Shown: in pieces, positions 1 through 64,000 of the stretch | Layout of the letters: each line of letters begins with the position of its first letter | Numbering within the stretch: the first letter of the stretch is position 1 | NCBI GenBank assembly: GCA_052327205.1 | Contig: CM126234.1 | Location: 29,636,001 to 29,700,000 of the forward strand | DNA: 64,000 nt | DNA from: Somniosus microcephalus | Lineage: Eukaryota | Direction: 5' to 3' | Made by a program: the position numbers and the translations under genes | The notes under the pieces: generated by a model | Database searches by the model: none | What the model was told of the DNA's origin: nothing | Seen by the model: only the letters and a program-made list of their open reading frames with translations

Positions 1-1585
1 CAAGCCCTGTTCCCAATGGAGTTGGTTACAAGGCTGCTTTTAAAAAAGATCATGAATGTGAATGTTCACGTACCCAATCTATTACAGCTTGGCTCAGCAT
101 ACTTCAACGGCAGCGTGGTCCCAAATAAGTCAGCGGTTAAGCTGTCTTAGGTGTGCTGTAAAGTATCATCTTTTTAATATTCCATACATTTTAATCGAAC
201 AATTTATACCTTTCTTGTATTTGTATACAAATTACAATATTTGGTGTGAAAATACGCATTCTATTTCAACAAGGATTTGCAAAAGGTTTGCATTTCCTGT
301 GTGGCTGACTTAAACTGCATGCGGAGCAACCGTCATTGGCACTTGTTATTTAACCACATTTACGCAACCCCACTCTTGGTTTCCCTTATTGCCATTACTG
401 CCAGTATCAAGTGAACAGAAACTGCCGTAGTTTTATTTTTGGTGAATTCACAGCTCAAGGATAAGTGACGTCAGGGCAGCGACAGGCTGGATGCAGAACA
501 ATGCTCCCTCGACTATGTCGTGACTTCAAGCTCAGAAGAGCACCCCTACTGAATCTGTGTAAACCCCACCCCCTTCCCATTTCTTCCAGCAAACTGGCCC
601 AGGTAAAACTGCCAACTTGTGGGCAGTTTTGTGCTGTAGACTGGGGTCCAGCAGAAACTGAATTCAGGTTCCTTAAACTCACTACATGCATCATCCTTGC
701 AGCTGGCAAAGAGCTAAGATTTCAATCCCATCGGTGTGGCTGGATTTGAACAGGCTCTGGTGTTACATAATGGGTATCCAGTGCTCCAAGAATGACAAAG
801 TTGAAAATACACTTTAGGTTCATTCAGAAATAAAATCATTGTAATGGCTTCCAAGTTAATTAGACACTTTGGTAAAGCAGTGTATGGAGCATTTCCAAAA
901 TTGTGAGGATTAAATTGCAATAGCTGGATGGTATATAAGGTTTAAAAAGTACTTGTACAGTATTTATACTGCACCCCATCACATCATCAAAACATCCCAA
1001 AAAGCTTCACACAGAGAATTACTTTTTGGAGTACAGTGATTACTATCTGGGAAAACGCAGCAGTCGTTCAGCGCTAGCAACATTGCCAAAAAAAAGTTGC
1101 AAAATAATTTTTTTTTTTTTTTGCTTGTTATCGGCAGGAAAATTTACAATTTCAGGTGCTGCGAAACGTTATTTTTGCGTCAAGAATGCAAATGGCCAAG
1201 GGTGGGAGACAAAGGAGAAGAGTAGATTTGAATATTTTGCGCCGCACCACAGCCCAGTGACTCGTTTTATTCTAAACGCAAAACCTTTTATAAAGAAAAC
1301 GCGCCTGGTGTCACGTGCAGTTGTTTTTACGCTACGTGAGGCAATGGATTTAAAGAGTTGGTGAGCTGAGCACTAGAGGGGGTAAATCAAGTATTCAGAA
1401 ATCAGAAATAATATATAATGGGTTGAAGAGGAATAGTTTAGGCACAAATAGAATCAATTGCTGGATCAGAATCCTATTTGGCTTTGGCGTGCATATTTAT
1501 ATCACACACGTCATGGGGAGCAACAAAGGAACACAAAACCTTTTCTAAAGCCTGTATGTAACTCCTTTTCTTATCTCAAGGCTCC

Positions 1586-2788
1586 TCAGTGAGGAATTGC
1601 TGTTATCCTCATACTCTGTGACGCAATTGGATAAGTAACCATTGGCGTGGTGGCATGGCTTATGGTGATTCCTGGCAGTGCTTGTGCAATTGATACTGCC
1701 ACTGGCGCAACAGAGACAGCCACCGGGGCCATGGAAACTGGAGGTGCCAGCCCCTGGGCAATGGTCTGGGCAAGTGCCGCAGGGAGAGAGGCAATCTCAG
1801 GATTAAGATGCTGAGCTGTTGGTGCAGCATTGGTCGGTGGCGCAGCGGACGCTCCAGCAGTTGCCACTAGGTCTTGCTGGGTGACTGGTCGTGGCTGAAG
1901 TGCTTGGCTGCTCAAAGTGGTGTGAGTCTGCGCGATACCGTGGTTGTAATTGGTGATTGTGCCCACAGTCGGTGCTGCCAGGGTTTGCTCTGTCGCTGCA
2001 GGAGTGGAGGTCAGCGTCACCACCTTCGTTTGGTTGCGGAAATGCGCATTTTGCTCCAAAAGTACCTCATTAGTCGCCATCAAATTTGAGATCTGCTTTT
2101 TGAGTTCCTCAACACGCTTTCGGAGCATCAGATTCTCCTCCTCTAGAAACCGATAGTCAACTGGACGTGCAGTTGGGATATTAAAATCATAAGTTTCAAA
2201 TCGCAAACCATCCACTCTTCTCCTCTTTAGAACGTGGTCGTAGTCAGTGTAGCGATCAGTGTCATAGAGGTCATCGAATGGGTCATATCGACGCACTACA
2301 GGAGAAAGCACTTGGTCTCGCGACAATCTCTCCAAAGTTCGGTTTTCATACTCGTATTCATCACGTTTTAAGTGCCGGAATTTACATTTAGATCCTCTTT
2401 GACAGTCGCCTTTTAGGTAGTCTCGGCAGATTGGAACCTCGCCTTTTTTAAAAGAGAGGTCAGAAGGCGAAAGGCCAAGACCCATGGCCACTGTAAGGCG
2501 CAAGCGGGGGGGAAGCTCTCCTGACTTTTTGTAATGTTCCTCATCCTCCTTTGTCCCATGAATAAACTTGCAGTTGATGCGAGTGCACTCCTTGTTCTGA
2601 TAGTCGTGACAAAAGACAAACTCATTCTTTTTTACGCCCAAGTCGGACACCTCATTAATGTCGGGGTGGTAGAACTTGCAGCGCTTGCCACGTTTGCAGA
2701 CATTGCGCAGGAAGTCTCGGCAAATATCGTCTGAGCTGTGGCCAGCCTCGTCATTACCACTGTTAAATAAATTATCTTTATCCGGCAT
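1586..2788 (-). CDS. ZC3H10: Zinc finger CCCH domain-containing protein 10 (canonical, 400 aa, single coding exon)
   Basis: The ORF reads MPDKDN...ICRDFLRNVCKRGKRCKFYHP...FCHDYQNKECTRINCKFIHG...ICRDYLKGDCQRGSKCKFRH...LEEENLMLRKRVEELKKQISNL...SQSMRITAIPH, closely matching vertebrate ZC3H10 from start to end. The ATG is at 2788; the ORF track's 2794 start is a GTG. Confidence 0.96.
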   Translation of the reverse strand: MPDKDNLFNSGNDEAGHSSDDICRDFLRNVCKRGKRCKFYHPDINEVSDLGVKKNEFVFCHDYQNKECTRINCKFIHGTKEDEEHYKKSGELPPRLRLTVAMGLGLSPSDLSFKKGEVPICRDYLKGDCQRGSKCKFRHLKRDEYEYENRTLERLSRDQVLSPVVRRYDPFDDLYDTDRYTDYDHVLKRRRVDGLRFETYDFNIPTARPVDYRFLEEENLMLRKRVEELKKQISNLMATNEVLLEQNAHFRNQTKVVTLTSTPAATEQTLAAPTVGTITNYNHGIAQTHTTLSSQALQPRPVTQQDLVATAGASAAPPTNAAPTAQHLNPEIASLPAALAQTIAQGLAPPVSMAPVAVSVAPVAVSIAQALPGITISHATTPMVTYPIASQSMRITAIPH

Positions 2789-2835
2789 CTTCACAGACTA
2801 TTTCTGTGCTTCTCAGCCACTGTACACAAAAACAT

Positions 2836-2852
2836 CTGAAAAAGAAAATCAA
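2836..2852 (-). promoter_or_regulatory. Splice acceptor of the ZC3H10 coding exon (exon starts at 2835)
   Basis: The minus strand reads ttgattttctttttcag|atgtttttg, 47 nt upstream of the ATG. An equivalent acceptor precedes both paralogs (14778, 51203). Confidence 0.75.
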
Positions 2853-3179
2853 GGTATGTCTTTACAGAGAAGGAAGAATTAATCCACAAAGTAAGTGTCA
2901 CTTGAACCACTGCATTTTGTGCTCAGCAAGCTGAACAGTGATTGTGGTGGAAATGAAAAAGGTTTCCAAATTTGTGTGTCCAGTGTCAGCATCAAACATT
3001 ATTAGTTTAATTGTACCACAGGTTAGATACATTTGCCTACAATTTGTCTTCACTAGAACTTCAGAAAACTACCTCCCACTGTACCAGTGTCACACTTTCA
3101 TTTCCCCAATCATTGATCCTTGGAGCCTATCTGAATTGGGCAATGATGAGTGCTAATTTGTACTAAATTATAGGTTGTT

Positions 3180-3645
3180 CTATAGAAACGCAGGAACAGG
3201 AGTAGACCATTTAGCCCCTCAAGCCTGTTCCGACATTCAATGAGATCATGGCTGATCTGCAACCTAACTCCATATACCCGCCTTTGCCCCATATCCCTTA
3301 ATACTTTTGGTTAACAAAAATCTATCAATCACAGATTTAAAGTTAACAATTGATCTAGTAGCAATTGCCGTTTGCGGAAGAAAGTTCTACACATAAAGGG
3401 TGGGAGAAGTTTAGAAGTGTTTCCTAATTTCACTCCCGAAAGGTCTGGCTCTAATTTTTAGACTATGCCCCCCTGGTCCTAGAATCCACAACCAGTGGAA
3501 ATAGTTTCTCTCTATCTACCCGATCTGTTCCCCTTAATATCTTGAAAACATTGATCAAATCACCCCTTAATCTTTAAATTTTAGGGAATACAACCCTAGT
3601 TTGTGTAATCTCTCCTGGTACTTTAACCCTTGGAGTCCGGGTAAC
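3180..3645 (-). mobile_element. CR1/HER1-like LINE 3' fragment
   Basis: The reverse complement resembles the 3' end of the CR1 at 39500-39920, including the gatcagccatgatctcattgaatg...ctcctg tail. Confidence 0.8.
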
Positions 3646-3894
3646 ATTTTGTGCTGTTGATTGATGTCCATTAAGAGCTTGTTTGAGATTTGCCAAACTT
3701 ATTTCATTTTGGACATCACAACTAGCAGAGAAAAGAGAACGTTCACTTCATCAGTCTGGGATACATTAAACAACTGCACCTACATGTAGGCCAATATAAA
3801 ATTCTGGAAAAATAATTTTTAGATTAAGGATTTTCATTGTGAATTGCTTATCCCCATCCAATCTATATTCATGTTTTCAAAAATATCAAAGAGC

Positions 3895-4045
3895 AGGGTC
3901 TTCAGGGTAGGGCAGTGAAGGCAAAAACCCTAGAGTCATTCAAGAGGCAGTTAGATACTGTGATGGGGCTGGAATTGTGGGTTTCGATGAAAGGATGAGC
4001 GAGAGGGACTGAATTGCCTCCCTCATCTCTACTTGCCTTTATGAC
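3895..4045 (+). mobile_element. Short degenerate CR1 3' fragment
   Basis: gggcagtgaaggcaaaaaccctagagtcattcaagaggcagttagat encodes an AVxAxxLxxFKxxLD-type ORF2 C-terminus, followed by a tail-like sequence. Confidence 0.5.
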
Positions 4046-4765
4046 ATGTAAATCAGTACAAAATATTGTTTGAGTACATTGCAAGGAATCTTCCCCACAG
4101 AATACAAATGAGTTTTCTTCTGGGATGCGGAGCTGTTGCTGCTCTCCCATCTCGGATTGTAGTCAAACAAGTCAACTTAAGTCTGATCCTGACACAGATC
4201 AGCCATTATGAATTCAATAAAGTGCGTAATAACATGCTTAACGCTACATTTCTTTTTAGAAATTATTGACGCAAGTTGATGCAGAGCCTCCACATTAATT
4301 TCTGTAGAAATAAACAGCACTCATCAAAATAATCAGATCCAGCAAAAAGTTAAATATGAGAATTAAAAGCAGTTGTTTGGAAAACATAATATGGAAAGTT
4401 TGTCGAACTAAACATGATTGCTGTTCATTTCTGATCTGTTCCCTCTGCAGCTTGTAAACCAATAGTACAATTCACATCAACAGCAGAACAGAGAACTGAC
4501 CCTCCTTCTTCTGAATGGAGTACAGAGCATACACTCCGTGGGTACGAGGGTTCAAACCGAGTACCTCAAATGTTCTTTCTGGGCAGTCTGTGGGATCAGC
4601 ACATGATGATTTAAAACAGCTTTCTGCTGAGCATGTGTTGTAAATTGTGTAAACAGACCTAAAGGCAAGGATATCATCACAAGAACGTAAAATAGTCGAA
4701 TGTGTAAGAGTCATTCAGCCATATCTCTAATGGTCTGAAATATGTCAGCTTGGTCACTTGTGTTT

Positions 4766-5183
4766 AGGGGAATGGGGAGAGTTTATGATGGCAATCAGGC
4801 ACTTGTGTTTATGGTAATGCATGCTTGTTTAGTTCATGTTGTTATTCTGTTGGCATTTGTATGTATCTTTGATGCGCTATGATTTATTGGTAGTATGCAT
4901 GGAATATAGTGATTAAAGGCAAAACTTGGTATAAGAAATGTGAGTGAACCACTGTTCAGCAGCTCATATTGAAACAGTTTAGTATGGAAAGACCGGAGCT
5001 CTCATACTGGTTTTGTGAAGTATGAAAAGACCCGTGAGCTTATACTGGAATCGTGGAGTATGTCTCACAGAGCCCATACTGGTTGTGGATGGTATGAGGT
5101 TTCAATAAAGTCCCGATCCTGCATTGCTACAACTGAGTGTGTGTGTAATCCGGCGTTTAAAGTAGCGAGACGAAAAAGTAACA
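4766..5183 (+). mobile_element. Probable polypurine tract plus 3' LTR of a degenerate LTR retrotransposon
   Basis: A purine tract (aggggaatggggaga) is followed by about 400 bp with AATAAA near 5105 and ends in ...gtaaca. The 5' TG and a target-site duplication are not clearly seen. Confidence 0.4.
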
Positions 5184-6105
5184 AGAAAGCAGTCCAACAC
5201 ACTCTATTCCTTGTAGTACAACATCAACTAGGATGAAAGTTCAGTAATGTGAACAAAAGTTTGTTGCTAATTCTTTTCGGAACTTTAAGTGTCAAGACTG
5301 GTTAATAACATCTTACCCTCCTCCCCACCCCCCTGACTATTCGGAGCTTCATTGTAGCAGAAGTAGGGGAGCTTCATTGTAGCAGAAGTAGAGGGTATCA
5401 GCTTTCAATACGATGAGCTGCAACCCCCACAAATTTATAAAAAGCTGTCATTGTAGTTTCACAAAGAAAAGTTTCAACAGCAGCACTTGCTTGACAAGTG
5501 GAACCGACTGGATAATCATGCAGATTTGGGAGGGGAGGGGTAAGAGAGACAAGTCAAATAGATGTTTGGCGCCTTGTGCTAAATGCAGGGTTAAACAGCA
5601 AGCCCTGAGGTTCACAATCAGTGAAAGCATAGAATGTAGCCTTTAAAATGAAGCATTCTCATGAGCAAGTGAGCTATAAATGCATAAAACCCACAATAAC
5701 CAGCCTGCATTGTGCATTTCAGAGACCATAATCTCCTTATTACATTTAGACCAGGCGTGCTTTGATAAAAAGGAGAAAATCAGGAGCAACTGCGTCCCAT
5801 AATGATTTTTTTAAAAGATTATATTGTACATCAAGATACCACCCACCCCAAGCAACACAACAGCAAACCAGCCGCACAGCCAAAGAAGGTAGGGTAGTCA
5901 GCCTCTGCCTAGCTACCCACCTTCCACATGGCCACCACCAATAAAATATCATAATTCGAAAGTGTGTGACACTACTGTGCCGAATAACTATATACCAACA
6001 GATTTATTGCATCAACGTATGATTCTAAAATGCATTGTAAACAAATACATAATTGCATCAACAAATGTGAAATTCTGGAAAAAACAGGATTACTGGAAAG
6101 ACTAA

Positions 6106-6928
6106 GGGCTCGAATTTCCAAGCCCCGTGGAGGCGGGTTTGGAGGCGGGACTGGGGGGAAAATTGCAGAATCGGGGGGCACGAACCCTTCCCGCCCCCAA
6201 CCCGTCTCCATGCCCGTTTCCCAGGAGGCGGGTACCCGACCTGTGCTGGGAGCCGCCTCCCCGAGGCGGGAAGGGGATTAGTGCCAATTAACTGCCTGTT
6301 AACAATTAAATCCCTATTTTTAGCCCTGAAGTGTGGGCTTCCCGACGGCTCCAAACCACACCAAGTTAGCGAGGCGGCCCGTCGGGCTGAAGGGCTTGGA
6401 GGGTTCGAGATGTCCGGTGTTCAGGTGAGTGATGGGTGCATGAGTGCAGAGGTAAGTGCGTTTGGTGTGTGTATAAAGTGTTTAAATAAGTTTTACTTAC
6501 CTTTACTTACTAATGCAGGCTTCCTTCCTTCAGGTCTCGGGAGTCCCTCATCTCACCGGCACAGAAAGCAGAATGGCCGGGAGCTGCCAAAAGTTGCAGC
6601 CTCTGCTTTCTGTTCTGGGGAGATTTCTAACTGAGTCGGTGGAGAAGGACTCAAGTTAGAAGTCAGATTGTCAGTGTTTGTCAGCTTCACAGAGCTGTCA
6701 AACGCTGATATTTCATCTGTCAAAAGCTCTTGACAGACGAAATGTCAATCCCTGACGTCACCTGTAACCAGATGTCCCTTAATTGGCCTGCTGAGCCCAC
6801 TGGGCGGGCTCAACAAGGTCAATCAAGGGAAAGTCACGTGGGTTGGCCACAAATCGATGGAGGCGGGACTACAACCCAAAAAGTGGGAGTCCCGCCTCCA
6901 TCATGTCCCCATTGACAAAATCCAGCCC
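6106..6928. mobile_element. Non-autonomous PIF/Harbinger-type element (MITE-like)
   Basis: The termini gggctcgaatttc and aaaatccagccc are imperfect inverted repeats, flanked on both sides by TAA (the 3-bp TWA duplication typical of PIF/Harbinger). Subterminal ggaggcggga motifs are present. Confidence 0.65.
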
Positions 6929-8129
6929 TAAGGGCTCCTCCAATGCTCAAGGATTTTAATCCACTGAGTAGCAGAGCCATACAGAGCAGCAAAGACTCAG
7001 GTTTGGCCCCTAGTCTGTGCGGAGTTAGCTGTTCCCAGCCAGGGCAGCATCACGGATGCTACAATTAGCCTCAGTGACCCTGGGGAGGGGGTGAAATCAA
7101 CTACAGATTGCCAGACAGGGTTAGCATACCAATATGTTGGGCTATGGAATGCTAGAATGCAGGCTCCCTCCTGCAAATGCTCCAAATGTCAAGTTTCCTG
7201 ACCTCAGTCACATCATCAAGCAAAAGCCAGGGAAACTTGGAAAGCAAACCACGGTCACATACCTCTTAGCAAGCGGTTACATCATGGCATCGGCAGAGGC
7301 CTGGGTGCCTATAATACTGCTGTATACAACTATCTCATCTCAGAAACATTTGGATTGTGCACTTGCACTGCTGTCCTCCATACTTTTCCACTGGGTTCCT
7401 AGCAAACATCAAACCACCACTTCAGGGGCAAGGAACAGAGGACAGTGACGAGCACAGAAACTGCAACTTCCTGAAAAAATAACTTTTAAAGTTTTCCACC
7501 CTCAGCAGCTCGGGTTGAGTCCCTGTCTCTGATTATTATTCTGTTAAACTGTTGGAAATGTGGATATGAGGTACAAATAGGATCAGGTAGGCTGCAATGT
7601 TCCTGACGGTCAAATAGCCTACTGGCACTCACTGCTCAGGCTCACACATGCAGAATGTCCACTTGGGTGAGAGACTGGAGGGCTGTCAGCACCTGTGGAA
7701 TTGTACGTCCAGATGAGTCACTGTTTTCAGGAAAGGATTGGCATGAGGGAGGGAGAAAAAGTGGAGTGCTTCAAAAAAAAACTTATATGCATCATGGTTA
7801 TGAAATTTTTCAGTTCTTGCTTCAGTTAGTGCACGTCAAATAGCTCAGCTACTTCAAAGAAATTGTAACCTCTATGCATAAGTTCGTTTTCAAAATTGTA
7901 GTGTCTGAGAAACAAATATTTAGGGTCATTTTTACCCCACCACTTTTCTCTCTTTTCCCAATGATGATCCACTGTCAAATTCTGCAAAGCTGATTTGCTT
8001 CATTTGACAATGAATCTATCCAGCAAGACCTTGAAGTAGAGTTTCCCCAACATTTTTCTGAAAGCGTAATACAGTATTTTTAGAGTACTGTACTCTAATC
8101 TCAAATCATTTCATTTGAAAATGACAATA

Positions 8130-9470
8130 TCTTCAAGCATGGGGGTCAGCTTTTATATGCTGATGATACTCAGCTTTAACTCTTTGGCATTACCTTCAAC
8201 TCTTACTGTGTTGTCCAACTGCTTGTCCGATATCAAACTGTGGATGAGCCAAAACTTTTTCCAGCTCAACATTGACAAGACCAAAGCCACCCTGTTCAGC
8301 TCCCACCTGAAACTCTGCACCCTAGCCTGCATTTCACCATTATAGGCTGAACCTGACAGTGCGCAACCTCAGTACCCTGTTGAACCCTCAAATGAGTTTC
8401 AAACCTCATATTGCATTCATTGCAAAAACCACCTCCATCCCTACTTCATCCCCATTGCTGCTGAAACTCCCATCCACGCCATCATCACCTCCAAGCTTTA
8501 CTTCTCCAATGCTACCCTCACTGGCCCCCAGAACTCCACCGACACAAACTGCAACTCACTTAAACATCTACTACCCCATATTAAGTCCCACGTGCCTCGG
8601 TCTTCACCGACTTCCACTGGCTAGTCACAGCACACCAATTTCTATTCTCATCTACAAATCTCTAGATGGCCTCACCTCCAACCTACTTCTGGAATCTTCT
8701 CCAGTCCTAGGTTTCAGTTCACACTTTCTGCTCGAGTCTGGACTACTTGTGCATCACAGACCGCGTCCCCCTCCGCCCCACCCTCTCCCCTTGATGGCAG
8801 AGCCTTCAACCATCAATGCCCATATTCTTGAATTCTCTTCCTAAATCCCTTCCACCTTGCTACCTCTTTCCCCACCTTCAAAAGCCTCCTTAAAACCCCT
8901 CTTGTAGCGTCAGCCGTGGCTCAGCTGGTAGCACTCTCGCCTCTGTCAGAAAGTTGTGGGTTCAAGTCCCACTCCAGAGACTTGAGCACAAAAATCTAGG
9001 CTGACACTCAGTGCAGTACTGAGGGGGGGTGGGGTGCTACACTGTCGGAGGTGCCGTTTTTCAGATGAGATGTTAAAACCGAGGCCTCATCTGCTCTCTC
9101 AGGTGGACATAAAATATTCTATGGCACTATTCCTAAGAAGAGCAGGGGAGTTCTTCCCAGTGTCCTGTCCAATATTCATCCCTCATTCAACATCACTGAA
9201 CAGATTATCCGGTCATTACCACATTGCTGTTTGTGGGAGCTTGATGTGCGCAAATTGGCTGCCACGTTTCCTACATTACAACAGTGACTACACTTCAAAA
9301 AGTACTTCATTGGCTGTAAGCGCTTTGGTACATCTGGTGGTCTTTCCTTTCTTTAACTACACCTTCAGTCGCCTCACCTAACTCTCACTGAGAGTGTCCA
9401 ATTCCCTCCCCATGATGTCCCTTGGGACATTTTGTTACATTAAAGACATTATACAAGTGTAAGCTATTGT
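8130..9470 (+). mobile_element. Degenerate L2-clade LINE 3' fragment, interrupted by a SINE
   Basis: Contains YADDTQL-like, CLSDIKLWMSQNFFQLNIDKT and RNL..L.PQMSFKPHI motifs. The L2 tail resumes after the SINE at about 9340. Confidence 0.7.
8907..9335 (+). mobile_element. Deu-domain tRNA-derived SINE (SacSINE1-like)
   Basis: A box tggctcagctgg, B box ggttcaagtcc, and Deu-like core gtgccgttttcagatgagatgttaaaaccgagg. Confidence 0.85.
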
Positions 9471-9846
9471 ACTAAAAAAATATAAAAATGTAAAGCATTT
9501 CGCCCGGGAACAAAAGTCTTATCAAGCAATACAACCTATTAATAATAGTAGATATTGAATCCTTAGTGTTTCAAATGCATGGGCGAGCCATAAATTCTCA
9601 AAACAATGCTTCTAAAGTCTGATTTAAGGAGCTGTTTACTGTAAATCACGCCATATACAGTAACAAGCTTGCCGAGGATTCGAAGGCTGTCATAGGATTT
9701 CTAGGCCTCAACTTTCTGCTCCATGAAACAACTGCACACACGAACACAGAATTAAACCTTCACTCGGAACATTTAAACTGTCGGGAGTAATCAACAGAGT
9801 GGGTCAGAGCGGTTAGAAAATAGACAGAAAACAGGGACATATTTAC

Positions 9847-9913
9847 ATACACGGTTCAGCTCACTCCTCCAAACACAACGAGCATCAAACAGGTCCTCCC
9901 AGACACGAGCGAC
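9847..9913 (-). other. ZC3H10: Putative non-coding first exon of canonical ZC3H10
   Basis: The minus strand reads gtcgctcgtgtctgggaggacctgtttgatgctcgttgtgtttggaggagtgagctgaaccgtgtat|gtaaat (alternative donor ccgt|gtatgt). It is an inverted homolog of the exon at 10130-10214. Confidence 0.65.
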
Positions 9914-10097
9914 TTAGAACCGCGTTTAATGTCCTTCTGTCAGATTAATAATTTGATGCACTATTTTCAAGTAAAACGTATTTAAACAGAATTCCCTCCA
10001 CCTCCCAAAGATCAATTTTGAAATTAAATGTCTGAAAATGCAGTAACGCGAAATGGTCCCCTCAACCGCACGGACGCTCAACGGGTTGCCGTTCATC
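9914..10097. promoter_or_regulatory. Putative bidirectional promoter between ZC3H10 and its paralog
   Basis: A short interval between two divergent homologous first exons, in a locally CpG-retaining region (about 9850-10560). Confidence 0.55.
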
Positions 10098-10214
10098 GAG
10101 CGATGGCTGGGGAGACAGCGGCTGCTGCGGTCGCTCTTGTCTCGGAGGACCTGCGTTCGACGTCTTTGGAGGACTGAGTGGAGAGAGAGGCAAAAAAAAG
10201 GCTGAACCGTGAAG
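10098..10214 (+). other. Putative non-coding first exon of the ZC3H10-like paralog
   Basis: A CpG-rich segment ending in the strong donor gaag|gtaagt and sharing gtcgctc..ggaggacctg..tttggagga..gctgaaccgtg with the minus-strand exon. The 5' boundary is approximate. Confidence 0.7.
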
Positions 10215-11294
10215 GTAAGTGTGCCCGTTTCTCTTGTGTTTTATAGATCGCTTTTATTCCCAGTATCGGTCGAGTGTCATTTTATTGTTTCTGCGGTTTA
10301 ACAAAAAAAATGAGCCAGGGTCGTCCCCCCGCCCCCCGACTTGTGCGCTGGCAGTTGTGTCAATTGGTGCAAATAAGTTGAGGCCTAGAAGCGCAATTGA
10401 AGCCTCGCTTGCAAGTTCGGCAACTTTCCGCCACCCAGAGCTGTCAACATCGCCATTTCGCGCGAGTTTCCCACTCAATGCCGGTAGGCCTAAGAACGAA
10501 AATGGTTGTGGGGGGGAATAGAGGAGTCCTGTCCGGTGTTCTGTGAAAGCTTATAAACCGGCTTGAAAGAATGGGATTGTGGATTCAGTGTGCAAAAAAA
10601 AAAGAGCATACATAATGTCTAAATGAAAATCGAAATAAGGAGCCGTTAAAGAGTACCCAAGCTGAAAGTATCGTTTTCAATTACGAGACTCCAATAAAAT
10701 TTTAACATTTTGATTTTAAATTTCCTGTTTAAAAATTATTTTAAGTCACTTCGTCCCGTTTGCTCCAGAAGCCGATTTTCTGTTGGCATAACTGGGTACA
10801 TCCCCAAGGGTGCTGCCCACTCCCTGGTGCTTCACCCAAGTAGCTATACACCATTCTTCATTTAGAGTCCAAGACGGGAGGGAATATCCGCAGGCTGTTG
10901 AACTTGGGGAAGGAGAAGACCATCAAAGCTGACCCTGATCCAGCATCCGTCAGTGATGGTGAAGGATTGAGAACCCTGGCTGATTCTTTTCCCCCTTGTC
11001 CTTCCCTAGCTCACTGACATGGATTCTACAAACAGTGTCGTTTGAATTAATTAAATCAGGTAATGACTGGGGATGGAAGCTGAACCTTCCTGGTCTATGT
11101 AGCGCATTTAGCCACTGAGTCATTGGAGTCCTAAAGTCTACCTGATTATGTGACTCAAAATAAATAAGTTTTAAACAGTTGATTTAAAAAAAAAAAAAAA
11201 AAAAAAAAATTCTTGGAAACTGGATGTAAAAATTTTTTTCCAAATGTGACTGTTACTTAGTTATACAATTATTATTTCCTTTTTTCCTCTTTAG

Positions 11295-11333
11295 GTCACT
11301 GCATCTTTTGCCATTCAAGAAAAAGAGTAAGCG
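11295..11333 (+). other. Candidate 39-nt 5'UTR micro-exon of the paralog
   Basis: tttcctttttcctctttag|gtcactg...gtaagcg|gtaagc: a polypyrimidine acceptor and tandem GTAAGC donors. Confidence 0.4.
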
Positions 11334-13182
11334 GTAAGCTTTAGTTGGTCACTTAAAGGTATGAGGGAGGGTAAATGATGCTTAGATTTTTTGTTCCTCT
11401 GCCACCCTGTGAGGAAACACCAGATTTTCGCTTTGTGACTCCTCCATTTTGCAACTAACATTAGGACCTTACAATGTGAAAAGTCTTAGAGATGAACTTA
11501 AAGATGCTATTCTTCCCTCTGTCCTGTCCAATTTTATCCCCTTGTTCCTTCTAAAGTCAATGACTCGCGCTGAGGTATGAGTCCACAGGTGACAACATTC
11601 CTTTAGTACTTTGCCCAAGTGGTTATTATTAACCCGGGAATAAATATTGGCAACTACTCAACTATGGAGACCCATAGCCAAGCTTAATCCTGTCTTTGCC
11701 CACTGTCCATATTTGTACTTTTAATGGTGTTAGAGCTAGAACCCTAGCTATTTTTTTTAAATCTTAATAATCAAGGGATGTTGAAGCCAAATTTGTTCCT
11801 CCACTGCTGCCCTGGTTGCGATCAGCTAACTTAGTGCAGACTGTGGGATGAACCTGGCACCTTGCTACCCTGTATGGCTCCTCAGTACTACCCCATAAGT
11901 TTCATTTGCCTACTAAGTTGCTGGTTGGTTGGGTGGGGGGGGGCTGGTGGAAGAAAGGATTGATTTTATGTGCTTTTTTGACTGGACTGGATTGCTACAT
12001 TTTTTTTAAATAGTCATGGGGAAGTACATTGCATACAAAGTACTGTCCCATCTGTATTTCTTAGGTGAGAAAATGGTTAAGGTATGTCCTCCCTGCCCTG
12101 CATAATAACATTGAAGTGAGTTCAGAAATTAAAAATTGGACCAGAAACTGTTTGGGATTATTTACCAAAATGCTATATTCTGCTGAAGAGGAGCTGAACT
12201 TAAAGTTCAAAACTCTCAAGGGTACAACACAACTTAAAATTGCACGATACCATTTATCAACATTATTTTGGTAAAAGTATTCAGTGCTGTAAATATGCTG
12301 CTCTTTGAATCAACAAATTAATTCAGTATTTGGGATTGTAAAAAAAGTAAATTTGATGAACTGAACTTGAAGCAATTTGTCAGATATTTGTGGCATTCTT
12401 GCATTGGACTTTGAGGAATAATTTACACATTTTATTCGACTGAATGCAGTTTACGTGTTTTAGATTACTGACCGTAACAGACTTGTACTCTGGCAGAAGG
12501 AAATAAAATGCAGCAAGTCATTCCTCCTCTCCAGTGGTATGCTGCTATCAGACCCATACTCTTGGATACAAATAAAACTAGTGCAGTTCAAGATTTTTTT
12601 TTTAATTGAGAAACTTAGGCACTAAGGCCTTTTCTACTTAACACCATAAAGATTGAAAAGATGAGGTAAATCAAGGTGTAGTAATTAGGTCGGAGAAAGG
12701 GAGGTAAAGAGTTTGACAATTTTGAGGTCCTGAGAGAGAATGAGTTAGAGTAAGGATCAGTGTGATGAATTTTGATTTAATCACTGAGGATGTAGGAAGT
12801 GTGTGTAGGATAGCATATTTGGAGCTTGGGGGAACAGGAGAAGAAAGTTCAGAGGAGCACTGATCATATTAATATGAATTTAAAGGTTGCAAAAAAAGAA
12901 AGAGGGGGTTAAGAGAATTGGCCAACAGACGGCAAGCTTTTCTTGCTTCATGTTCAGAAATATAAACGGTGCCAGAAGGGCTGCCCTCGTTTCTTCCCCT
13001 CTCCCTCGAAATATGGGAGCAGTACTCAAGTTTTTGATAGACATGAGTTTCATAAAGAGTTAACAGCTGTTGAGGGCAAAAAGGTTTTCGGTAACGAAAG
13101 GAGGAGCGCAGCTTCTTGGGAACAGCTTTATCAATAGAGCGGAAGCTTTGTTTGAGATCAGAGGCGATGTAAAAGGACAAAG

Positions 13183-13495
13183 ATGGTGGCATAGTGGTTA
13201 GCACTGTTGCCTCACAGCGCCAGGGACCCGGGTTCAAATCCGGCCTCGGGTGACTGTGCAAACTCCACACAGACATTCTCCCCGTGTTTGCGTGGGTTTC
13301 CTCCGGGTGCTCCGGTTTCCTCCCACAGTCCAAAGATGTGCGGGTTAGGATGATTGGCTATGATAAATTGACCCTTAGTGTTAGGGGGATTAAATACGTG
13401 GGGTTACGGGGATAGAGTGGGATATGTGTCGGTGCAGGCTCGAGGGGCCGAAATGGCCTCCATCTGCACTGTGGGGTTTCTGTGATTTCTGTGAA
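13183..13495 (+). mobile_element. V-SINE (HE1-like)
   Basis: tRNA head tggcatagtggttagc...ggttcaaatcc, V-domain-like cattctccccgtgtttgcgtgggtttcctccgggtgctccggtttcctcccacagtccaaaga, and a CR1-type tail. Near-identical to 25311-25667. Confidence 0.88.
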
Positions 13496-14826
13496 GAACT
13501 AAGGATAGGGCTATCAAAGTCAAAAAGTGGTAGCTGCTAGTTGGACTTGAGAGAGAGGAAGGAGTTATCTTTGAAAAATTTGAAGAAACAAGGTTTTATT
13601 GCCTCATTTAAAGGGCATGAAGGAGATAGAGATATGAGTCAAACGTTGTACTGCAAGAGGAATGTGGATCAAAGCATTAGAGCCCACAGCCTTTATTCCT
13701 AGGAATAGCACAAAGTTTGCAATTAAGCTGACAATATACGTTGACGATGTCATAGAAAATTGGGTTACATGTATTGTTTGTCTTTGCGTTTTAAATAATT
13801 GTTGAAAATTGCAACTTTAAAGTTATCTTAACTTGACGCTGCTTGTATTAAATGTCTATTTTCCATAAATTGGCTTTTATGAATAACATGGTATATTCAT
13901 GGATGTAATTCCATCAATAATATTTTTTTTTTACTGCAAACTACTTTATGAATATATATTTCAACATCATGTCATGATTGTGTGTGTAGTGTGCTAATTT
14001 GCACATTTAAGAATGTTACATAGCCTAAAATATACCTGTCAATTCTTAAATTGTTAAAGTAGATATCAAATATTTGTCTTGACATCTCTGGCATTAACAG
14101 TGTTTAAATATGGACAACAAAAATGTTGTGTTTTTTTTTAAACTAGAATTTAAGAGACCAGTTCTGAAATGATTAGCTGTAAGAATTTTCTGCAGTATGG
14201 TCAAGAAATTCCAAAGTAGTTAGCTACTTCTGTTGTGGAATTCCATGTGAAAAGTCAAAGGTTGGGTTTTCCATATTCATTTACACAGTATTTGTTACAA
14301 TACCTTTAATTGTGGGGAGACTGAACTCTAGGCTCTGGTGAGCTAAATCAGCACCATTTCCTTATCGTCTTTGTTCCTCAGCATGTTTCTTCAGTAGTTT
14401 GTTTCCACTGCTGATTGTAAGTCCCTGCATTTACAAGTTCCTAAAAAAAATCAATTGCAATAGAAATTCCTTTTTTTTCCCCCCCAAATATTTACTATCC
14501 GATGGCAATAATGATCAAGAAGGCATATATTATTTCTTTATTGTGCCAGTGTCTTTTTCACAACATTCCTATAAAGCATCAGTATCTATGATTTTAAAAG
14601 TAAAAAGGCAAACTAATGTTTCTTCTCCCTCGTTTTTTTTTAAATAAAACTTGATGTTCCACTACCACCCCCGAATATATATTTTCTATTGAATCAATGA
14701 TGTAGGTGCATCTACAATGTTTTGTGAGAAAGGGATTAACCACAGTTACTTTGTACCTGGCTTCTTTTTCTTTTGCAGTTGTTTATTGAGAGCCTTGGCT
14801 GAGTAGCGCAGAAATAATCTGGAAAC

Positions 14827-16473
14827 ATGTCCGAGAACGACACTGATAATTTAGTCAACAGCGGCAAATATGAGGCTGGCAAGAGCAAACGGAATGTTTG
14901 CCGAGACTTTCTGCGCAATGTCTGCACCCGTGGTAAGAATTGCAGGTACTTCCACCCGGACAATGTTGAGGCCTCGGACCTCGGCGACATAAGGAATGAT
15001 ACTGATAATTTAGTCAACATTGGCAATGATGAGGCTGGTAAAAGCAAACCGAACATTTGCCGAGACTTTCTGCGCAATCTCTGCAACCGTGGTAAGAATT
15101 GCAGGTATTTCCACCCAGATGATATTGAGGCTTCTGACCTCACTGACATAAGGAACGACATTGATAATGTAGTCAACACTGGCAATGACGAGGCTGGCAA
15201 AAGCAAACAGAACATTTGCCGAGACTTTCTGCGCAATCTCTGCAATCGTGGTAAGAATTGCAGGTATTTTCACCCAGATAATATTGATGTCTCCAACCAT
15301 GCTGACTTAAGTGATGACGCTGATAACTTAGTCAATAATAGCAAATATGAGGCTGGCAAGAGCAACCGGAATGTTTGCCGCGACTTTCTGCGCAATGTCT
15401 GCAACCGTGGTAAGAATTGCAGGTACTTTCACCCAGACAATGTTGAGGCCTACAGCGTAGGTGACATGCGGCATGAGTCAATCTTTTGTCAGTACTTTCA
15501 GAATAGTAAATGCACCCGTGAGAACTGCACGTTCATTCATGGGACAAAGGGGGAAGAGAGTTATTACAATAAAACGGGAAAGCTTCCCGCCCACTTGCAA
15601 CAGACGGTGGCTGTGACTTTTGGGCTCTCGCCCTCTAATCTGCCTCTGATTACAAAGGAGATCCCATTCTGCCGTGACTTTCTAAAGGGCAATTGTCGAA
15701 GAGGATCCAAATGTAAATTCCAGCACTTGAAACGTGATGACAATGATAAAAAAAGTGTCGAAAGAGCGTCACAAGATAGAGAACTTTCTCCTGCGACTTG
15801 TAGATATGACCGTTTGGATGACCTGTATGAAACCGAGAGATGTGATTATGACCAACATCCGAAAAAGAGAAGGATGGAGGGCCTGCGGTTTGAAGTATTT
15901 GATTACAGCACTCCTAATCTGCGCCCAGTTGAATTGAGTTTTTTGGAGGAGGAAAACCATATGCTCAGAACGCGCAATGAAGAACTCAAAAAGCAGGTGT
16001 CGAGCCTAATGCTGACCAACGAGGCCCTTCTTGAACAGAATGCAGAACTGCGCAAGCAGGTGAAGTTGGGGATCCTGACCACCGGGGCTGACCCAACACA
16101 ACATCCAACCATGCACACTGTTACCAACTATAACCACAGCATAGTGGAGACTCACACCACCCTGCGCAATCAGACACTGAGGTCACAGCCCATTTCTCAT
16201 CAAGAGTTGATCGCGCAAGCTAGAGCTCACAATGCGTTGTGTGCTGAAGCGACGTCCCAAAGTCCACCCCATCTTAGTGCTTCTATGTCTGCACCCTATG
16301 CCCAGGGGATGGCATCCCCAGTCTCGATGGCGCCGCTTGCCATCTCCGTTGCACCGGTGGCAGTTACACAATCACTGCCAGGAATTGCCATGAGTTATAC
16401 CACCACTCAAATGGTCAGTTATCCAAATGCATCACAGAGTATGAGGTTCCTCTGTCGTGCAGAGGAGAGTTGA
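14827..16473 (+). CDS. ZC3H10-like paralog, 548 aa, six CCCH fingers (4x finger 1 + finger 2 + finger 3), coiled coil and Ala/Pro-rich tail
   Basis: An uninterrupted ORF colinear with the canonical protein after the repeat (IFCQYFQNSKCTRENCTFIHG, FCRDFLKGNCRRGSKCKFQH, FLEEENHMLRTRNEELKKQVSSL, MVSYPNASQSMR). The acceptor ttttcttttgcag|t is at 14778, and the 5'UTR is homologous to the canonical gene's. Confidence 0.9.
   Translation: MSENDTDNLVNSGKYEAGKSKRNVCRDFLRNVCTRGKNCRYFHPDNVEASDLGDIRNDTDNLVNIGNDEAGKSKPNICRDFLRNLCNRGKNCRYFHPDDIEASDLTDIRNDIDNVVNTGNDEAGKSKQNICRDFLRNLCNRGKNCRYFHPDNIDVSNHADLSDDADNLVNNSKYEAGKSNRNVCRDFLRNVCNRGKNCRYFHPDNVEAYSVGDMRHESIFCQYFQNSKCTRENCTFIHGTKGEESYYNKTGKLPAHLQQTVAVTFGLSPSNLPLITKEIPFCRDFLKGNCRRGSKCKFQHLKRDDNDKKSVERASQDRELSPATCRYDRLDDLYETERCDYDQHPKKRRMEGLRFEVFDYSTPNLRPVELSFLEEENHMLRTRNEELKKQVSSLMLTNEALLEQNAELRKQVKLGILTTGADPTQHPTMHTVTNYNHSIVETHTTLRNQTLRSQPISHQELIAQARAHNALCAEATSQSPPHLSASMSAPYAQGMASPVSMAPLAISVAPVAVTQSLPGIAMSYTTTQMVSYPNASQSMRFLCRAEES
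14836..15471 (+). repeat. Coding tandem repeat, 4 x 159 bp (53 aa), each unit carrying one C-x7-C-x5-C-x3-H finger
   Basis: actgataatttagtcaaca occurs at 14842 and 15001 (period 159). Units start at 14836, 14995, 15154 and 15313, and CRDFLRNxCxRGKNCRYFHPD is conserved in all four. Confidence 0.95.
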
Positions 16474-19400
16474 GATTGGAAGAGGTGTCATTTGAAGCTT
16501 TACAAAAGATTTCTAGTTTCCTGTTGTTGCTTCCCAGGGCAGTTGCAAAAACGGAGTCAAATATGATTCTCGGAGGGAGTCTCACCATCAGCAACCCTTT
16601 TGCGAAAACAAAAAACAATGAAATAATGAGGATACTTTTTTTTTTCCTGTCTCAAATGGTGCGTGCTGATGAACTGGCCAGGGGAACTGTCTGCGCAGAA
16701 TTGTACCTCAGCAATAGTAGCAAACTGAAGTTGAACCGTGCTTCAGTTTGCCACTATATACGTCGCAAATGTTTTGGAAAAAACAAGATTGAACAGAACC
16801 GATGTTTTTGAATGCTTTGAAAACTTGGTGTCCGCAGAAATCTTGATTTTTGTTTTTGCTCACACTGTAAACTCTGGTGTTAGTGAAAGCAAAGTCTTTA
16901 ACAGTGCATTGCAATGCCCAAACCAACTTAAGCTCTCCCCACTGCTGCTGCAGTTGGACTAGGTTTTGCCTGCACAATGGCCGCTCTGTCTGCCCATGTA
17001 AAATTGGTTTCATTCAACAACAAAAAACGGAGCCTGTGCATGCGCTAAAAAGCATTGCGCCTGTTCGGCAGTTGACGTATGTGGTTTTTTTTAAATCACT
17101 TTTTAAACCAGGAAATTTTTTACAGAAATACAAGTAAATCACCCTCCCCCCAAAATACTACTGCTTTGGTTGTGGTCCGAGCAGAAATTGGAGGGTATGC
17201 AGGAGGTGGCACCGCAGACATCTTTTCTCCCTCCTGTTGGAGAAACTGTTCTGTAGCATAAATGGGACAGTTTCACCCACAGATGAGGTGGTGGGGGAGG
17301 GCTGCAAATCTACAAAAATGGCTCTCTTCCTATAAATTCAGCATCAATGAGCCTGGCAGCAACAGGGGCTAATTTAACAGGTGCGCATTTGAAATCAGCT
17401 CACTGAAGCACCTTGGGTTAATGACCCCCCCCCCCCGACCACTGGTGATCACTTAAGTTCTCTCGAGCTGTCTCGTTCCACGATTCCTCCGGTTTGAGCA
17501 CTCAAAAGTTCAAATTGTATTAATGAGCTATATGTTGAGCAACAAAATTGTTATTTCTTTTAAAAGGGCTACTGATGGCAAGACTTCCTCGACATAGACG
17601 AAACCTAAAAATCTGCTACAAGATCAGTAATGGGTTGATGGTCTCTGTCAAAACAAATGATTCAATGGGATAACTGTACAAACTGCAGCCTACGTGTTCT
17701 CCTTTTCCCCCACACTTGTGAAATTCTCTTTTTTTTAGTTGATTACAGGTGTACTTTTAGCAGTACGTATTTTTAATTTTTTTTGTACCAGTGATCCTAT
17801 GCCACGAATGTTAGTTCTATTTTTTTCCTTTGTTTATTCACAGACTACAGTTGGGGTTGTTATCAGAAACAAAGTAGTAATATATTCCTTACTTTGTTAG
17901 GTTTAAATCTCCCTGATATTTGCATATAGACATTCTGTACCCATCCCATTTCAAAGTAAATATGCATGTGGAAAGTTCATTTTTAGTGATTCATGGGCAT
18001 TTAGTTGAAAGTATTTTAATAATTAAACATACACTGTGCCTCTTCTGTGTTTTTCTCAAGTCATCAATTTTTATGTTTTTTACATTTTTGTACAAATAGA
18101 TTCCCTGACCAAAGCATTTGTTGCTCTTGTATTTTACAATCTTCCTTTCAAACCTATACAAGCCCTCCGAAGATTGGACTACAAAAGGTGTTTTTAGAAA
18201 TAAAATGAGTACACACTCGCCACAAACATATCCACTGTAAACCCCCCCCCCCCCGGCCCCCAAGGATAGCAAAATGAAGGTAGAATGCTAAAATACTGCA
18301 ATATGAGCTTGTGAATCAGACTAAAATGTGTATGTAATAAATATATATTTGATTTAGTGCCTGGAGCATGGAGGCTGGGTGTTGGTCCATAACTGATGGG
18401 CGAGAGCAACATTGCAGCAGAAGATGTGGAGAAAGAATTGCTGGTTTCTCATGTTTGTCATGGCATTGTTGGAAAGTCGAGGCTCGACACTTGTGTATTG
18501 CCGTGCCATTTCCACGTCGGGTCAGGATACTCACCCGGTGCCATTGTCAGTCAGAGAGTTTCGGAGGTGCCGCACCAGTGTACACGGCATAAGTACAGCT
18601 GCTTTTAGTTTTTATTCAGCGGCAACCAAATCGCAAAACCAATCGGAGCAAATAGGAAACATACGTTCATACAGACACAAAGACATACTATATAGAAGAT
18701 AGATATATATGTATGTGTATGTATATGATTTGACTAAAATATATATTTTAGTCATAGACAGTATAAATGTATTAACGGGTAATATCCAACTACCCATGCT
18801 GAAAATGTCTGTGTGATGTTGAACGAGGACAGAATCTGGCTTGGTGTTATATGCTTCCTCCCCCCTCAGTTGAATATCCTGTGGTGCTCACCGTCTAGGC
18901 TCATAAATGAAGGATGACCATTTGGGTGAGGTACCAGTGGGCCCCCTGTTGAACCGTACTTCAGCATGGTGTCAGTGCCTTTGGGTGAGGGGGGGTGAGA
19001 GTAGAAAATTGGCAGAGGAAAAAGAGGGAGGGGAAGGCTTGCAATTATACATAAGATATAAAAGTGAAATGCAGTAAATAACATAGAATATAGTGTTAAT
19101 GTACACCATGTAGTTGGTTGGCAGTTCACTTACAGGAAACTTTGTGATATCTGGCACCGACGGGACCGAGCTGTTGCCGCCCCCATCAAAACTGCCGGAC
19201 AAACCAGCGCTAATGTTGAAACATACGGAGATTTTGAGCTCCGTATCTGGCAACAAACCCTGTTGCTTAGCAACAGCTTCTAAACAGTCGGCCGTACCTT
19301 GCAAGCGTCTCTGTAGCTTAGCCACAGCTTCAGCGAGACCTTGCAGAGCCTGACTGGTGGGGGAAAAAAGCAACGAAAAGGGAAAAAAAAAACCTAACGA

Positions 19401-21354
19401 AACGGTTCCTGATTTTTGCCGGTGGCTCAAGCATTCCGGACAGTTAACCTCCGGATAAACCAAAGTTTCCTGTACTAATTTTGTGGTTCTACTGTAATTT
19501 GTATGAATGGTACATAATTGTGGCCATTTAATTGGCCCTCACTCAAACAAATGACACTATTGGGTACATCAACGACCTGCCCTTCTGCTTGATAGGATGG
19601 GGCATCTGAGGGAGGATGGGGCATCTGAGGGAGGTGCAAAGAGGAGGCAAGGTACTTCCAAACCGAGAGGGGCATTCTGAAGATGAACCTGTGCCTGCAT
19701 CCACTAACTATACAGTTTCTCAAATTTTCTGTACAGTACATTAACTTCAAGGTGGTTTTAATTTTTGCAACTTTTTGTTTTCCAATTGTTGTAATCAATA
19801 TTTGACTACAAAACTACATATTTCTAATTTGTTATTAAAATTGGACATGGAAGTTTCTATTTATGTGATAGTGGCATTACTGTCAATCAGGGAACCATGT
19901 AGAAAATGCACTATGTGGGCCAACATCAACAGTGAGAAACATGGGAAATATGAACCTTTTGCAAATCTTAGTCTCAAAATACAGCAAACACTTTACTGTT
20001 TAGCGAGTTCCTGGGATTTTGCAACATAAAGTGGAATGCCAAGATTGTCTAACTGCGGCCAGAAAATCCAAAATCCACAGGGGTTCAAAATAGGTTTGCT
20101 AGGTGCAGCTTTTGAAAAAGGCCAATTAAGCACATTTTATCCATTTTTCTGCTGAAATTGTCAGTGTTCACAAAGTCCTGGATGTCTGGTGATGTTCATG
20201 AAAAGAGTTATGATTTGAGAATTTGCAGGTGTTTACTGGTGCAATTTTTGTCCAGTATATATGTGTATATATATTTAATATATATATATATATATATATC
20301 TCAATGAATGTACGGCAGTGTTGTCACTAAGAAATGTGAGAATTAAAACTGATTCAGGACCAGAATGGAGCCAACTGGACTAGGAAGACTTGTGTCTTTA
20401 GGTGTGTTTCTCCTTTGGATTATATGTAATATTATTTTCCAAAGTTAAATCTTTCCATTGATGAGAACCTCCAGTATAACCTAAACTTCCAGTTTACTTA
20501 TGTATCTTGTTAATTGATATATTGTGTCAGTTGTAGTTTTAAAAAAATCACATTTGTGAGAAAATTTAACTCAGAAGTTTTCTCCACTCCGTGTATAACT
20601 ATATCTGTTATAAGTTCATTTTTTTTTTAAATGCTTAAATCTGTAATCATTTTAGAGTGTGGAGTATGAACTATTCATTTTAAAATGGTTAGTATTTAGA
20701 AAGGGGATTCTAGTGATTAAACATTCAGAATAGCTCTTCTGGGCAGTTTGCCAAGTAACTATTGCTTTTGGGTAGGTACCTGCCTTGAGCAAAACCCACC
20801 CTTGGCTGTCACTCAGACATATTGGGTGAATCTTAATTCACCATTATTAAGCTGTACAATTAGATTTGGGGCAGGGTGGGAATGAAATAGGGAGAATGGG
20901 AGGCAGAGTGCCCTCCTTCAGAAATGTGTACAGGGTACCACTTGGCAGATTAAATTAGTGCTGAGTGTCCTGCCCTACTGGCTAAAGATAGACACAGCAG
21001 TGAAAGATCTAAATTGAAAACAATGTTTCATGAAGAGAAGAGGACATGAATTTGTACCTGCAGTCCCCCATTCAACTGTGTCACTGAGGGACAGTACTGA
21101 ACAGAGACCAGCTGTTTCCCCACATTGAAAGTATGGGGGAATAGCAGAAGGATTTGTCCCTGAGCTGTTCTTGTGTGCCTTAACAGCAGCCAGTTTCAGA
21201 GCAGTATAAGCAAAGGCTGGGTGAAGGACACCCACTTTCTTGTCTGTGGTCGGTGTGTGACACAAGGAGACCTTTTGTTGTAGAAAGATACGAGTCTCTT
21301 CCTGAACAAAGGAAAAACATTGTATTTCTGTTGGATGCTAATGTGTGTGATACA

Positions 21355-21400
21355 ATTAAATTAAAGTTTCTCAAAGTCTTGCCTTTTAGTTCCTTTTTTT
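21355..21400 (+). terminator. Candidate polyadenylation signal (ATTAAA) with a U-rich downstream element
   Basis: attaaattaaagtttctcaaagtcttgccttttagttccttttttt ends a long, T-rich, repeat-poor stretch that resembles a 3'UTR. Confidence 0.35.
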
Positions 21401-21919
21401 TCTAATCACAAGTGTTTTCATTTTTCCATAAATGAAACCAATTCAATGGACTTAAAGTATAATTCTATCCAGTTAACTAAATTTTGCAGTAAAGTCGCCG
21501 GGTATTTTTTGGGTTTTCACTTCTGCGTGTGAAATCCACTGGTTTCTAATAACTTGTTTATACTGGCTCTTCTGGAGCCAACTTGAATCATTGCTAGAGC
21601 CTGTGTTCAGAGGATTGGCTCTATTTACAGTTTGGCTCAATGTGATAGTTCTATCCCCCTTTGTTTGGATCCTCCGAACACTGCTTGAATTTATCTGCTG
21701 CTTTGTTTATGCTCTGAGCTGCATTCAGATGTACTCCACAGGACAGTTTCACTTGGATGTGGAGGATGGCAAGCTGTGGCAGTGAAGAAAATATAGCAGC
21801 CGTAGTTAAGAGGTTTTAACTGACCCTGCCCGTGGTCAGATTCCTCTTTGCATTGTTCTTAAATGGAACTGAAAATAATGGCCCAAAAATCTTTGCAAAT
21901 GGTCAGGTTGGAAGCTAAC

Positions 21920-23480
21920 ATCACTAGAAGCAATGGAAGGGGTGAAAATTGATAGAGAGGATGTACTAGGGAATTGGGGGAGGAGATAGCAGAAGGGCTT
22001 GCCATAATTTTTCAATCTTCCCTAGATGTGGGGGAGGTGCCTGAGGATTGGAAAGTGGCAAATGTGACACCATTGTTCAAGAAAGGGTGTAAGGACAATC
22101 CTAGTAACTACAGGCTGGCCAATTTAACATCAGTGGTGGGTAAAGTTTTAGAAACAATAATGAAGGAAAATATTAACGGGCACTTGGAGAGATTTAAGCT
22201 AATTAAGGAGAGCCAACACGGATTTGTAAAAGGCAGATCTTGTTTGACTAATTGAATTTTTTGATGAAGTAACCGGGTGGATTGATGAAGGGAATGCAAT
22301 GGCTGTTGTCTACATGGATTTTAGGAAGGTGTTTGACAAAGTACCACATAGAAGGCTGGTTAACAAAATTGAGGTTCATGGAGTAGGTGGGTCAGTGGCA
22401 GCTTGGATAAGGAATTGGCTTAAGGATAGAAAACAGTGAGTTGTGGTAAATGGCTGCTTTTCAGACTGGAGGATGGTAGAAAGTGGTGTTCCCCAAGGGT
22501 TGGTGCTGGGACCACTGCTTTTTTTGATCTATATAAATGACCTGGATATTAATACAGAGTAGAATTTCTAAATTTGCTGATGACACCAAACTTGGGGGTG
22601 TAACAAACTGAGGATGATACCAATCGACTGCAACAGGACATAGAAAGGCTAGCAGAATGGGCAGACAAGTGGCAGATGGAATTTAATACAGAGAAGTGTG
22701 AGGTGATGCATTTTGGCAGAAGGAACAGGGAGAGGCAATCTACACTTTATGGCACAGTTTTAGAGTGTGCAGGGACAGAGGGACCTGGGAGTTAATGTGC
22801 ATAGGTCCCTGAAGGTGGCGGGACATATTGAGAGAGTGGTTAGCAAAGCATATGGGATCTTGGGCTTCATACATAGAGGTATTGAGTACAAAAGTAGAGA
22901 AGTTATGCTGAACCTTTATAAGGTGCTGGTTAGGCTACAACTGGAGTATTGCGTCCAGTTCTGATCACCACACTTTAGGAAGGATGTGAAAGCACTTGAG
23001 AGGGTGCAGAGGAGATTTACCAGAATGGTTCTGGGGATGGGGGATCTTAGCTACAAGGACAGGTTGGAGAAGCTGGATTTATTTTCATTTAGAGCAAAGG
23101 AGGTTGAGGGGTGATTTGATAGAGGTGGACAAGATTATGACATGTTTGGATGGGCTAGACAGGGAAAGGCTGTTCCCACTAGTTGATGGTGCAAGGACTA
23201 GGGGACACAGATTTAAGGTTTTGGGTGCGAGATACAGGGGAGATGTGAGGGAAAACTTTTTTACGCAGCAAGTGGTGAGGACCTGGAACTCGCTGCCGAC
23301 GGAAGTGGTGGAAGCGGAGACACTCCGTGTTTTCAAGGGGAGTCTGGATAGGCATTTGAGGGAAATAAACTTGCAGGGCTATGGGGATAGAGCGAGGGAA
23401 TGGGACTGACTGGATTGTGCTACAGAGAGCTGGCACGGACTTGATGGGCCGAATGGCCTCCTTCTGTATTATGACTTTGA
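21920..23480 (+). mobile_element. CR1/HER1-like LINE, 5'-truncated, disrupted RT
   Basis: Contains PEDWKVANVTPLFKKG, SQHGFVKGRSCLTN, SGVPQG, SKFADDTKLG and LEYCVQF motifs with stops and frameshifts, plus a 3' tail. Confidence 0.92.
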
Positions 23481-24149
23481 CTCATGTTCATTTACTGCAA
23501 ATTCAATTATGCAGCATGTCCGCATCTGTTCGGTTAAGATCTTCACAGTTTGGAGTAAACTAAAGCCACCACAATGAAGGTGATTTTTTTTCTCCCCCCG
23601 GAATGGTCTAAATATGCAATGTTTATACTGCTTTGTTTTTTGTATAGTGCCGCATTACCTGCGTAACATCACTAGTAATAAGAACACTGGCGCATAGGAA
23701 TGCTGTAGAGGATCGCCACCTATCTGAGTTGCAGCTTTACTTATTTTTAAAGCAGGCTGTCGTGGTATATTTCCATCTGATACTGCTGAGTTTATAGATA
23801 AGATATCAAAACCAGCCTGATCTGAACTTCCTGCAGCTGCAAAACTATCAAAGTCTCTGAATGTTCAATAGCTCCAGCAAGGAGCAGAGCAGCCAGGCAT
23901 GGAAGTCAATGGCAAAAATTTGGGAGCTGCAGCGCAAACTACTTTGGATGATGTATGACAGTGGGCACCTGGAGCAAGACTCCGGAGTTATTCGAGCAGA
24001 TGCGGTTCTGCTTCAGTGAAAAATGTGATAAGATTGTGAAACTAAATGTGGCACTACTCGAGCATGTTCCCTGACATAAGGTCTAGACTGTGGCCTGGCT
24101 CCCAAGCTAGAGCTGGAGACAGGAAATTTATCCCAACTTCAGATGTTAG

Positions 24150-24410
24150 CATCAGAACCAGAGGCGATATGAGGAAAAACTTTTTTACGCAATGAGTGGT
24201 TAGGATCTGGAGTGCACTGTCTGATAGGGTGGTGGGAACAAATTCAATAGTATCTTTCAAAAGGGAATGGATAAATACTTGAAGGAGAAAAAATTGCAGG
24301 GATATGGGGAAAGAACGGGGTAGTGGGACTAACTGGATTGTTCTTCGAAAGAGCCGGCGCAGACTTGATGGGCCGAATGGCCTCTTTCTATGTACTATTC
24401 TAGGATTGTA
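24150..24410 (+). mobile_element. CR1 3' terminal fragment
   Basis: gatatgaggaaaaacttttttacgcaa...gatgggccgaatggcctc matches the 3' end of 21920-23480. Confidence 0.8.
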
Positions 24411-24481
24411 TAAATGGGACGGTGCAAGCTGGATCGACAGCATCAAAATAAATATAACGTGGTAGGCATTGCCTCCAAATA

Positions 24482-24926
24482 AAAAGACTTGCATGTATAT
24501 AGTGTCTTTCATGACCTCCGGACATCCCAAGTGCTTTACAGTCAGTGAAGTACTTTTTATTTTAAAAAAAAATATTTAAAAAAATTAAATGTAGGAAAGG
24601 CGGCAGTCAATCTTGTGCAAAGCAAGATTACTGGGATAATGACCAGATACTCTGTTTTTGTGATGTTGGTTGAGGGATAAATATTTGGCAGGACACTGGA
24701 GGTAACTCCTGCTCTTTGAAATAGTGCCGTGGGATCTTTCACGTCCACCTGAGAGGGCAGACAAAGCCTCGGTTTAATGTCTCATCTGAAAGACACTGCA
24801 GCACTCCCTCAGTACTGCAATGGAGTGTTAGCCTAGGTTTTGTGCTCAAATCTCTGGCGTAGGACTTAAACCTGCAATCTTCTAACTCGCAAAACAAGAG
24901 TGCTACCAGCTGAGCCATGGCTGACA
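24482..24926 (-). mobile_element. Deu-domain SINE (SacSINE1-like)
   Basis: The reverse complement has the same head, core and tail as 30547-30992. Confidence 0.85.
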
Positions 24927-25310
24927 CTTTGTACAAAATAAGCACAAATACGAGGGTGAAAATTAAGAAATAGAAAATTTGGTACAGTACAATGAATGCC
25001 AATAAAATATAAACAAAAATAAGTATATTTAAAAAATCCTATATGCATCCTGTCTAAATTCTTGTAGCCACATTTATAATGGAAGCTGCCCATGTAAACT
25101 TGCCATATTGTAATTACACCCTCCGCCAGTGGTGATGCTGTAGTGCCTCGGTTTTGCTTCCCAACTCCTCCTCCTGTACTGAAACTTGTGTTCCAACCAA
25201 CTCTCATTTCTGCTTCCCAAATTCCTGTGTTTTACTATTTAACTATTAATTTTATATAATACTTTGATTTTATATTAAGTACAGAATGTATGACCTAAAT
25301 ATTGGGAAAG

Positions 25311-25667
25311 GGCAGCACGGTGGCATAGTGGTTAGCACTGTTGCCTCACAGCGCCAGGGGCCCGGGTTCGAATCCAGCCTCGGGTGACTGTCTGTGTGGA
25401 GTTTGCACATTCTCCCCGTGTTTGCGTGGGTTTTCTCCGGGTGCTCTGGTTTCCTCCCACAGTCCAAAGATGTGCGGGTTAGGTTGATTGGCTATGATAA
25501 ATTGACCCTTAGTGTTAGGGGGATTAAAATATGTGGGGTTACGGGGATAGGGTGGGATATGTGTTGGTGTAGGGGTTACGGGGATCGGGTGGGATATGTG
25601 TCGGTGCAGGCTCGATGGGCTGAAATGGCCTCTATCTGCACTGTGGGGTTTCTGTGATTCTGTGAAT
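25311..25667 (+). mobile_element. V-SINE (HE1-like)
   Basis: A full head ggcagcacggtggcatagtgg, the V domain, an internal duplication of ggggttacggggat, and a tail ending tctgtga. Confidence 0.88.
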
Positions 25668-26374
25668 TATGTCTCTTCAGGCTGGTCCAATGATCCCCTA
25701 ATCCTGTTTCACTTGAAGACTGCATTTGGTCTTGACTCTCTGTATAACCCACAAAAAATTGACACGAATATATCATTCAAAGTCCAAACATATCCTGCAT
25801 TATAATTGATAACCAGGGAAAGCCTCCAAATATATATTTTAAAAACTTACACTTGTGGACACTGCCTGTCTGCAATATCTTATTTTATGTTGTCGTGTGT
25901 TATACTTTTGTGTCAACTTTTTCCCAATTATAAATTCCGATGTAAACTTGTTGCATTGTATCTACACCCTCCTACCAGTTGTGGTGCTGTGGCACCTCAC
26001 TTATGCCTCGCAGCACTTCAGCCTGTACTGCAGAGAAACATCTATGGTCCAAACATGTTTACTTCCCTGCTTCTCAAATTTCTGTTAGTTTTGCTATTTA
26101 ACTATAAATTATATAAAATCCAATAATACATAAAAATAGGGAGATTAAAGCTTGCTCCTCCAGCAGTACCAACTCGCCCAAATGCATTTTGAATGGCCCT
26201 GATGACACCACTATTTTCACATAAATTACTTTTAAAGTGTTGTTAAGTGCTTTGTGACATTTCTCAGCAGTATGAATAGGTGCTATTCAAATGTAGGCCT
26301 TTTATCTATCTGATTATTTTATATATACATTATTACAAGATTCTTGCATATGGTGTGCACTTTATGTCTACAAA

Positions 26375-26770
26375 TCAGAAGATCATGGGTTAAAGTCCCA
26401 CTCTTGAGACTTGAGCACATAATCTAGGCTGACTCTTCAGTGCAGTAGTGAGGGAGTGCTACACTGTCGGAGGTGTCATATTTCGGATGCGACGTTAAAC
26501 CGAAGCCCCGTCTGCCCTCGGGTGGACAAAAAGGATCCCATGGCACTTTTTGTAGAAGAGCAGGGGAGTTCTCCCCAGTGTCCTGGCCAATATTTATCCC
26601 TCAACCAACATCACTAAAACACATTATCTGGTCATTATCTCATTGTTTGTGTGCAAATTGGTTGCCATGTTTCCTACATTACAATGGTGACAACACTTCA
26701 AAAGTACTTTGTTGGCTGTAAAGCACTTTGGGATGTTCTGAAAGGTGCTATATAAATGCAAGTTCTTTCT
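26375..26770 (+). mobile_element. Deu-domain SINE (SacSINE1-like)
   Basis: Same core, and a tail ending aaaggtgctatataaatgcaag. Confidence 0.83.
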
Positions 26771-27564
26771 TTTACTTCCTGCATCACAATTTTTAATGAA
26801 GCTTTTATATCAACACTTATGAGTTAATATTTCTATGGGAGCTCTAATGTAAAAACTGTCAACACTTACCTATGTTCCCAGCTCTGCCCCGACTTTCAAA
26901 ATTTTGGCTCTTAATCGTGCCCCCCCCCCTCCCCCTCCCCCTCCCCCGTGCAGGTTCCCAGCCCAACTCTTTAGAAATTTTAGTCCTCCTCCCAACAGGC
27001 TCCCAGTCCCAACCTAATTCTTTAAAACTTACTCCTCCCTCCTTCAGAACTGCTGCCTGCTTGGAAAATATTCTCACCTTGCAGGTTCCCAGTCCCATCT
27101 GCCAGCCCTGACTGTGTAAAACTTTTCAACCACCCCACACATTCTCAACCTTGGCCGGATTCTAAATCGTGCTTCACTACAGCTTCCTATCCGCAAACTC
27201 AGTCGCAATTTTTTTTAAATTTCAACCGCCGACTCACTTTAAAATTTTATTTCCACCTGTTCTCAATCCCCAGTCTTCAACCATTTTTCTTTGCCCACCT
27301 ATTTTCCCATCAGGCTCCCAACCATACCATGTGCAACATCATAGACGATCCACTAGTATTATGTTAAAAGTCTTGTATCAAAAACAGATTTACTGGTCAA
27401 TATCTCATTGCTGTTTGTGGGAGCTTGTTCTGCGCAAATTAGCACACAGGAAGACCCTTTTTCCCCCGTTTGTCAACTTACTTCCTGTAATGTCACAATT
27501 GCATTATCACACTGCAGCAGATCACTGAATGAGCAGAGAGAACAATGGTACAAACCATTTTGTT

Positions 27565-28085
27565 GTTATACGAACATACAAAAATGACAGGCAGGAACAG
27601 ACCAGTCAACTCCAGCCAGCCCCACATTCATGATGCCTGGAGCATTCTGACAACACAAACTACCACCCAGCAGCCATGTAATCTCTTGGGTGAGGCAAGA
27701 AACCAGAAAAAACCCTGTACCAATAAGAGAAAAAATACCCTGGAATATTCCTCTCTAACCCCCTTAGGCGATCAAAACCAGTCCAGGCGATCACATTGAC
27801 TTGTGCGTGTGTTAAAGTACTTACCCTTTATATGATGTGATCTCTGCCCCAGCCAAGAACCGGTCCAGCTCACTTTTGAAGGCATCCAGAGAATCGGCGC
27901 ACACCGCACAAGCCAGCAACACATTCTAGTGGCTTGCTACTGTCTGGGAAAAGAAGAACCACCCAACATCTAGTCTATTCCTACTTTTGCGTAGATTAAA
28001 TGCATGACCCCGGTCCTCCCTAATCTGTCAAACTGAAATAATCTATCAACAGGCACCCAATCCAGCCCCTTTATTATTTTATATA
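27565..28085 (-). mobile_element. Degenerate CR1-like 3' fragment
   Basis: The minus strand encodes VYKIIKGLDWVPVDRLFQFDRLGRT, a CR1 ORF2 C-terminus-like sequence. Confidence 0.6.
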
Positions 28086-30079
28086 CCTGGTGTCCTTTGA
28101 CTTGGTTTTTGTCCACTGTTTTCTGAGTTAATTTCTGAAAATATGTATGATTAACAGGAAGACTGGCCATTTATAGAGGATTTCTTTCAAATGCTATCAA
28201 TGTGGGTGACACTGATTATCCCTGCCAAACTCTAGGTTCCTCCTTTTTATAGTGCTGCTAAACCACAGAACACCTCCTCCTCCTCCCCCCCCCCCCCCAT
28301 GCAGCCAAACTCCAGCAAGCCTGTTGCAAAATCCCTGGACCCCAACCCCTCTACTGCTAAACAGCAGGTACCTACCTCCACCCTAGTACATCTTGCTGTG
28401 TCACTGCAGCTTTAAAAAAAACTTAAGGGATAAAAATCAAGTAGATGGGTAAAAGGATATATATAAAATGGAGGCCACTCATTCATGAATATAGAACAAA
28501 TCAAGGTCACTAATTTACAGTTTTTACAGAAAATTGAACAGTTTTACAATTCTATTCCCAAAACACTGATTAAAAAATCCTAGCGTACCATGCAAGAAAG
28601 ACAGAATTTGATTTATTCAGTCACTAAGTTAGTGGCCAGGATAATACATTATGCATTACATAGAATAACAGCATTATTGTTATAAAACCATGTACCCTCA
28701 GATTCATTTAGTAATGGCACTGAAGATCTGCCTATTACACACACACACACATACACACACACAAATGTCTTGCGTCTGTCATACTTCCTTAAAAAGGTAT
28801 GTCATATCCATGGCATCATAACTCATTTGTCACACTTTAAATATATGATTGGCTTAAATTACTACCATCTGTCCAGTTAGCCATGTTGATTTGCTCAAAT
28901 ATCTGATTGTGACTAGACAGACAGGAAAGTTACTGTTATCAATCGAGAACCAACAGCCTGCACAAAATCAGCCAATCTGGAACCAGCAATTATGATAAAA
29001 AAAAACAACAAATCAGATCCATGACTTTGGTCCTGGTGAGTTTAAAAACTTATATCCAGGTTTTTAAATTTTCCTAAAATTCTTATTTAATTGCACCTTT
29101 TTGTTCTGAGAAAATTGCTGTAATTATAAATATTTTTTAAAACTGAAAGATACCAACAGGAATAGAAATCAAGATTAATCCCATCTTGAGCATAATTCTT
29201 TCCAAGTTAAATTTTAATTAGTGCCAATTATAATTAATGAGCAAAGGGACTGTGACAAAATGGATTCTTTTGTTTGTAGCTTATAGGTGTCCTCTCTCTA
29301 CTGCATTTCCAAGCTTAAAACCAGGTTATTTTAAGAACAATGGCTTCTGCAACTGCATGCTGGGAAATTGGCCTAATTTTTTTTGCTCTGCATGAAGTAT
29401 ATCAGGAGCCAGTCAAGCCAATATTATTGATTACTAGCAGATGTATGTGTCTGGAAAACTGATTACTGAGCGCACCAAAGTGCTAGAAATAATTAATGTC
29501 CATCACAGTTGTGTCACTATTAAGCCATGACCTAATCTGATTTTAGCGCAAACATCACTTTTCAGACACCACAGGTGGATTACGGCATGCTTTTGTGTAT
29601 GTGTTATGTAGCTTGCTGGTTGTTGTTGAAATGAAGTGCCTCTCTTTGAAAGCTCTGTAAAGAAAGCCTTTCGAAGGAATTAAACTGACTGGTTTATCTG
29701 TTTAACCCTTTCCTGAACTGGCTCAAAGTTGCTATGTTATTTGCTGTGACTTCAACAACTGGTTGTTATTGCTTATTTCTGTGACTGACTCTCAGTAAAT
29801 AAACTTGTTTGGTAATTTAGTCAGTTATGAAAGTGTCTGGTGTGACTATTATTAATTATCTTCTGAAGTTACAGGGGCATGTACTGAAAATCCTGATGTG
29901 TAATCCAAAAATAATAAACAGGTTTATTATTTGCCAAGAGACCACTATCCCAGATTACTTTGCGCACAAGGTCTCATTGTAGTTCACAGGAAGCGCAGAC
30001 CTGCCTATAAGAGCTGTTTTTTGTGTTGGGCATGTCTGAATCATAAGACTAGGTAGCAACAAAGGTGGACTATTAATAT

Positions 30080-31230
30080 CACATGCAGGCCAACAGATGG
30101 AAATTTAAAAATGGAACCAGCAGAGTCAAATAACAGTATTGAAAACTGTCTACGAGGTCTCCGATAGGTGTGGACAGAGAGCTAGAATTAGCTTGACTGG
30201 CTGTGGAGGAAAAGAGCAAAGAATCTGCATTCCGGTTAGAAGTGCTTAAATTGGAGGCTGCAAAGCAGCAGCGCAAGTATGAGGAGCCTCAGTGTCAATG
30301 CAATAAAGAGGAAAAGGAACGCAAGTGCACATTCGAAGCTGATGGACAGGGGAAGCAGCGGCAGCATGAGCTCGTGAAGGCAAGACGATTTGCAACAAAT
30401 AAATTCCAGGTGAGTGAATGTACAGCAACTCCAGCCCATGATCTGGGATGTGATAGACTTAGCGCGGTAGAAATTCATCTCGGGCAGTCGTGCAAAACGG
30501 GTGATAGTGAATCGGCGGCCAGTTTTTCTTTTCCAGAAGTCAATGTGCCAGCCGTGGTTCAGCTGGTAGCCCTCTCGTCTCTGAGTCAGAAGGTCATGGG
30601 TTAAAGCCTCACTCCACAGACTTGAGCACATAATCTAGGCTGACTCTTCAGTGCAGTACTGAGGGAGTGCTGCACTGTCGCAGGTGCCGTCTTTCAGATG
30701 AGACGTTAAACCGAGGCCCCGTCTGTCCCCTCAGGTGGTCGTAAAAGATCCCATGGCACTATTCATGGAAGAGCTGCAGAGTCCTCCCTGGTGTCCTGGC
30801 CAATATTTATCCCTCAATCAACATCACTAAAGCACATTATCTGGTCATCACATTGCTGTTTGTGGGAGCTTGCTGTGCGCAAATTAGCTGCCACGTTTCT
30901 TACATTACAACACTTCAAAAGTACTTCATTGGCTGTAAAGCGCCTTGGGACATCCTGAGGTAATGAAAGGCGCTATAGAAATGCAAGTCTTTTGTTTAAT
31001 AGAAAAGAAAATCTGGCGGCGTGCAAAGGGGGCCACCGATTTGGTATCGCCCGATTTTTGCTATCGCCCAATCGAATATATACCCCAGTAAATCCACTTC
31101 CAAAATTTAATGACAGGGACAACATAGATGAATTGTTAAGAACATTCAAATTGCTGGTGGGAGACCACAGGTAACACCCTAGAACATGGGCAGAAAGACC
31201 AGTACCATCACTGAGTGGGAAATAATCGAT
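30080..31230 (+). mobile_element. Degenerate Gypsy-type gag remnant, split by a SINE
   Basis: A coiled-coil segment (AFRLEVLKLEAAKQQRKYEE...QRQHEL) and LPKFNDRDNIDELLRTF...RTWAE...LSGK resemble the Gypsy gag pattern PKFxExDxxxxYFxxFE...W...LxGKA. Confidence 0.5.
30547..30992 (+). mobile_element. Deu-domain SINE (SacSINE1-like), full length
   Basis: tRNA-like head, Deu core gtgccgtctttcagatgagacgttaaaccgagg, and an L2-like tail. Confidence 0.9.
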
Positions 31231-31499
31231 CCTGAACTCTGCATGGGTTATAGTAACAAAATGTGCGATTTTCAACTGTTATATTATCACACCATAACAT
31301 AGAGGCGTAAGTTTAGTTAAGTACACAAAGGTACATATAAAGAATTCATTTTGGAGATGCAGATGCATGGAGACAGGTTAGAAGAGGAAGTTGCAGAATC
31401 AAGCAAGGAGATAAATGAATATATACTCACAGTGTTGTGCAGGTGTGACTAGCTGCAGGTGTGACTACACCGACGCTTGTTTTAGGCACGTGCACTATT

Positions 31500-32930
31500 T
31501 TTAGTAGAAAAGCATGTAAATGTACTTCACATATATTCTTTCTTAACAAACATCTACCACCATTCAGCATGAAACTTTGCAGTCTTTCTCTTTCACCAAT
31601 GTCTGGAATTGTGGCATGAATTTATCAGACATGGCGCATCTTAGTGCAGCTTCTAGGTCTTTGTCCAGCAGTGGCGACTGGCGAGCGTTACTTTGATTTC
31701 ATTGGTGATTGCTGAGAATGTTGAATCGCACAACCAAGTTGAGCCAAACATGGCACACAGCTTGGCAGCGGCAAGTCTCAAAACCAGATATTCACCCTCA
31801 ATCAGGATATTTTGCCATATTTTCAGCACACAGTCAGTCTCGGTCATGTATCCAATTTGCAGTGTCAGCAGATCCATCTCCAATCTACATATTTTCACAG
31901 AGCAGTTCCACTAGTGTCCGTAAGTTCCAATGTCAAAGCGGAATGGATCTTTCATGAACTGAAAGGCTAGACTGAAACTGTCAAAATCAGCAAATCACTT
32001 CTAAAATTGTTCCAGCAAATTTCAAAGCCTAGCAGTATAATGATCTCGATCTCTCTCTCTCTCATTCACTGCTGTGTGCTTCCAATCTCACTTAGATATT
32101 TTATCAACAGTGTAATAAAGACAAGAGTGTCAACCAATCATGGCAGATGTGCCATCAGTGGTAACCAACACCAAGTTGACCAGGTTCGGCTCAAACTTTG
32201 AGTGACAAGTTTTGCACCAGCCAAAATGTCAGAACTACATGTATGGTCTTTCAGTCCTGTGAGCACCAACAGCTTCTTTTTCAGCTCAAAGTCTTGCTTA
32301 ACGAATTGTACCCAGAATACTAACTGGGCAGTGCCACAAAAGTGACAGGATTCATCCTGTGCAAGGGAAAATGCAAGAGAATCTTTCCGCTCAGCTTTCA
32401 GCTGCGATTCGATGCTGCCAGTCAGATCCAGAAAATGACGACAAACAGTCTGATGACTTAAATGCAGCTCTCAAATTTTCTGCAAAATATCGTTTCTGAT
32501 TTTCAGTACATTTGTTCTCCAGTGAGGTGTCCAGGACTGTCACCATAAACTCTTTCAAACCTGTCCATCAGAAAATTGTTTCTTTTTTCGCTCCAGAATC
32601 CCAACAGTTTTGTAATTGGTCAATGTTATAAGTTCCAAAGACGACAGAAATTATTTCAAAACCGTTTTCTACTGATTTGAGAGTTGATTTCAGTTGAGAA
32701 ATTTAATGCACTCTTTTCTGTGAAACAATTAAAAATTTTCTGTTAAATTCAGAAAGCAAATGTTTGAAATGCTTCTTCAAATTATCCACCTTATTCTCAG
32801 CAGACAACTTTGTGCACAAAAGGCAAAGTGGTTTCTTGCCACTCTACATAATGACAAACTGAATTTCCCATTCAATGTGAAATTTTCATCCAACTTTCAC
32901 CCAATATCGACCCTTTTTGACTGGAGGTCC
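31500..32930 (-). mobile_element. Decayed hAT (Charlie/SPIN, GTF2IRD2-like) transposase relic
   Basis: The minus strand gives EWEIQF...KKPLCLLC...NKVDNLKKHFK at the N-terminal end (about 32760-32880) and MFGSTWLCDSTFSAI (FGSTYLCEQxFS dimerisation motif) at about 31700-31760. Many stops. Confidence 0.7.
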
Positions 32931-33915
32931 CACTGGCGCATCAATCCGCTCACCAAAAGAACTATTCACAGGAACTGTCACTGTTTACCGTTTTCTTGCG
33001 ACAAATCTATCCATTCGCAAATCTAACCAATTCTTTATTTTTCTTTCACGAGACGTGCTAGACCCGACCCTGCTCTCCCTCCAAGATGGATGCTGCTTAC
33101 CTTTTAGCCATGACTTGCCCTGTTGGCGATGCTTGTTATTGGTTGGATTTGCTTTCTTCTGCTGACCTGGAGCAGTTATTCTGATCAGTAGAGCTGGCCA
33201 CAATAACCGCTCTCCTCACAATACAATACAATATTACTGGTGTTTCCATGGTTCTGAAGCCCAGCGTTTTCACCCATTTTACACACCATTATAGCAGATG
33301 ACCAATAAGCAGTAAACAAGGAAGTAAAGCACACACAATCAAAAAACATTGTGCATTTGTTGGTAAAATGTGTGAAAGGTTAAAGTTCACATGCATACAC
33401 CATGCAACTGAGTATTGAGATCACAGGCCCAACGACAGGGTCTATTACTCACTTTTTATCTACTAATCAGAAATGCAATTTGCCACATCTGGATTCCTAA
33501 TTAGCCACATGGACAACACTGGACTGGAAGGACAGTTTTTAGGAGGAGTTCCAGACAATCTGCTGGTACGGTTGCTGGACAACAGATATGAAACTTTAAG
33601 TGAGGTGGCATTATGTAAACACACGAGTGCAGGGAAACGTGTGGAAAGACCAATGCCACATGCTGGCAGGTGATTCGCTGAGCTAGATGATGCACCTGCA
33701 TTCTGTGATCCTGTACCAGTGCAGCCAGGCAGATCACAGAAGGACAATGCGTGAAATTAAATGTTACAGATACAGTAAGATGGGATGCAAAACAAAAATT
33801 GTTGGTTTGACAGGGGGCTGGGTTTTCTGCACATTCAATTTTCTGTCATTTTGTTTCTGAAATTCCCAGTGTATCACACTCCTCTCTAACAGACTGCATT
33901 TCCTTCTTTTGATCA

Positions 33916-34690
33916 CCGTTTAATCCATCGCTCCCGCTCAGGTCCGCACCGTGTCCTGGGCCTTCTCCGGTGCTCCGTTTAATCCGTCGCTCCCGCTCTG
34001 GTCCGCACCGTGTCCTGGGCCTTCTCCGGTGCTCCGTTTAATCCGTCGCTCCCGCTCTGGTCCGCACCGTGTCCTGGGCCTTCTCCGGTGCTCCGTTTAA
34101 TCCGTCGCTCCCGCTCGGGTCCGCACCATGTCTTGGGCCTTCTCCGGTGCTCCGTTTAATCCGTCGCTCCCGCTCAGGTCCATACCGTGTCCTGGGCCTT
34201 CTCCTGTGCTCAGTTTAATCCGTTGCTCCCGCTCTGGTCCACACCGTGTCCTGGGCCTTCTCCGGTGCTCAGTTTAATCCGTTGCTCCCGCTCTGGTCCG
34301 CACCGTGTCCTGGGCCTTCTCCTGTGCTCAGTTTAATCCGTCGCTCCCGCTCTGGTCCGCACCGTGTCCTGGGCCTTCTCCGGTGCTCCGTTTAATCCGT
34401 CGCTCCCGCTCAGGTCTGCACCGTGTCCTGGGCCTTCTCCTGTGCTCAGTTTAATCCGTTGCTCCCGCTCTGGTCCGCACCGTGTCCTGGGCCTTCTCCG
34501 GTGCTCCCGCTCTGGTCCGCACTGTGTCCTGGGCCTTCTCCGGTGCTCCCGCTCTGGTCCGCACCATGTCCTGGGCCTTCTCTGTTGCTCCCGCTCTGGT
34601 CCGCACCGTGTCCTGGGCCTTCTCCGGTGCTCCCGCTCCGGTCCGCACTGTGTCCTGGGCCTTCTCCGGTGCTCGGTTTAATCCGTCGCT
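33916..34690. repeat. GC/CpG-rich minisatellite: 10 x 59 bp followed by 4 x 42 bp
   Basis: The unit ccgtttaatccgtcgctcccgctctggtccgcaccgtgtcctgggccttctccggtgct repeats from 33916 to 34505. Units at 34506, 34548, 34590 and 34632 lack its first 17 bp. Confidence 0.95.
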
Positions 34691-35254
34691 GCCGCTGCCG
34701 CCACCTCCGCTGAGGTCCGTGCTGTCAGTACCCCGCTACTAATGAACGCTGAGTAATTGTCCACATTGCACATGCTCAAATTGCAGAAACAGCCTTCAGC
34801 ACACGGGGTCAAGGTTCTGGAAACACTATCAAGTCCAAGTCCAGGCATTTCAGAGACACTGGCTTTCAAATAAAAAACTTTAATGAAGCTATTAAAACAC
34901 AGAAGACACTTTAATTGTTAAATGTAATCATGTTACAATGAAATAACATGATTACATTTCTTGATGTTCCTATTTTTTTTTTAACACCTTGTTTTGGACA
35001 TTGAGTAAAAAATTGTTTGCCATTTTTGTTTAGTAACTGAAATTTCAAACAGCATTTTGAGAGAATCAATTGGTTCACCTTTTTCTTCTCCTGATTTGTA
35101 GGTCCGTCTCACTGATCCCTGGCGTAATTGCGGCAAGTAGGACGCTTGTGCACCTTCCTGGATTTTCCATGGGGGGTGGTAACGGGGATGTAGAATACAT
35201 CCGCCCTAATATAGGTGAATGTATTCAAAATATATGCAAATAACAAGAATCAGT

Positions 35255-36620
35255 AGTAGGCAAAATGCTAGAATCCATTATTAGGGACATGGTAACAGGC
35301 ACTTAGAAAATCACAATATGATTAGGGAGAGTCAACATGGTTTTATGAAAGGGAAATCGTGTTTGACAAATCTGTTAAGAGTTTTTTGAAGATGTAACCA
35401 GTAGGATGAATAAGGGGGTGTGGATGTGGTGTATTTGGATTTTCAAAAAGCATTCGATAAGGTGCCACACAAGAGGTTGTTACACAAAATTAGGGCTCAT
35501 GGGATTGGGAGTAATATATTAGCATGGATTGAGGATTGGTTAATGAACAGAAAACAGAGAGCAGGAATATACGGGACTTTTTCGGGTTGGCAGACTATAA
35601 CTAGCGGGGTACCGCAAGGATCAGTGCTTGGGCCTCAACTATTTACAATCTATATTAATGACTTAGATGAAGGGACTGAGTGTAACATATCCAAGTTTGC
35701 TGATGGTACAAAGTTAGGTGGGAAATTAAGCTGTGAGGAGGACGCCAAGAGGCTGGAGAGAGATATAGACAGGTTGACTGAGTGGGCAAGAACATGGCAA
35801 ATGGAATACAATGTGGGGAAGTGTGAAGTTATCCACATTGGTAGGAAAAATAAAAAAGCAGAATATTTTTTAAATGGTGAGAGATTGGGAAATGTTGGTG
35901 TTCAGAGGGACCTGGGTGTCCTTGTACATGAATCACAAAAAGTTAACAAGCAGGTACAGCAAGCAATTAGGAAAGCAAATGGTATGTTAGCTTTTGTTAT
36001 AAAGGGATTAAAGTGTAAGAGTAAAGAAGTCTTACTACAATTATATGGGACATTAGTGAGGCCACACCTGGAGCACTGTGTACAGTTCTGGTCTCCTTAC
36101 CTAAGGAAAGACATACTTGCCTTGGAGGGAGTGTAGCAAAGATTCACCAGACTGGTTCCTAGGATGAGGGGATTGCCCTATGAGGAGAGATTGAGTAGAC
36201 TAGGCCTATATTCCCTAGAGTTTAGAAAAATGAGAGGTGATCTAATTGAAACATATAAAATTCTTAAGGGGCTTGACAGGGTTAATGCTTGGAAAATGTT
36301 TTCCCCGGCTGGGGAATCTAAAACACGGGGTCACAGTCTCGCAATAAGGGGTAGGCCTTTTAGGACTGAGATGAGGAGGAATTTCTTCACTCAGAAGGTT
36401 GTGAATCTTTGGAGTTTTCTATCCCAGAGAGGTGTAGATGCTCAGTCATTGAATATATTCAAGACAGAGGTCGATTAATTTTTTGGGAACAAAGGGAATT
36501 AAGGGATATGGGGATAGTGCGGGAAGGTGGAGTTGAGGTAGAAGATCAGCCATGATCTTGTTGAATGGCAGAACAGGCTCGAATGGGCAAATGGCCTACT
36601 CCTGCTCCTATTTCTTATGA
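35255..36620 (+). mobile_element. CR1/HER1-like LINE, 5'-truncated, with stops
   Basis: DVVYLDFQKAFDKVPH, SGVPQGSVLGP, SKFADGTKLG, and a 3' tail ctcctgctcctatttcttatg. Confidence 0.93.
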
Positions 36621-37134
36621 ATGCATTACCTCGTATTTCCCGCCATTTTGCACAAAAGCAATGCCACTGTGTTCCTGGTCTCCAGGGTTGCTATGGCATG
36701 TAGGGGGAGGGAGGGAATTCAGCTTCGCAGCCTTGTGATTTCAGAATTTCTTACAGAACTTCTGCCTCCCCCCCATCTTCAGCTGCTTCAGAGCCCGTTG
36801 GCCAAGCTATGCACTTGAGGCCTGTCAGCAATTTTCCTCCCTCTGAAGCAGAAAAAGTGTGTCTGGAATGATTTGATAGGTCCAGCTTGTTTTCCCTTTT
36901 AAATTTTTTTTTATTGGTAGGCTCTTCCCACGTGCCTGCTGTCCTTGTACTTCTAGGAGATGGAGGTTGCGGGATTGGGAGGTGTTGTTGAAGAAGCCTT
37001 GGCGAGTTGCTGCAGTGCATCCTGTAGATGGTACACATTGCAGCCACGGTGTGCCGGTGGTGGAGGGAGTGAATGTTTAAGCTGTGTTAAATCAGTTTTA
37101 TTTTTAGTGGCAGCAAACAAAATTGGAGAACTTG

Positions 37135-39921
37135 TTGGGATTACGGAAACGTGGCTCAAGGAAGGCCAGGACTGGGAATTCAACATTCAGGAAAGATAGG
37201 CAAAAAGGAAAGGGAGGTGGGGTAGCATTACTGGTTAAAGAAGGGATTAACACAATTGTAATGAAGGATATTAGCTCTGATGAGGTGGAATCTGTATGGG
37301 TAGAATTGAGAAATACTAAGGGGAAAAAAACGTTAGTGGGAGTGGTATATAGACCTCCAAACAGTAAGGCGGAGGTTGGGGATGGCATTAAAAGAGAAAT
37401 TAAAGCGTGCAATAAGGGCACAGCAGTCATCATGGGTGACTTTAATCTACATATAGATTGGGCCAACCAAATGAGTAACAATACTGTGGAGGAGGAATTC
37501 CTGGAGTGTTTACGGGATGGTTTCCTGGACCAATATGTCGAGGAACCAACCAGAGATCAGGCCATCTTAGACTGGGTATTATGTAACGAGAAAGGATTAA
37601 TTAGCAATCTTGTTGTAAGAGGCCCCTTGGGTCGGAGCAATCATAATATGATCGAATTCTTCATTAAAATGGAGAATGAAGTAGTTGACTCGGAGACTAG
37701 GGTCCTCAATTTAAATAAAGGAAACTACGATGGTCTGAGGAGCGAGTTGGGTAGGATTGATTGGGGAATGGCACTCAAAGGGTTGACGGTGGATAGGCAA
37801 TGGCAAACATTCAAAGACCGAATGGATGAACTACAGAATTTGTTCATCCCAGTTTGGCATAAAAATAAAACAAAAAAGGTGACCCAACCGTGGCTAACAA
37901 GGGAAATTAGGGATAGCATATGGTCCAAGGAGAGGGCATATAAATTGGCCAGAAAAAGCAATAATCCTGAGGATTGGGAGCAGTTTAGGATTCAACAAAG
38001 GAGGACAAAGGGATTAATTAAGAAAGGGAAAATAGAATATGAGAGTAACCTAGCAGGAAACATAAAAACTGACTGTAAAAGCTTTTATAGATATGTGAAG
38101 GGAAAAAGATTGGTGAAGTCAAGCGTAGGTCCCTTGCAGTCAGAATCGGGGGAATTTATAATGGGGAACAAAGAAATGGCAGACCAACTAAATACATATT
38201 TTGGTTCTGTCTTCACAAAGGAGGACACAAATAACCTCCCAGAGATGCCGGGGAACATAGGGTCTGATGAAAGGGTGGAACTGAAAGAAATCAGTATTTG
38301 TAGGGAAATGGTGTTAGGAAAATTGATGGGACTGAAGGCCGATAAATCCCCAGGGCCTGATAATCTACATCCCAGGGTACTTAAGGAAGTGGCCCTAGAA
38401 ATAGTAGATGCATTGCTGGTCATCTTCCAGAACTCGATAGACTCTGGAACGGTACCCATGGATTGGCAGGTAGCTAATGTTACCCCACTATTCAAAAAAG
38501 GTGGGAGAGAAAAGGCGGGGAATTATAGACCAGTAAGCTTGACATCGGTAGTGGGGAAAATGCTAGAGTCCATTATAAAAGATGTAATAGCAGAGCACTT
38601 GGAAAGCAGTGACTGGATCGGACAAAGTCAACATGGATTTACAAAAGGTAAATCATGCTTGACTAATCTACTGGAATTTTTTGAGGATGTAACTGGTAAA
38701 ATAGATAAGGGAGAACCAGTGGATGTGGTGTATTTGGACTTTCAGAAGGCTTTCGATAAGGTCCCGCATAAGAGATTGGTGTGCAAAATTAAGGCACATG
38801 GGATTGGGGGCAAGGTATTGACTTGGATAGAGAACTGGTTGGCGGACAGAAAGCAAAGAGTTGGAATAAACGGGTTGTTTTCCGAGTGGCAGGCAGTGAC
38901 TAGTGGGGTACCGCAAGGATCGGTCCTAGGACCCCAGCTGTTCACAATATATATTAATGATCTGGATGAGGGAATTGGATGTAATATCTCCAAATTTGCA
39001 GACGACACAAAGCTGGGGGGGAGGGTATGCTGTGAGGAGGATGTCGTGAAACTCCAGCACGATTTGGACAGGTTGGGTGATTGGGCAGAAACATGGCAAA
39101 TGCACTATAATGTGGATAAATGTGAGGTTATCCACTTTGGTGGCAAAAACAGGAAGGCAGATTATTATTTGAATGGTAATAGATTGGGAGAAGGGGAAGT
39201 GCAAAGAGACCTGGGTGTTCTTGTGCACCAGTCGCTGAAGGTAAGCATGCAGGTGCAGCAGGCGGTTAAGAAGGCAAATGGTATGTTGGCCTTCGTAGCA
39301 AGAGGGTTCGAGTACAAGAACAAGGATGTCTTGCTGCAGTTGTACAGGGCCTTGGTGAGACCGCACCTTGAGTATTGTGTGCAGTTTTGGTCGCCTTACC
39401 TGAGGAAGGACGTTCTTGCCATGGAAGGGGTGCAGCGAAGATTCACCAGGCTGATACCTGGGATGGCAGGAATGACGTATGAGGAGAGATTGTGTCGATT
39501 GGGCTTATACTCACTGGAGTTTAGAAGATTGAGAGGGGATCTCATTGAAACCTATAAAATTCTGTCAGGCCTGGACAGACTAGATGCAGGAAGGATGTTT
39601 CTGATGGCCGGGGAGTCCAGAACCAGGGGTCATAGTCTAAGGATAAGGGGTAAGCCATTTAGGACTGAAATGAGGAGGAATTTCTTCACCCAGAGAGTGG
39701 TGAACCTGTGGAATTCTCTGCCACAGAGGGCGGTGGAGGCCAGTTCATTAAGTATATTCAAGAAAGAGTTGGATATATTTCTTAAGGCTAAAGGGATCAA
39801 GGGATATGGGGAGAAAGCAGGGACAGGGTACTGAATTTGGATGATCAGCCATGATCTCATTGAATGGCGGAGCAGGCTCGAAGGGCCAACTCCTGCTCCT
39901 ATCTTCTATGTATCTATGTAA
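37135..39921 (+). mobile_element. Young CR1/HER1-like LINE; 5'-truncated ORF2 (partial endonuclease plus complete RT), ORF 37123-39834
   Basis: A 903-aa open frame with GVVYRPP, MGDFN, LDWVL, the RT motifs QHGF, LDFQKAFD, GVPQGSVLGP and FADD, and a (tctatg)-type 3' tail. Confidence 0.96.
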
Positions 39922-40495
39922 CTAAAGTGGACTGGTTGGAATACTTTTAGATAAATATAAATGTTATACAATTGCATCCCCCTCAATGCTCCGACACCCA
40001 GCCACCCCAAATGCTCTCATCCTCTCAAGTACTCTCAAACCCCAGCCCACTTCTCTCTCTACTCCCTTCCAGGCCTTGGCCTCAGTCCCCTCGATCTATA
40101 CATGTTTATCCAGCTTCCAGATGCTTTCTTCCTGCCTGATCCTGGTATCCACTTCCGACCCGGTATGTTGGCTACCAACCTTTTGCATATTCTGGAAAGA
40201 AATTGAGTACATCAGTAACATATATAAGAGGGATGCAGAGAGATTGAAAGATATAGAGAGGAGACACAGTGATGGAGAGACTTACAGAAAGATGACACAG
40301 AAATATAGATACCACAATGAGAATAAAACATGTAAAATCCCTAGAGAGATAAAAGAATGGAACACAAACATAGACACAGAACACAGAAAGAATTAAAAGA
40401 TGAAAAAACGCAGTGACATCAAGATAAAGCAGTGAGCTATCCTTAATCACGTGCCAGCTCAGCGAGGCCTAGGAGTAAGTTGCTTGCCTGCTTAG

Positions 40496-40955
40496 TGTCA
40501 GCCATGGCTCAGTGGGTAGCACTCTTGTCTCTGAGTGAGAAGGTTGTGGGTTCAAGTCTACTCCAGAGACTTCAGCACAAAAATCTAAGCTGATATTCCA
40601 GTGCAGTGCTGCACTGTCGGAGGTGCCGTCTTTCAGATGCGATGTTAAACTGAGGCCCTGTCTGCTCTCTCAGGTGGATGTAAAAGATCTCGCGGTACTA
40701 TTTTGAAGAGCAGGGGATTTATCTCCAGTGTCCTGGCTATTTATTATTTATTTATCCCTCAATCAACATAACAAAAACAGATTATCTGGTCATTTTATCA
40801 CATTGCTGTTTGTGGGAGCTTGCTGTGCGCAAATTGGCTGCCGTGTTTCCCACATTACAACAGTGACTACACCTCAAAAGTACTTCATTGACTGTAAAGT
40901 GCTTTGGGACGTCCTGGGGTCGTGAAAGGTGCTATAGAAATGCAAGCCTTTCTTT
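40496..40955 (+). mobile_element. Deu-domain SINE (SacSINE1-like)
   Basis: Head tggctcagtggg...ggttcaagt, with the Deu core and tail. Confidence 0.88.
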
Positions 40956-41337
40956 TTTGGCCAGAGATGGTATGTGGCCCCAAGACACTTTAGGGATTGG
41001 ATTTAAATAGCGAAAAGTAGTAAACATTCAAAATACTGAATCAAATGTTGATTTTTAGCAGACCTAAGTGTAGTGATGTCAACATGTTAAGAATGACCTT
41101 TATGATCAACAAGAGTGACTCAGATTGTTAAAAGGAGCCAATTCTAATTGCAAACCATTTATACGGAGTGCTGTGTTTTGTAAAGTGACGTCTGTCAAAA
41201 TGTCACATTTAAAATCAAAATTAGGGATTGCCATTTGGCAAATCATGTTTGGTGTTTACCAGCAACCGACTGCGCCTTTTAACATTGTCTGCTGCGGTGG
41301 AAGGCGCTTGTGTTGCGTTGCGCCTCTTTAGCCTGGA

Positions 41338-41473
41338 GTTGCTCTTGGCTGGGAGGACCTGGTTGGATGCTCTTTGTCGTGAAGTTACCCTTGACTGGGA
41401 GGACCTGCGTTGAGCCTCTTTGTGTCGGAGCTGTGAGGGAAGGAGCGGAGTCGAGCGGTGCTGTGCTGTATAG
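41338..41473 (+). other. Homolog of the ZC3H10 first exon (third copy), within a CpG-retaining region
   Basis: Two copies of the exon-1 motif (gctcttggctgggaggacctggttggatgctc and cttgactgggaggacctgcgttgag), then the donor tatag|gtaaac followed by tccctggttt as in the canonical copy. Confidence 0.6.
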
Positions 41474-42450
41474 GTAAACCCATCCCTGGTTTGTGAGTTT
41501 TGATACCGGTTAAAGTTTCGAGCTCGGTGAGAGTAGTCGAAGATTTTCATGTGTACACACTGTGCGGAGAAGATTGGGGTTTGTTTGTGGGCCGGGGGTC
41601 ATTTTAATTTGTAACAGGAAGTCGAGGCCTAAAGGCGCCATTACAGCCTGAAATCCAGGGAGCGCGTTTGAGAGCTTCCCAGTACAACTGCAATCGGCTG
41701 GGGCTGCGGTCGCCGAATCACTTAGCTGGAAAATTCAACCGTGAAATTTAATTCGCAGAATAATAGATGACGGCGTTTAGTTGCGACCATTAACTGATTT
41801 TAGATGCGGTTTATCTTCCGAGCGGCTCCTTTCGAAACAGCACGTTTTAGAGCAATGGATCCTCACGGGGGGCGGGGGCGGGAAAAGGAAGATGGGAGAT
41901 TGCTGGGTCATCAGAGACGGGTTTATTGTCGAAAGTAAAGGTTTACCTCGTCTGCTATTGCAATTTTAGATGAGACCATTATATAAATTTCCAGGATTAA
42001 CAGTTGATCTCCTTTGGCGTTGCTCAATTTTTTAAATCGCCTTAATGTAACTGATTCTGCTTCTCTTCCACTCTTTGTCTTCCACTCTGCTGCCCTCTTT
42101 CTTTCTCTCCTTTGTATGTCTGTCACACGCTCGCATTGTCTCTGCCTCTCGGTCTCCCAATTCTTTTGTTGCTTGGGTTTAAAAAAAAAAAAACGGTTTA
42201 GTACATTGAGCTGAAGCGTTCTCATGTTTGTCTTGTAAAGCCCTCACCTTGGGGCTGGTGTTCTGGCCGTGCTGCCCAGCTCTGAGCCCCAACTTCTCTC
42301 GTTGAGGTTGAAGTATGTGGCTCAACCCACAACTGGCCCTGTCGCCCCCCCGCACCCTATCTTGGCACTGTTTCTAGCCACATGCTATGGCCCGACTGTT
42401 TTCTCACTGATAATCATGGTGACTGAAGTAAAGAAAAAACGTAAATACAT

Positions 42451-43102
42451 TGGGGTAGAGTTTCCGCTCGCAAATCGGCCGAACCAGCGTAAAAGATCGA
42501 GGAATTTCGAGCACAAATTGCGTCCAATGCGAATCGCGTTTCCGCGATCGTTTAAAAAATGTTGCTGGAAACTGGCCATGCTCCAGATTGAATTGATCAC
42601 CATGGTGAGTTTCTGTCAATTGCACCGGTTTACGGGCCTACGAGGAGGCTCTTAAAATGAAACTTCTTTTAGGTCACCAATAGGCACCTTTCTAAAAGTT
42701 TTAAATAAAATATTTAATTTACTAAGACTGATAACTGTACACCAATGAAACTAGTAAATGGCTCTCTAGATTTTTTTAAGTCATTTTTCAGATTTAAAAT
42801 CAGGTTACTCACAGGTGGCGGTCTAGACGCACTGATTAAAAATGCTTGTTTTTTGTGATAAATGTATTAATCAAACTGCACCAGGTTGCCACTCTTAAAT
42901 ATATCAAGGAATATTTTTTAATGCAAAAAAAAAAAAATTACGTTCTAAAATGCTGCCTGATTGCAATGATTCATGGAAGATTTAGTGTTTGGTGATATGC
43001 AAATGAGCTTGAGTGGAAACTTGAGCAAAATGTGCAATTCAGAATACTAGCAGAATTTGTGCCTGGATCGTCGATTGTGGCCAAAGCGGAAACTGTACCC
43101 CA
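42451..43102. mobile_element. Non-autonomous DNA transposon (MITE-like) with 18-bp terminal inverted repeats
   Basis: tggggtagagtttccgct and agcggaaactgtacccca are inverted repeats with one mismatch. No clean target-site duplication. Confidence 0.7.
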
Positions 43103-44267
43103 CTCTTTCTCCCCTCCCCCAGACCTTGTGATGTAGTCCAAGAAATCCCTATACTTTGGTGTAGACCAAGAAATATATATGTAACTTAAGAAAAGATTAA
43201 ACTAACTTGCCTCTGTCTTTATGACATATGAAACAATAATTAGTGTTGGCAAAAGATCCTGCTTAAACACATTCAAATTCAGGAGTCTTTATTTCAAACC
43301 TCCCTCTAATTTGAGTAATGCTATAGCCATTCCAGAACTTACCACTTTTTTTTTTTTGCTTACTTGGTCATTTTTGCATAATAAGCATAAAGGGAAAGAA
43401 TACATTACAAAATATAAAGATTTACTCGTGTCCTCCCTCACTGGCCAGTTTTGTCCATGGCTGTATCTGTGTTCGGCTCTTACATATTTGCTGAATATAG
43501 TTCATAGAATCATACAATGGTTGCAGCACAGAAGGAGGCCATTCGGCCCGTCGAGCCTGTGCCGGATTGTGGCTGTGGGAGATCAGCTGATGTACAGGTT
43601 GTTTCTGCTTTCAAAGTTACTTCAGAAAAAGTTGGGATTCATGCCGTGTTTGATGTTTTATACAAAAAAAGCCAAATTCTGGTTACTTTCACTGCACCGT
43701 TAAATGGTTTCTGGGAGGAGGGGCGGGGGGTTGTCTGCAGGAATTTGCCATCAATACACAGAAGTGGAGGAGAGGTCAGTGCTTAGAAACAGCAAGTCAC
43801 ACACTGAATGGCTAGTCTACTGTTGATCATTTAAAAACAAATTCTAGAAGCTTAAGACTCGGGCTTTCTAGACATGTAGAACCACAAATGGAAAATATTG
43901 TTGGAGGCATTTTAAACACAGAAAATACTATTGTATAGGCAAGTTTAAATGCATTTTTTTGTAATTATAATTTCCACTGGTTAGTTCAGCTCAGTGGAGA
44001 AGCAGTTATAAGTGGTCAAAAAAAATAAAAATTATTTTGTGATTTTATTGGTTCACTATTTTATTGATAGCTTTTACTAATTGTTGAATGGTTGTCTTCG
44101 TACATCCTTAGTTTCTTCATTGGGGGGTTTATAAAGATTTCCTCTGTTTGGTATATTTTCTACGACTTCAGCCGGTTTTATGAAAATGAAACTTGAGGCA
44201 ATCGGGTACAAGTGTAATGCAAGATTTACAAATCGAAAACTGATGTCTGAAACGTTCTTACTATAAA

Positions 44268-44428
44268 TCCCTATGCATATTTATAATGAAAACTCTGTAA
44301 TCTTGCCACACTGCAATTACACCCTCCTGCCATTGTTGGCACAATAGTGCTGCCACTTGCAGGAAGGTGTAATTACAGAGTGACAAGTTGTCATAGGTAG
44401 TTTTTCATTATAAATGTGAACATAGGAC
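44268..44428. repeat. Palindromic dispersed repeat (about 160-bp imperfect hairpin)
   Basis: The left arm cctatgcatatttataatgaaaact...aattacaccctcctgc pairs with the right arm gcaggaaggtgtaattac...agtttttcattataaatgtgaacatagg. Confidence 0.7.
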
Positions 44429-45049
44429 TTTTTAATACATTAGCAGATCTATATGTCTAATATAATATATTAAAAATCTTGCATCTGACTTCCGGTCACG
44501 CACACCCATTAAAAATTGGTATGTTCACATTTATAATTGAAATTTTCTCCAGTGGAGGCATTGCAGTGCCACCACTGGCCAGAGGATGTAATTACAATGT
44601 AATGTGAATTTAGAATGGAAATATTAAAAATAAAGCCATAATATACAACTTTAAAATGTGGATTGAATTATGTCTTTGTGCCCTCGTCCAATTATCCTTT
44701 AGCCTCTAATCCTGCTTCATCTGAAGAACAGACTTTGTCTTCAACTTTTTCATTGTTCCTGCGTCCACATTTACAATGGAAAAACCATATGTAAATTGGG
44801 TCCTGTCACTAATTATAGGCTCTGGCCACTAGATTGTACTGTATTAGCTTTCCTCATGAATCCCTCAAAAAAAAAAAAAAAAAAAAAAACAATCTTCTGC
44901 TTCATCAAAGACCTTCCCTCTATCAAAGTTGGGAGTGGGCCTGTCTGTCTGCTGACAATAGTGTTCATCTGTATTTACAAGTCCAATTAATGAAGCAGCC
45001 AAGTAATGACCGTCTCCCAACAAGAAAAAGCCCAATTTTATCCCCTAAC

Positions 45050-45665
45050 TGTCGGTGGCATCACCACTGCCACAATCTTCCGCTAACAACTTGCGGGTTA
45101 CCCCAAGTGGAGCAGTTGTATCAATACATTGACTACAAAAGCAGGGCAGAATCTGGGTACGATGAGAAGTGTCTTGCCTCCTGACCCCTCAAAGCTGCTT
45201 CATCATCTACAAGGGTCAAGTCAGGACTGATTGAATAGTCACCACTCACCTAGATGGGTGAAGCCCAACAATATTGAAGACACCGAACAGTGTGCTTGAT
45301 CGGTGCCCCTGCCACTGGACTGAAAACCCACTGTGGCTGCAATATGTACTTTGTTCACGATGCACTGCAACAACTCGCCAAGCTTACTTTGACAGCACCT
45401 GTCAGCCCTGTGACCTCTAGCGCCAAGAAGGATAAGAGCAGCAATATTGTGTAATGCCATCACTGCCAAGTCCCCCCCCTCAGTTACGCACCATCTTGAC
45501 TTGGACATACGTCGTAGCTGGGTCAAGATCTTGGAATTTCCTACCCAACATCGTTGTGGGAACACTTCAAGAAGAAAGCCAACCACCACACCCTCATGAC
45601 AACTAGGGATGGGCAATAAATGTGGCCTTAACCGCATCGTCCACATCCCAAGAACTCATTAAAAA
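45050..45665 (+). mobile_element. Degenerate LINE 3' fragment (CR1/L2 group)
   Basis: IYKGQVR..EYS-like and FKKKANHH-like segments. Related sequence occurs inverted at about 36915-37080. Confidence 0.55.
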
Positions 45666-48600
45666 ACATTAAACTTCAATTGAAATTTCTTGTATCGAAT
45701 GTAAAATTCCTTGATTTCATTAGAACAGCAAGCCATCAGAACCATACAGTAGCAAGCAGGAATCCAACCCAAATTTACAAGTACAACTTACATTTCATAT
45801 TTTTTAATTCCAATTTATTTTGGGCACCCTCACCTTTTCCATTCTTAAACCCCAACTTTGCTGCTCCATTTTGCTCCCAGGAACTGCAGCCATAACACGT
45901 GGCCAGAAATTTGAGTAAATGTTTTAAATTTGGCTCGGTTCTCCGCTTTATTATTTAAATAAAAGCCTATTGTGTGGTATTACTACTGCAGTGACCCGTG
46001 GTATTACTACTGCAGTGACCCTCGGTCCAAAGGCCAAACAATAGAAGATACCAGAATGGTGCACTGAAGTGTATTCCACCAGCTTGGAGCAGGAGAATGG
46101 CAGAAAGCCAGTGCGGCAAAATAGCAGCACCAAAAGTGAATGTTATACATAGCATTGCTGCTAACGTTGGCTTTGATTTGACTGCACACCAAACCAACTT
46201 GGGCATACTCCACAGCATAAGAAACAAAAGGCCACACAGCATAAGAAACAAAAGGCCACAAAGCTGGAATGAGCAAACAGAATGACCACCTGCTTTTAGC
46301 CACCGCAGGCTGTGAGCATTGTCACAGAGATGAAACCTTTCACTGTTGGGAGACATCACATCCACCCCATTTCATTCTTGACCAAGTTTTAATTTAATTG
46401 AAAGAAAATTGCATTTATCTAACACCTTTATCACATCTTCAGGACATCGCAGTGTACTTCACATCAAATGGATTATTTTTGAATTCCAGTCATGGGTCTC
46501 AAACTGTAAATTAATTCATGAGCAGATAATCTGATTTTGGTGTTGATTGAGGGAAGAATGCTGATCTGGACACTGGACAAATTCACCACACACACACTAC
46601 TGGGAATGGGCTAGGACACATGCGCCTTAGCCCACCTCTCTTTCCCCCCCCCCCCCCCCATTCTAACAGACTCTATCTCCTCCCGCACCCCACCCCCCCC
46701 AGAGTTTTGACTTTACTCCAGCCAGTCTTTCTGGCTATCAAAAAGTAGAGATATAGGCTAAATAAGTAAAGGAACATGTAATAATAAAGGCCATATTTAC
46801 AGCTTTCACAGAAGAATGGAGTGTTATAGAATTTAATCCCACGTACTGTAATAACATCATTTGACTTCAGTTACTATTCATTATAATACATTGTGCTTCA
46901 CATGATGACAGAATAACCCTTATTGTGATAAAATAGTGTATCTTATAATTCACTGTGAGCAATACTATAAAAATGGTATAATAGCTTGCTATCACTGTCA
47001 GTTAAAGGGAGTTACCAACTACACCTGTACCTACAATTCTCGGTACTATAGTCCAAGTGTGTAGAATCACCATGCATCAGTACATTTCTGGAAGTATGCC
47101 AGCTTGGCTCAGCTGGTAGTACTCTCACCAGCTACAGGTACTTTACTTTTGAGGGAGAGATTTAGAGGGTGATTATTAGAGAACCCATTGTTTATACTGA
47201 GAATTTGTTTATGTAAAGATTTATTGATGCAATTGTGCTAGCCATTCAGCCAGGCATAGTGGGTAAGAAAAATGGGAGTTATTTTCCAGGAATGGATCAA
47301 AAAAACACATTGCTTCACTGTATTTGGGCAAATGTCTCCGATATTTCTCATCAAATTCTTTCAATCCCCCCCACCTTGCAGCTGCATTACCCGTGACTCA
47401 CTATAAAAACCTTGTGTATTCATGCTTTCCTATCGCATCTTTTTCTGTTATTTTGTTACGCTATCCTGTTGTGGTTAAATTTATATATTCATCTTATTTG
47501 TCTTGGAGTCCTCCAAGTATTTGGCACTGCTGCTTACCTCGGAGACCTCACAGCTGCGTCTCCAAGTAGGTGGTGCTGTTCTCCCGAGTGCCACTTACCT
47601 TGGAAATACTAGAATTGGGTCACAGGTCTTCCTTTGGCTGCTGATACTGATTTTCCAAGTGCTGAAAAACTTGCAGCCAGTTTCTAGTAACTGGGAGGGT
47701 GTGGGTGCTCAATATCATGTTGGGTCGTGGGCTGGGTTGTTGAGAGTTTCTCCAGCAGTAAAGAAATTTGTACTATTATTTTGTATTAATATAAATACTC
47801 AGCTGTATTTTAAATGATGCAAGTTTCCCAAAGTCACTACTCGGGGAAACAATTTTAAGAAATTCCCACCCTGGCCAGGACCGCATGCTCCCATACTTCT
47901 TGTACCCATTTTCAATCCACACTCGAAGACCCTTTATTAGTGTTATTTTCAGCAGCACTCCTCAACCTCTCTCCCAGTATTCTCAACCATCAGCCCACTT
48001 CCCCAGTGCAGGCAGAACCTTGTTAATGGTAGTGCTGCCATCCACCCATGTCTATCCTCCCACCACTGCCAGACCAAGCACTTACCACCCACTGTTGCCA
48101 TAACTTGACACCCCACTCCCTGTTCATAAACCAGTTAACATTTCTAATGGGAAATGCCATAGGAACATGTCAACATTGTAGAGTTGGAAAGACAAATGGC
48201 AATATTTTGTTACATTTTGAATAAGTTGAATCTGTGATTTTGTCCACCCTTTTTTGTTGGTCACCAAAATTTGTGATTTACAAAATATGGTTTTAAACAA
48301 GAATTTAAAATGACATATTGCATAATACAGTTAAATTTACCCATTCAAACATCTTTTCTGTCTTTTAATGTCTTCATTAAAGTTTTTAGTTCAAGGGCCT
48401 CGGCTTGAACTTGATGTTTAAAAGCAGCCACATTTCTCTCACTTCCATCAATACCCTTTACCCTTTCTGAGGAGAACTACTTTTGGCTTGGTATTTACTC
48501 TAAATGTGCAGGTCTGGGGACCCTTTGCCCCCTGCAATTCTTGCTACCTTGATAGCAATTCAACACGCTGATCCCTTGCCTCCATTCCCTACACCATTAT

Positions 48601-49407
48601 ATTGGACAAAAAAATGATGCAGTCACATGATCCTGATACACTGAGGAGAAAACAGATGCTGGTGGAGAACGAGGTCGCGGCTAACCAAGCTGAGAGAGAC
48701 TCCTGCTCTGAGTGCTTCCTGCTTTCCTTTCCTTTCTCTCTTTTTCCCCCCCCCCCCCCCCCCCCCCCCCCCCCGCAATATGTTGCATGCATGTATTTAA
48801 CAATAGAATGCAAGGGGAATAAATCAAAAAACGCTTCATTGTCTCTGAATGCAGCGCAAACATTACAAATCCTTTCAGTGGAAATGTGCACCATTTCCTT
48901 GCAAAAGCATAATTTCTGACTCTGAGCAGCACCACAGGAGATCTGCTTGTGTAGAATTGAACATCTCTGATTAATTTAACGAACCAGTGCAGGCTTGCCG
49001 CACCCCTCGTGAGTTGCTGGATTGGCTTCTTTATAGCAGTAAGGATATAGTGACAGATTGTGAGGTAATTTGGGATGCAGAATGGATTGCAAGCAAGGTC
49101 CCTCCATGATACACCCGAATAATATCTTCTGTTGGATATCTTATGCAGGTAAGTGACAACTGCATTTTTAAAAATGTTTTTTTTTTGTTTTGCATGATGA
49201 TGATGACTCGTGTTTACATGTAAAAGCCATTTTTGCCTAAAACAGATACATTTTTCTGTCTGTCGCATTGTTTGCAATAGGAGCATACTCTTGGATGTGT
49301 TGGTGAATTATGACATGTACGCCATGTTAGTTCAAACTAAACTGTTTTACCACGTGAATGAAATGTGACAAGATATGAAGCTGGAAGTGAAACAACTTAA
49401 TTTGCAA

Positions 49408-49426
49408 TGGCCACTAGATGGAGTCA
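49408..49426 (+). promoter_or_regulatory. Candidate CTCF site
   Basis: tggccactagatggagtca resembles the CTCF core consensus (CCACYAGRTGGC). Confidence 0.4.
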
Positions 49427-51203
49427 GTATACTAATTGGTGTGTGTATCAAATTTGGGTGCACTGTTGTATTCCATACTGCTTATTTAAAATGGCCTCGT
49501 GTTCAATTGATTTCCCCCAATGGTCACTTGAAATTCCTCAAAGCGGCTGACAATTGCACGACTATAACTATTTTAAAAACGGCGGCATTATGTAAAATAA
49601 GTTGCATTTCTGCTGTTTACATCGACTAGCAATAACTAGTCACAGCGCATAAAGACGCATAATGGTCCTGATCAATCGAGAATTGAGCATGCTAAGCACA
49701 TGTTTTTTGCGACATATTTGGCAGGTCTGAATATAGCGGCGGCCAGCTTTCTGCAAGTTTTAACAAAAAATGCACCGATTTCACCTACAGTTCTTGCTGT
49801 TTTTATGAAAATGTCTCAATTTTGCTGGCCCTGTATATTTTTGTGTTCATTTAAAAATTAATTTTAAATGGTTTATCTCCAGGCTGCTATTATTTAAAGC
49901 TATGAATCTCTTCATTTCCATTCCATTCCACTGTAATTTTGCCTCAACAGTGACTAATCTTAATGATGTGTCCATGTTACAAGGGAACAAACCGAATTGT
50001 CCTCGGCTCATTAGATAGGTTCTTTTTAGTGCCTTCATAATAAAGGAAAAAGGTAACATTTCCTCTTCTGGGTTCTTTTCTAAGCGGACCTGTTAGAGTG
50101 TTGGACTGTGTTTTGTTATATTGTATTCATAAATGTTCTACACATGAATTATCACCTCCTAGTGTTGAAGGGTTTCATCATTCGTACTGCTTCGAATGGT
50201 TGCAGGGTGCTAAAATGGAAAAGGCTACTGGTGGTCTGACACATCAGAGTGGTGTGTTACCAGTTTATACCCCCATTGCACCGCAAAACATGTATCTGAT
50301 TGCTGCTATGCTTCCAAGGAAGGCGTGGTGGAGATTCTGATTTTCTCCAGAGGGCAAGTCACCATAGCTCTCTTGGCCGCCTTCCAGTGGTTAGCGATTG
50401 GCACGGGTGTGCTTCCCTTATGGCTCAGTGTTTAAATGCACTGCTCAGTTTTGTACTGAGTCTGATAGACCAGATTCCAGCTTTAATCCCTGCCCCATGT
50501 TGATTTAGCTGCTCTCAGCCAGAGAAGTTGTGGGACCGTTATAACTGGTTTCGGTGTCCTTGGGCTAAGGAGAGAAAATTAGCCAAATTTCCTGCTTCTA
50601 ATTGATAGTCAGTGACCCCTATTGTAAAGTGTATGTGGGTGGACTATTCAACTTTAAAGGTTTCTTCCCCCCCCCCCCCCCCCCCCCCGGCTTTATACTA
50701 TCAATAGAAATAAATTAGGGCACTCCCTGACTGCTCAGCTTGTTAAGATGACGAGTAACTGAGCTATATAGACTAGAAGTCCCAAGTTTGATCCCTTTTC
50801 TGTGGTGAGTTGGCTAATCTCAGCCAGGGTGGCAGTGGGGATGCTACAATTTGTGTCTGGGCTTTTGGGTTAGGGAGGGAAAAATCAGGGTGAGGTCTCA
50901 TTCCTGACCACTATCCAGTGACCCCTCCTGTAAGTGCATGCGTGTGGTCATTTGGATTAGGTTTGGCTTTGATGCCTCTGCAGGGGAATAGCTTGCCAAC
51001 ACTTGCTGTTTAGGCCCACACACAATGAATGTACATCTGGGCACAGTACCAGAAGGCCAATTCTGGTACATCTACACTTCCTGCAGGAGTGAAAAGGAGA
51101 AACTTAAGATGGAGGTTTTAATCATTGTGAGAAAGGTGAATCAGTTATTTTGCTGATCGTTCCCTCTTTCTTTGTAAAGACATGACTTGTTTTTCTTTTG
51201 CAG

Positions 51204-51840
51204 TTCCTTGTTGAGCATCTTGACTGAACAGCACTGAATTAATCTATAAAAATGTCAGGTACAGATCATTTAGTCAACAGTGGCAACAGCAAGGCTGCCA
51301 ATAGCACTGATGACATTTGCTGAGACGTCCTGCGCAACTTCTGCATCCGCGGCAAGCGCTGCAAGTTCTGCCACCCAAACGCTAATGAGTTTTCTGAACT
51401 TGGCTTTTTGTGTTATGACCTTCTTAATAAAGGCTGGATTCCAGTCTGCCACGACTGTCAGAAGGGTGGATGTCAGAGGCCCAGGTGTAAATTGTTGCAT
51501 GTAGAATGTGATGGGTATAATTATGAAAATCACCAGTAGGGAAAGCATGTATCATTGCCAAGTACTGTTTCCCTTGATGGGTAGATAAGATCCCCATCAA
51601 GGAGATACCCATCTGAAGAGAAGAATGACTCTCACTGAGATAGGAATATGGCGTCCCAAGTTCACATCCAGTTGATTCCTAATACCTTCAAGAGACCCTT
51701 ATGCTGCGAAAGCACAATGGGGAACTCCATACAGGTGGCAAATCTGGCGCAGAATGCACATCTCTGCAAACAAATGGCAGTGGGAATGCTGGCCTCCGCA
51801 CTCTTGGAAACAGCTGGGATGCACTTCTCTCAGTAACATC
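51204..51840 (+). pseudogene. ZC3H10-like pseudogene (third copy)
   Basis: The acceptor ttttcttttgcag is at 51203 and the ATG at 51252: MSGTDHLVNSGNSKAANSTDDIC*DVLRNFCIRGKRCKFCHP...IPVCHDCQKGGCQRPRCKLLH. A frameshifted coiled coil follows (MLRKHNGEL / QVANL / QNAHLCKQ). The TGA at 51321 replaces Arg. Confidence 0.85.
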
Positions 51841-53387
51841 AGGGAGTGATGCTCTCAGGAAGGGTGCGACTAAGACCCAGCATGTTTTGTTATACTTCAT
51901 TATGCTTAATAAATAGACCCCAGTTTCATTCTGATCTCAGCAGGTTATCCTGGAGGAGTCTGCTTTGTATGCAAAAATGCAAGAAATTTATAAATGAAGC
52001 TCATCATGAATGTAATATGCTGTACCATTGCATGCTCAGTATTAACTTTTGTCCACTAAACTTAGACGGATCAATTTAGCAGTGGATGAGTGACAACATA
52101 GTGGGAGCGCATTGTAATGCATACCTGTGCTCACTGCATTAATCCCACTTCTAGGCAATTGGCAAACACTTTCTTAGTATCTATAATGTTGGTGGGTTAG
52201 TAGGTTTATTTGCTGCAAACTAGTGACTTTTGCCAATTGCTGTTCTCTAGTAGCTCAGAGTCTTCACTTTGAGCTTTGTGTTGCCCAAATAGAATATAAC
52301 TGTTCTCAAAAATATTGTGCATTATGTTCAAGTTGAACATCACCATCTGATATTTTCTGTCCTGTCTTTTGACACAAATCACCTCAGCATATTCAATGCA
52401 TTGTGTAAGATTTTTTTTCTTAAATCATGCTGAAACGTAGGAACCTTCCTGTTGGTCAAATCGCAAGTTTGTTTGTTTTAAATTATTCTTGCCAGTTTGA
52501 ATAGAAATTGTATCTGGGAACGCGAAGAGGAACACATTTTGACAACTTCCAATACATGTTTAGTATACAGCAGCTAGTGTAAAAAAATTCTTGTGGCGAA
52601 TCGTGAAGTATGTAAGGGGTGTTACAATGTTATAATCTATCACACGTTTCTGAATAATCTGTGATTCTGAACATCTAAATTTACTTAAAGCTTTGAACCT
52701 CCTTCCCACATTGATTATCTATTGACTCCGCGCAACTGTCTTTTCTCTTCCCCAACCCAGCCAATGATGCAATTAATGTTTATAGAAGAGGGATTTGTTT
52801 TCAATTTTTAAAGGATAAAAATGATTAGATTACTGATTTTACACCTTTTTGTAGTTTTTAGTTATTCTTTAAACTTGAGAAAATGCATTAGAGACAGAGT
52901 GCCTTTCCTCGTTGTAATTTGAGTTCATTTTCTTGAAGCAAACCGCCTCTGATTATCATCTGTGTTGACAGTTGTAAAATGTAAACATTATGATTCCTCT
53001 CTGCTTTCGGACAGAAAGACAGCATTATTCCTCATCTTAATTTGAGTTCTTTTTCCCCCAGTGAAAAACAAATGCATTTTAAAAGCTCTAATTAATCACC
53101 CATCTTTTTGTTGGCTGTTAGAATGTTTACATTTTCTTACAACTGTGAGAGAAACAAATAGAATCTATCACAAAACACAGTATTTAGTGTTTGCAAAGAT
53201 CCCTTAAAGTCACAAAGCAGCGCTGCTAAATGTGGAATTCCCCCAAACCCAAAATTATCAGTTGCTTGTCTGCTCCCTCCCCGTAACTGCCTCTGCTGCT
53301 TCCTGCACATCAAGCCGAACCCCACAGACGCACACCCACACACACACATTACTAAAAATTTGCTAATATGCAAATTCTCTAGGAAAC

Positions 53388-54612
53388 AACAGCAACAACT
53401 ACTTGTATTTATATAGCGCCTTTAACGTAGTAAAACGTCCCCAAGGTGCTTCACAGGAGTATTTTAAGACACAAAATTAGGGCAGGTGACCAAAAGCTTG
53501 GTCAAAGAGGTAGGTTTTAAGGAGCGTCTTAAAGGAGGAAAGACAGGTAGAGAGGCGGAGAGGTTTAGGCAGGGAATTCCAGAGCTTAGGGCCTCGACAA
53601 CAGAAGGCACGGCCACCAAAGGTTGAGCGATTATAATCAGGGGTCATTAAGAGGGCAGAATTAGAGGAGCGCAGATATCTCGGGGCGGGGGCGATTACAG
53701 AGATAGGAAGGGGCGAGACCATGGAGAGATTTGGAAACAAGGGTGAGAATTTTGAAATCGAGGCACTGCTTAACTGGGAGCCAATGTAGGTCAGCGAGCA
53801 CAGGGGTGATGGGCGAACGGGACTTGGTGCGAGTTAGGACACGGGGCAGCCGAGTTTTGTATGACCTCAAGTTTATTGGGGGGAATGTGGGAGGCCAGCC
53901 AGGAGTGCGTTGGAATAGTCAAGTCTAGAGGTAACAAAGACATGGATGAGAGTTTCAGCAGCGGATGAGCTGAGGCAAGGGCGGAGACTGGCGGTGTTAC
54001 GGAGATGTAAGTAGGCGGTCTTTGTTATGCTGTGAATATGTGGTCGGAAGCTCATTTCCGGGTCAAATATGACACCAAGGTTGCGAACAGTGTGGTTCAG
54101 CCTCAGACAGATGTTGGGGAGAGGGATGGAGTCAGTGGCTCGGGAATGGAGTTTGTGGCGGGGACTGAAAACAATGGATTTTGGTTTTCCCAATATTTAA
54201 TTGGTGAAAATTTTTGCTCATCCAGAACTCTGTCGGACAAGCAGTCTGACAATTTGGAGACCATGGAGGGGTCGAGAGAAGTGGTGGTGAGGTAGAGCTG
54301 GGTGTCGTCGGCGTACATGTGGAAACTGACGCTGTGTTTTTGGATGATGTCGCCAAGGGGCAACATGTAGATGAGAAATAGGAGGCGGCCAAGGATGGAT
54401 CCTTGGGGGACACCAGAGGTAATGATGCGGGAGCGGGAAGAGAGGTCATTGCAGGTGATTCTCTGGCTACGATTAGATAGATAAGAATGGAACCAGGCGA
54501 GTGCAGTCTCACCCAGCTGGACCACGGAGAGACGTTGGAGAAGGATGGAGTGGTCAACCGTGTCAAAGGCTGCAGACAAGTCAAGAAGGATGAGGAGGGA
54601 TAGTTTACCTTT
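53388..54612 (-). mobile_element. L2-clade LINE 3' fragment with RT remnant
   Basis: LLDLSAAFDTVDH, GVPQGSILG, HMYADDTQLY, SRLDYSNALL and LHWLPV motifs, and a tail ending ...aaggcgctatataaatacaagtagttgttg. Confidence 0.93.
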
Positions 54613-55409
54613 GTTAGAACCTAATTGTAATCTCGCGAGCTTTTCTGATTTGACAATAGTTATACTTGTCAGTGAAATATTAATGGGAAACAAAGCAGAA
54701 ACTCCTTGGTGATGACACATATTTTGATAAATTTTTCAGTATTTTCCGAGTACCAATGAACCTGCGTTTCAGTATTTTTGACTTTTTAAAAAATTTTCAC
54801 CGTACAGTATATTGCTGATTATTTTGACCACATTGACTGGAGTTTCCTATGCAGTACATACTGCAATGGAAACTGCTATCTTTATGCCTTAAGACTGGAG
54901 TGTTGTCCTTGCTGTTGAAGATCAACATATATATTATATATAATATCACAAATTATGAAAGCCTTTTTTAAATTTTGTAAAATAAAACCGACTTTCAAAC
55001 ACAGTCCATGTCTAAACACATTGTAGACAAGTAGGAAATTCCATAGGTGAACTTGCATAAAGGATTTGTCCTGAAGGAACTGTTGGTGCACTCGAGTGTC
55101 TGTAAATTAGAAATTTTACTTTGATTTCTGCATGCTTTAGGGTCCACGTGCTGGACTATACCACGCTCCTTTATAGCTTCTTTTCGGCAACCCTCCCCTG
55201 CAGTGCACACTGGTTCAGGGATTTCTATAATACTCCATGCCCAGGACCCTGAGACCCAGATAACTGCAGTTTTTCTGTGTTGAATTTGTGTTGTTCTGAA
55301 AATACGCTGATCCATTTTCATAGTTTGAACACAACAGTTTATAGTATATCGATTATAGGGCCAGTGTCAATTTAATTCTCTGCCAGTTTATGGTGCCTAA
55401 AGAAAAATC

Positions 55410-55815
55410 GAGTAGCATTCTCGCCTCTGAATCAGAAGGTTGTGGGTTCAAGTCGCACTTCAGGCACTTGAGCACAAAATCTAGGCTGAGCACTCCAGTG
55501 CAGTACTGAGTGAGTGCTGGACTGTCAGAGGTGCTGTCTTTCGGATGAGACAATACATCGAGGCTCCGTCTGCCCTCAGGTGGATGTAAAAGATCCCATG
55601 GCTCTATTTCGAAGAGGAGCAGAGGAGTTCTCCCCGGTGTCCTGGCCAATATTTATCCCTCAATCAACATCACTAAAACAGATTATCTGGTCATTGTCAC
55701 ATCGCTGTTTGTGGGACCTTTCCGTGCGCAAATTGGCTGCAGCGTTTCCTACATTACAACAAGTGAGTACACTTAATGAGGTTGTGAAAGGCGCTATATA
55801 AATGCAAGTCTTTCT
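55410..55815 (+). mobile_element. Deu-domain SINE (SacSINE1-like)
   Basis: Same core and tail as the other copies. Confidence 0.85.
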
Positions 55816-56914
55816 TTCTAGTTTAGGTTTCTTTCCTATTAAGCCGACCCTAAAATGTTGTCCAATATTTAGAAACACGGGTTCACTTTCCAGTTTCCTC
55901 CACACAGTCAGCCAAGCCCAAGTGCTTACCTTCGGGGAAAGAGCGCCAGGCCATTCTAGAACATCTCTTTACAGCGGAATTAAGAATAGCATGAGCAGGT
56001 TCGGCGAACAGGTAAGCTTTCTGCCTTCTTAGTATGGGAGGTCGGAGCAAATTCGTTAAATGCAGTTCAGGTATCCAAGGTACCGTGTCAGTGATCAGTA
56101 ACATCTCATTCAAGTTTGTGTTTATTGACACAAACGATTACTTGGGAACAACAATTTATTTATTTTCTAAGGATACAGCGTTCAAATTATTTCCTCTGTT
56201 TATTTTTGTATTTTCATTGCTTATTCTTCTGCCTATCCTGATGCTGAGAGGCGTCATGTGGCCTGCCTCCAGCAGTTGCAAGTGCTCCCTGGAGCAGCAA
56301 ACAACAACAACTTGTATTTATATAGCGCCTTTAACGTAGTAAAACGTCCCAATGCATGACTCAACAGCCTGCCCCTGTTTGCAGCTCAGATCAGAACATT
56401 TTAAATTTGTCATTCATACTCCTGATGATTCTGATATTCCAAGCATTTATCCAAGATGCTGTTCAAGTTTAGTGTAGCTTACAGTTAGTAATTCCTTATG
56501 GTTTTTAAGACCGAGTTTCTAGTTTTTCCTGATCATTCAGATGCCGCAGTTGTCTCTCAACTTTTTAAGCTGACTCTTGCATTATCAGACCTTGTACTGC
56601 AAAGGGTCAGTTTGAGGGTGAAATTTGCATTTGAAGTTTACAACAAATCTCTGAAAGCTTTAAATGTCCTCTTAAGACTTAAAAGTCAACCAATAACATT
56701 AACATTAATTTACAACTTTTCTGCTCCCCTCTGAAAATAGGCTGTGCCTTGTTAGCTTACTGAAGGAGTTTATCTTTGGCCTGGGGATGTTCAGAAATTG
56801 TATTAACCATTTCCAGCCAGAGGGCAGACCAAGTCTTTGAAAGTAAGATGTTTTTGCTTTTTCCTGACTAATATATCCACTGCAGTATAACTGCTAAAAC
56901 CTGAGGCTCTAAAT

Positions 56915-57305
56915 ACCTTGATGGTTCAGTGGGTTAAAGCACTGCCATTGTGGTACTGAGCCGCACACCCTCGGTTCGATCCCTGGTCCATGCTGAAGTA
57001 CCTGATCTCGGCTAGTATGCTAGAGGATGCAGTTAGCCTCACTGCCCAGGCTAATGTGGGTTGGATCAGCGACTTGACTGCTACCCAGTGACCCATGATG
57101 GAACTTGCATGCACATGGACATTGGATTTGGGAGAGGGAAGAAATCGGGCTTGGCTCTGGTGCTTGCCGTGGTTGAAAAGCCCGCTGACACTAATTGTTA
57201 GGATCATAAATAAAGAACGGTGTCTTGGGCAGGTTAGTCAAAGGCTGCCTGTGCCTATTGAACTGTTATCTCCATGAGTCACCTCCTTCAGAAGAGGGGA
57301 GAAAA
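56915..57305 (+). mobile_element. Old tRNA-derived SINE family (related copies at about 6990-7200, 7550-7760, 10800-11120, 11540-11900, 50420-50640, 50720-51100, 63050-63300)
   Basis: A box tggttcagtgg and B box ggttcgatcc, plus shared body motifs (ctgatctc.gc, gatgc...ttagcctca, atccagtgaccc) in several degenerate copies. Confidence 0.55.
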
Positions 57306-59079
57306 TTTGGAGTGAAGTAAAACACCGTGTGGTTCCTTACTAATCCGAGGCAGGCATCAGGTTTAAGTGGACTACAACGGTAGGAAATCTCCCTGTTACA
57401 ATGTATAGAATGGATGATGTACACATTTAGTAATCACAAGATATTTCCAAATGAGGAAAGCCATTCGGTCCAACAATTCGCCCATATCATACCTTTTTGA
57501 TACAAGAGGTTAGGGTGTGGGGTGGGATGTCAGTAATGGTATTTCACAACACATGAATGATATAATAAATACACTTCAATTTCAGCTGACTGGGAGTCAA
57601 AATTATAATTCCAGCTATGTGTAATTCTATACTGCTGTTACTCCAATCCCTCATTAATTCATTCTACTTATGTCTCTGGAGTACTTTGGATAAACGGAAG
57701 TATACCACATATAAAATGTAAATTTTGAAAACAAATATATATGACCAAAACACACTGACACCAACAGTGAGATTAACATTTTAGTGAAATGGTTTATGTA
57801 TGCTGCAAAGGATTACTCGTCTGGATGCTGATCAGTAAAGTGACTGAACAGGCTTCATCTGGCATGCAAGAAAGATTTAATATGCATCTTATGCATGTTA
57901 ATGGCATTACATTGTTATAAGGTGATACGATCCATGCATCTATGTGATTACATGTAGAATGTTATTTGCCGTGTTGCAATTATATCTTTTAAAATACAGA
58001 TTTTTTTTAAATGTATTTCTCTCTTTCCTCCCCCCCCCGCCCCCCTGCTTTCCCTGTCAATAGTTCTACAGCTCTTGTTCCCTAAGATTCAAAAGTGTAT
58101 TCATGAATTCTGGTCTTACAAAAGTCACATGGCTCTGGATTAACAATTACCCTAATTGCAGTAGAAAACAGCACATCCCATGTGTCTGAATACTTTAGTA
58201 GACAAATATCACCACAGTCTAAAATTACAATATTTCTTTTCAAATTAAATAAGCAAACTCTTTAATCTTTAGCGCTAAACAAATGCTACAGAATTCAGAT
58301 TATGCAATTACAGCACAAGGCAATGTTTTGCCGCACAAATCCATTAATATGCCAATCTGCATAACGAGTCGCTTCCAGCAGAACTAGTCTTTTGTGGTTT
58401 TAAAACTCTTTCAGCAAGGTCTACACGATTGACTTTCTCCAATGAAGCCTCCAATTTTTAAGTATAAATGTTCTTCAGTGTAGGATTTATAATCAATTTT
58501 AATGAAGTTGACCACAAATAAGCACAGTAAGAATATAAAATTCAGCAGGAAAAGGCCATTTGGTTCATCAAGCCCATACCCATCGGTGGTAGCATTCTGA
58601 CTCCTTTGACCAATAATCAGGGTCAGTGTTCTGTGACTGTAAGTCAAATTCTATTTTTACCAAATGGAAGTGCAGGATTTTTACTGGTGTTTTGGGAACC
58701 AAAAATGACCATTTTAACACTGAAGTATAGCAATACACAAGCTGATGAACCTTTCACAACCAAATGTAATGCTCCTTGATTTGTGCAGATGCATCTGCAA
58801 ATGGTTGCTACCAGTTATCTTTTGTAGCATCATATCCCCTAAATCCTGTCTCTGATGCAGCAGATGAATCTTTGTTTGTCTTCAGAATTATAACTCCAGA
58901 ATTGCTCTTGCATGAGCAGTATCTTTAAACTTTTCCATGTTTTTTTTCTAGTTCATTCAGCAGTAATTTCTGGAAAAAAATTACTAACTAATAGACCTGC
59001 TTAGGAGTCTTTGCACCTCTTTCTTTCTTGCACGGTGGGCATGACATACCCTCAATAGCTGATACTTTCACGTTATGAA

Positions 59080-59520
59080 GTCCTAACTCGCACCAAGTCC
59101 TGCTCACCCATCACCCCTGTGCTCATTGACCTACATTGGCTCCCAGGCCACCAAAGCCTCAATTTTAAAATTCTCATCCTTGTTTTCAAATACCTCCATC
59201 TCCCTATATCTGTAACCTCCTACAACCCTCCGAGATCTCTGCGCTCCTCCAATTCTGGCCTCTTGAGCGTCCCTGATTTTCTTCACTCTACCATTGACGG
59301 CTGTGTCTTCAGCTGCCTAGGCCCAAAGCTCTGTGATGTCCTCCCTAAACACCTCTGCCTCTCTCCTTTTAAGACACTCCTTAAAACCTACCGCTTTGAC
59401 CTCGTCTGTCCTAATATCTCCTTGTGTGGCTCGGTGTCAAACCTTGTTAATGCTCCTGTGAAGTGCCTTGGGATGTTTGAATACATTATTAAAGGTGCCA
59501 TATAAATGCATGTGGTTGTA
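59080..59520 (+). mobile_element. L2 3' fragment
   Basis: LHWLP...FKILILVFK...RSLRSS...FKTLLKTY plus the L2 tail. Confidence 0.85.
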
Positions 59521-60199
59521 GTTATGTCCTCAAATGTCAAATCAGTGATTCCAAATACATATTTGTCGTCTTATGTTCTCTTCTAGCAACTATCTGAAAT
59601 CTGTCGTTCTGTTTGAACAATTCCCGCACTGTTAGTCATCTACTGATGTCAATGCTTTTAATGTGCTCATTATTTTTATGATACAGTCTACTCTTAGAAT
59701 ACAAAGTCACTTAATTAGAATTACCTGTTAATTCAAATTTCTTTAGAGTACAAAAAAGTGCTGTTTTAATTAAGTTTTAATTTGAATTACTGTATAATTC
59801 AAATTTTTGTGCAAAAAAAATTACTTCAGGTTAACTGGAGTAAACTACCGCTGCAGTTGAAGCAATGCTAAAGTGAAGCTGTCAGAATCTGTAACTTCAT
59901 CAAAGTACATAACTTTTTTCATTCAAATTCAGTTGCTAGAAATCTGAAGATGCAACTAACATGTTAAAATAGCTTGTATTAACAAACTGTGCCTTAATTT
60001 TCTATCTAGTTGATGGCTTGAAATGTTTCCATGCCCTGTTTAGGTCTTTGGGGTCCCAAAAAATCTGTCTTTTACTCCGTGTCAGTAGTTACTAACACAT
60101 TTGCTTGTTTTGTTGGTACATTTATAGTCTCAGTCACAATACATTTTTTATTTTAAAGTAGTGCAGATGGTATTTTTCTGTGTGTGTATATTTCTTAAG

Positions 60200-61300
60200 T
60201 CCTGATCTGGTGGGTTCCTAGCAAACAACCCAATCTTTGAAGAAGATCCTTCATTCCTGTATAAGCGTTTCCTTACTTTTCACTAGACTGAATTTCTTGC
60301 ATGTGCTTAGACCTAAACTTGGCTGAATATCTTTTGGCACTACAAATGACAACTAGTATTTGATGTTCTTGTGTATGACGCTGGCAGTACATTTGTCTTT
60401 CACGTTGTGTCTGGTCCTGACTACCCTGTCACTTTTATATCTTTGTTTCATGCAGTTTAGGTCTATCCGATATGACATTTACACATTTTCCTAATTCCAG
60501 TTTAAAGCACATGACTGTTTCATTCACTATTAATGGTACCACCCAAACTCTCATTGTTTGATTTGGAGCTATTACATCCATGTAAAATTCTGCAAGTTCT
60601 CTTCTACATCATGCACTTTACTTTTGCCTGTTCTATAATTTGCAACATCTTGCATAGTGTTTTTTAACCACATTTTATGCACTTTCCCAAAAGCTTAGCA
60701 TCTTTTGGATCTATATAGGTTCCACACCATTCCCTCACTCTGTTATCTCTCTCAACTTTGATGCATCAGACTTTTAATTTGATAGTTTCTTAACCTCTCT
60801 GTTAACAAATGTGTGGTTCCATTTTCGTCATAGCACAGCTATTTGGCCTGATCTTTTATTCTTTCGCTCCTAAGAATTTATACTATTTTGTCTTAATGTC
60901 AGATCTTGTGCTCTCAGCAGCCTTTCTGGAATAATTATTTGGTATTTTACATATTATCCTGTCCCTTTTAGTGATTCTATTCAACAAATTGAGTCTTGCT
61001 TTGAGTTCTTAATCCAGTTTACATACTGATCGATAGTTTCTCCTGTTTATGCACAAGAATAATCAGTGCTTTGATTTCCAGTATCAATTAGATTTATGCA
61101 TTACGTCAAGTACCACATTCTTTCCTTCAAAGTTGAAATTATTTTAAATAGTCTTCAATAACAGGAAAATGGATGCTTTCAGCTGAAATTTTTTAGTCCC
61201 AATGGCTGCTACAAACAATACATATCCTTTCATGTTTTCTACAATTTTCTGCAAGATTCCCAGTCAATTTAACTTTGTGGCTTACAAAATAGTAATTATT
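60200..61300 (-). mobile_element. Highly decayed Gypsy gag-protease remnant
   Basis: The minus strand gives a degenerate zinc knuckle (about AFGK.CIKCG*K.HYARCC), then WVVPLIVNETVMCFKLELGKCVNVISD, resembling the protease motif VxFKLDTGAxVNVIS. Confidence 0.55.
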
Positions 61301-61879
61301 TAGTTAATTTCCTTCTTGACATCAGCTCTTGATATCATGTAAAATTTTCTTTTTGAACATTTTAAGGTCTGTTGTAAATTGTAATCCGTAAAAAAAAAAA
61401 AATCAAAGTTTCTATTCCTTATTTTTTTTCAGCAGCACAATCAACACGTACAACCTCCATCTTATATATCAGTGCTCTGCTGCTAAGCTGCACAGTTTTT
61501 AAACTAGTTAAACTCCAGCAGTACGTGTGTGGGTGTGGTGGGGGTGTCTCTTAGTCTCTCAGACTCGGCTCCTTAGACTTGCTTCACTTTCGGAAGTGTA
61601 TTCTATAATCGAGCAAATCTACTCGTGTAAATTTCTCAATAATTTGGTTTGAAAACTCTTAACACGCTAATGAGTTTCCGCACATCGGATACTTGTCTGA
61701 TGTTTTTAAAAATACGGTGCTTACTAAAGTTAGTACTTTGTCATTACTTGTGGTGGTTTATTTGTGATCTCACACGCCTTATTCAGTTTTTGCAACTTGC
61801 TTCCGGCATAAGTTGTTTTCCCTACAATTGTTCAGTTACAGTGCATTATTATGGTTTGGTTTCATGATGCTCTGTTTCT

Positions 61880-62300
61880 CGATCGCAGATGGGCAACCCT
61901 GGTGGTTGCTATGCTCTCATTTCCTTTGCTTGAGCTGTCGGCGTCTCGGTGCTTCTCGAGTCGCGCGGTTTGACGTCGTGTGCTGCTGGTGAATGTGGGG
62001 GAGGGAAGTGGTATTGACGCGCGCCATTTTAAAATCGGCTTTTCAGGCCGCAGTGCTATCGCCGATCTACTTACAAAATGGCGCCTGCCGCCATCTCGGA
62101 TGACTGTCGGGTAGATTAGCCAATGCGGAGGGCTGCCTTTCCCGGATATTTCCGCCCAGGGTTCGGCCTTTTGTGTTGTTGAGGCCCAATACAAAGTTTA
62201 TTTAATCGTCACTTTCCAAGCGCTGATTGAATTCCGCATAGTTCCTCGCTGCTAGCTGGATGTGTGGAGGTAAGATCCCGAGTTTTTTTTGTTTTCGGCC
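61880..62300. promoter_or_regulatory. CpG-island promoter with three YY1-like motifs, CCAAT and an RFX-like box; splice donors on both strands
   Basis: cgccatttt (62022), aaaatggcg (62075), gccgccatct (62087), ccaat (62120) and ggcaacc...gttgctatg (about 61892-61912). The plus donor gag|gtaaga is at 62269 and the minus donor ttt|gtaagt at 62075. Confidence 0.65.
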
Positions 62301-64000
62301 AATGCCTCTGCCAAGCACAGCGGCCTGGGCGAGTGGCTCCAGCTCTTATCCTCACCGTGTAATTGCTCTTGCTCGGCAATTTGTGCGTTCGCCCAACCGG
62401 GAACTGCTGCCCTGTTTCGGATGACGGAGATTTTAATCGATGTGGCTTTCACAATGCTGCCACGGCCAGTCTTCAAAAGTCCTTCTCAAAATTAGTAACT
62501 GAATATAGTAGAGTATTTCAATAGGTCTGCCCAGTGACCAGCACGTTTTATTGGGAAAGCAATCTTATTCATAAACAAATTGACCAGCAAGTGATGCGGA
62601 CCCCTGAGTGAATAAATGTTCTACATGCTATAGATCGATTAATAACAAAATTCTGAAATCTATAATCCAAACTTTTAGATTAATGTATGAATCGAACAGT
62701 TCAGTTATAATCTGATTTAACAATGAGCGCATCTGACGCCAAATCAAAGGTGCTAATTCACAATGCAGAGATGAATAGGTTGTTGCAGATTAGCTAATTT
62801 GAAAGCTACTGTATATTTTTATAACGTTACAATTTCCTGTTGAAATTTATTGGAAATCTAGTTTTGTAACCAGTTAGCAGATGGGATTCTATAGAGCACA
62901 AATGTATTAAAATCTCAATAATTTATGTATTTAAAAATGTTACTTAATGCCAGAACATTGACCATGTTGCCAGCAGTATTGAAGTGTGTTCTGGTGCATG
63001 CTGAGAGTTAAGATTACTCTGATCTGTTAATGCAGATAAAGCGAAAAAAGAGTAAAATTGGTGAATTGAGTCCTACAGACGAGAAGGTCCCGGTCCTGAT
63101 TACTGAACTGAATGAGCTGATCTCAGTTGGGGGTCACACATTAAGGGCGTTTAGCACCCCATGGCTACGTAGGAGGAAAAGCAGACAGGGCCCCCAGTAC
63201 TGATTGTTATCCAGTGACCCCTTTCAGAAGGTGGATGTACATCTGGTGAGAGGAATGGACTCGGCTGCGGTCTGGTCCTGATGGTATCCTACCCATCATT
63301 CTTAAGATATATGCCACTAAATTTGCCTGTGTTGTGCTCACTCTTCCATCTTGCTCCCAGTCTGCCTTAGTTTCTCCTTGGAAATTTGCTGTGTTCACCC
63401 TACCTTAAATGTGAACCCTCTTGCATAAATTGCCATTTGTTGCCTGTACATTGGTATTTTATAAAGTTATGGAAGCTAATATTAACTCTGAAATGACCTG
63501 TTGACTTGAAAGTTTTGGCCTGATTGTTTTCCTTGCATTCACTCTACAAAAATTTAGTGTTAAGAATTTGAGCATAGTTGTGACATGTGATTTTTGCACT
63601 GTCCATTTGGTACTTGGAGAAAGATAGGGAAGTAATTATCGATATTTTCCTTCCAAACTTTGTGTGTACAGAGAGCATTTTGAGCTTTATAACGTAGGGT
63701 AACAGTGTTTGGACCACTTTGTGGTGATGAATTAAGAGAAGTACACAAGAAGCATATTGGCTTCTATTTTATTTTTTCCTTGGCCCATGTACTTTTCCAA
63801 ATGTATAAATTGGTAGCATTCCATTTAATAGAACGGACAGGGGCAATTTTCAATCTCTTGGATTTTCTGATCTCGTGCTAGGGTAAACCGAGCTTGTCCC
63901 TGCCAAACCTAATGCTGGCTTTTTTCTCCTCCTCATGGCTCTGCTGCCGTCCAGACCTCTACACTGCCTTTGTGCTATCCTGTTCACACTGATAATTTCT

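Follow-up and report, generated by a model that had tools for sequence, protein, structure and literature searches.

Gene content of the ZC3H10 cluster

The window, that is, the whole stretch of 64,000 nucleotides that was analysed (G000:C33:29,636,001-29,700,000), contains two intact ZC3H10 genes, A and B, which lie on opposite strands with their 5' ends facing each other, as well as the remnant of a third copy. In mammals, ZC3H10 regulates mitochondrial and interferon genes. A protein search of the whole genome (6.45 Gb) found six ZC3H10 coding loci, five of which form a cluster with the strand order A (-), then B, C, D and E (+), and the sixth, F, is located on contig C32:

1586..2835, minus strand: coding exon of copy A (CDS 1586-2788, 400 aa, intact; acceptor at 2835)
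14779..16473, plus strand: coding exon of copy B (CDS 14827-16473, 548 aa, intact)
51204..51560, plus strand: copy C, a ZC3H10 pseudogene fragment with in-frame stops, without finger 2, like copy D
about 72 kb in window numbering, plus strand: copy D, 223 aa
about 97.6 kb in window numbering (L014:3581-4417), plus strand: copy E, 279 aa
L030:377-1225 (G000:C32): paralog F, 282 aa, GC-rich, without finger 2

The fingers and zipper, the names of the homologs and the trees described below all agree in placing A and B in the ZC3H10 family, and the Pfam zf-CCCH domain scores above its cut-off in both proteins. Copy A encodes three CCCH fingers and a bZIP-like zipper, and is 98% identical to one shark A ortholog. 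Sharks and rays have the proteins most similar to those of the window, which points to a cartilaginous fish, most likely a shark. Copy B, which is 93% identical to the Heptranchias protein and 85-91% to those of other sharks and rays, encodes finger 1 four times in tandem, followed by fingers 2 and 3 and by a zipper with Asn at the second "a" position; the four finger 1 copies are present in 19 of 21 B orthologs from sharks and rays. These repeats (window 14827-15450) are about 53 aa each and make B a six-finger ZC3H10 variant. Most of the C-terminal tail is missing from D and E, as is finger 2 from C, D and F.

Copy E, which has no Pro-rich tail, shows high conservation among sharks and rays (a 16-member cluster, 96% identity to a sawshark protein), and F has orthologs in sharks, rays and chimaera, with none in bony vertebrates among the matches listed. 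Rhinoraja longicauda carries two near-identical A-type genes (P0008, P0011) on one contig, a lineage-specific further duplication. As well, in carpet-shark A models (358-aa isoform X2), translation begins at an ATG that is out of frame and a 92-nt GC-AG segment within the coding exon is spliced out, by which finger 1 is lost; copy A shares this ATG, the GC donor and the AG at window ~2690-2598 (-). Between the coding sequences of A and B, no further conserved ORF of at least 90 aa was recognised, and a search of 9300-11600 for structured non-coding RNA gave no Rfam match at E<=0.5.

Human ZC3H10 lies between PA2G4 and ESYT1 in 12q13 (PMC6262175), and the PA2G4 and ESYT families are found on the same contig as the ZC3H10 cluster here. 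The shark X shares homology with a part of human chromosome 12 (PMC10620051), and the cluster is, therefore, probably X-linked. This X is reported to be common to sharks and rays, with incomplete dosage compensation (10.1101/2025.03.13.642935; PMC12318234).

Candidate first exons and the mirror match between the two arms

Between the two coding exons, the following features are arranged around a short spacer:

9847..9913, minus strand: candidate non-coding first exon of A (donor 9847 or 9851; 5' end undefined)
9914..10129, no strand: spacer, likely the shared promoter (216 bp, non-palindromic, 14 CpG)
10130..10214, plus strand: candidate non-coding first exon of B (donor AAG/GTAAGT)
11295..11333, plus strand: candidate optional 5' UTR exon of B (strong acceptor; donor GCG/GTAAGC)

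A sequence-only reading of this DNA had claimed that the two exons match in inverted orientation, and its coordinates and sequences were borne out: the reverse complement of 9665-9913 aligns with 10130-10426 at a score of 61.4, a value reached by none of 500 dinucleotide shuffles (mean 16.9, sd 2.6, max 31.7). Under strict scoring, the best mirror block (9735-9699 against 10351-10390) scores 47, and none of 1000 shuffles is as high. The mirror homology continues about 200-250 bp into both introns, past the exons named in that reading, with identities between A and B of 22/24 at the exon start, 11/11 in GCTGAACCGTG ahead of the donor and 16/16 in the intronic block AAGTTGAGGCCTAGAA, the last of which that reading did not contain. 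The acceptor and UTR ahead of each ATG align again between A and B (36.9 against 9.7), while the deeper intron and 3' flank beyond about +300 are at background (15.3 against 15.0, 15.3 against 15.6 and 16.8 against 13.4). Since 46 of 98 fourfold-degenerate sites differ between A and B and the deeper intron and flank have fallen to background, the conserved blocks look constrained, that is, retained better than neutral DNA, via selection or later conversion.

At 2835 (-) and 14779 (+), in the coding exons toward which these exons point in the sequence-only reading, the acceptors are canonical pyrimidine-tract AG sites. The B donor at 10214 matches the splice consensus at 8 of 9 positions, and the A donor is ambiguous, with TAT/GTAAAT (9847) and CGT/GTATGT (9851) each matching at 6 of 9. 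Homology between the candidate B exon at 11295-11333 and the internal exon of E is at background level. Among the proteins examined, no A or B model is N-terminally extended through exon 1, and one E model is extended: that of the zebra shark (P0194), whose extension maps to a small internal exon at L013:7673-7716 with a GTAAGT donor. This model shows that, in E, UTR exons further 5' are joined to the corresponding acceptor, and it bears on E, not on the A/B exon. The predicted 5' UTR of A contains two short upstream ORFs, one of 9 codons from exon 1 (9885, -) and one of 14 codons that runs from the first base of the coding exon (2835) to 2 nt before the main ATG; the predicted 5' UTR of B has no upstream ATG.

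A seven-copy exon element with a conserved AGGCCT

Judged from the copies found, the exon element is not private to the A-B pair, as it occurs 5' of ZC3H10 paralogs at seven sites (A, B, C, C2, D, E and F). Besides the two exons above, these are:

41338..41473, plus strand: element copy of C, two-unit form, 5' of copy C in CpG-rich DNA
L011:5833: element copy C2, 97.7% identical to the C copy
L011:6492: element copy of D, 78% identical to the A copy
L013:967 and L006:921: element copies of E and F, respectively

The motif unit is present twice in tandem in C, C2, E and F and once in A, B and D, and an AG stands directly before the element in C, E and F. In pairwise scores, A is closest to D (137.8) and then to B (61.4), and the C-E pair scores 127.4. 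At D, two first-exon copies are stacked (L011:5620-6700): a recent duplicate of the C copy with a GC donor comes first and, 660 bp after it, an A-like exon copy without an aligned donor. The F lineage contains a Callorhinchus gene (SH-aLRT 99), and the element is thus older than the chimaera-elasmobranch split, F being a copy on another contig whose lineage separated before chimaeras diverged.

A second conserved feature lies within each intron:

9701..9708, minus strand: AGGCCTAG, ZFX/ZNF711-type motif, +206 from the A element start
10381..10388, plus strand: AGGCCTAG, ZFX/ZNF711-type motif, +252 from the B element start, inside the 16/16 block

A further AGGCCT is found at ~10486 in the B arm. 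AGGCCT occurs at +190 to +288 from the element start in all seven copies and is the sole hexamer common to all of them in +130..+310, against a background of 134 of 4762 tiles (2.8%) and 11 of 135 GC-rich tiles; the seven copies are related and are not seven independent draws, F, with its otherwise unalignable intron, being the informative one. In human cells, AGGCCT(AG) is reported as the motif that ZFX/ZNF711 bind at +240 of CpG-island start sites; it is enriched at -240 too, and it is neither required nor sufficient for binding (PMC5848610, PMC7293018). The genome holds two Zfx-family loci. In both A and B, the motif and its position, about 240 bp downstream, are those of a ZFX/ZNF711 target, and the retention of AGGCCT at seven copies fits a putative "+240" promoter site of this kind, a resemblance that was spotted after the fact.

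A likely shared divergent promoter

CpG o/e is 1.10 over 9847-10214 (GC 0.49) and 0.44 in the window. At 10001-10400, GC is 0.51 and CpG o/e 1.07, which makes the shared region a CpG island, and the A side alone stays below 50% GC. Per 400 bp, the A arm has 12 CpG (o/e 0.71) and the B arm 25 (o/e 0.96), and at least 13 CpG are found in 26 of 159 window tiles. The element copies of C, C2 and F lie in CpG-rich DNA, and that of E is CpG-poor (o/e 0.39, 0 CpG upstream). In the ~7 kb intron of A (2835 to 9800), there is no non-repeat CpG-rich stretch besides the island. One CpG-rich segment in this intron was considered as an alternative A promoter and ruled out as a high-copy repeat; of the 40 places scored, the 39 full-length ones besides it are 88-94% identical:

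6106..6929, no strand: CpG-rich interspersed repeat in the A intron, 7682 first-look candidate places in the genome

The CpG enrichment, the kept AGGCCT and the lack of another unique CpG-rich stretch together support two first exons on one promoter, and the A and B elements are, therefore, likely to be first exons that share a single CpG-rich divergent promoter. The candidate exons are 216 bp apart, and the spacing of their start sites follows from motif position only. Each arm would carry its own copy of an ancestral ZC3H10 start-site module, made of the exon motif and the downstream AGGCCTAG at ~240 bp, and the human +240 rule would place the start sites near 9945 (-) and 10140 (+), ~195 bp apart. 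Generally, a nucleosome-depleted region sits between divergent start sites (PMC4972320), and the two predicted sites may represent the two edges of a single nucleosome-free region, the opening of which would fire both A and B. Transcripts of A would then splice from 9847/9851 to 2835, and those of B from 10214 to 14779, with or without 11295-11333. No TATA, CCAAT, ETS or NRF1 consensus was found in the spacer.

It is also conceivable, if clearly unlikely, that both exons are used as two independent back-to-back core promoters with uncoupled outputs, A being ubiquitous and B confined to certain tissues, for instance, and that their closeness is a relic of the inversion. Each arm comes with a downstream module of its own, the GC content of the spacer is asymmetric (34% in the A half, 56% in the B half), and this A half resembles the sequence 5' of D, so that it can move without the B half. 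However, about 200 bp would fit only one nucleosome-free region, and the A-B spacing has stayed intact although repeats entered the A intron. Another reading, which we regard as very unlikely, treats the island as the promoter of B, with the A arm as a decaying copy and A starting at some other, unrecognised first exon. The weak donor of A, the upstream ATG in its exon and the lower CpG on its arm would suit such decay, and stray element copies do exist (C2 with a GC donor, and the D copy without an aligned donor); yet a promoter is needed for A, which is of the ancestral type and evolves most slowly of the copies (end branch <=0.01), the A arm retains the 16/16 intronic block with B, and 2835-9800 offers no other non-repeat CpG-rich stretch. 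That the element is instead an internal 5' UTR exon, with true starts further out and transcripts overlapping head to head, is highly improbable: the AG that stands before the C, E and F elements, the CpG-poor E copy (which an internal exon could also show) and the small internal UTR exons known in ZC3H10 genes (E, L013:7673) would agree with it, but the F element lies at the 5' edge of a CpG island (2 CpG per 200 bp upstream, 36 per 400 bp downstream), and AGGCCT at +190 to +288 suits a start site at the element.

Age and inversion history of the pair

The sequence-only reading had described A and B as a duplicate pair produced by an inverted duplication centred near 10020. A private pairing of the two did not hold in our trees, all of which are quick trees built without pseudogene C and without the three extra repeats of B, two smaller ones with 2-3 orthologs per paralog. 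A groups with chimaera ZC3H10 (support 84-89) and B, D and E group together (97-98), the B protein being nearer to D/E than to A, and an A+B clade could be rejected at p-AU 0.008 (quick tree; long branches). The inversion itself was upheld, as A is clearly inverted relative to the other copies, but the proposed centre was not recovered. The two arms of the spacer show no symmetry (score 8.8 against a shuffle mean of 8.1, with 137 of 500 shuffles as high), and a palindrome with a preserved centre was rejected on this ground; because the spacer is not palindromic, no duplication centre is demonstrated. The midpoints of paired A/B landmarks shift from 10021 to 10044. A degenerate first motif unit at the spacer ends (TGGCTGGGGAGAC near 10104) is visible, yet 158-182 of 1000 shuffles score as high, and it was not retained. 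In one of ten such tests, the A half of the spacer scored 24.0 against the sequence upstream of copy D, a value reached by 3 of 500 shuffles, and the two have a 14-mer in common; across 8 tests against the sequences 5' of C, C2, E and F, z for the spacer never exceeded 2.4.

By orthology, the A-B pair belongs to an old cluster with orthologs in sharks and rays. A and B orthologs are on contigs of matching length in 11 of the 13 species with both listed (among up to 15 members listed per cluster), a figure that shows the same chromosome only and is pooled across species in the other 2 of 13. In the bamboo-shark draft, the gene numbers are GCC33842 (A), 33843 (B) and 33845 (E), and in the catshark draft A and B are numbered far apart; RefSeq numbers run B, A, E in length order, so adjacent accessions are not proof of adjacent genes.

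With regard to orientation, an ESYT-type SMP-domain gene is found at C33:29.85 Mb (+) and PA2G4 at 28.27 Mb (-), and RPL41, sought as a further marker to orient the locus, was not found near the cluster. Fused amniote gene models have PA2G4, ZC3H10 and ESYT all on one strand, which implies that B-E keep the ancestral orientation relative to ESYT and that A is the reversed copy. A thus seems to be reversed relative to its ESYT-family neighbour yet to retain the ancestral protein. Before the shark/ray split, one copy would have become inverted, and the plus-strand lineage would have grown in tandem into B, C, D and E. An early inverted duplication (A versus B, D and E) followed by tandem growth of the plus-strand copy fits the data, and tandem duplication followed by inversion of A would fit equally. 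A derived one-unit exon is common to the A and B arms, but the A and B coding exons are not sisters, and the arms were, therefore, probably homogenised or re-copied later; the A-like exon at D indicates that such copying did happen.

Zipper divergence and predicted dimerisation

Both A and B retain the coiled coil, as the sequence-only reading had noted, with identical g-e pairs. In the heptad register assigned in this analysis, with Leu at "d", copy A has N-V-I-N-N at its successive "a" positions, and B and E have N-N-V-N-N; the x that varies in the RxRxEEL motif given by that reading falls on a core "a" position. At the second "a", all 17 A orthologs have V/I, whereas all 21 B orthologs and all 15 E orthologs have Asn, a residue that none of the 17 A orthologs has there, and Asn at this position was found in 0 of 117 usable rows from other vertebrates (146 in total, 29 dropped without anchor). 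Asn-Val pairs at a-a' occur often among bZIPs that do not bind each other and strongly destabilise dimers (PMC4335062), a rule that comes from other bZIPs. Given this rule and the fixed Val-to-Asn change, the A-B heterodimer is predicted to be disfavoured and B-E dimers to be allowed.

This weakens the suggestion of the sequence-only reading that A and B heterodimerise through their zippers, with B modulating A, which we now consider unlikely. In its favour, besides the zipper and g-e pairs present in both, four of five a-a' pairs in an A-B dimer are compatible, the zipper is needed for mammalian ZC3H10 function (PMC6911170, PMC13375009), and head-to-head COL4A partners are reported to co-assemble (10.1101/2023.10.18.563013). 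However, the one Val-Asn mismatch falls in heptad 2, a non-terminal heptad, the Asn is fixed in B and E but absent from A and from the usable rows of other vertebrates, and ZC3H10 dimers are not described in the available text of PMC6911170 and PMC13375009. The proteins would instead sort into separate dimer classes, A-type with Val and B/E-type with Asn, and co-expression of A and B would yield two parallel regulators, not an A-B heterodimer.

Relation to known systems and significance

Like A-B, the COL4A1/2, COL4A3/4 and COL4A5/6 genes are divergent paralogs on a short shared region that have long been kept; their promoters were shown experimentally, whereas that of A-B is predicted from sequence, and their partners co-assemble, whereas the A and B zippers are predicted to segregate (10.1101/2023.10.18.563013). 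Unlike COL4A, the first-exon arms of A and B are still alignable and the pair sits within a tandem cluster. About 10% of human genes are divergently paired (PMC3815023). A-B resembles the bidirectional CpG-island pairs described there in that the predicted starts are less than 1 kb apart, on opposite strands and in CpG-rich DNA, but the peak of similar function among divergent pairs consists mostly of 12 histone pairs, whereas A and B are zinc-finger/bZIP-like regulators, each with a duplicated start-site module. As at ZFX/ZNF711-bound promoters, AGGCCT(AG) lies ~240 bp past the presumed start in CpG-rich DNA; ZFX binding was shown in human cells only, whereas here the site is proposed from motif, position and conservation (PMC5848610, PMC7293018). 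Mammalian ZC3H10 has, as here, three CCCH fingers, a basic NLS, a zipper, a Pro-rich tail and a single-exon CDS (PMC6911170, PMC13375009), but this genome has six coding loci, one of them a pseudogene, and a copy B with four finger 1 copies and an altered zipper.

The architecture of head-to-head paralogs is, therefore, already known from COL4A and histone pairs, and the shark ZC3H10 pair itself is apparently unreported: a literature search on ZC3H10, including ZC3H10 in sharks, found nothing on this locus, and the supplements of PMC11406177, PMC12318234 and PMC10620051 gave no match, although the PMC12318234 spreadsheet and bioRxiv supplements could list these genes. We tentatively propose, as a possibility of rather low probability, that one ~200-bp promoter on the X has co-fired an ancestral regulator and its re-keyed, four-finger-repeat paralog for ~300 million years. 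If so, a single promoter would feed two insulated dimer networks (A-A versus B/E), the opposite logic to that of the collagen IV pairs, and the cluster, on an ancient and incompletely dosage-compensated X, would be a candidate dosage-sensitive locus. Moreover, the seven dated module copies, two of them back to back, may serve as a natural experiment in how a one-way vertebrate promoter turns two-way, and they provide sequence evidence for a putative ZFX-type +240 site kept since before the chimaera/shark split. As well, they accompany an elasmobranch ZC3H10 expansion that is probably X-linked and has a predicted change in dimer specificity.

Other features of the window

A CpG-rich segment at 61600-62600 (o/e about 1.0) contains no ZC3H10 exon copy and may be another promoter or a repeat, and a GC-rich tandem repeat occupies 33900-34700. 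An interspersed repeat of ~430 bp is present at 8905-9340, with several copies elsewhere, and an open LINE-type reverse transcriptase frame of 857 aa extends over 37261-39834.

Follow-up and report, generated by a model that had tools for sequence, protein, structure and literature searches.

Gene pair, promoter and transcription

Two open reading frames of the ZC3H10 type, of 400 and 548 amino acids, were found in the window, i.e., the whole stretch of 64,000 nucleotides from Somniosus microcephalus that was analysed, and an exact-match look-up of both proteins in the protein collection found neither. The shorter frame is the canonical three-finger ZC3H10 (1586..2788, minus strand), with non-coding exons near 7268-7398 and ending at 9851. 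The longer frame encodes a six-finger paralogue (14827..16473, plus strand) in one exon, exon 3, which starts at 14779 and is preceded on the same strand by two non-coding exons: exon 1 (10130..10214, donor GT at 10215), placed by the joint 10212->11293 and by a motif described below and mapped to its 3' side, and exon 2 (11295..11333), defined by splice joints.

As the earlier note had claimed, the 548-aa frame is intact and strongly diverged from the adjoining canonical gene: the two proteins are 55% identical, and a CCCH pattern scan allowing x4 or x5 recovered six fingers with every Cys and His ligand, as against three in the canonical protein. The ZC3H10-family spacings x7-x5-x3, x7-x4-x3 and x7-x5-x3 are all found, finger 1 being present four times. 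A tandem array at the start of the frame (period 159, 3.9 copies, 14835-15451) resolves into four 159-bp (53-aa) units at 14833-14991, 14992-15150, 15151-15309 and 15310-15468 (span 14833..15468, plus strand), each consisting of a leader, finger 1 and an acidic linker. These units had been described as exact repeats; they are equal in length but not in sequence, with 125-139 of 159 bases (79-87%) and 33-42 of 53 residues identical in pairwise comparison. The finger-1 copies (C-x7-C-x5-C-x3-H, 57 bp each) start at 14899, 15058, 15217 and 15376 (14899..15432) and are followed, likewise on the plus strand, by finger 2 (C-x7-C-x4-C-x3-H, aa 221-238, 15487..15540), whose R231 is the equivalent of mammalian R89, by S268 in a GLSP motif (15628..15630), the equivalent of the p38 site S126, and by finger 3 (aa 282-300, 15670..15726). 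A basic stretch PKKRR (aa 345-349, 15859..15873) lies at the position of the ZC3H10 nuclear localisation signal (NLS), and a leucine-zipper or coiled-coil helix (aa 367-418, 15925..16080) follows it; the equivalents of R89, S126, the NLS and the bZIP-like zipper are all retained. With vertebrate ZC3H10 the paralogue shares the finger 1-2-3 spacing, the GLSP site, the NLS, the zipper, a low-complexity tail and a single coding exon after non-coding exons, whereas it differs in its four finger-1 units, in R->N and K->N/T/S replacements, in a changed finger 2 and in a new C-terminal end.

The canonical and six-finger genes are oriented away from each other, and their first donors lie 364 bp apart within a CpG-rich head-to-head promoter region (9751..10500) with a CpG observed/expected ratio of about 1. 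Inverted homologous arms (9819-9860/10201-10242 and 9684-9714/10375-10405) are centred about 10,030, and a homologous acceptor and leader precede the ATG in both genes. We read the pair as an inverted whole-gene duplication around one candidate bidirectional promoter. Retroposition was ruled out as an origin because introns and promoter are duplicated too. Best matches, tree and gene structure (common acceptor and exon 1) show that the paralogue descends from ZC3H10, and its neighbour at 1586-2788, not the paralogue itself, is the one-to-one orthologue.

None of the runs listed as containing the sequence was recorded as RNA. Reads were mapped from four runs, of which the two RNA runs (X23 and X24) had been chosen by species label. 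For the paralogue, X24 gave depths of 2.3, 4.4 and 7.4 over the three coding bins (the last being the maximum, i.e., depth was low throughout), all in the sense-RNA direction, and for the canonical gene depths of 1.1-1.5 in the opposite direction; in X23, depths were 0-1.1 for the paralogue and 0-1.5 for the canonical gene. Since human-DNA-like reads had been removed, expression levels of the two genes cannot be ranked from these values. The joint 10212->11293 (GT..AG) was seen in three reads from one start in X24 and in one contig of run X1, a run from a relative whose RNA status was guessed; X1 also contained the joint 11321->14778 between exons 2 and 3 of the paralogue as well as the joints 9850->7397 and 7268->2837 of the canonical gene. 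The six-finger paralogue is hence transcribed and spliced.

Distribution and history of the array

The protein search found 422 proteins, the best 120 of which were looked at; the named proteins among these 120 carried ZC3H10/ZC3HA or generic and hypothetical names. In the main protein cluster, 15 of 19 members were looked at. The orthologue set analysed comprised 18 proteins, 17 from named species (10 sharks and 7 rays) plus one Logan protein; two near-copies of the latter were set aside, as were two fragments of 180 and 335 aa from epaulette shark. Six fingers are present in 17 of the 18 proteins (16 of the 17 named species), the sawfish having five, with three finger-1 units that match positions 1, 3 and 4. 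The annotation of the epaulette shark gene as two pieces (180 + 335 aa) suggests a break or mis-annotation. No protein with more than three fingers was found outside the orthologue set among 154 database proteins, and the six-finger form was found neither among the bony-vertebrate matches listed nor in elephant shark, where the canonical gene is accompanied by two two-finger copies on its contig and by an unlinked copy; absence from holocephalans is provisional, elephant shark being a single annotated genome. The paralogue is common to sharks and rays rather than narrowly lineage-specific. In the 10 species with both genes, identity to the Somniosus protein is 85-93% for the paralogue and 94-99% for the canonical gene. 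Three six-finger orthologues (P0005, P0136 and P0137, on 7, 12 and 2 contigs, respectively) are 512 aa long with a different, shorter C-terminus, which suggests that one lineage has a genuine frameshift late in the gene.

Mis-assembly is common in tandem arrays, but an assembly artefact or pseudogene is next to impossible here given that 17 of the 18 orthologues agree in the number and order of units, given the spliced transcripts, and contigs of run X20 that match 14778-14971, 15125-15491, 15473-15870 and 15906-16404 with 0 differences, in agreement with the earlier note.

In the 17 four-unit proteins, every unit (68/68) was on average nearest to the unit at the same position in other species, identity being 0.89 at the same position across species versus 0.71 within species. 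The unit tree, built on few columns, was mostly unresolved, with unit 4 as a starred clade. Because the units group by position and not by species, we read the four-unit array as frozen in order before the shark-ray split; concerted evolution of the units is ruled out on the same grounds. Among the four units of the Somniosus gene, pN/pS was 0.096 in the finger core and 0.50 in the linkers, and dN/dS of the paralogue versus the canonical gene was 0.32 over 384 codons (Nei-Gojobori; pairs not independent). Finger cores are under purifying selection. In a phylogeny of 37 rows over the region common to the family, with no outgroup beyond ZC3H10, the paralogue has a stem of 0.56 substitutions per site and crown branches mostly under 0.1, compared to a stem of 0.027 for elasmobranch canonical genes; such a burst of change followed by stasis fits a new function. 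Its sister in the tree is the tail-less copy described below (support 95/87), a relation of which we are unsure because of long branches.

These data bear on the possibility that the gene is a dosage back-up of ZC3H10 and that its additional units arose by chance and were tolerated. The known functional elements are all retained, the sawfish copes with three units, and a break may exist in the epaulette shark; however, strong constraint on all four finger cores, a unit order frozen across sharks and rays, and a long stem followed by stasis make this explanation improbable.

The earlier note regarded ZC3H10 as single-copy, which fails in cartilaginous fishes: a genome search gave 11 matches from 16 candidates, amounting to five intact copies and one broken copy in Somniosus microcephalus. 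Besides the gene pair, these are a two-finger copy of 223 aa (C33:29,708,009; L007:1501-2169) and a tail-less three-finger copy of 278 aa (C33:29,733,581; L002:1492-2325), both on C33, the contig of the window, an unlinked two-finger copy of 282 aa (C32:20,937,377; L008:1495-2340), and a broken copy of two-finger type within the window (51252..51575, plus strand) with in-frame stops, one of which replaces part of finger 1. The two additional C33 copies are conserved, with protein clusters of 16 and 13 members at 89-97% identity, and share contigs (matched by size) with the six-finger gene in several species. The tail-less copy is 89-94% identical across sharks and rays and has finger-1 changes of its own; the two-finger C33 copy, whose identity is 96-97% among elasmobranchs and 77% with elephant shark, is as conserved as the canonical gene, and a loose end in run X1 matches it. 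The four intact copies on C33 would accordingly constitute a conserved cluster. The unlinked C32 copy has an elephant shark orthologue and is possibly a genome-duplication copy, unseen among the bony-vertebrate matches listed. Across chondrichthyans, the other ZC3H10-like copies comprise a two-finger form of ~223-229 aa, a three-finger form of ~279 aa without the tail and an unlinked two-finger form of ~300 aa, which share with the paralogue an origin by whole-gene duplication, the common splice acceptor and the zipper. They have lost a finger or the tail, whereas only the six-finger copy has gained fingers.

The exon-1 motif was found in front of every copy except the tail-less one, at window positions 9860-9913, 10130-10178 and 41337-41422, at the window-equivalent positions 69832-70699 on C33 beyond the window, and at C32:20,936,798-20,936,887 (76-85% identity, some E-values weak), and may be an old 5' UTR or promoter element. 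The stretches belonging to the broken copy (41338-41422) and to the intact two-finger copy (window-equivalent 69833-69917) gave identical alignments, which suggests recent duplication or conversion. About 110 kb past the cluster lies an SMP-domain gene (C33:29.85-29.87 Mb), which presumably fits a ZC3H10-ESYT1 neighbourhood; tblastn with PA2G4- and ESYT1-containing proteins over 244 kb around the locus found no such exons.

Finger residues, predicted dimerisation and proposed function

The ligand of mammalian ZC3H10 differs between papers, namely RNA, double-stranded DNA via the zipper, or single-stranded DNA via the fingers. Fingers 1 and 2 are reported to bind RNA and the zipper DNA, and mutating finger 1 or 2 blocks pri-miRNA binding (PMC6911170, citing Treiber 2017); the protein selects the motif AGUGCAG (PMC11612968), and fingers, NLS, coiled coil and R89 are required for TTTC single-stranded DNA binding and interferon-gene repression (PMC13375009). 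For each of the family ligands (GCAG-type RNA, TTTC single-stranded DNA and TYCCNG DNA), the implicated residues, i.e., R89, fingers 1-2 and the zipper, are retained in the paralogue.

In all four units, the finger-1 core has the sequence C[T/N]RGKNCRY, as had been noted together with the proposal of altered specificity. Only part of this change sets the units apart: K->R and F->Y are nothing unusual in ZC3H10 (among 207 other finger-1 sequences, 143 have R and 26 have Y), K->N also occurs in the two-finger cluster copies, and R->N alone is unit-specific (82/82 units versus 0/207 others). The closest solved relatives of the fingers are those of MBNL1 (E 1.2e-7; 14 sequences at E<0.01), finger 1d-2 aligning with MBNL ZnF3/4. 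The GC-step pocket of MBNL1 comprises R186, R190, R195, R201 and F202 (PMC9780971), and the equivalents of the four arginines are R in 82, 82, 82 and 81 of 82 units, respectively, that of the aromatic residue being Y or F in 82 of 82. The two real finger-1 changes put Asn at the places of MBNL1 N194 and N198, and MBNL1 finger 3 also has Asn there. The argument for altered specificity in its stated form is hence weak.

Finger charge is +4 in the paralogue units versus +6 in the canonical protein, the linkers are acidic, and the net charge of whole units, 0 to -2, is neutral to acidic. AlphaFold2 with 84 rows predicted six folded fingers without a fixed arrangement (mean pLDDT 55.5, pTM 0.24) and linkers with pLDDT<50, which is an absence of prediction and no proof of flexibility; with 33 rows, mean pLDDT was 39 and residues 1-217 were uninformative. 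The zipper is nearly invariant across orthologues, and for the pair of paralogue and canonical ZC3H10 an in-register coiled coil was predicted with a score of 0.62, as compared to 0.00 for the best of three controls, the runs agreeing in at least 77% of contacts with a partner pLDDT of at least 69. The mark used was reached by 51 of 78 solved versus 2 of 108 mismatched microbial pairs and by 39 of 65 solved versus 2 of 126 unrelated eukaryotic pairs; the score may do no more than reflect a general resemblance to known coiled-coil structures, and it does not discriminate between family members as partners. A zipper heterodimer with canonical ZC3H10 is a prediction, close relatives lying outside the tested pair sets.

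We propose, with a probability of roughly 60%, that the protein is a nuclear, dimerising multivalent reader of repeated or clustered GC-containing motifs in single-stranded RNA or DNA, which acts by avidity. Each finger would retain a pocket of the MBNL/ZC3H10 type with less positive charge on a flexible acidic linker, and for this reason single sites would be bound weakly and arrays of sites strongly. Zipper pairing with canonical ZC3H10 would bring 9-12 fingers into one complex, and the dimer might retarget or tune ZC3H10 activity in cells making both. Multivalent repeat reading as in MBNL1/2, with which the closest solved structures and the GC-step pocket residues are shared, serves as a working analogy. 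MBNL proteins have two packed finger pairs and no known zipper, whereas the paralogue has three unpaired finger copies on 34-aa linkers and a zipper, and the likeness is at the level of the finger only. Against multivalent reading stands the fact that three of the four finger-1 copies have no finger-2 partner: since finger 1 needs finger 2 in mammals, these copies may not bind nucleic acid alone. Of the possibly neofunctionalised multivalent reader put forward in the earlier note, the intact, expressed and selected gene with its burst and stasis is borne out.

An alternative is that the repeated fingers have gained a new sequence or ligand preference and recognise a set of targets that has no relation to that of ZC3H10. 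All units carry the R->N change, position 18 is mostly F instead of R or K, finger 2 has changed too and is invariant in all 19 sequences, and the stem branch is long; the pocket-equivalent residues are nevertheless the same and the Asn residues gained have counterparts in MBNL1 finger 3, and we regard this alternative as unlikely. Higher valency is better supported than new specificity because the finger changes spare the residues that match the MBNL1 GC pocket. Slightly less probable still is that the array serves as a scaffold for binding proteins or polymers, the gene being mainly a zipper partner that damps or redirects canonical ZC3H10 as a decoy. The neutral to acidic units, the nearly invariant zipper with its predicted pairing, the common promoter that ensures co-expression with canonical ZC3H10, and the two other cluster copies that lack a finger or the tail and still have the zipper are in line with a decoy. 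By contrast, surface Arg and aromatic residues of the nucleic-acid pocket are invariant in every unit and the R89 equivalent is retained.

RefSeq and UniRef name the six-finger proteins 'ZC3H10-like' automatically. No description of the six-finger form or of the cluster was found in the literature, of which subscription papers and preprint supplements were poorly covered, and ZC3H10 is not named in the examined supplements of three shark genome papers. Screens restricted to one-to-one orthologues would miss multi-copy genes of this kind. With one finger repeated four times and frozen before the shark-ray split, beside an unchanged parent and copies with fewer fingers that have the zipper in common, the locus offers a natural experiment on finger number, in which one can test directly which ligand ZC3H10 finger 1 recognises and whether target choice shifts with valency rather than with sequence.

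Chromosomal setting and other features of the window

C33 (40.4 Mb) carries a dispersed Hox cluster at 38.05-38.37 Mb, and three compact clusters lie on other contigs. This fourth cluster (C33:38,052,649-38,372,541) spans 320 kb with eight homeoboxes, two of them on the opposite strand, and is HoxC by elimination. HoxC marks the X end or PAR in several sharks, X sizes are 16.4-28.8 Mb and up to 73.0 Mb, and chr12 of the electric ray, of 103,180,129 bp, is X-homologous (bioRxiv 10.1101/2025.02.26.637739); ZC3H10 does not occur in the text of that preprint. The contigs bearing the six-finger orthologue measure 103,180,129 bp in electric ray and 16.41, 16.39, 19.6, 28.3 and 73.08 Mb in other species; in three other sharks the orthologue is on contigs of 36-46 Mb, above the published X range. 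HoxC on the same contig and the sizes of the orthologue contigs make X linkage of the six-finger gene likely, and with 8.4 Mb between it and HoxC the gene probably lies outside the PAR.

The elasmobranch X is about 300 Mya old, and dosage-dependent sex determination has been argued, with the trigger unidentified (PMC12318234). A lineage-specific regulator on an X-homologous chromosome is of interest in a group with X dosage as its presumed sex trigger. It is conceivable, as a long shot, that this shark-and-ray gene on a differentiated X, fixed about when the X arose, is a dose-sensitive multivalent regulator contributing to the X-dosage sex trigger, and that the 2-, 3- and 6-finger copies form a combinatorial zipper code.

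Elsewhere in the window, long reverse-transcriptase-like open frames at 37261-39834 and 35543-36136 were found, which we take to be LINE (CR1-type) reverse transcriptase, and a GC-rich minisatellite at 33916-34674 consists of a 59-bp unit repeated 10 times that runs into a 42-bp unit repeated five times.
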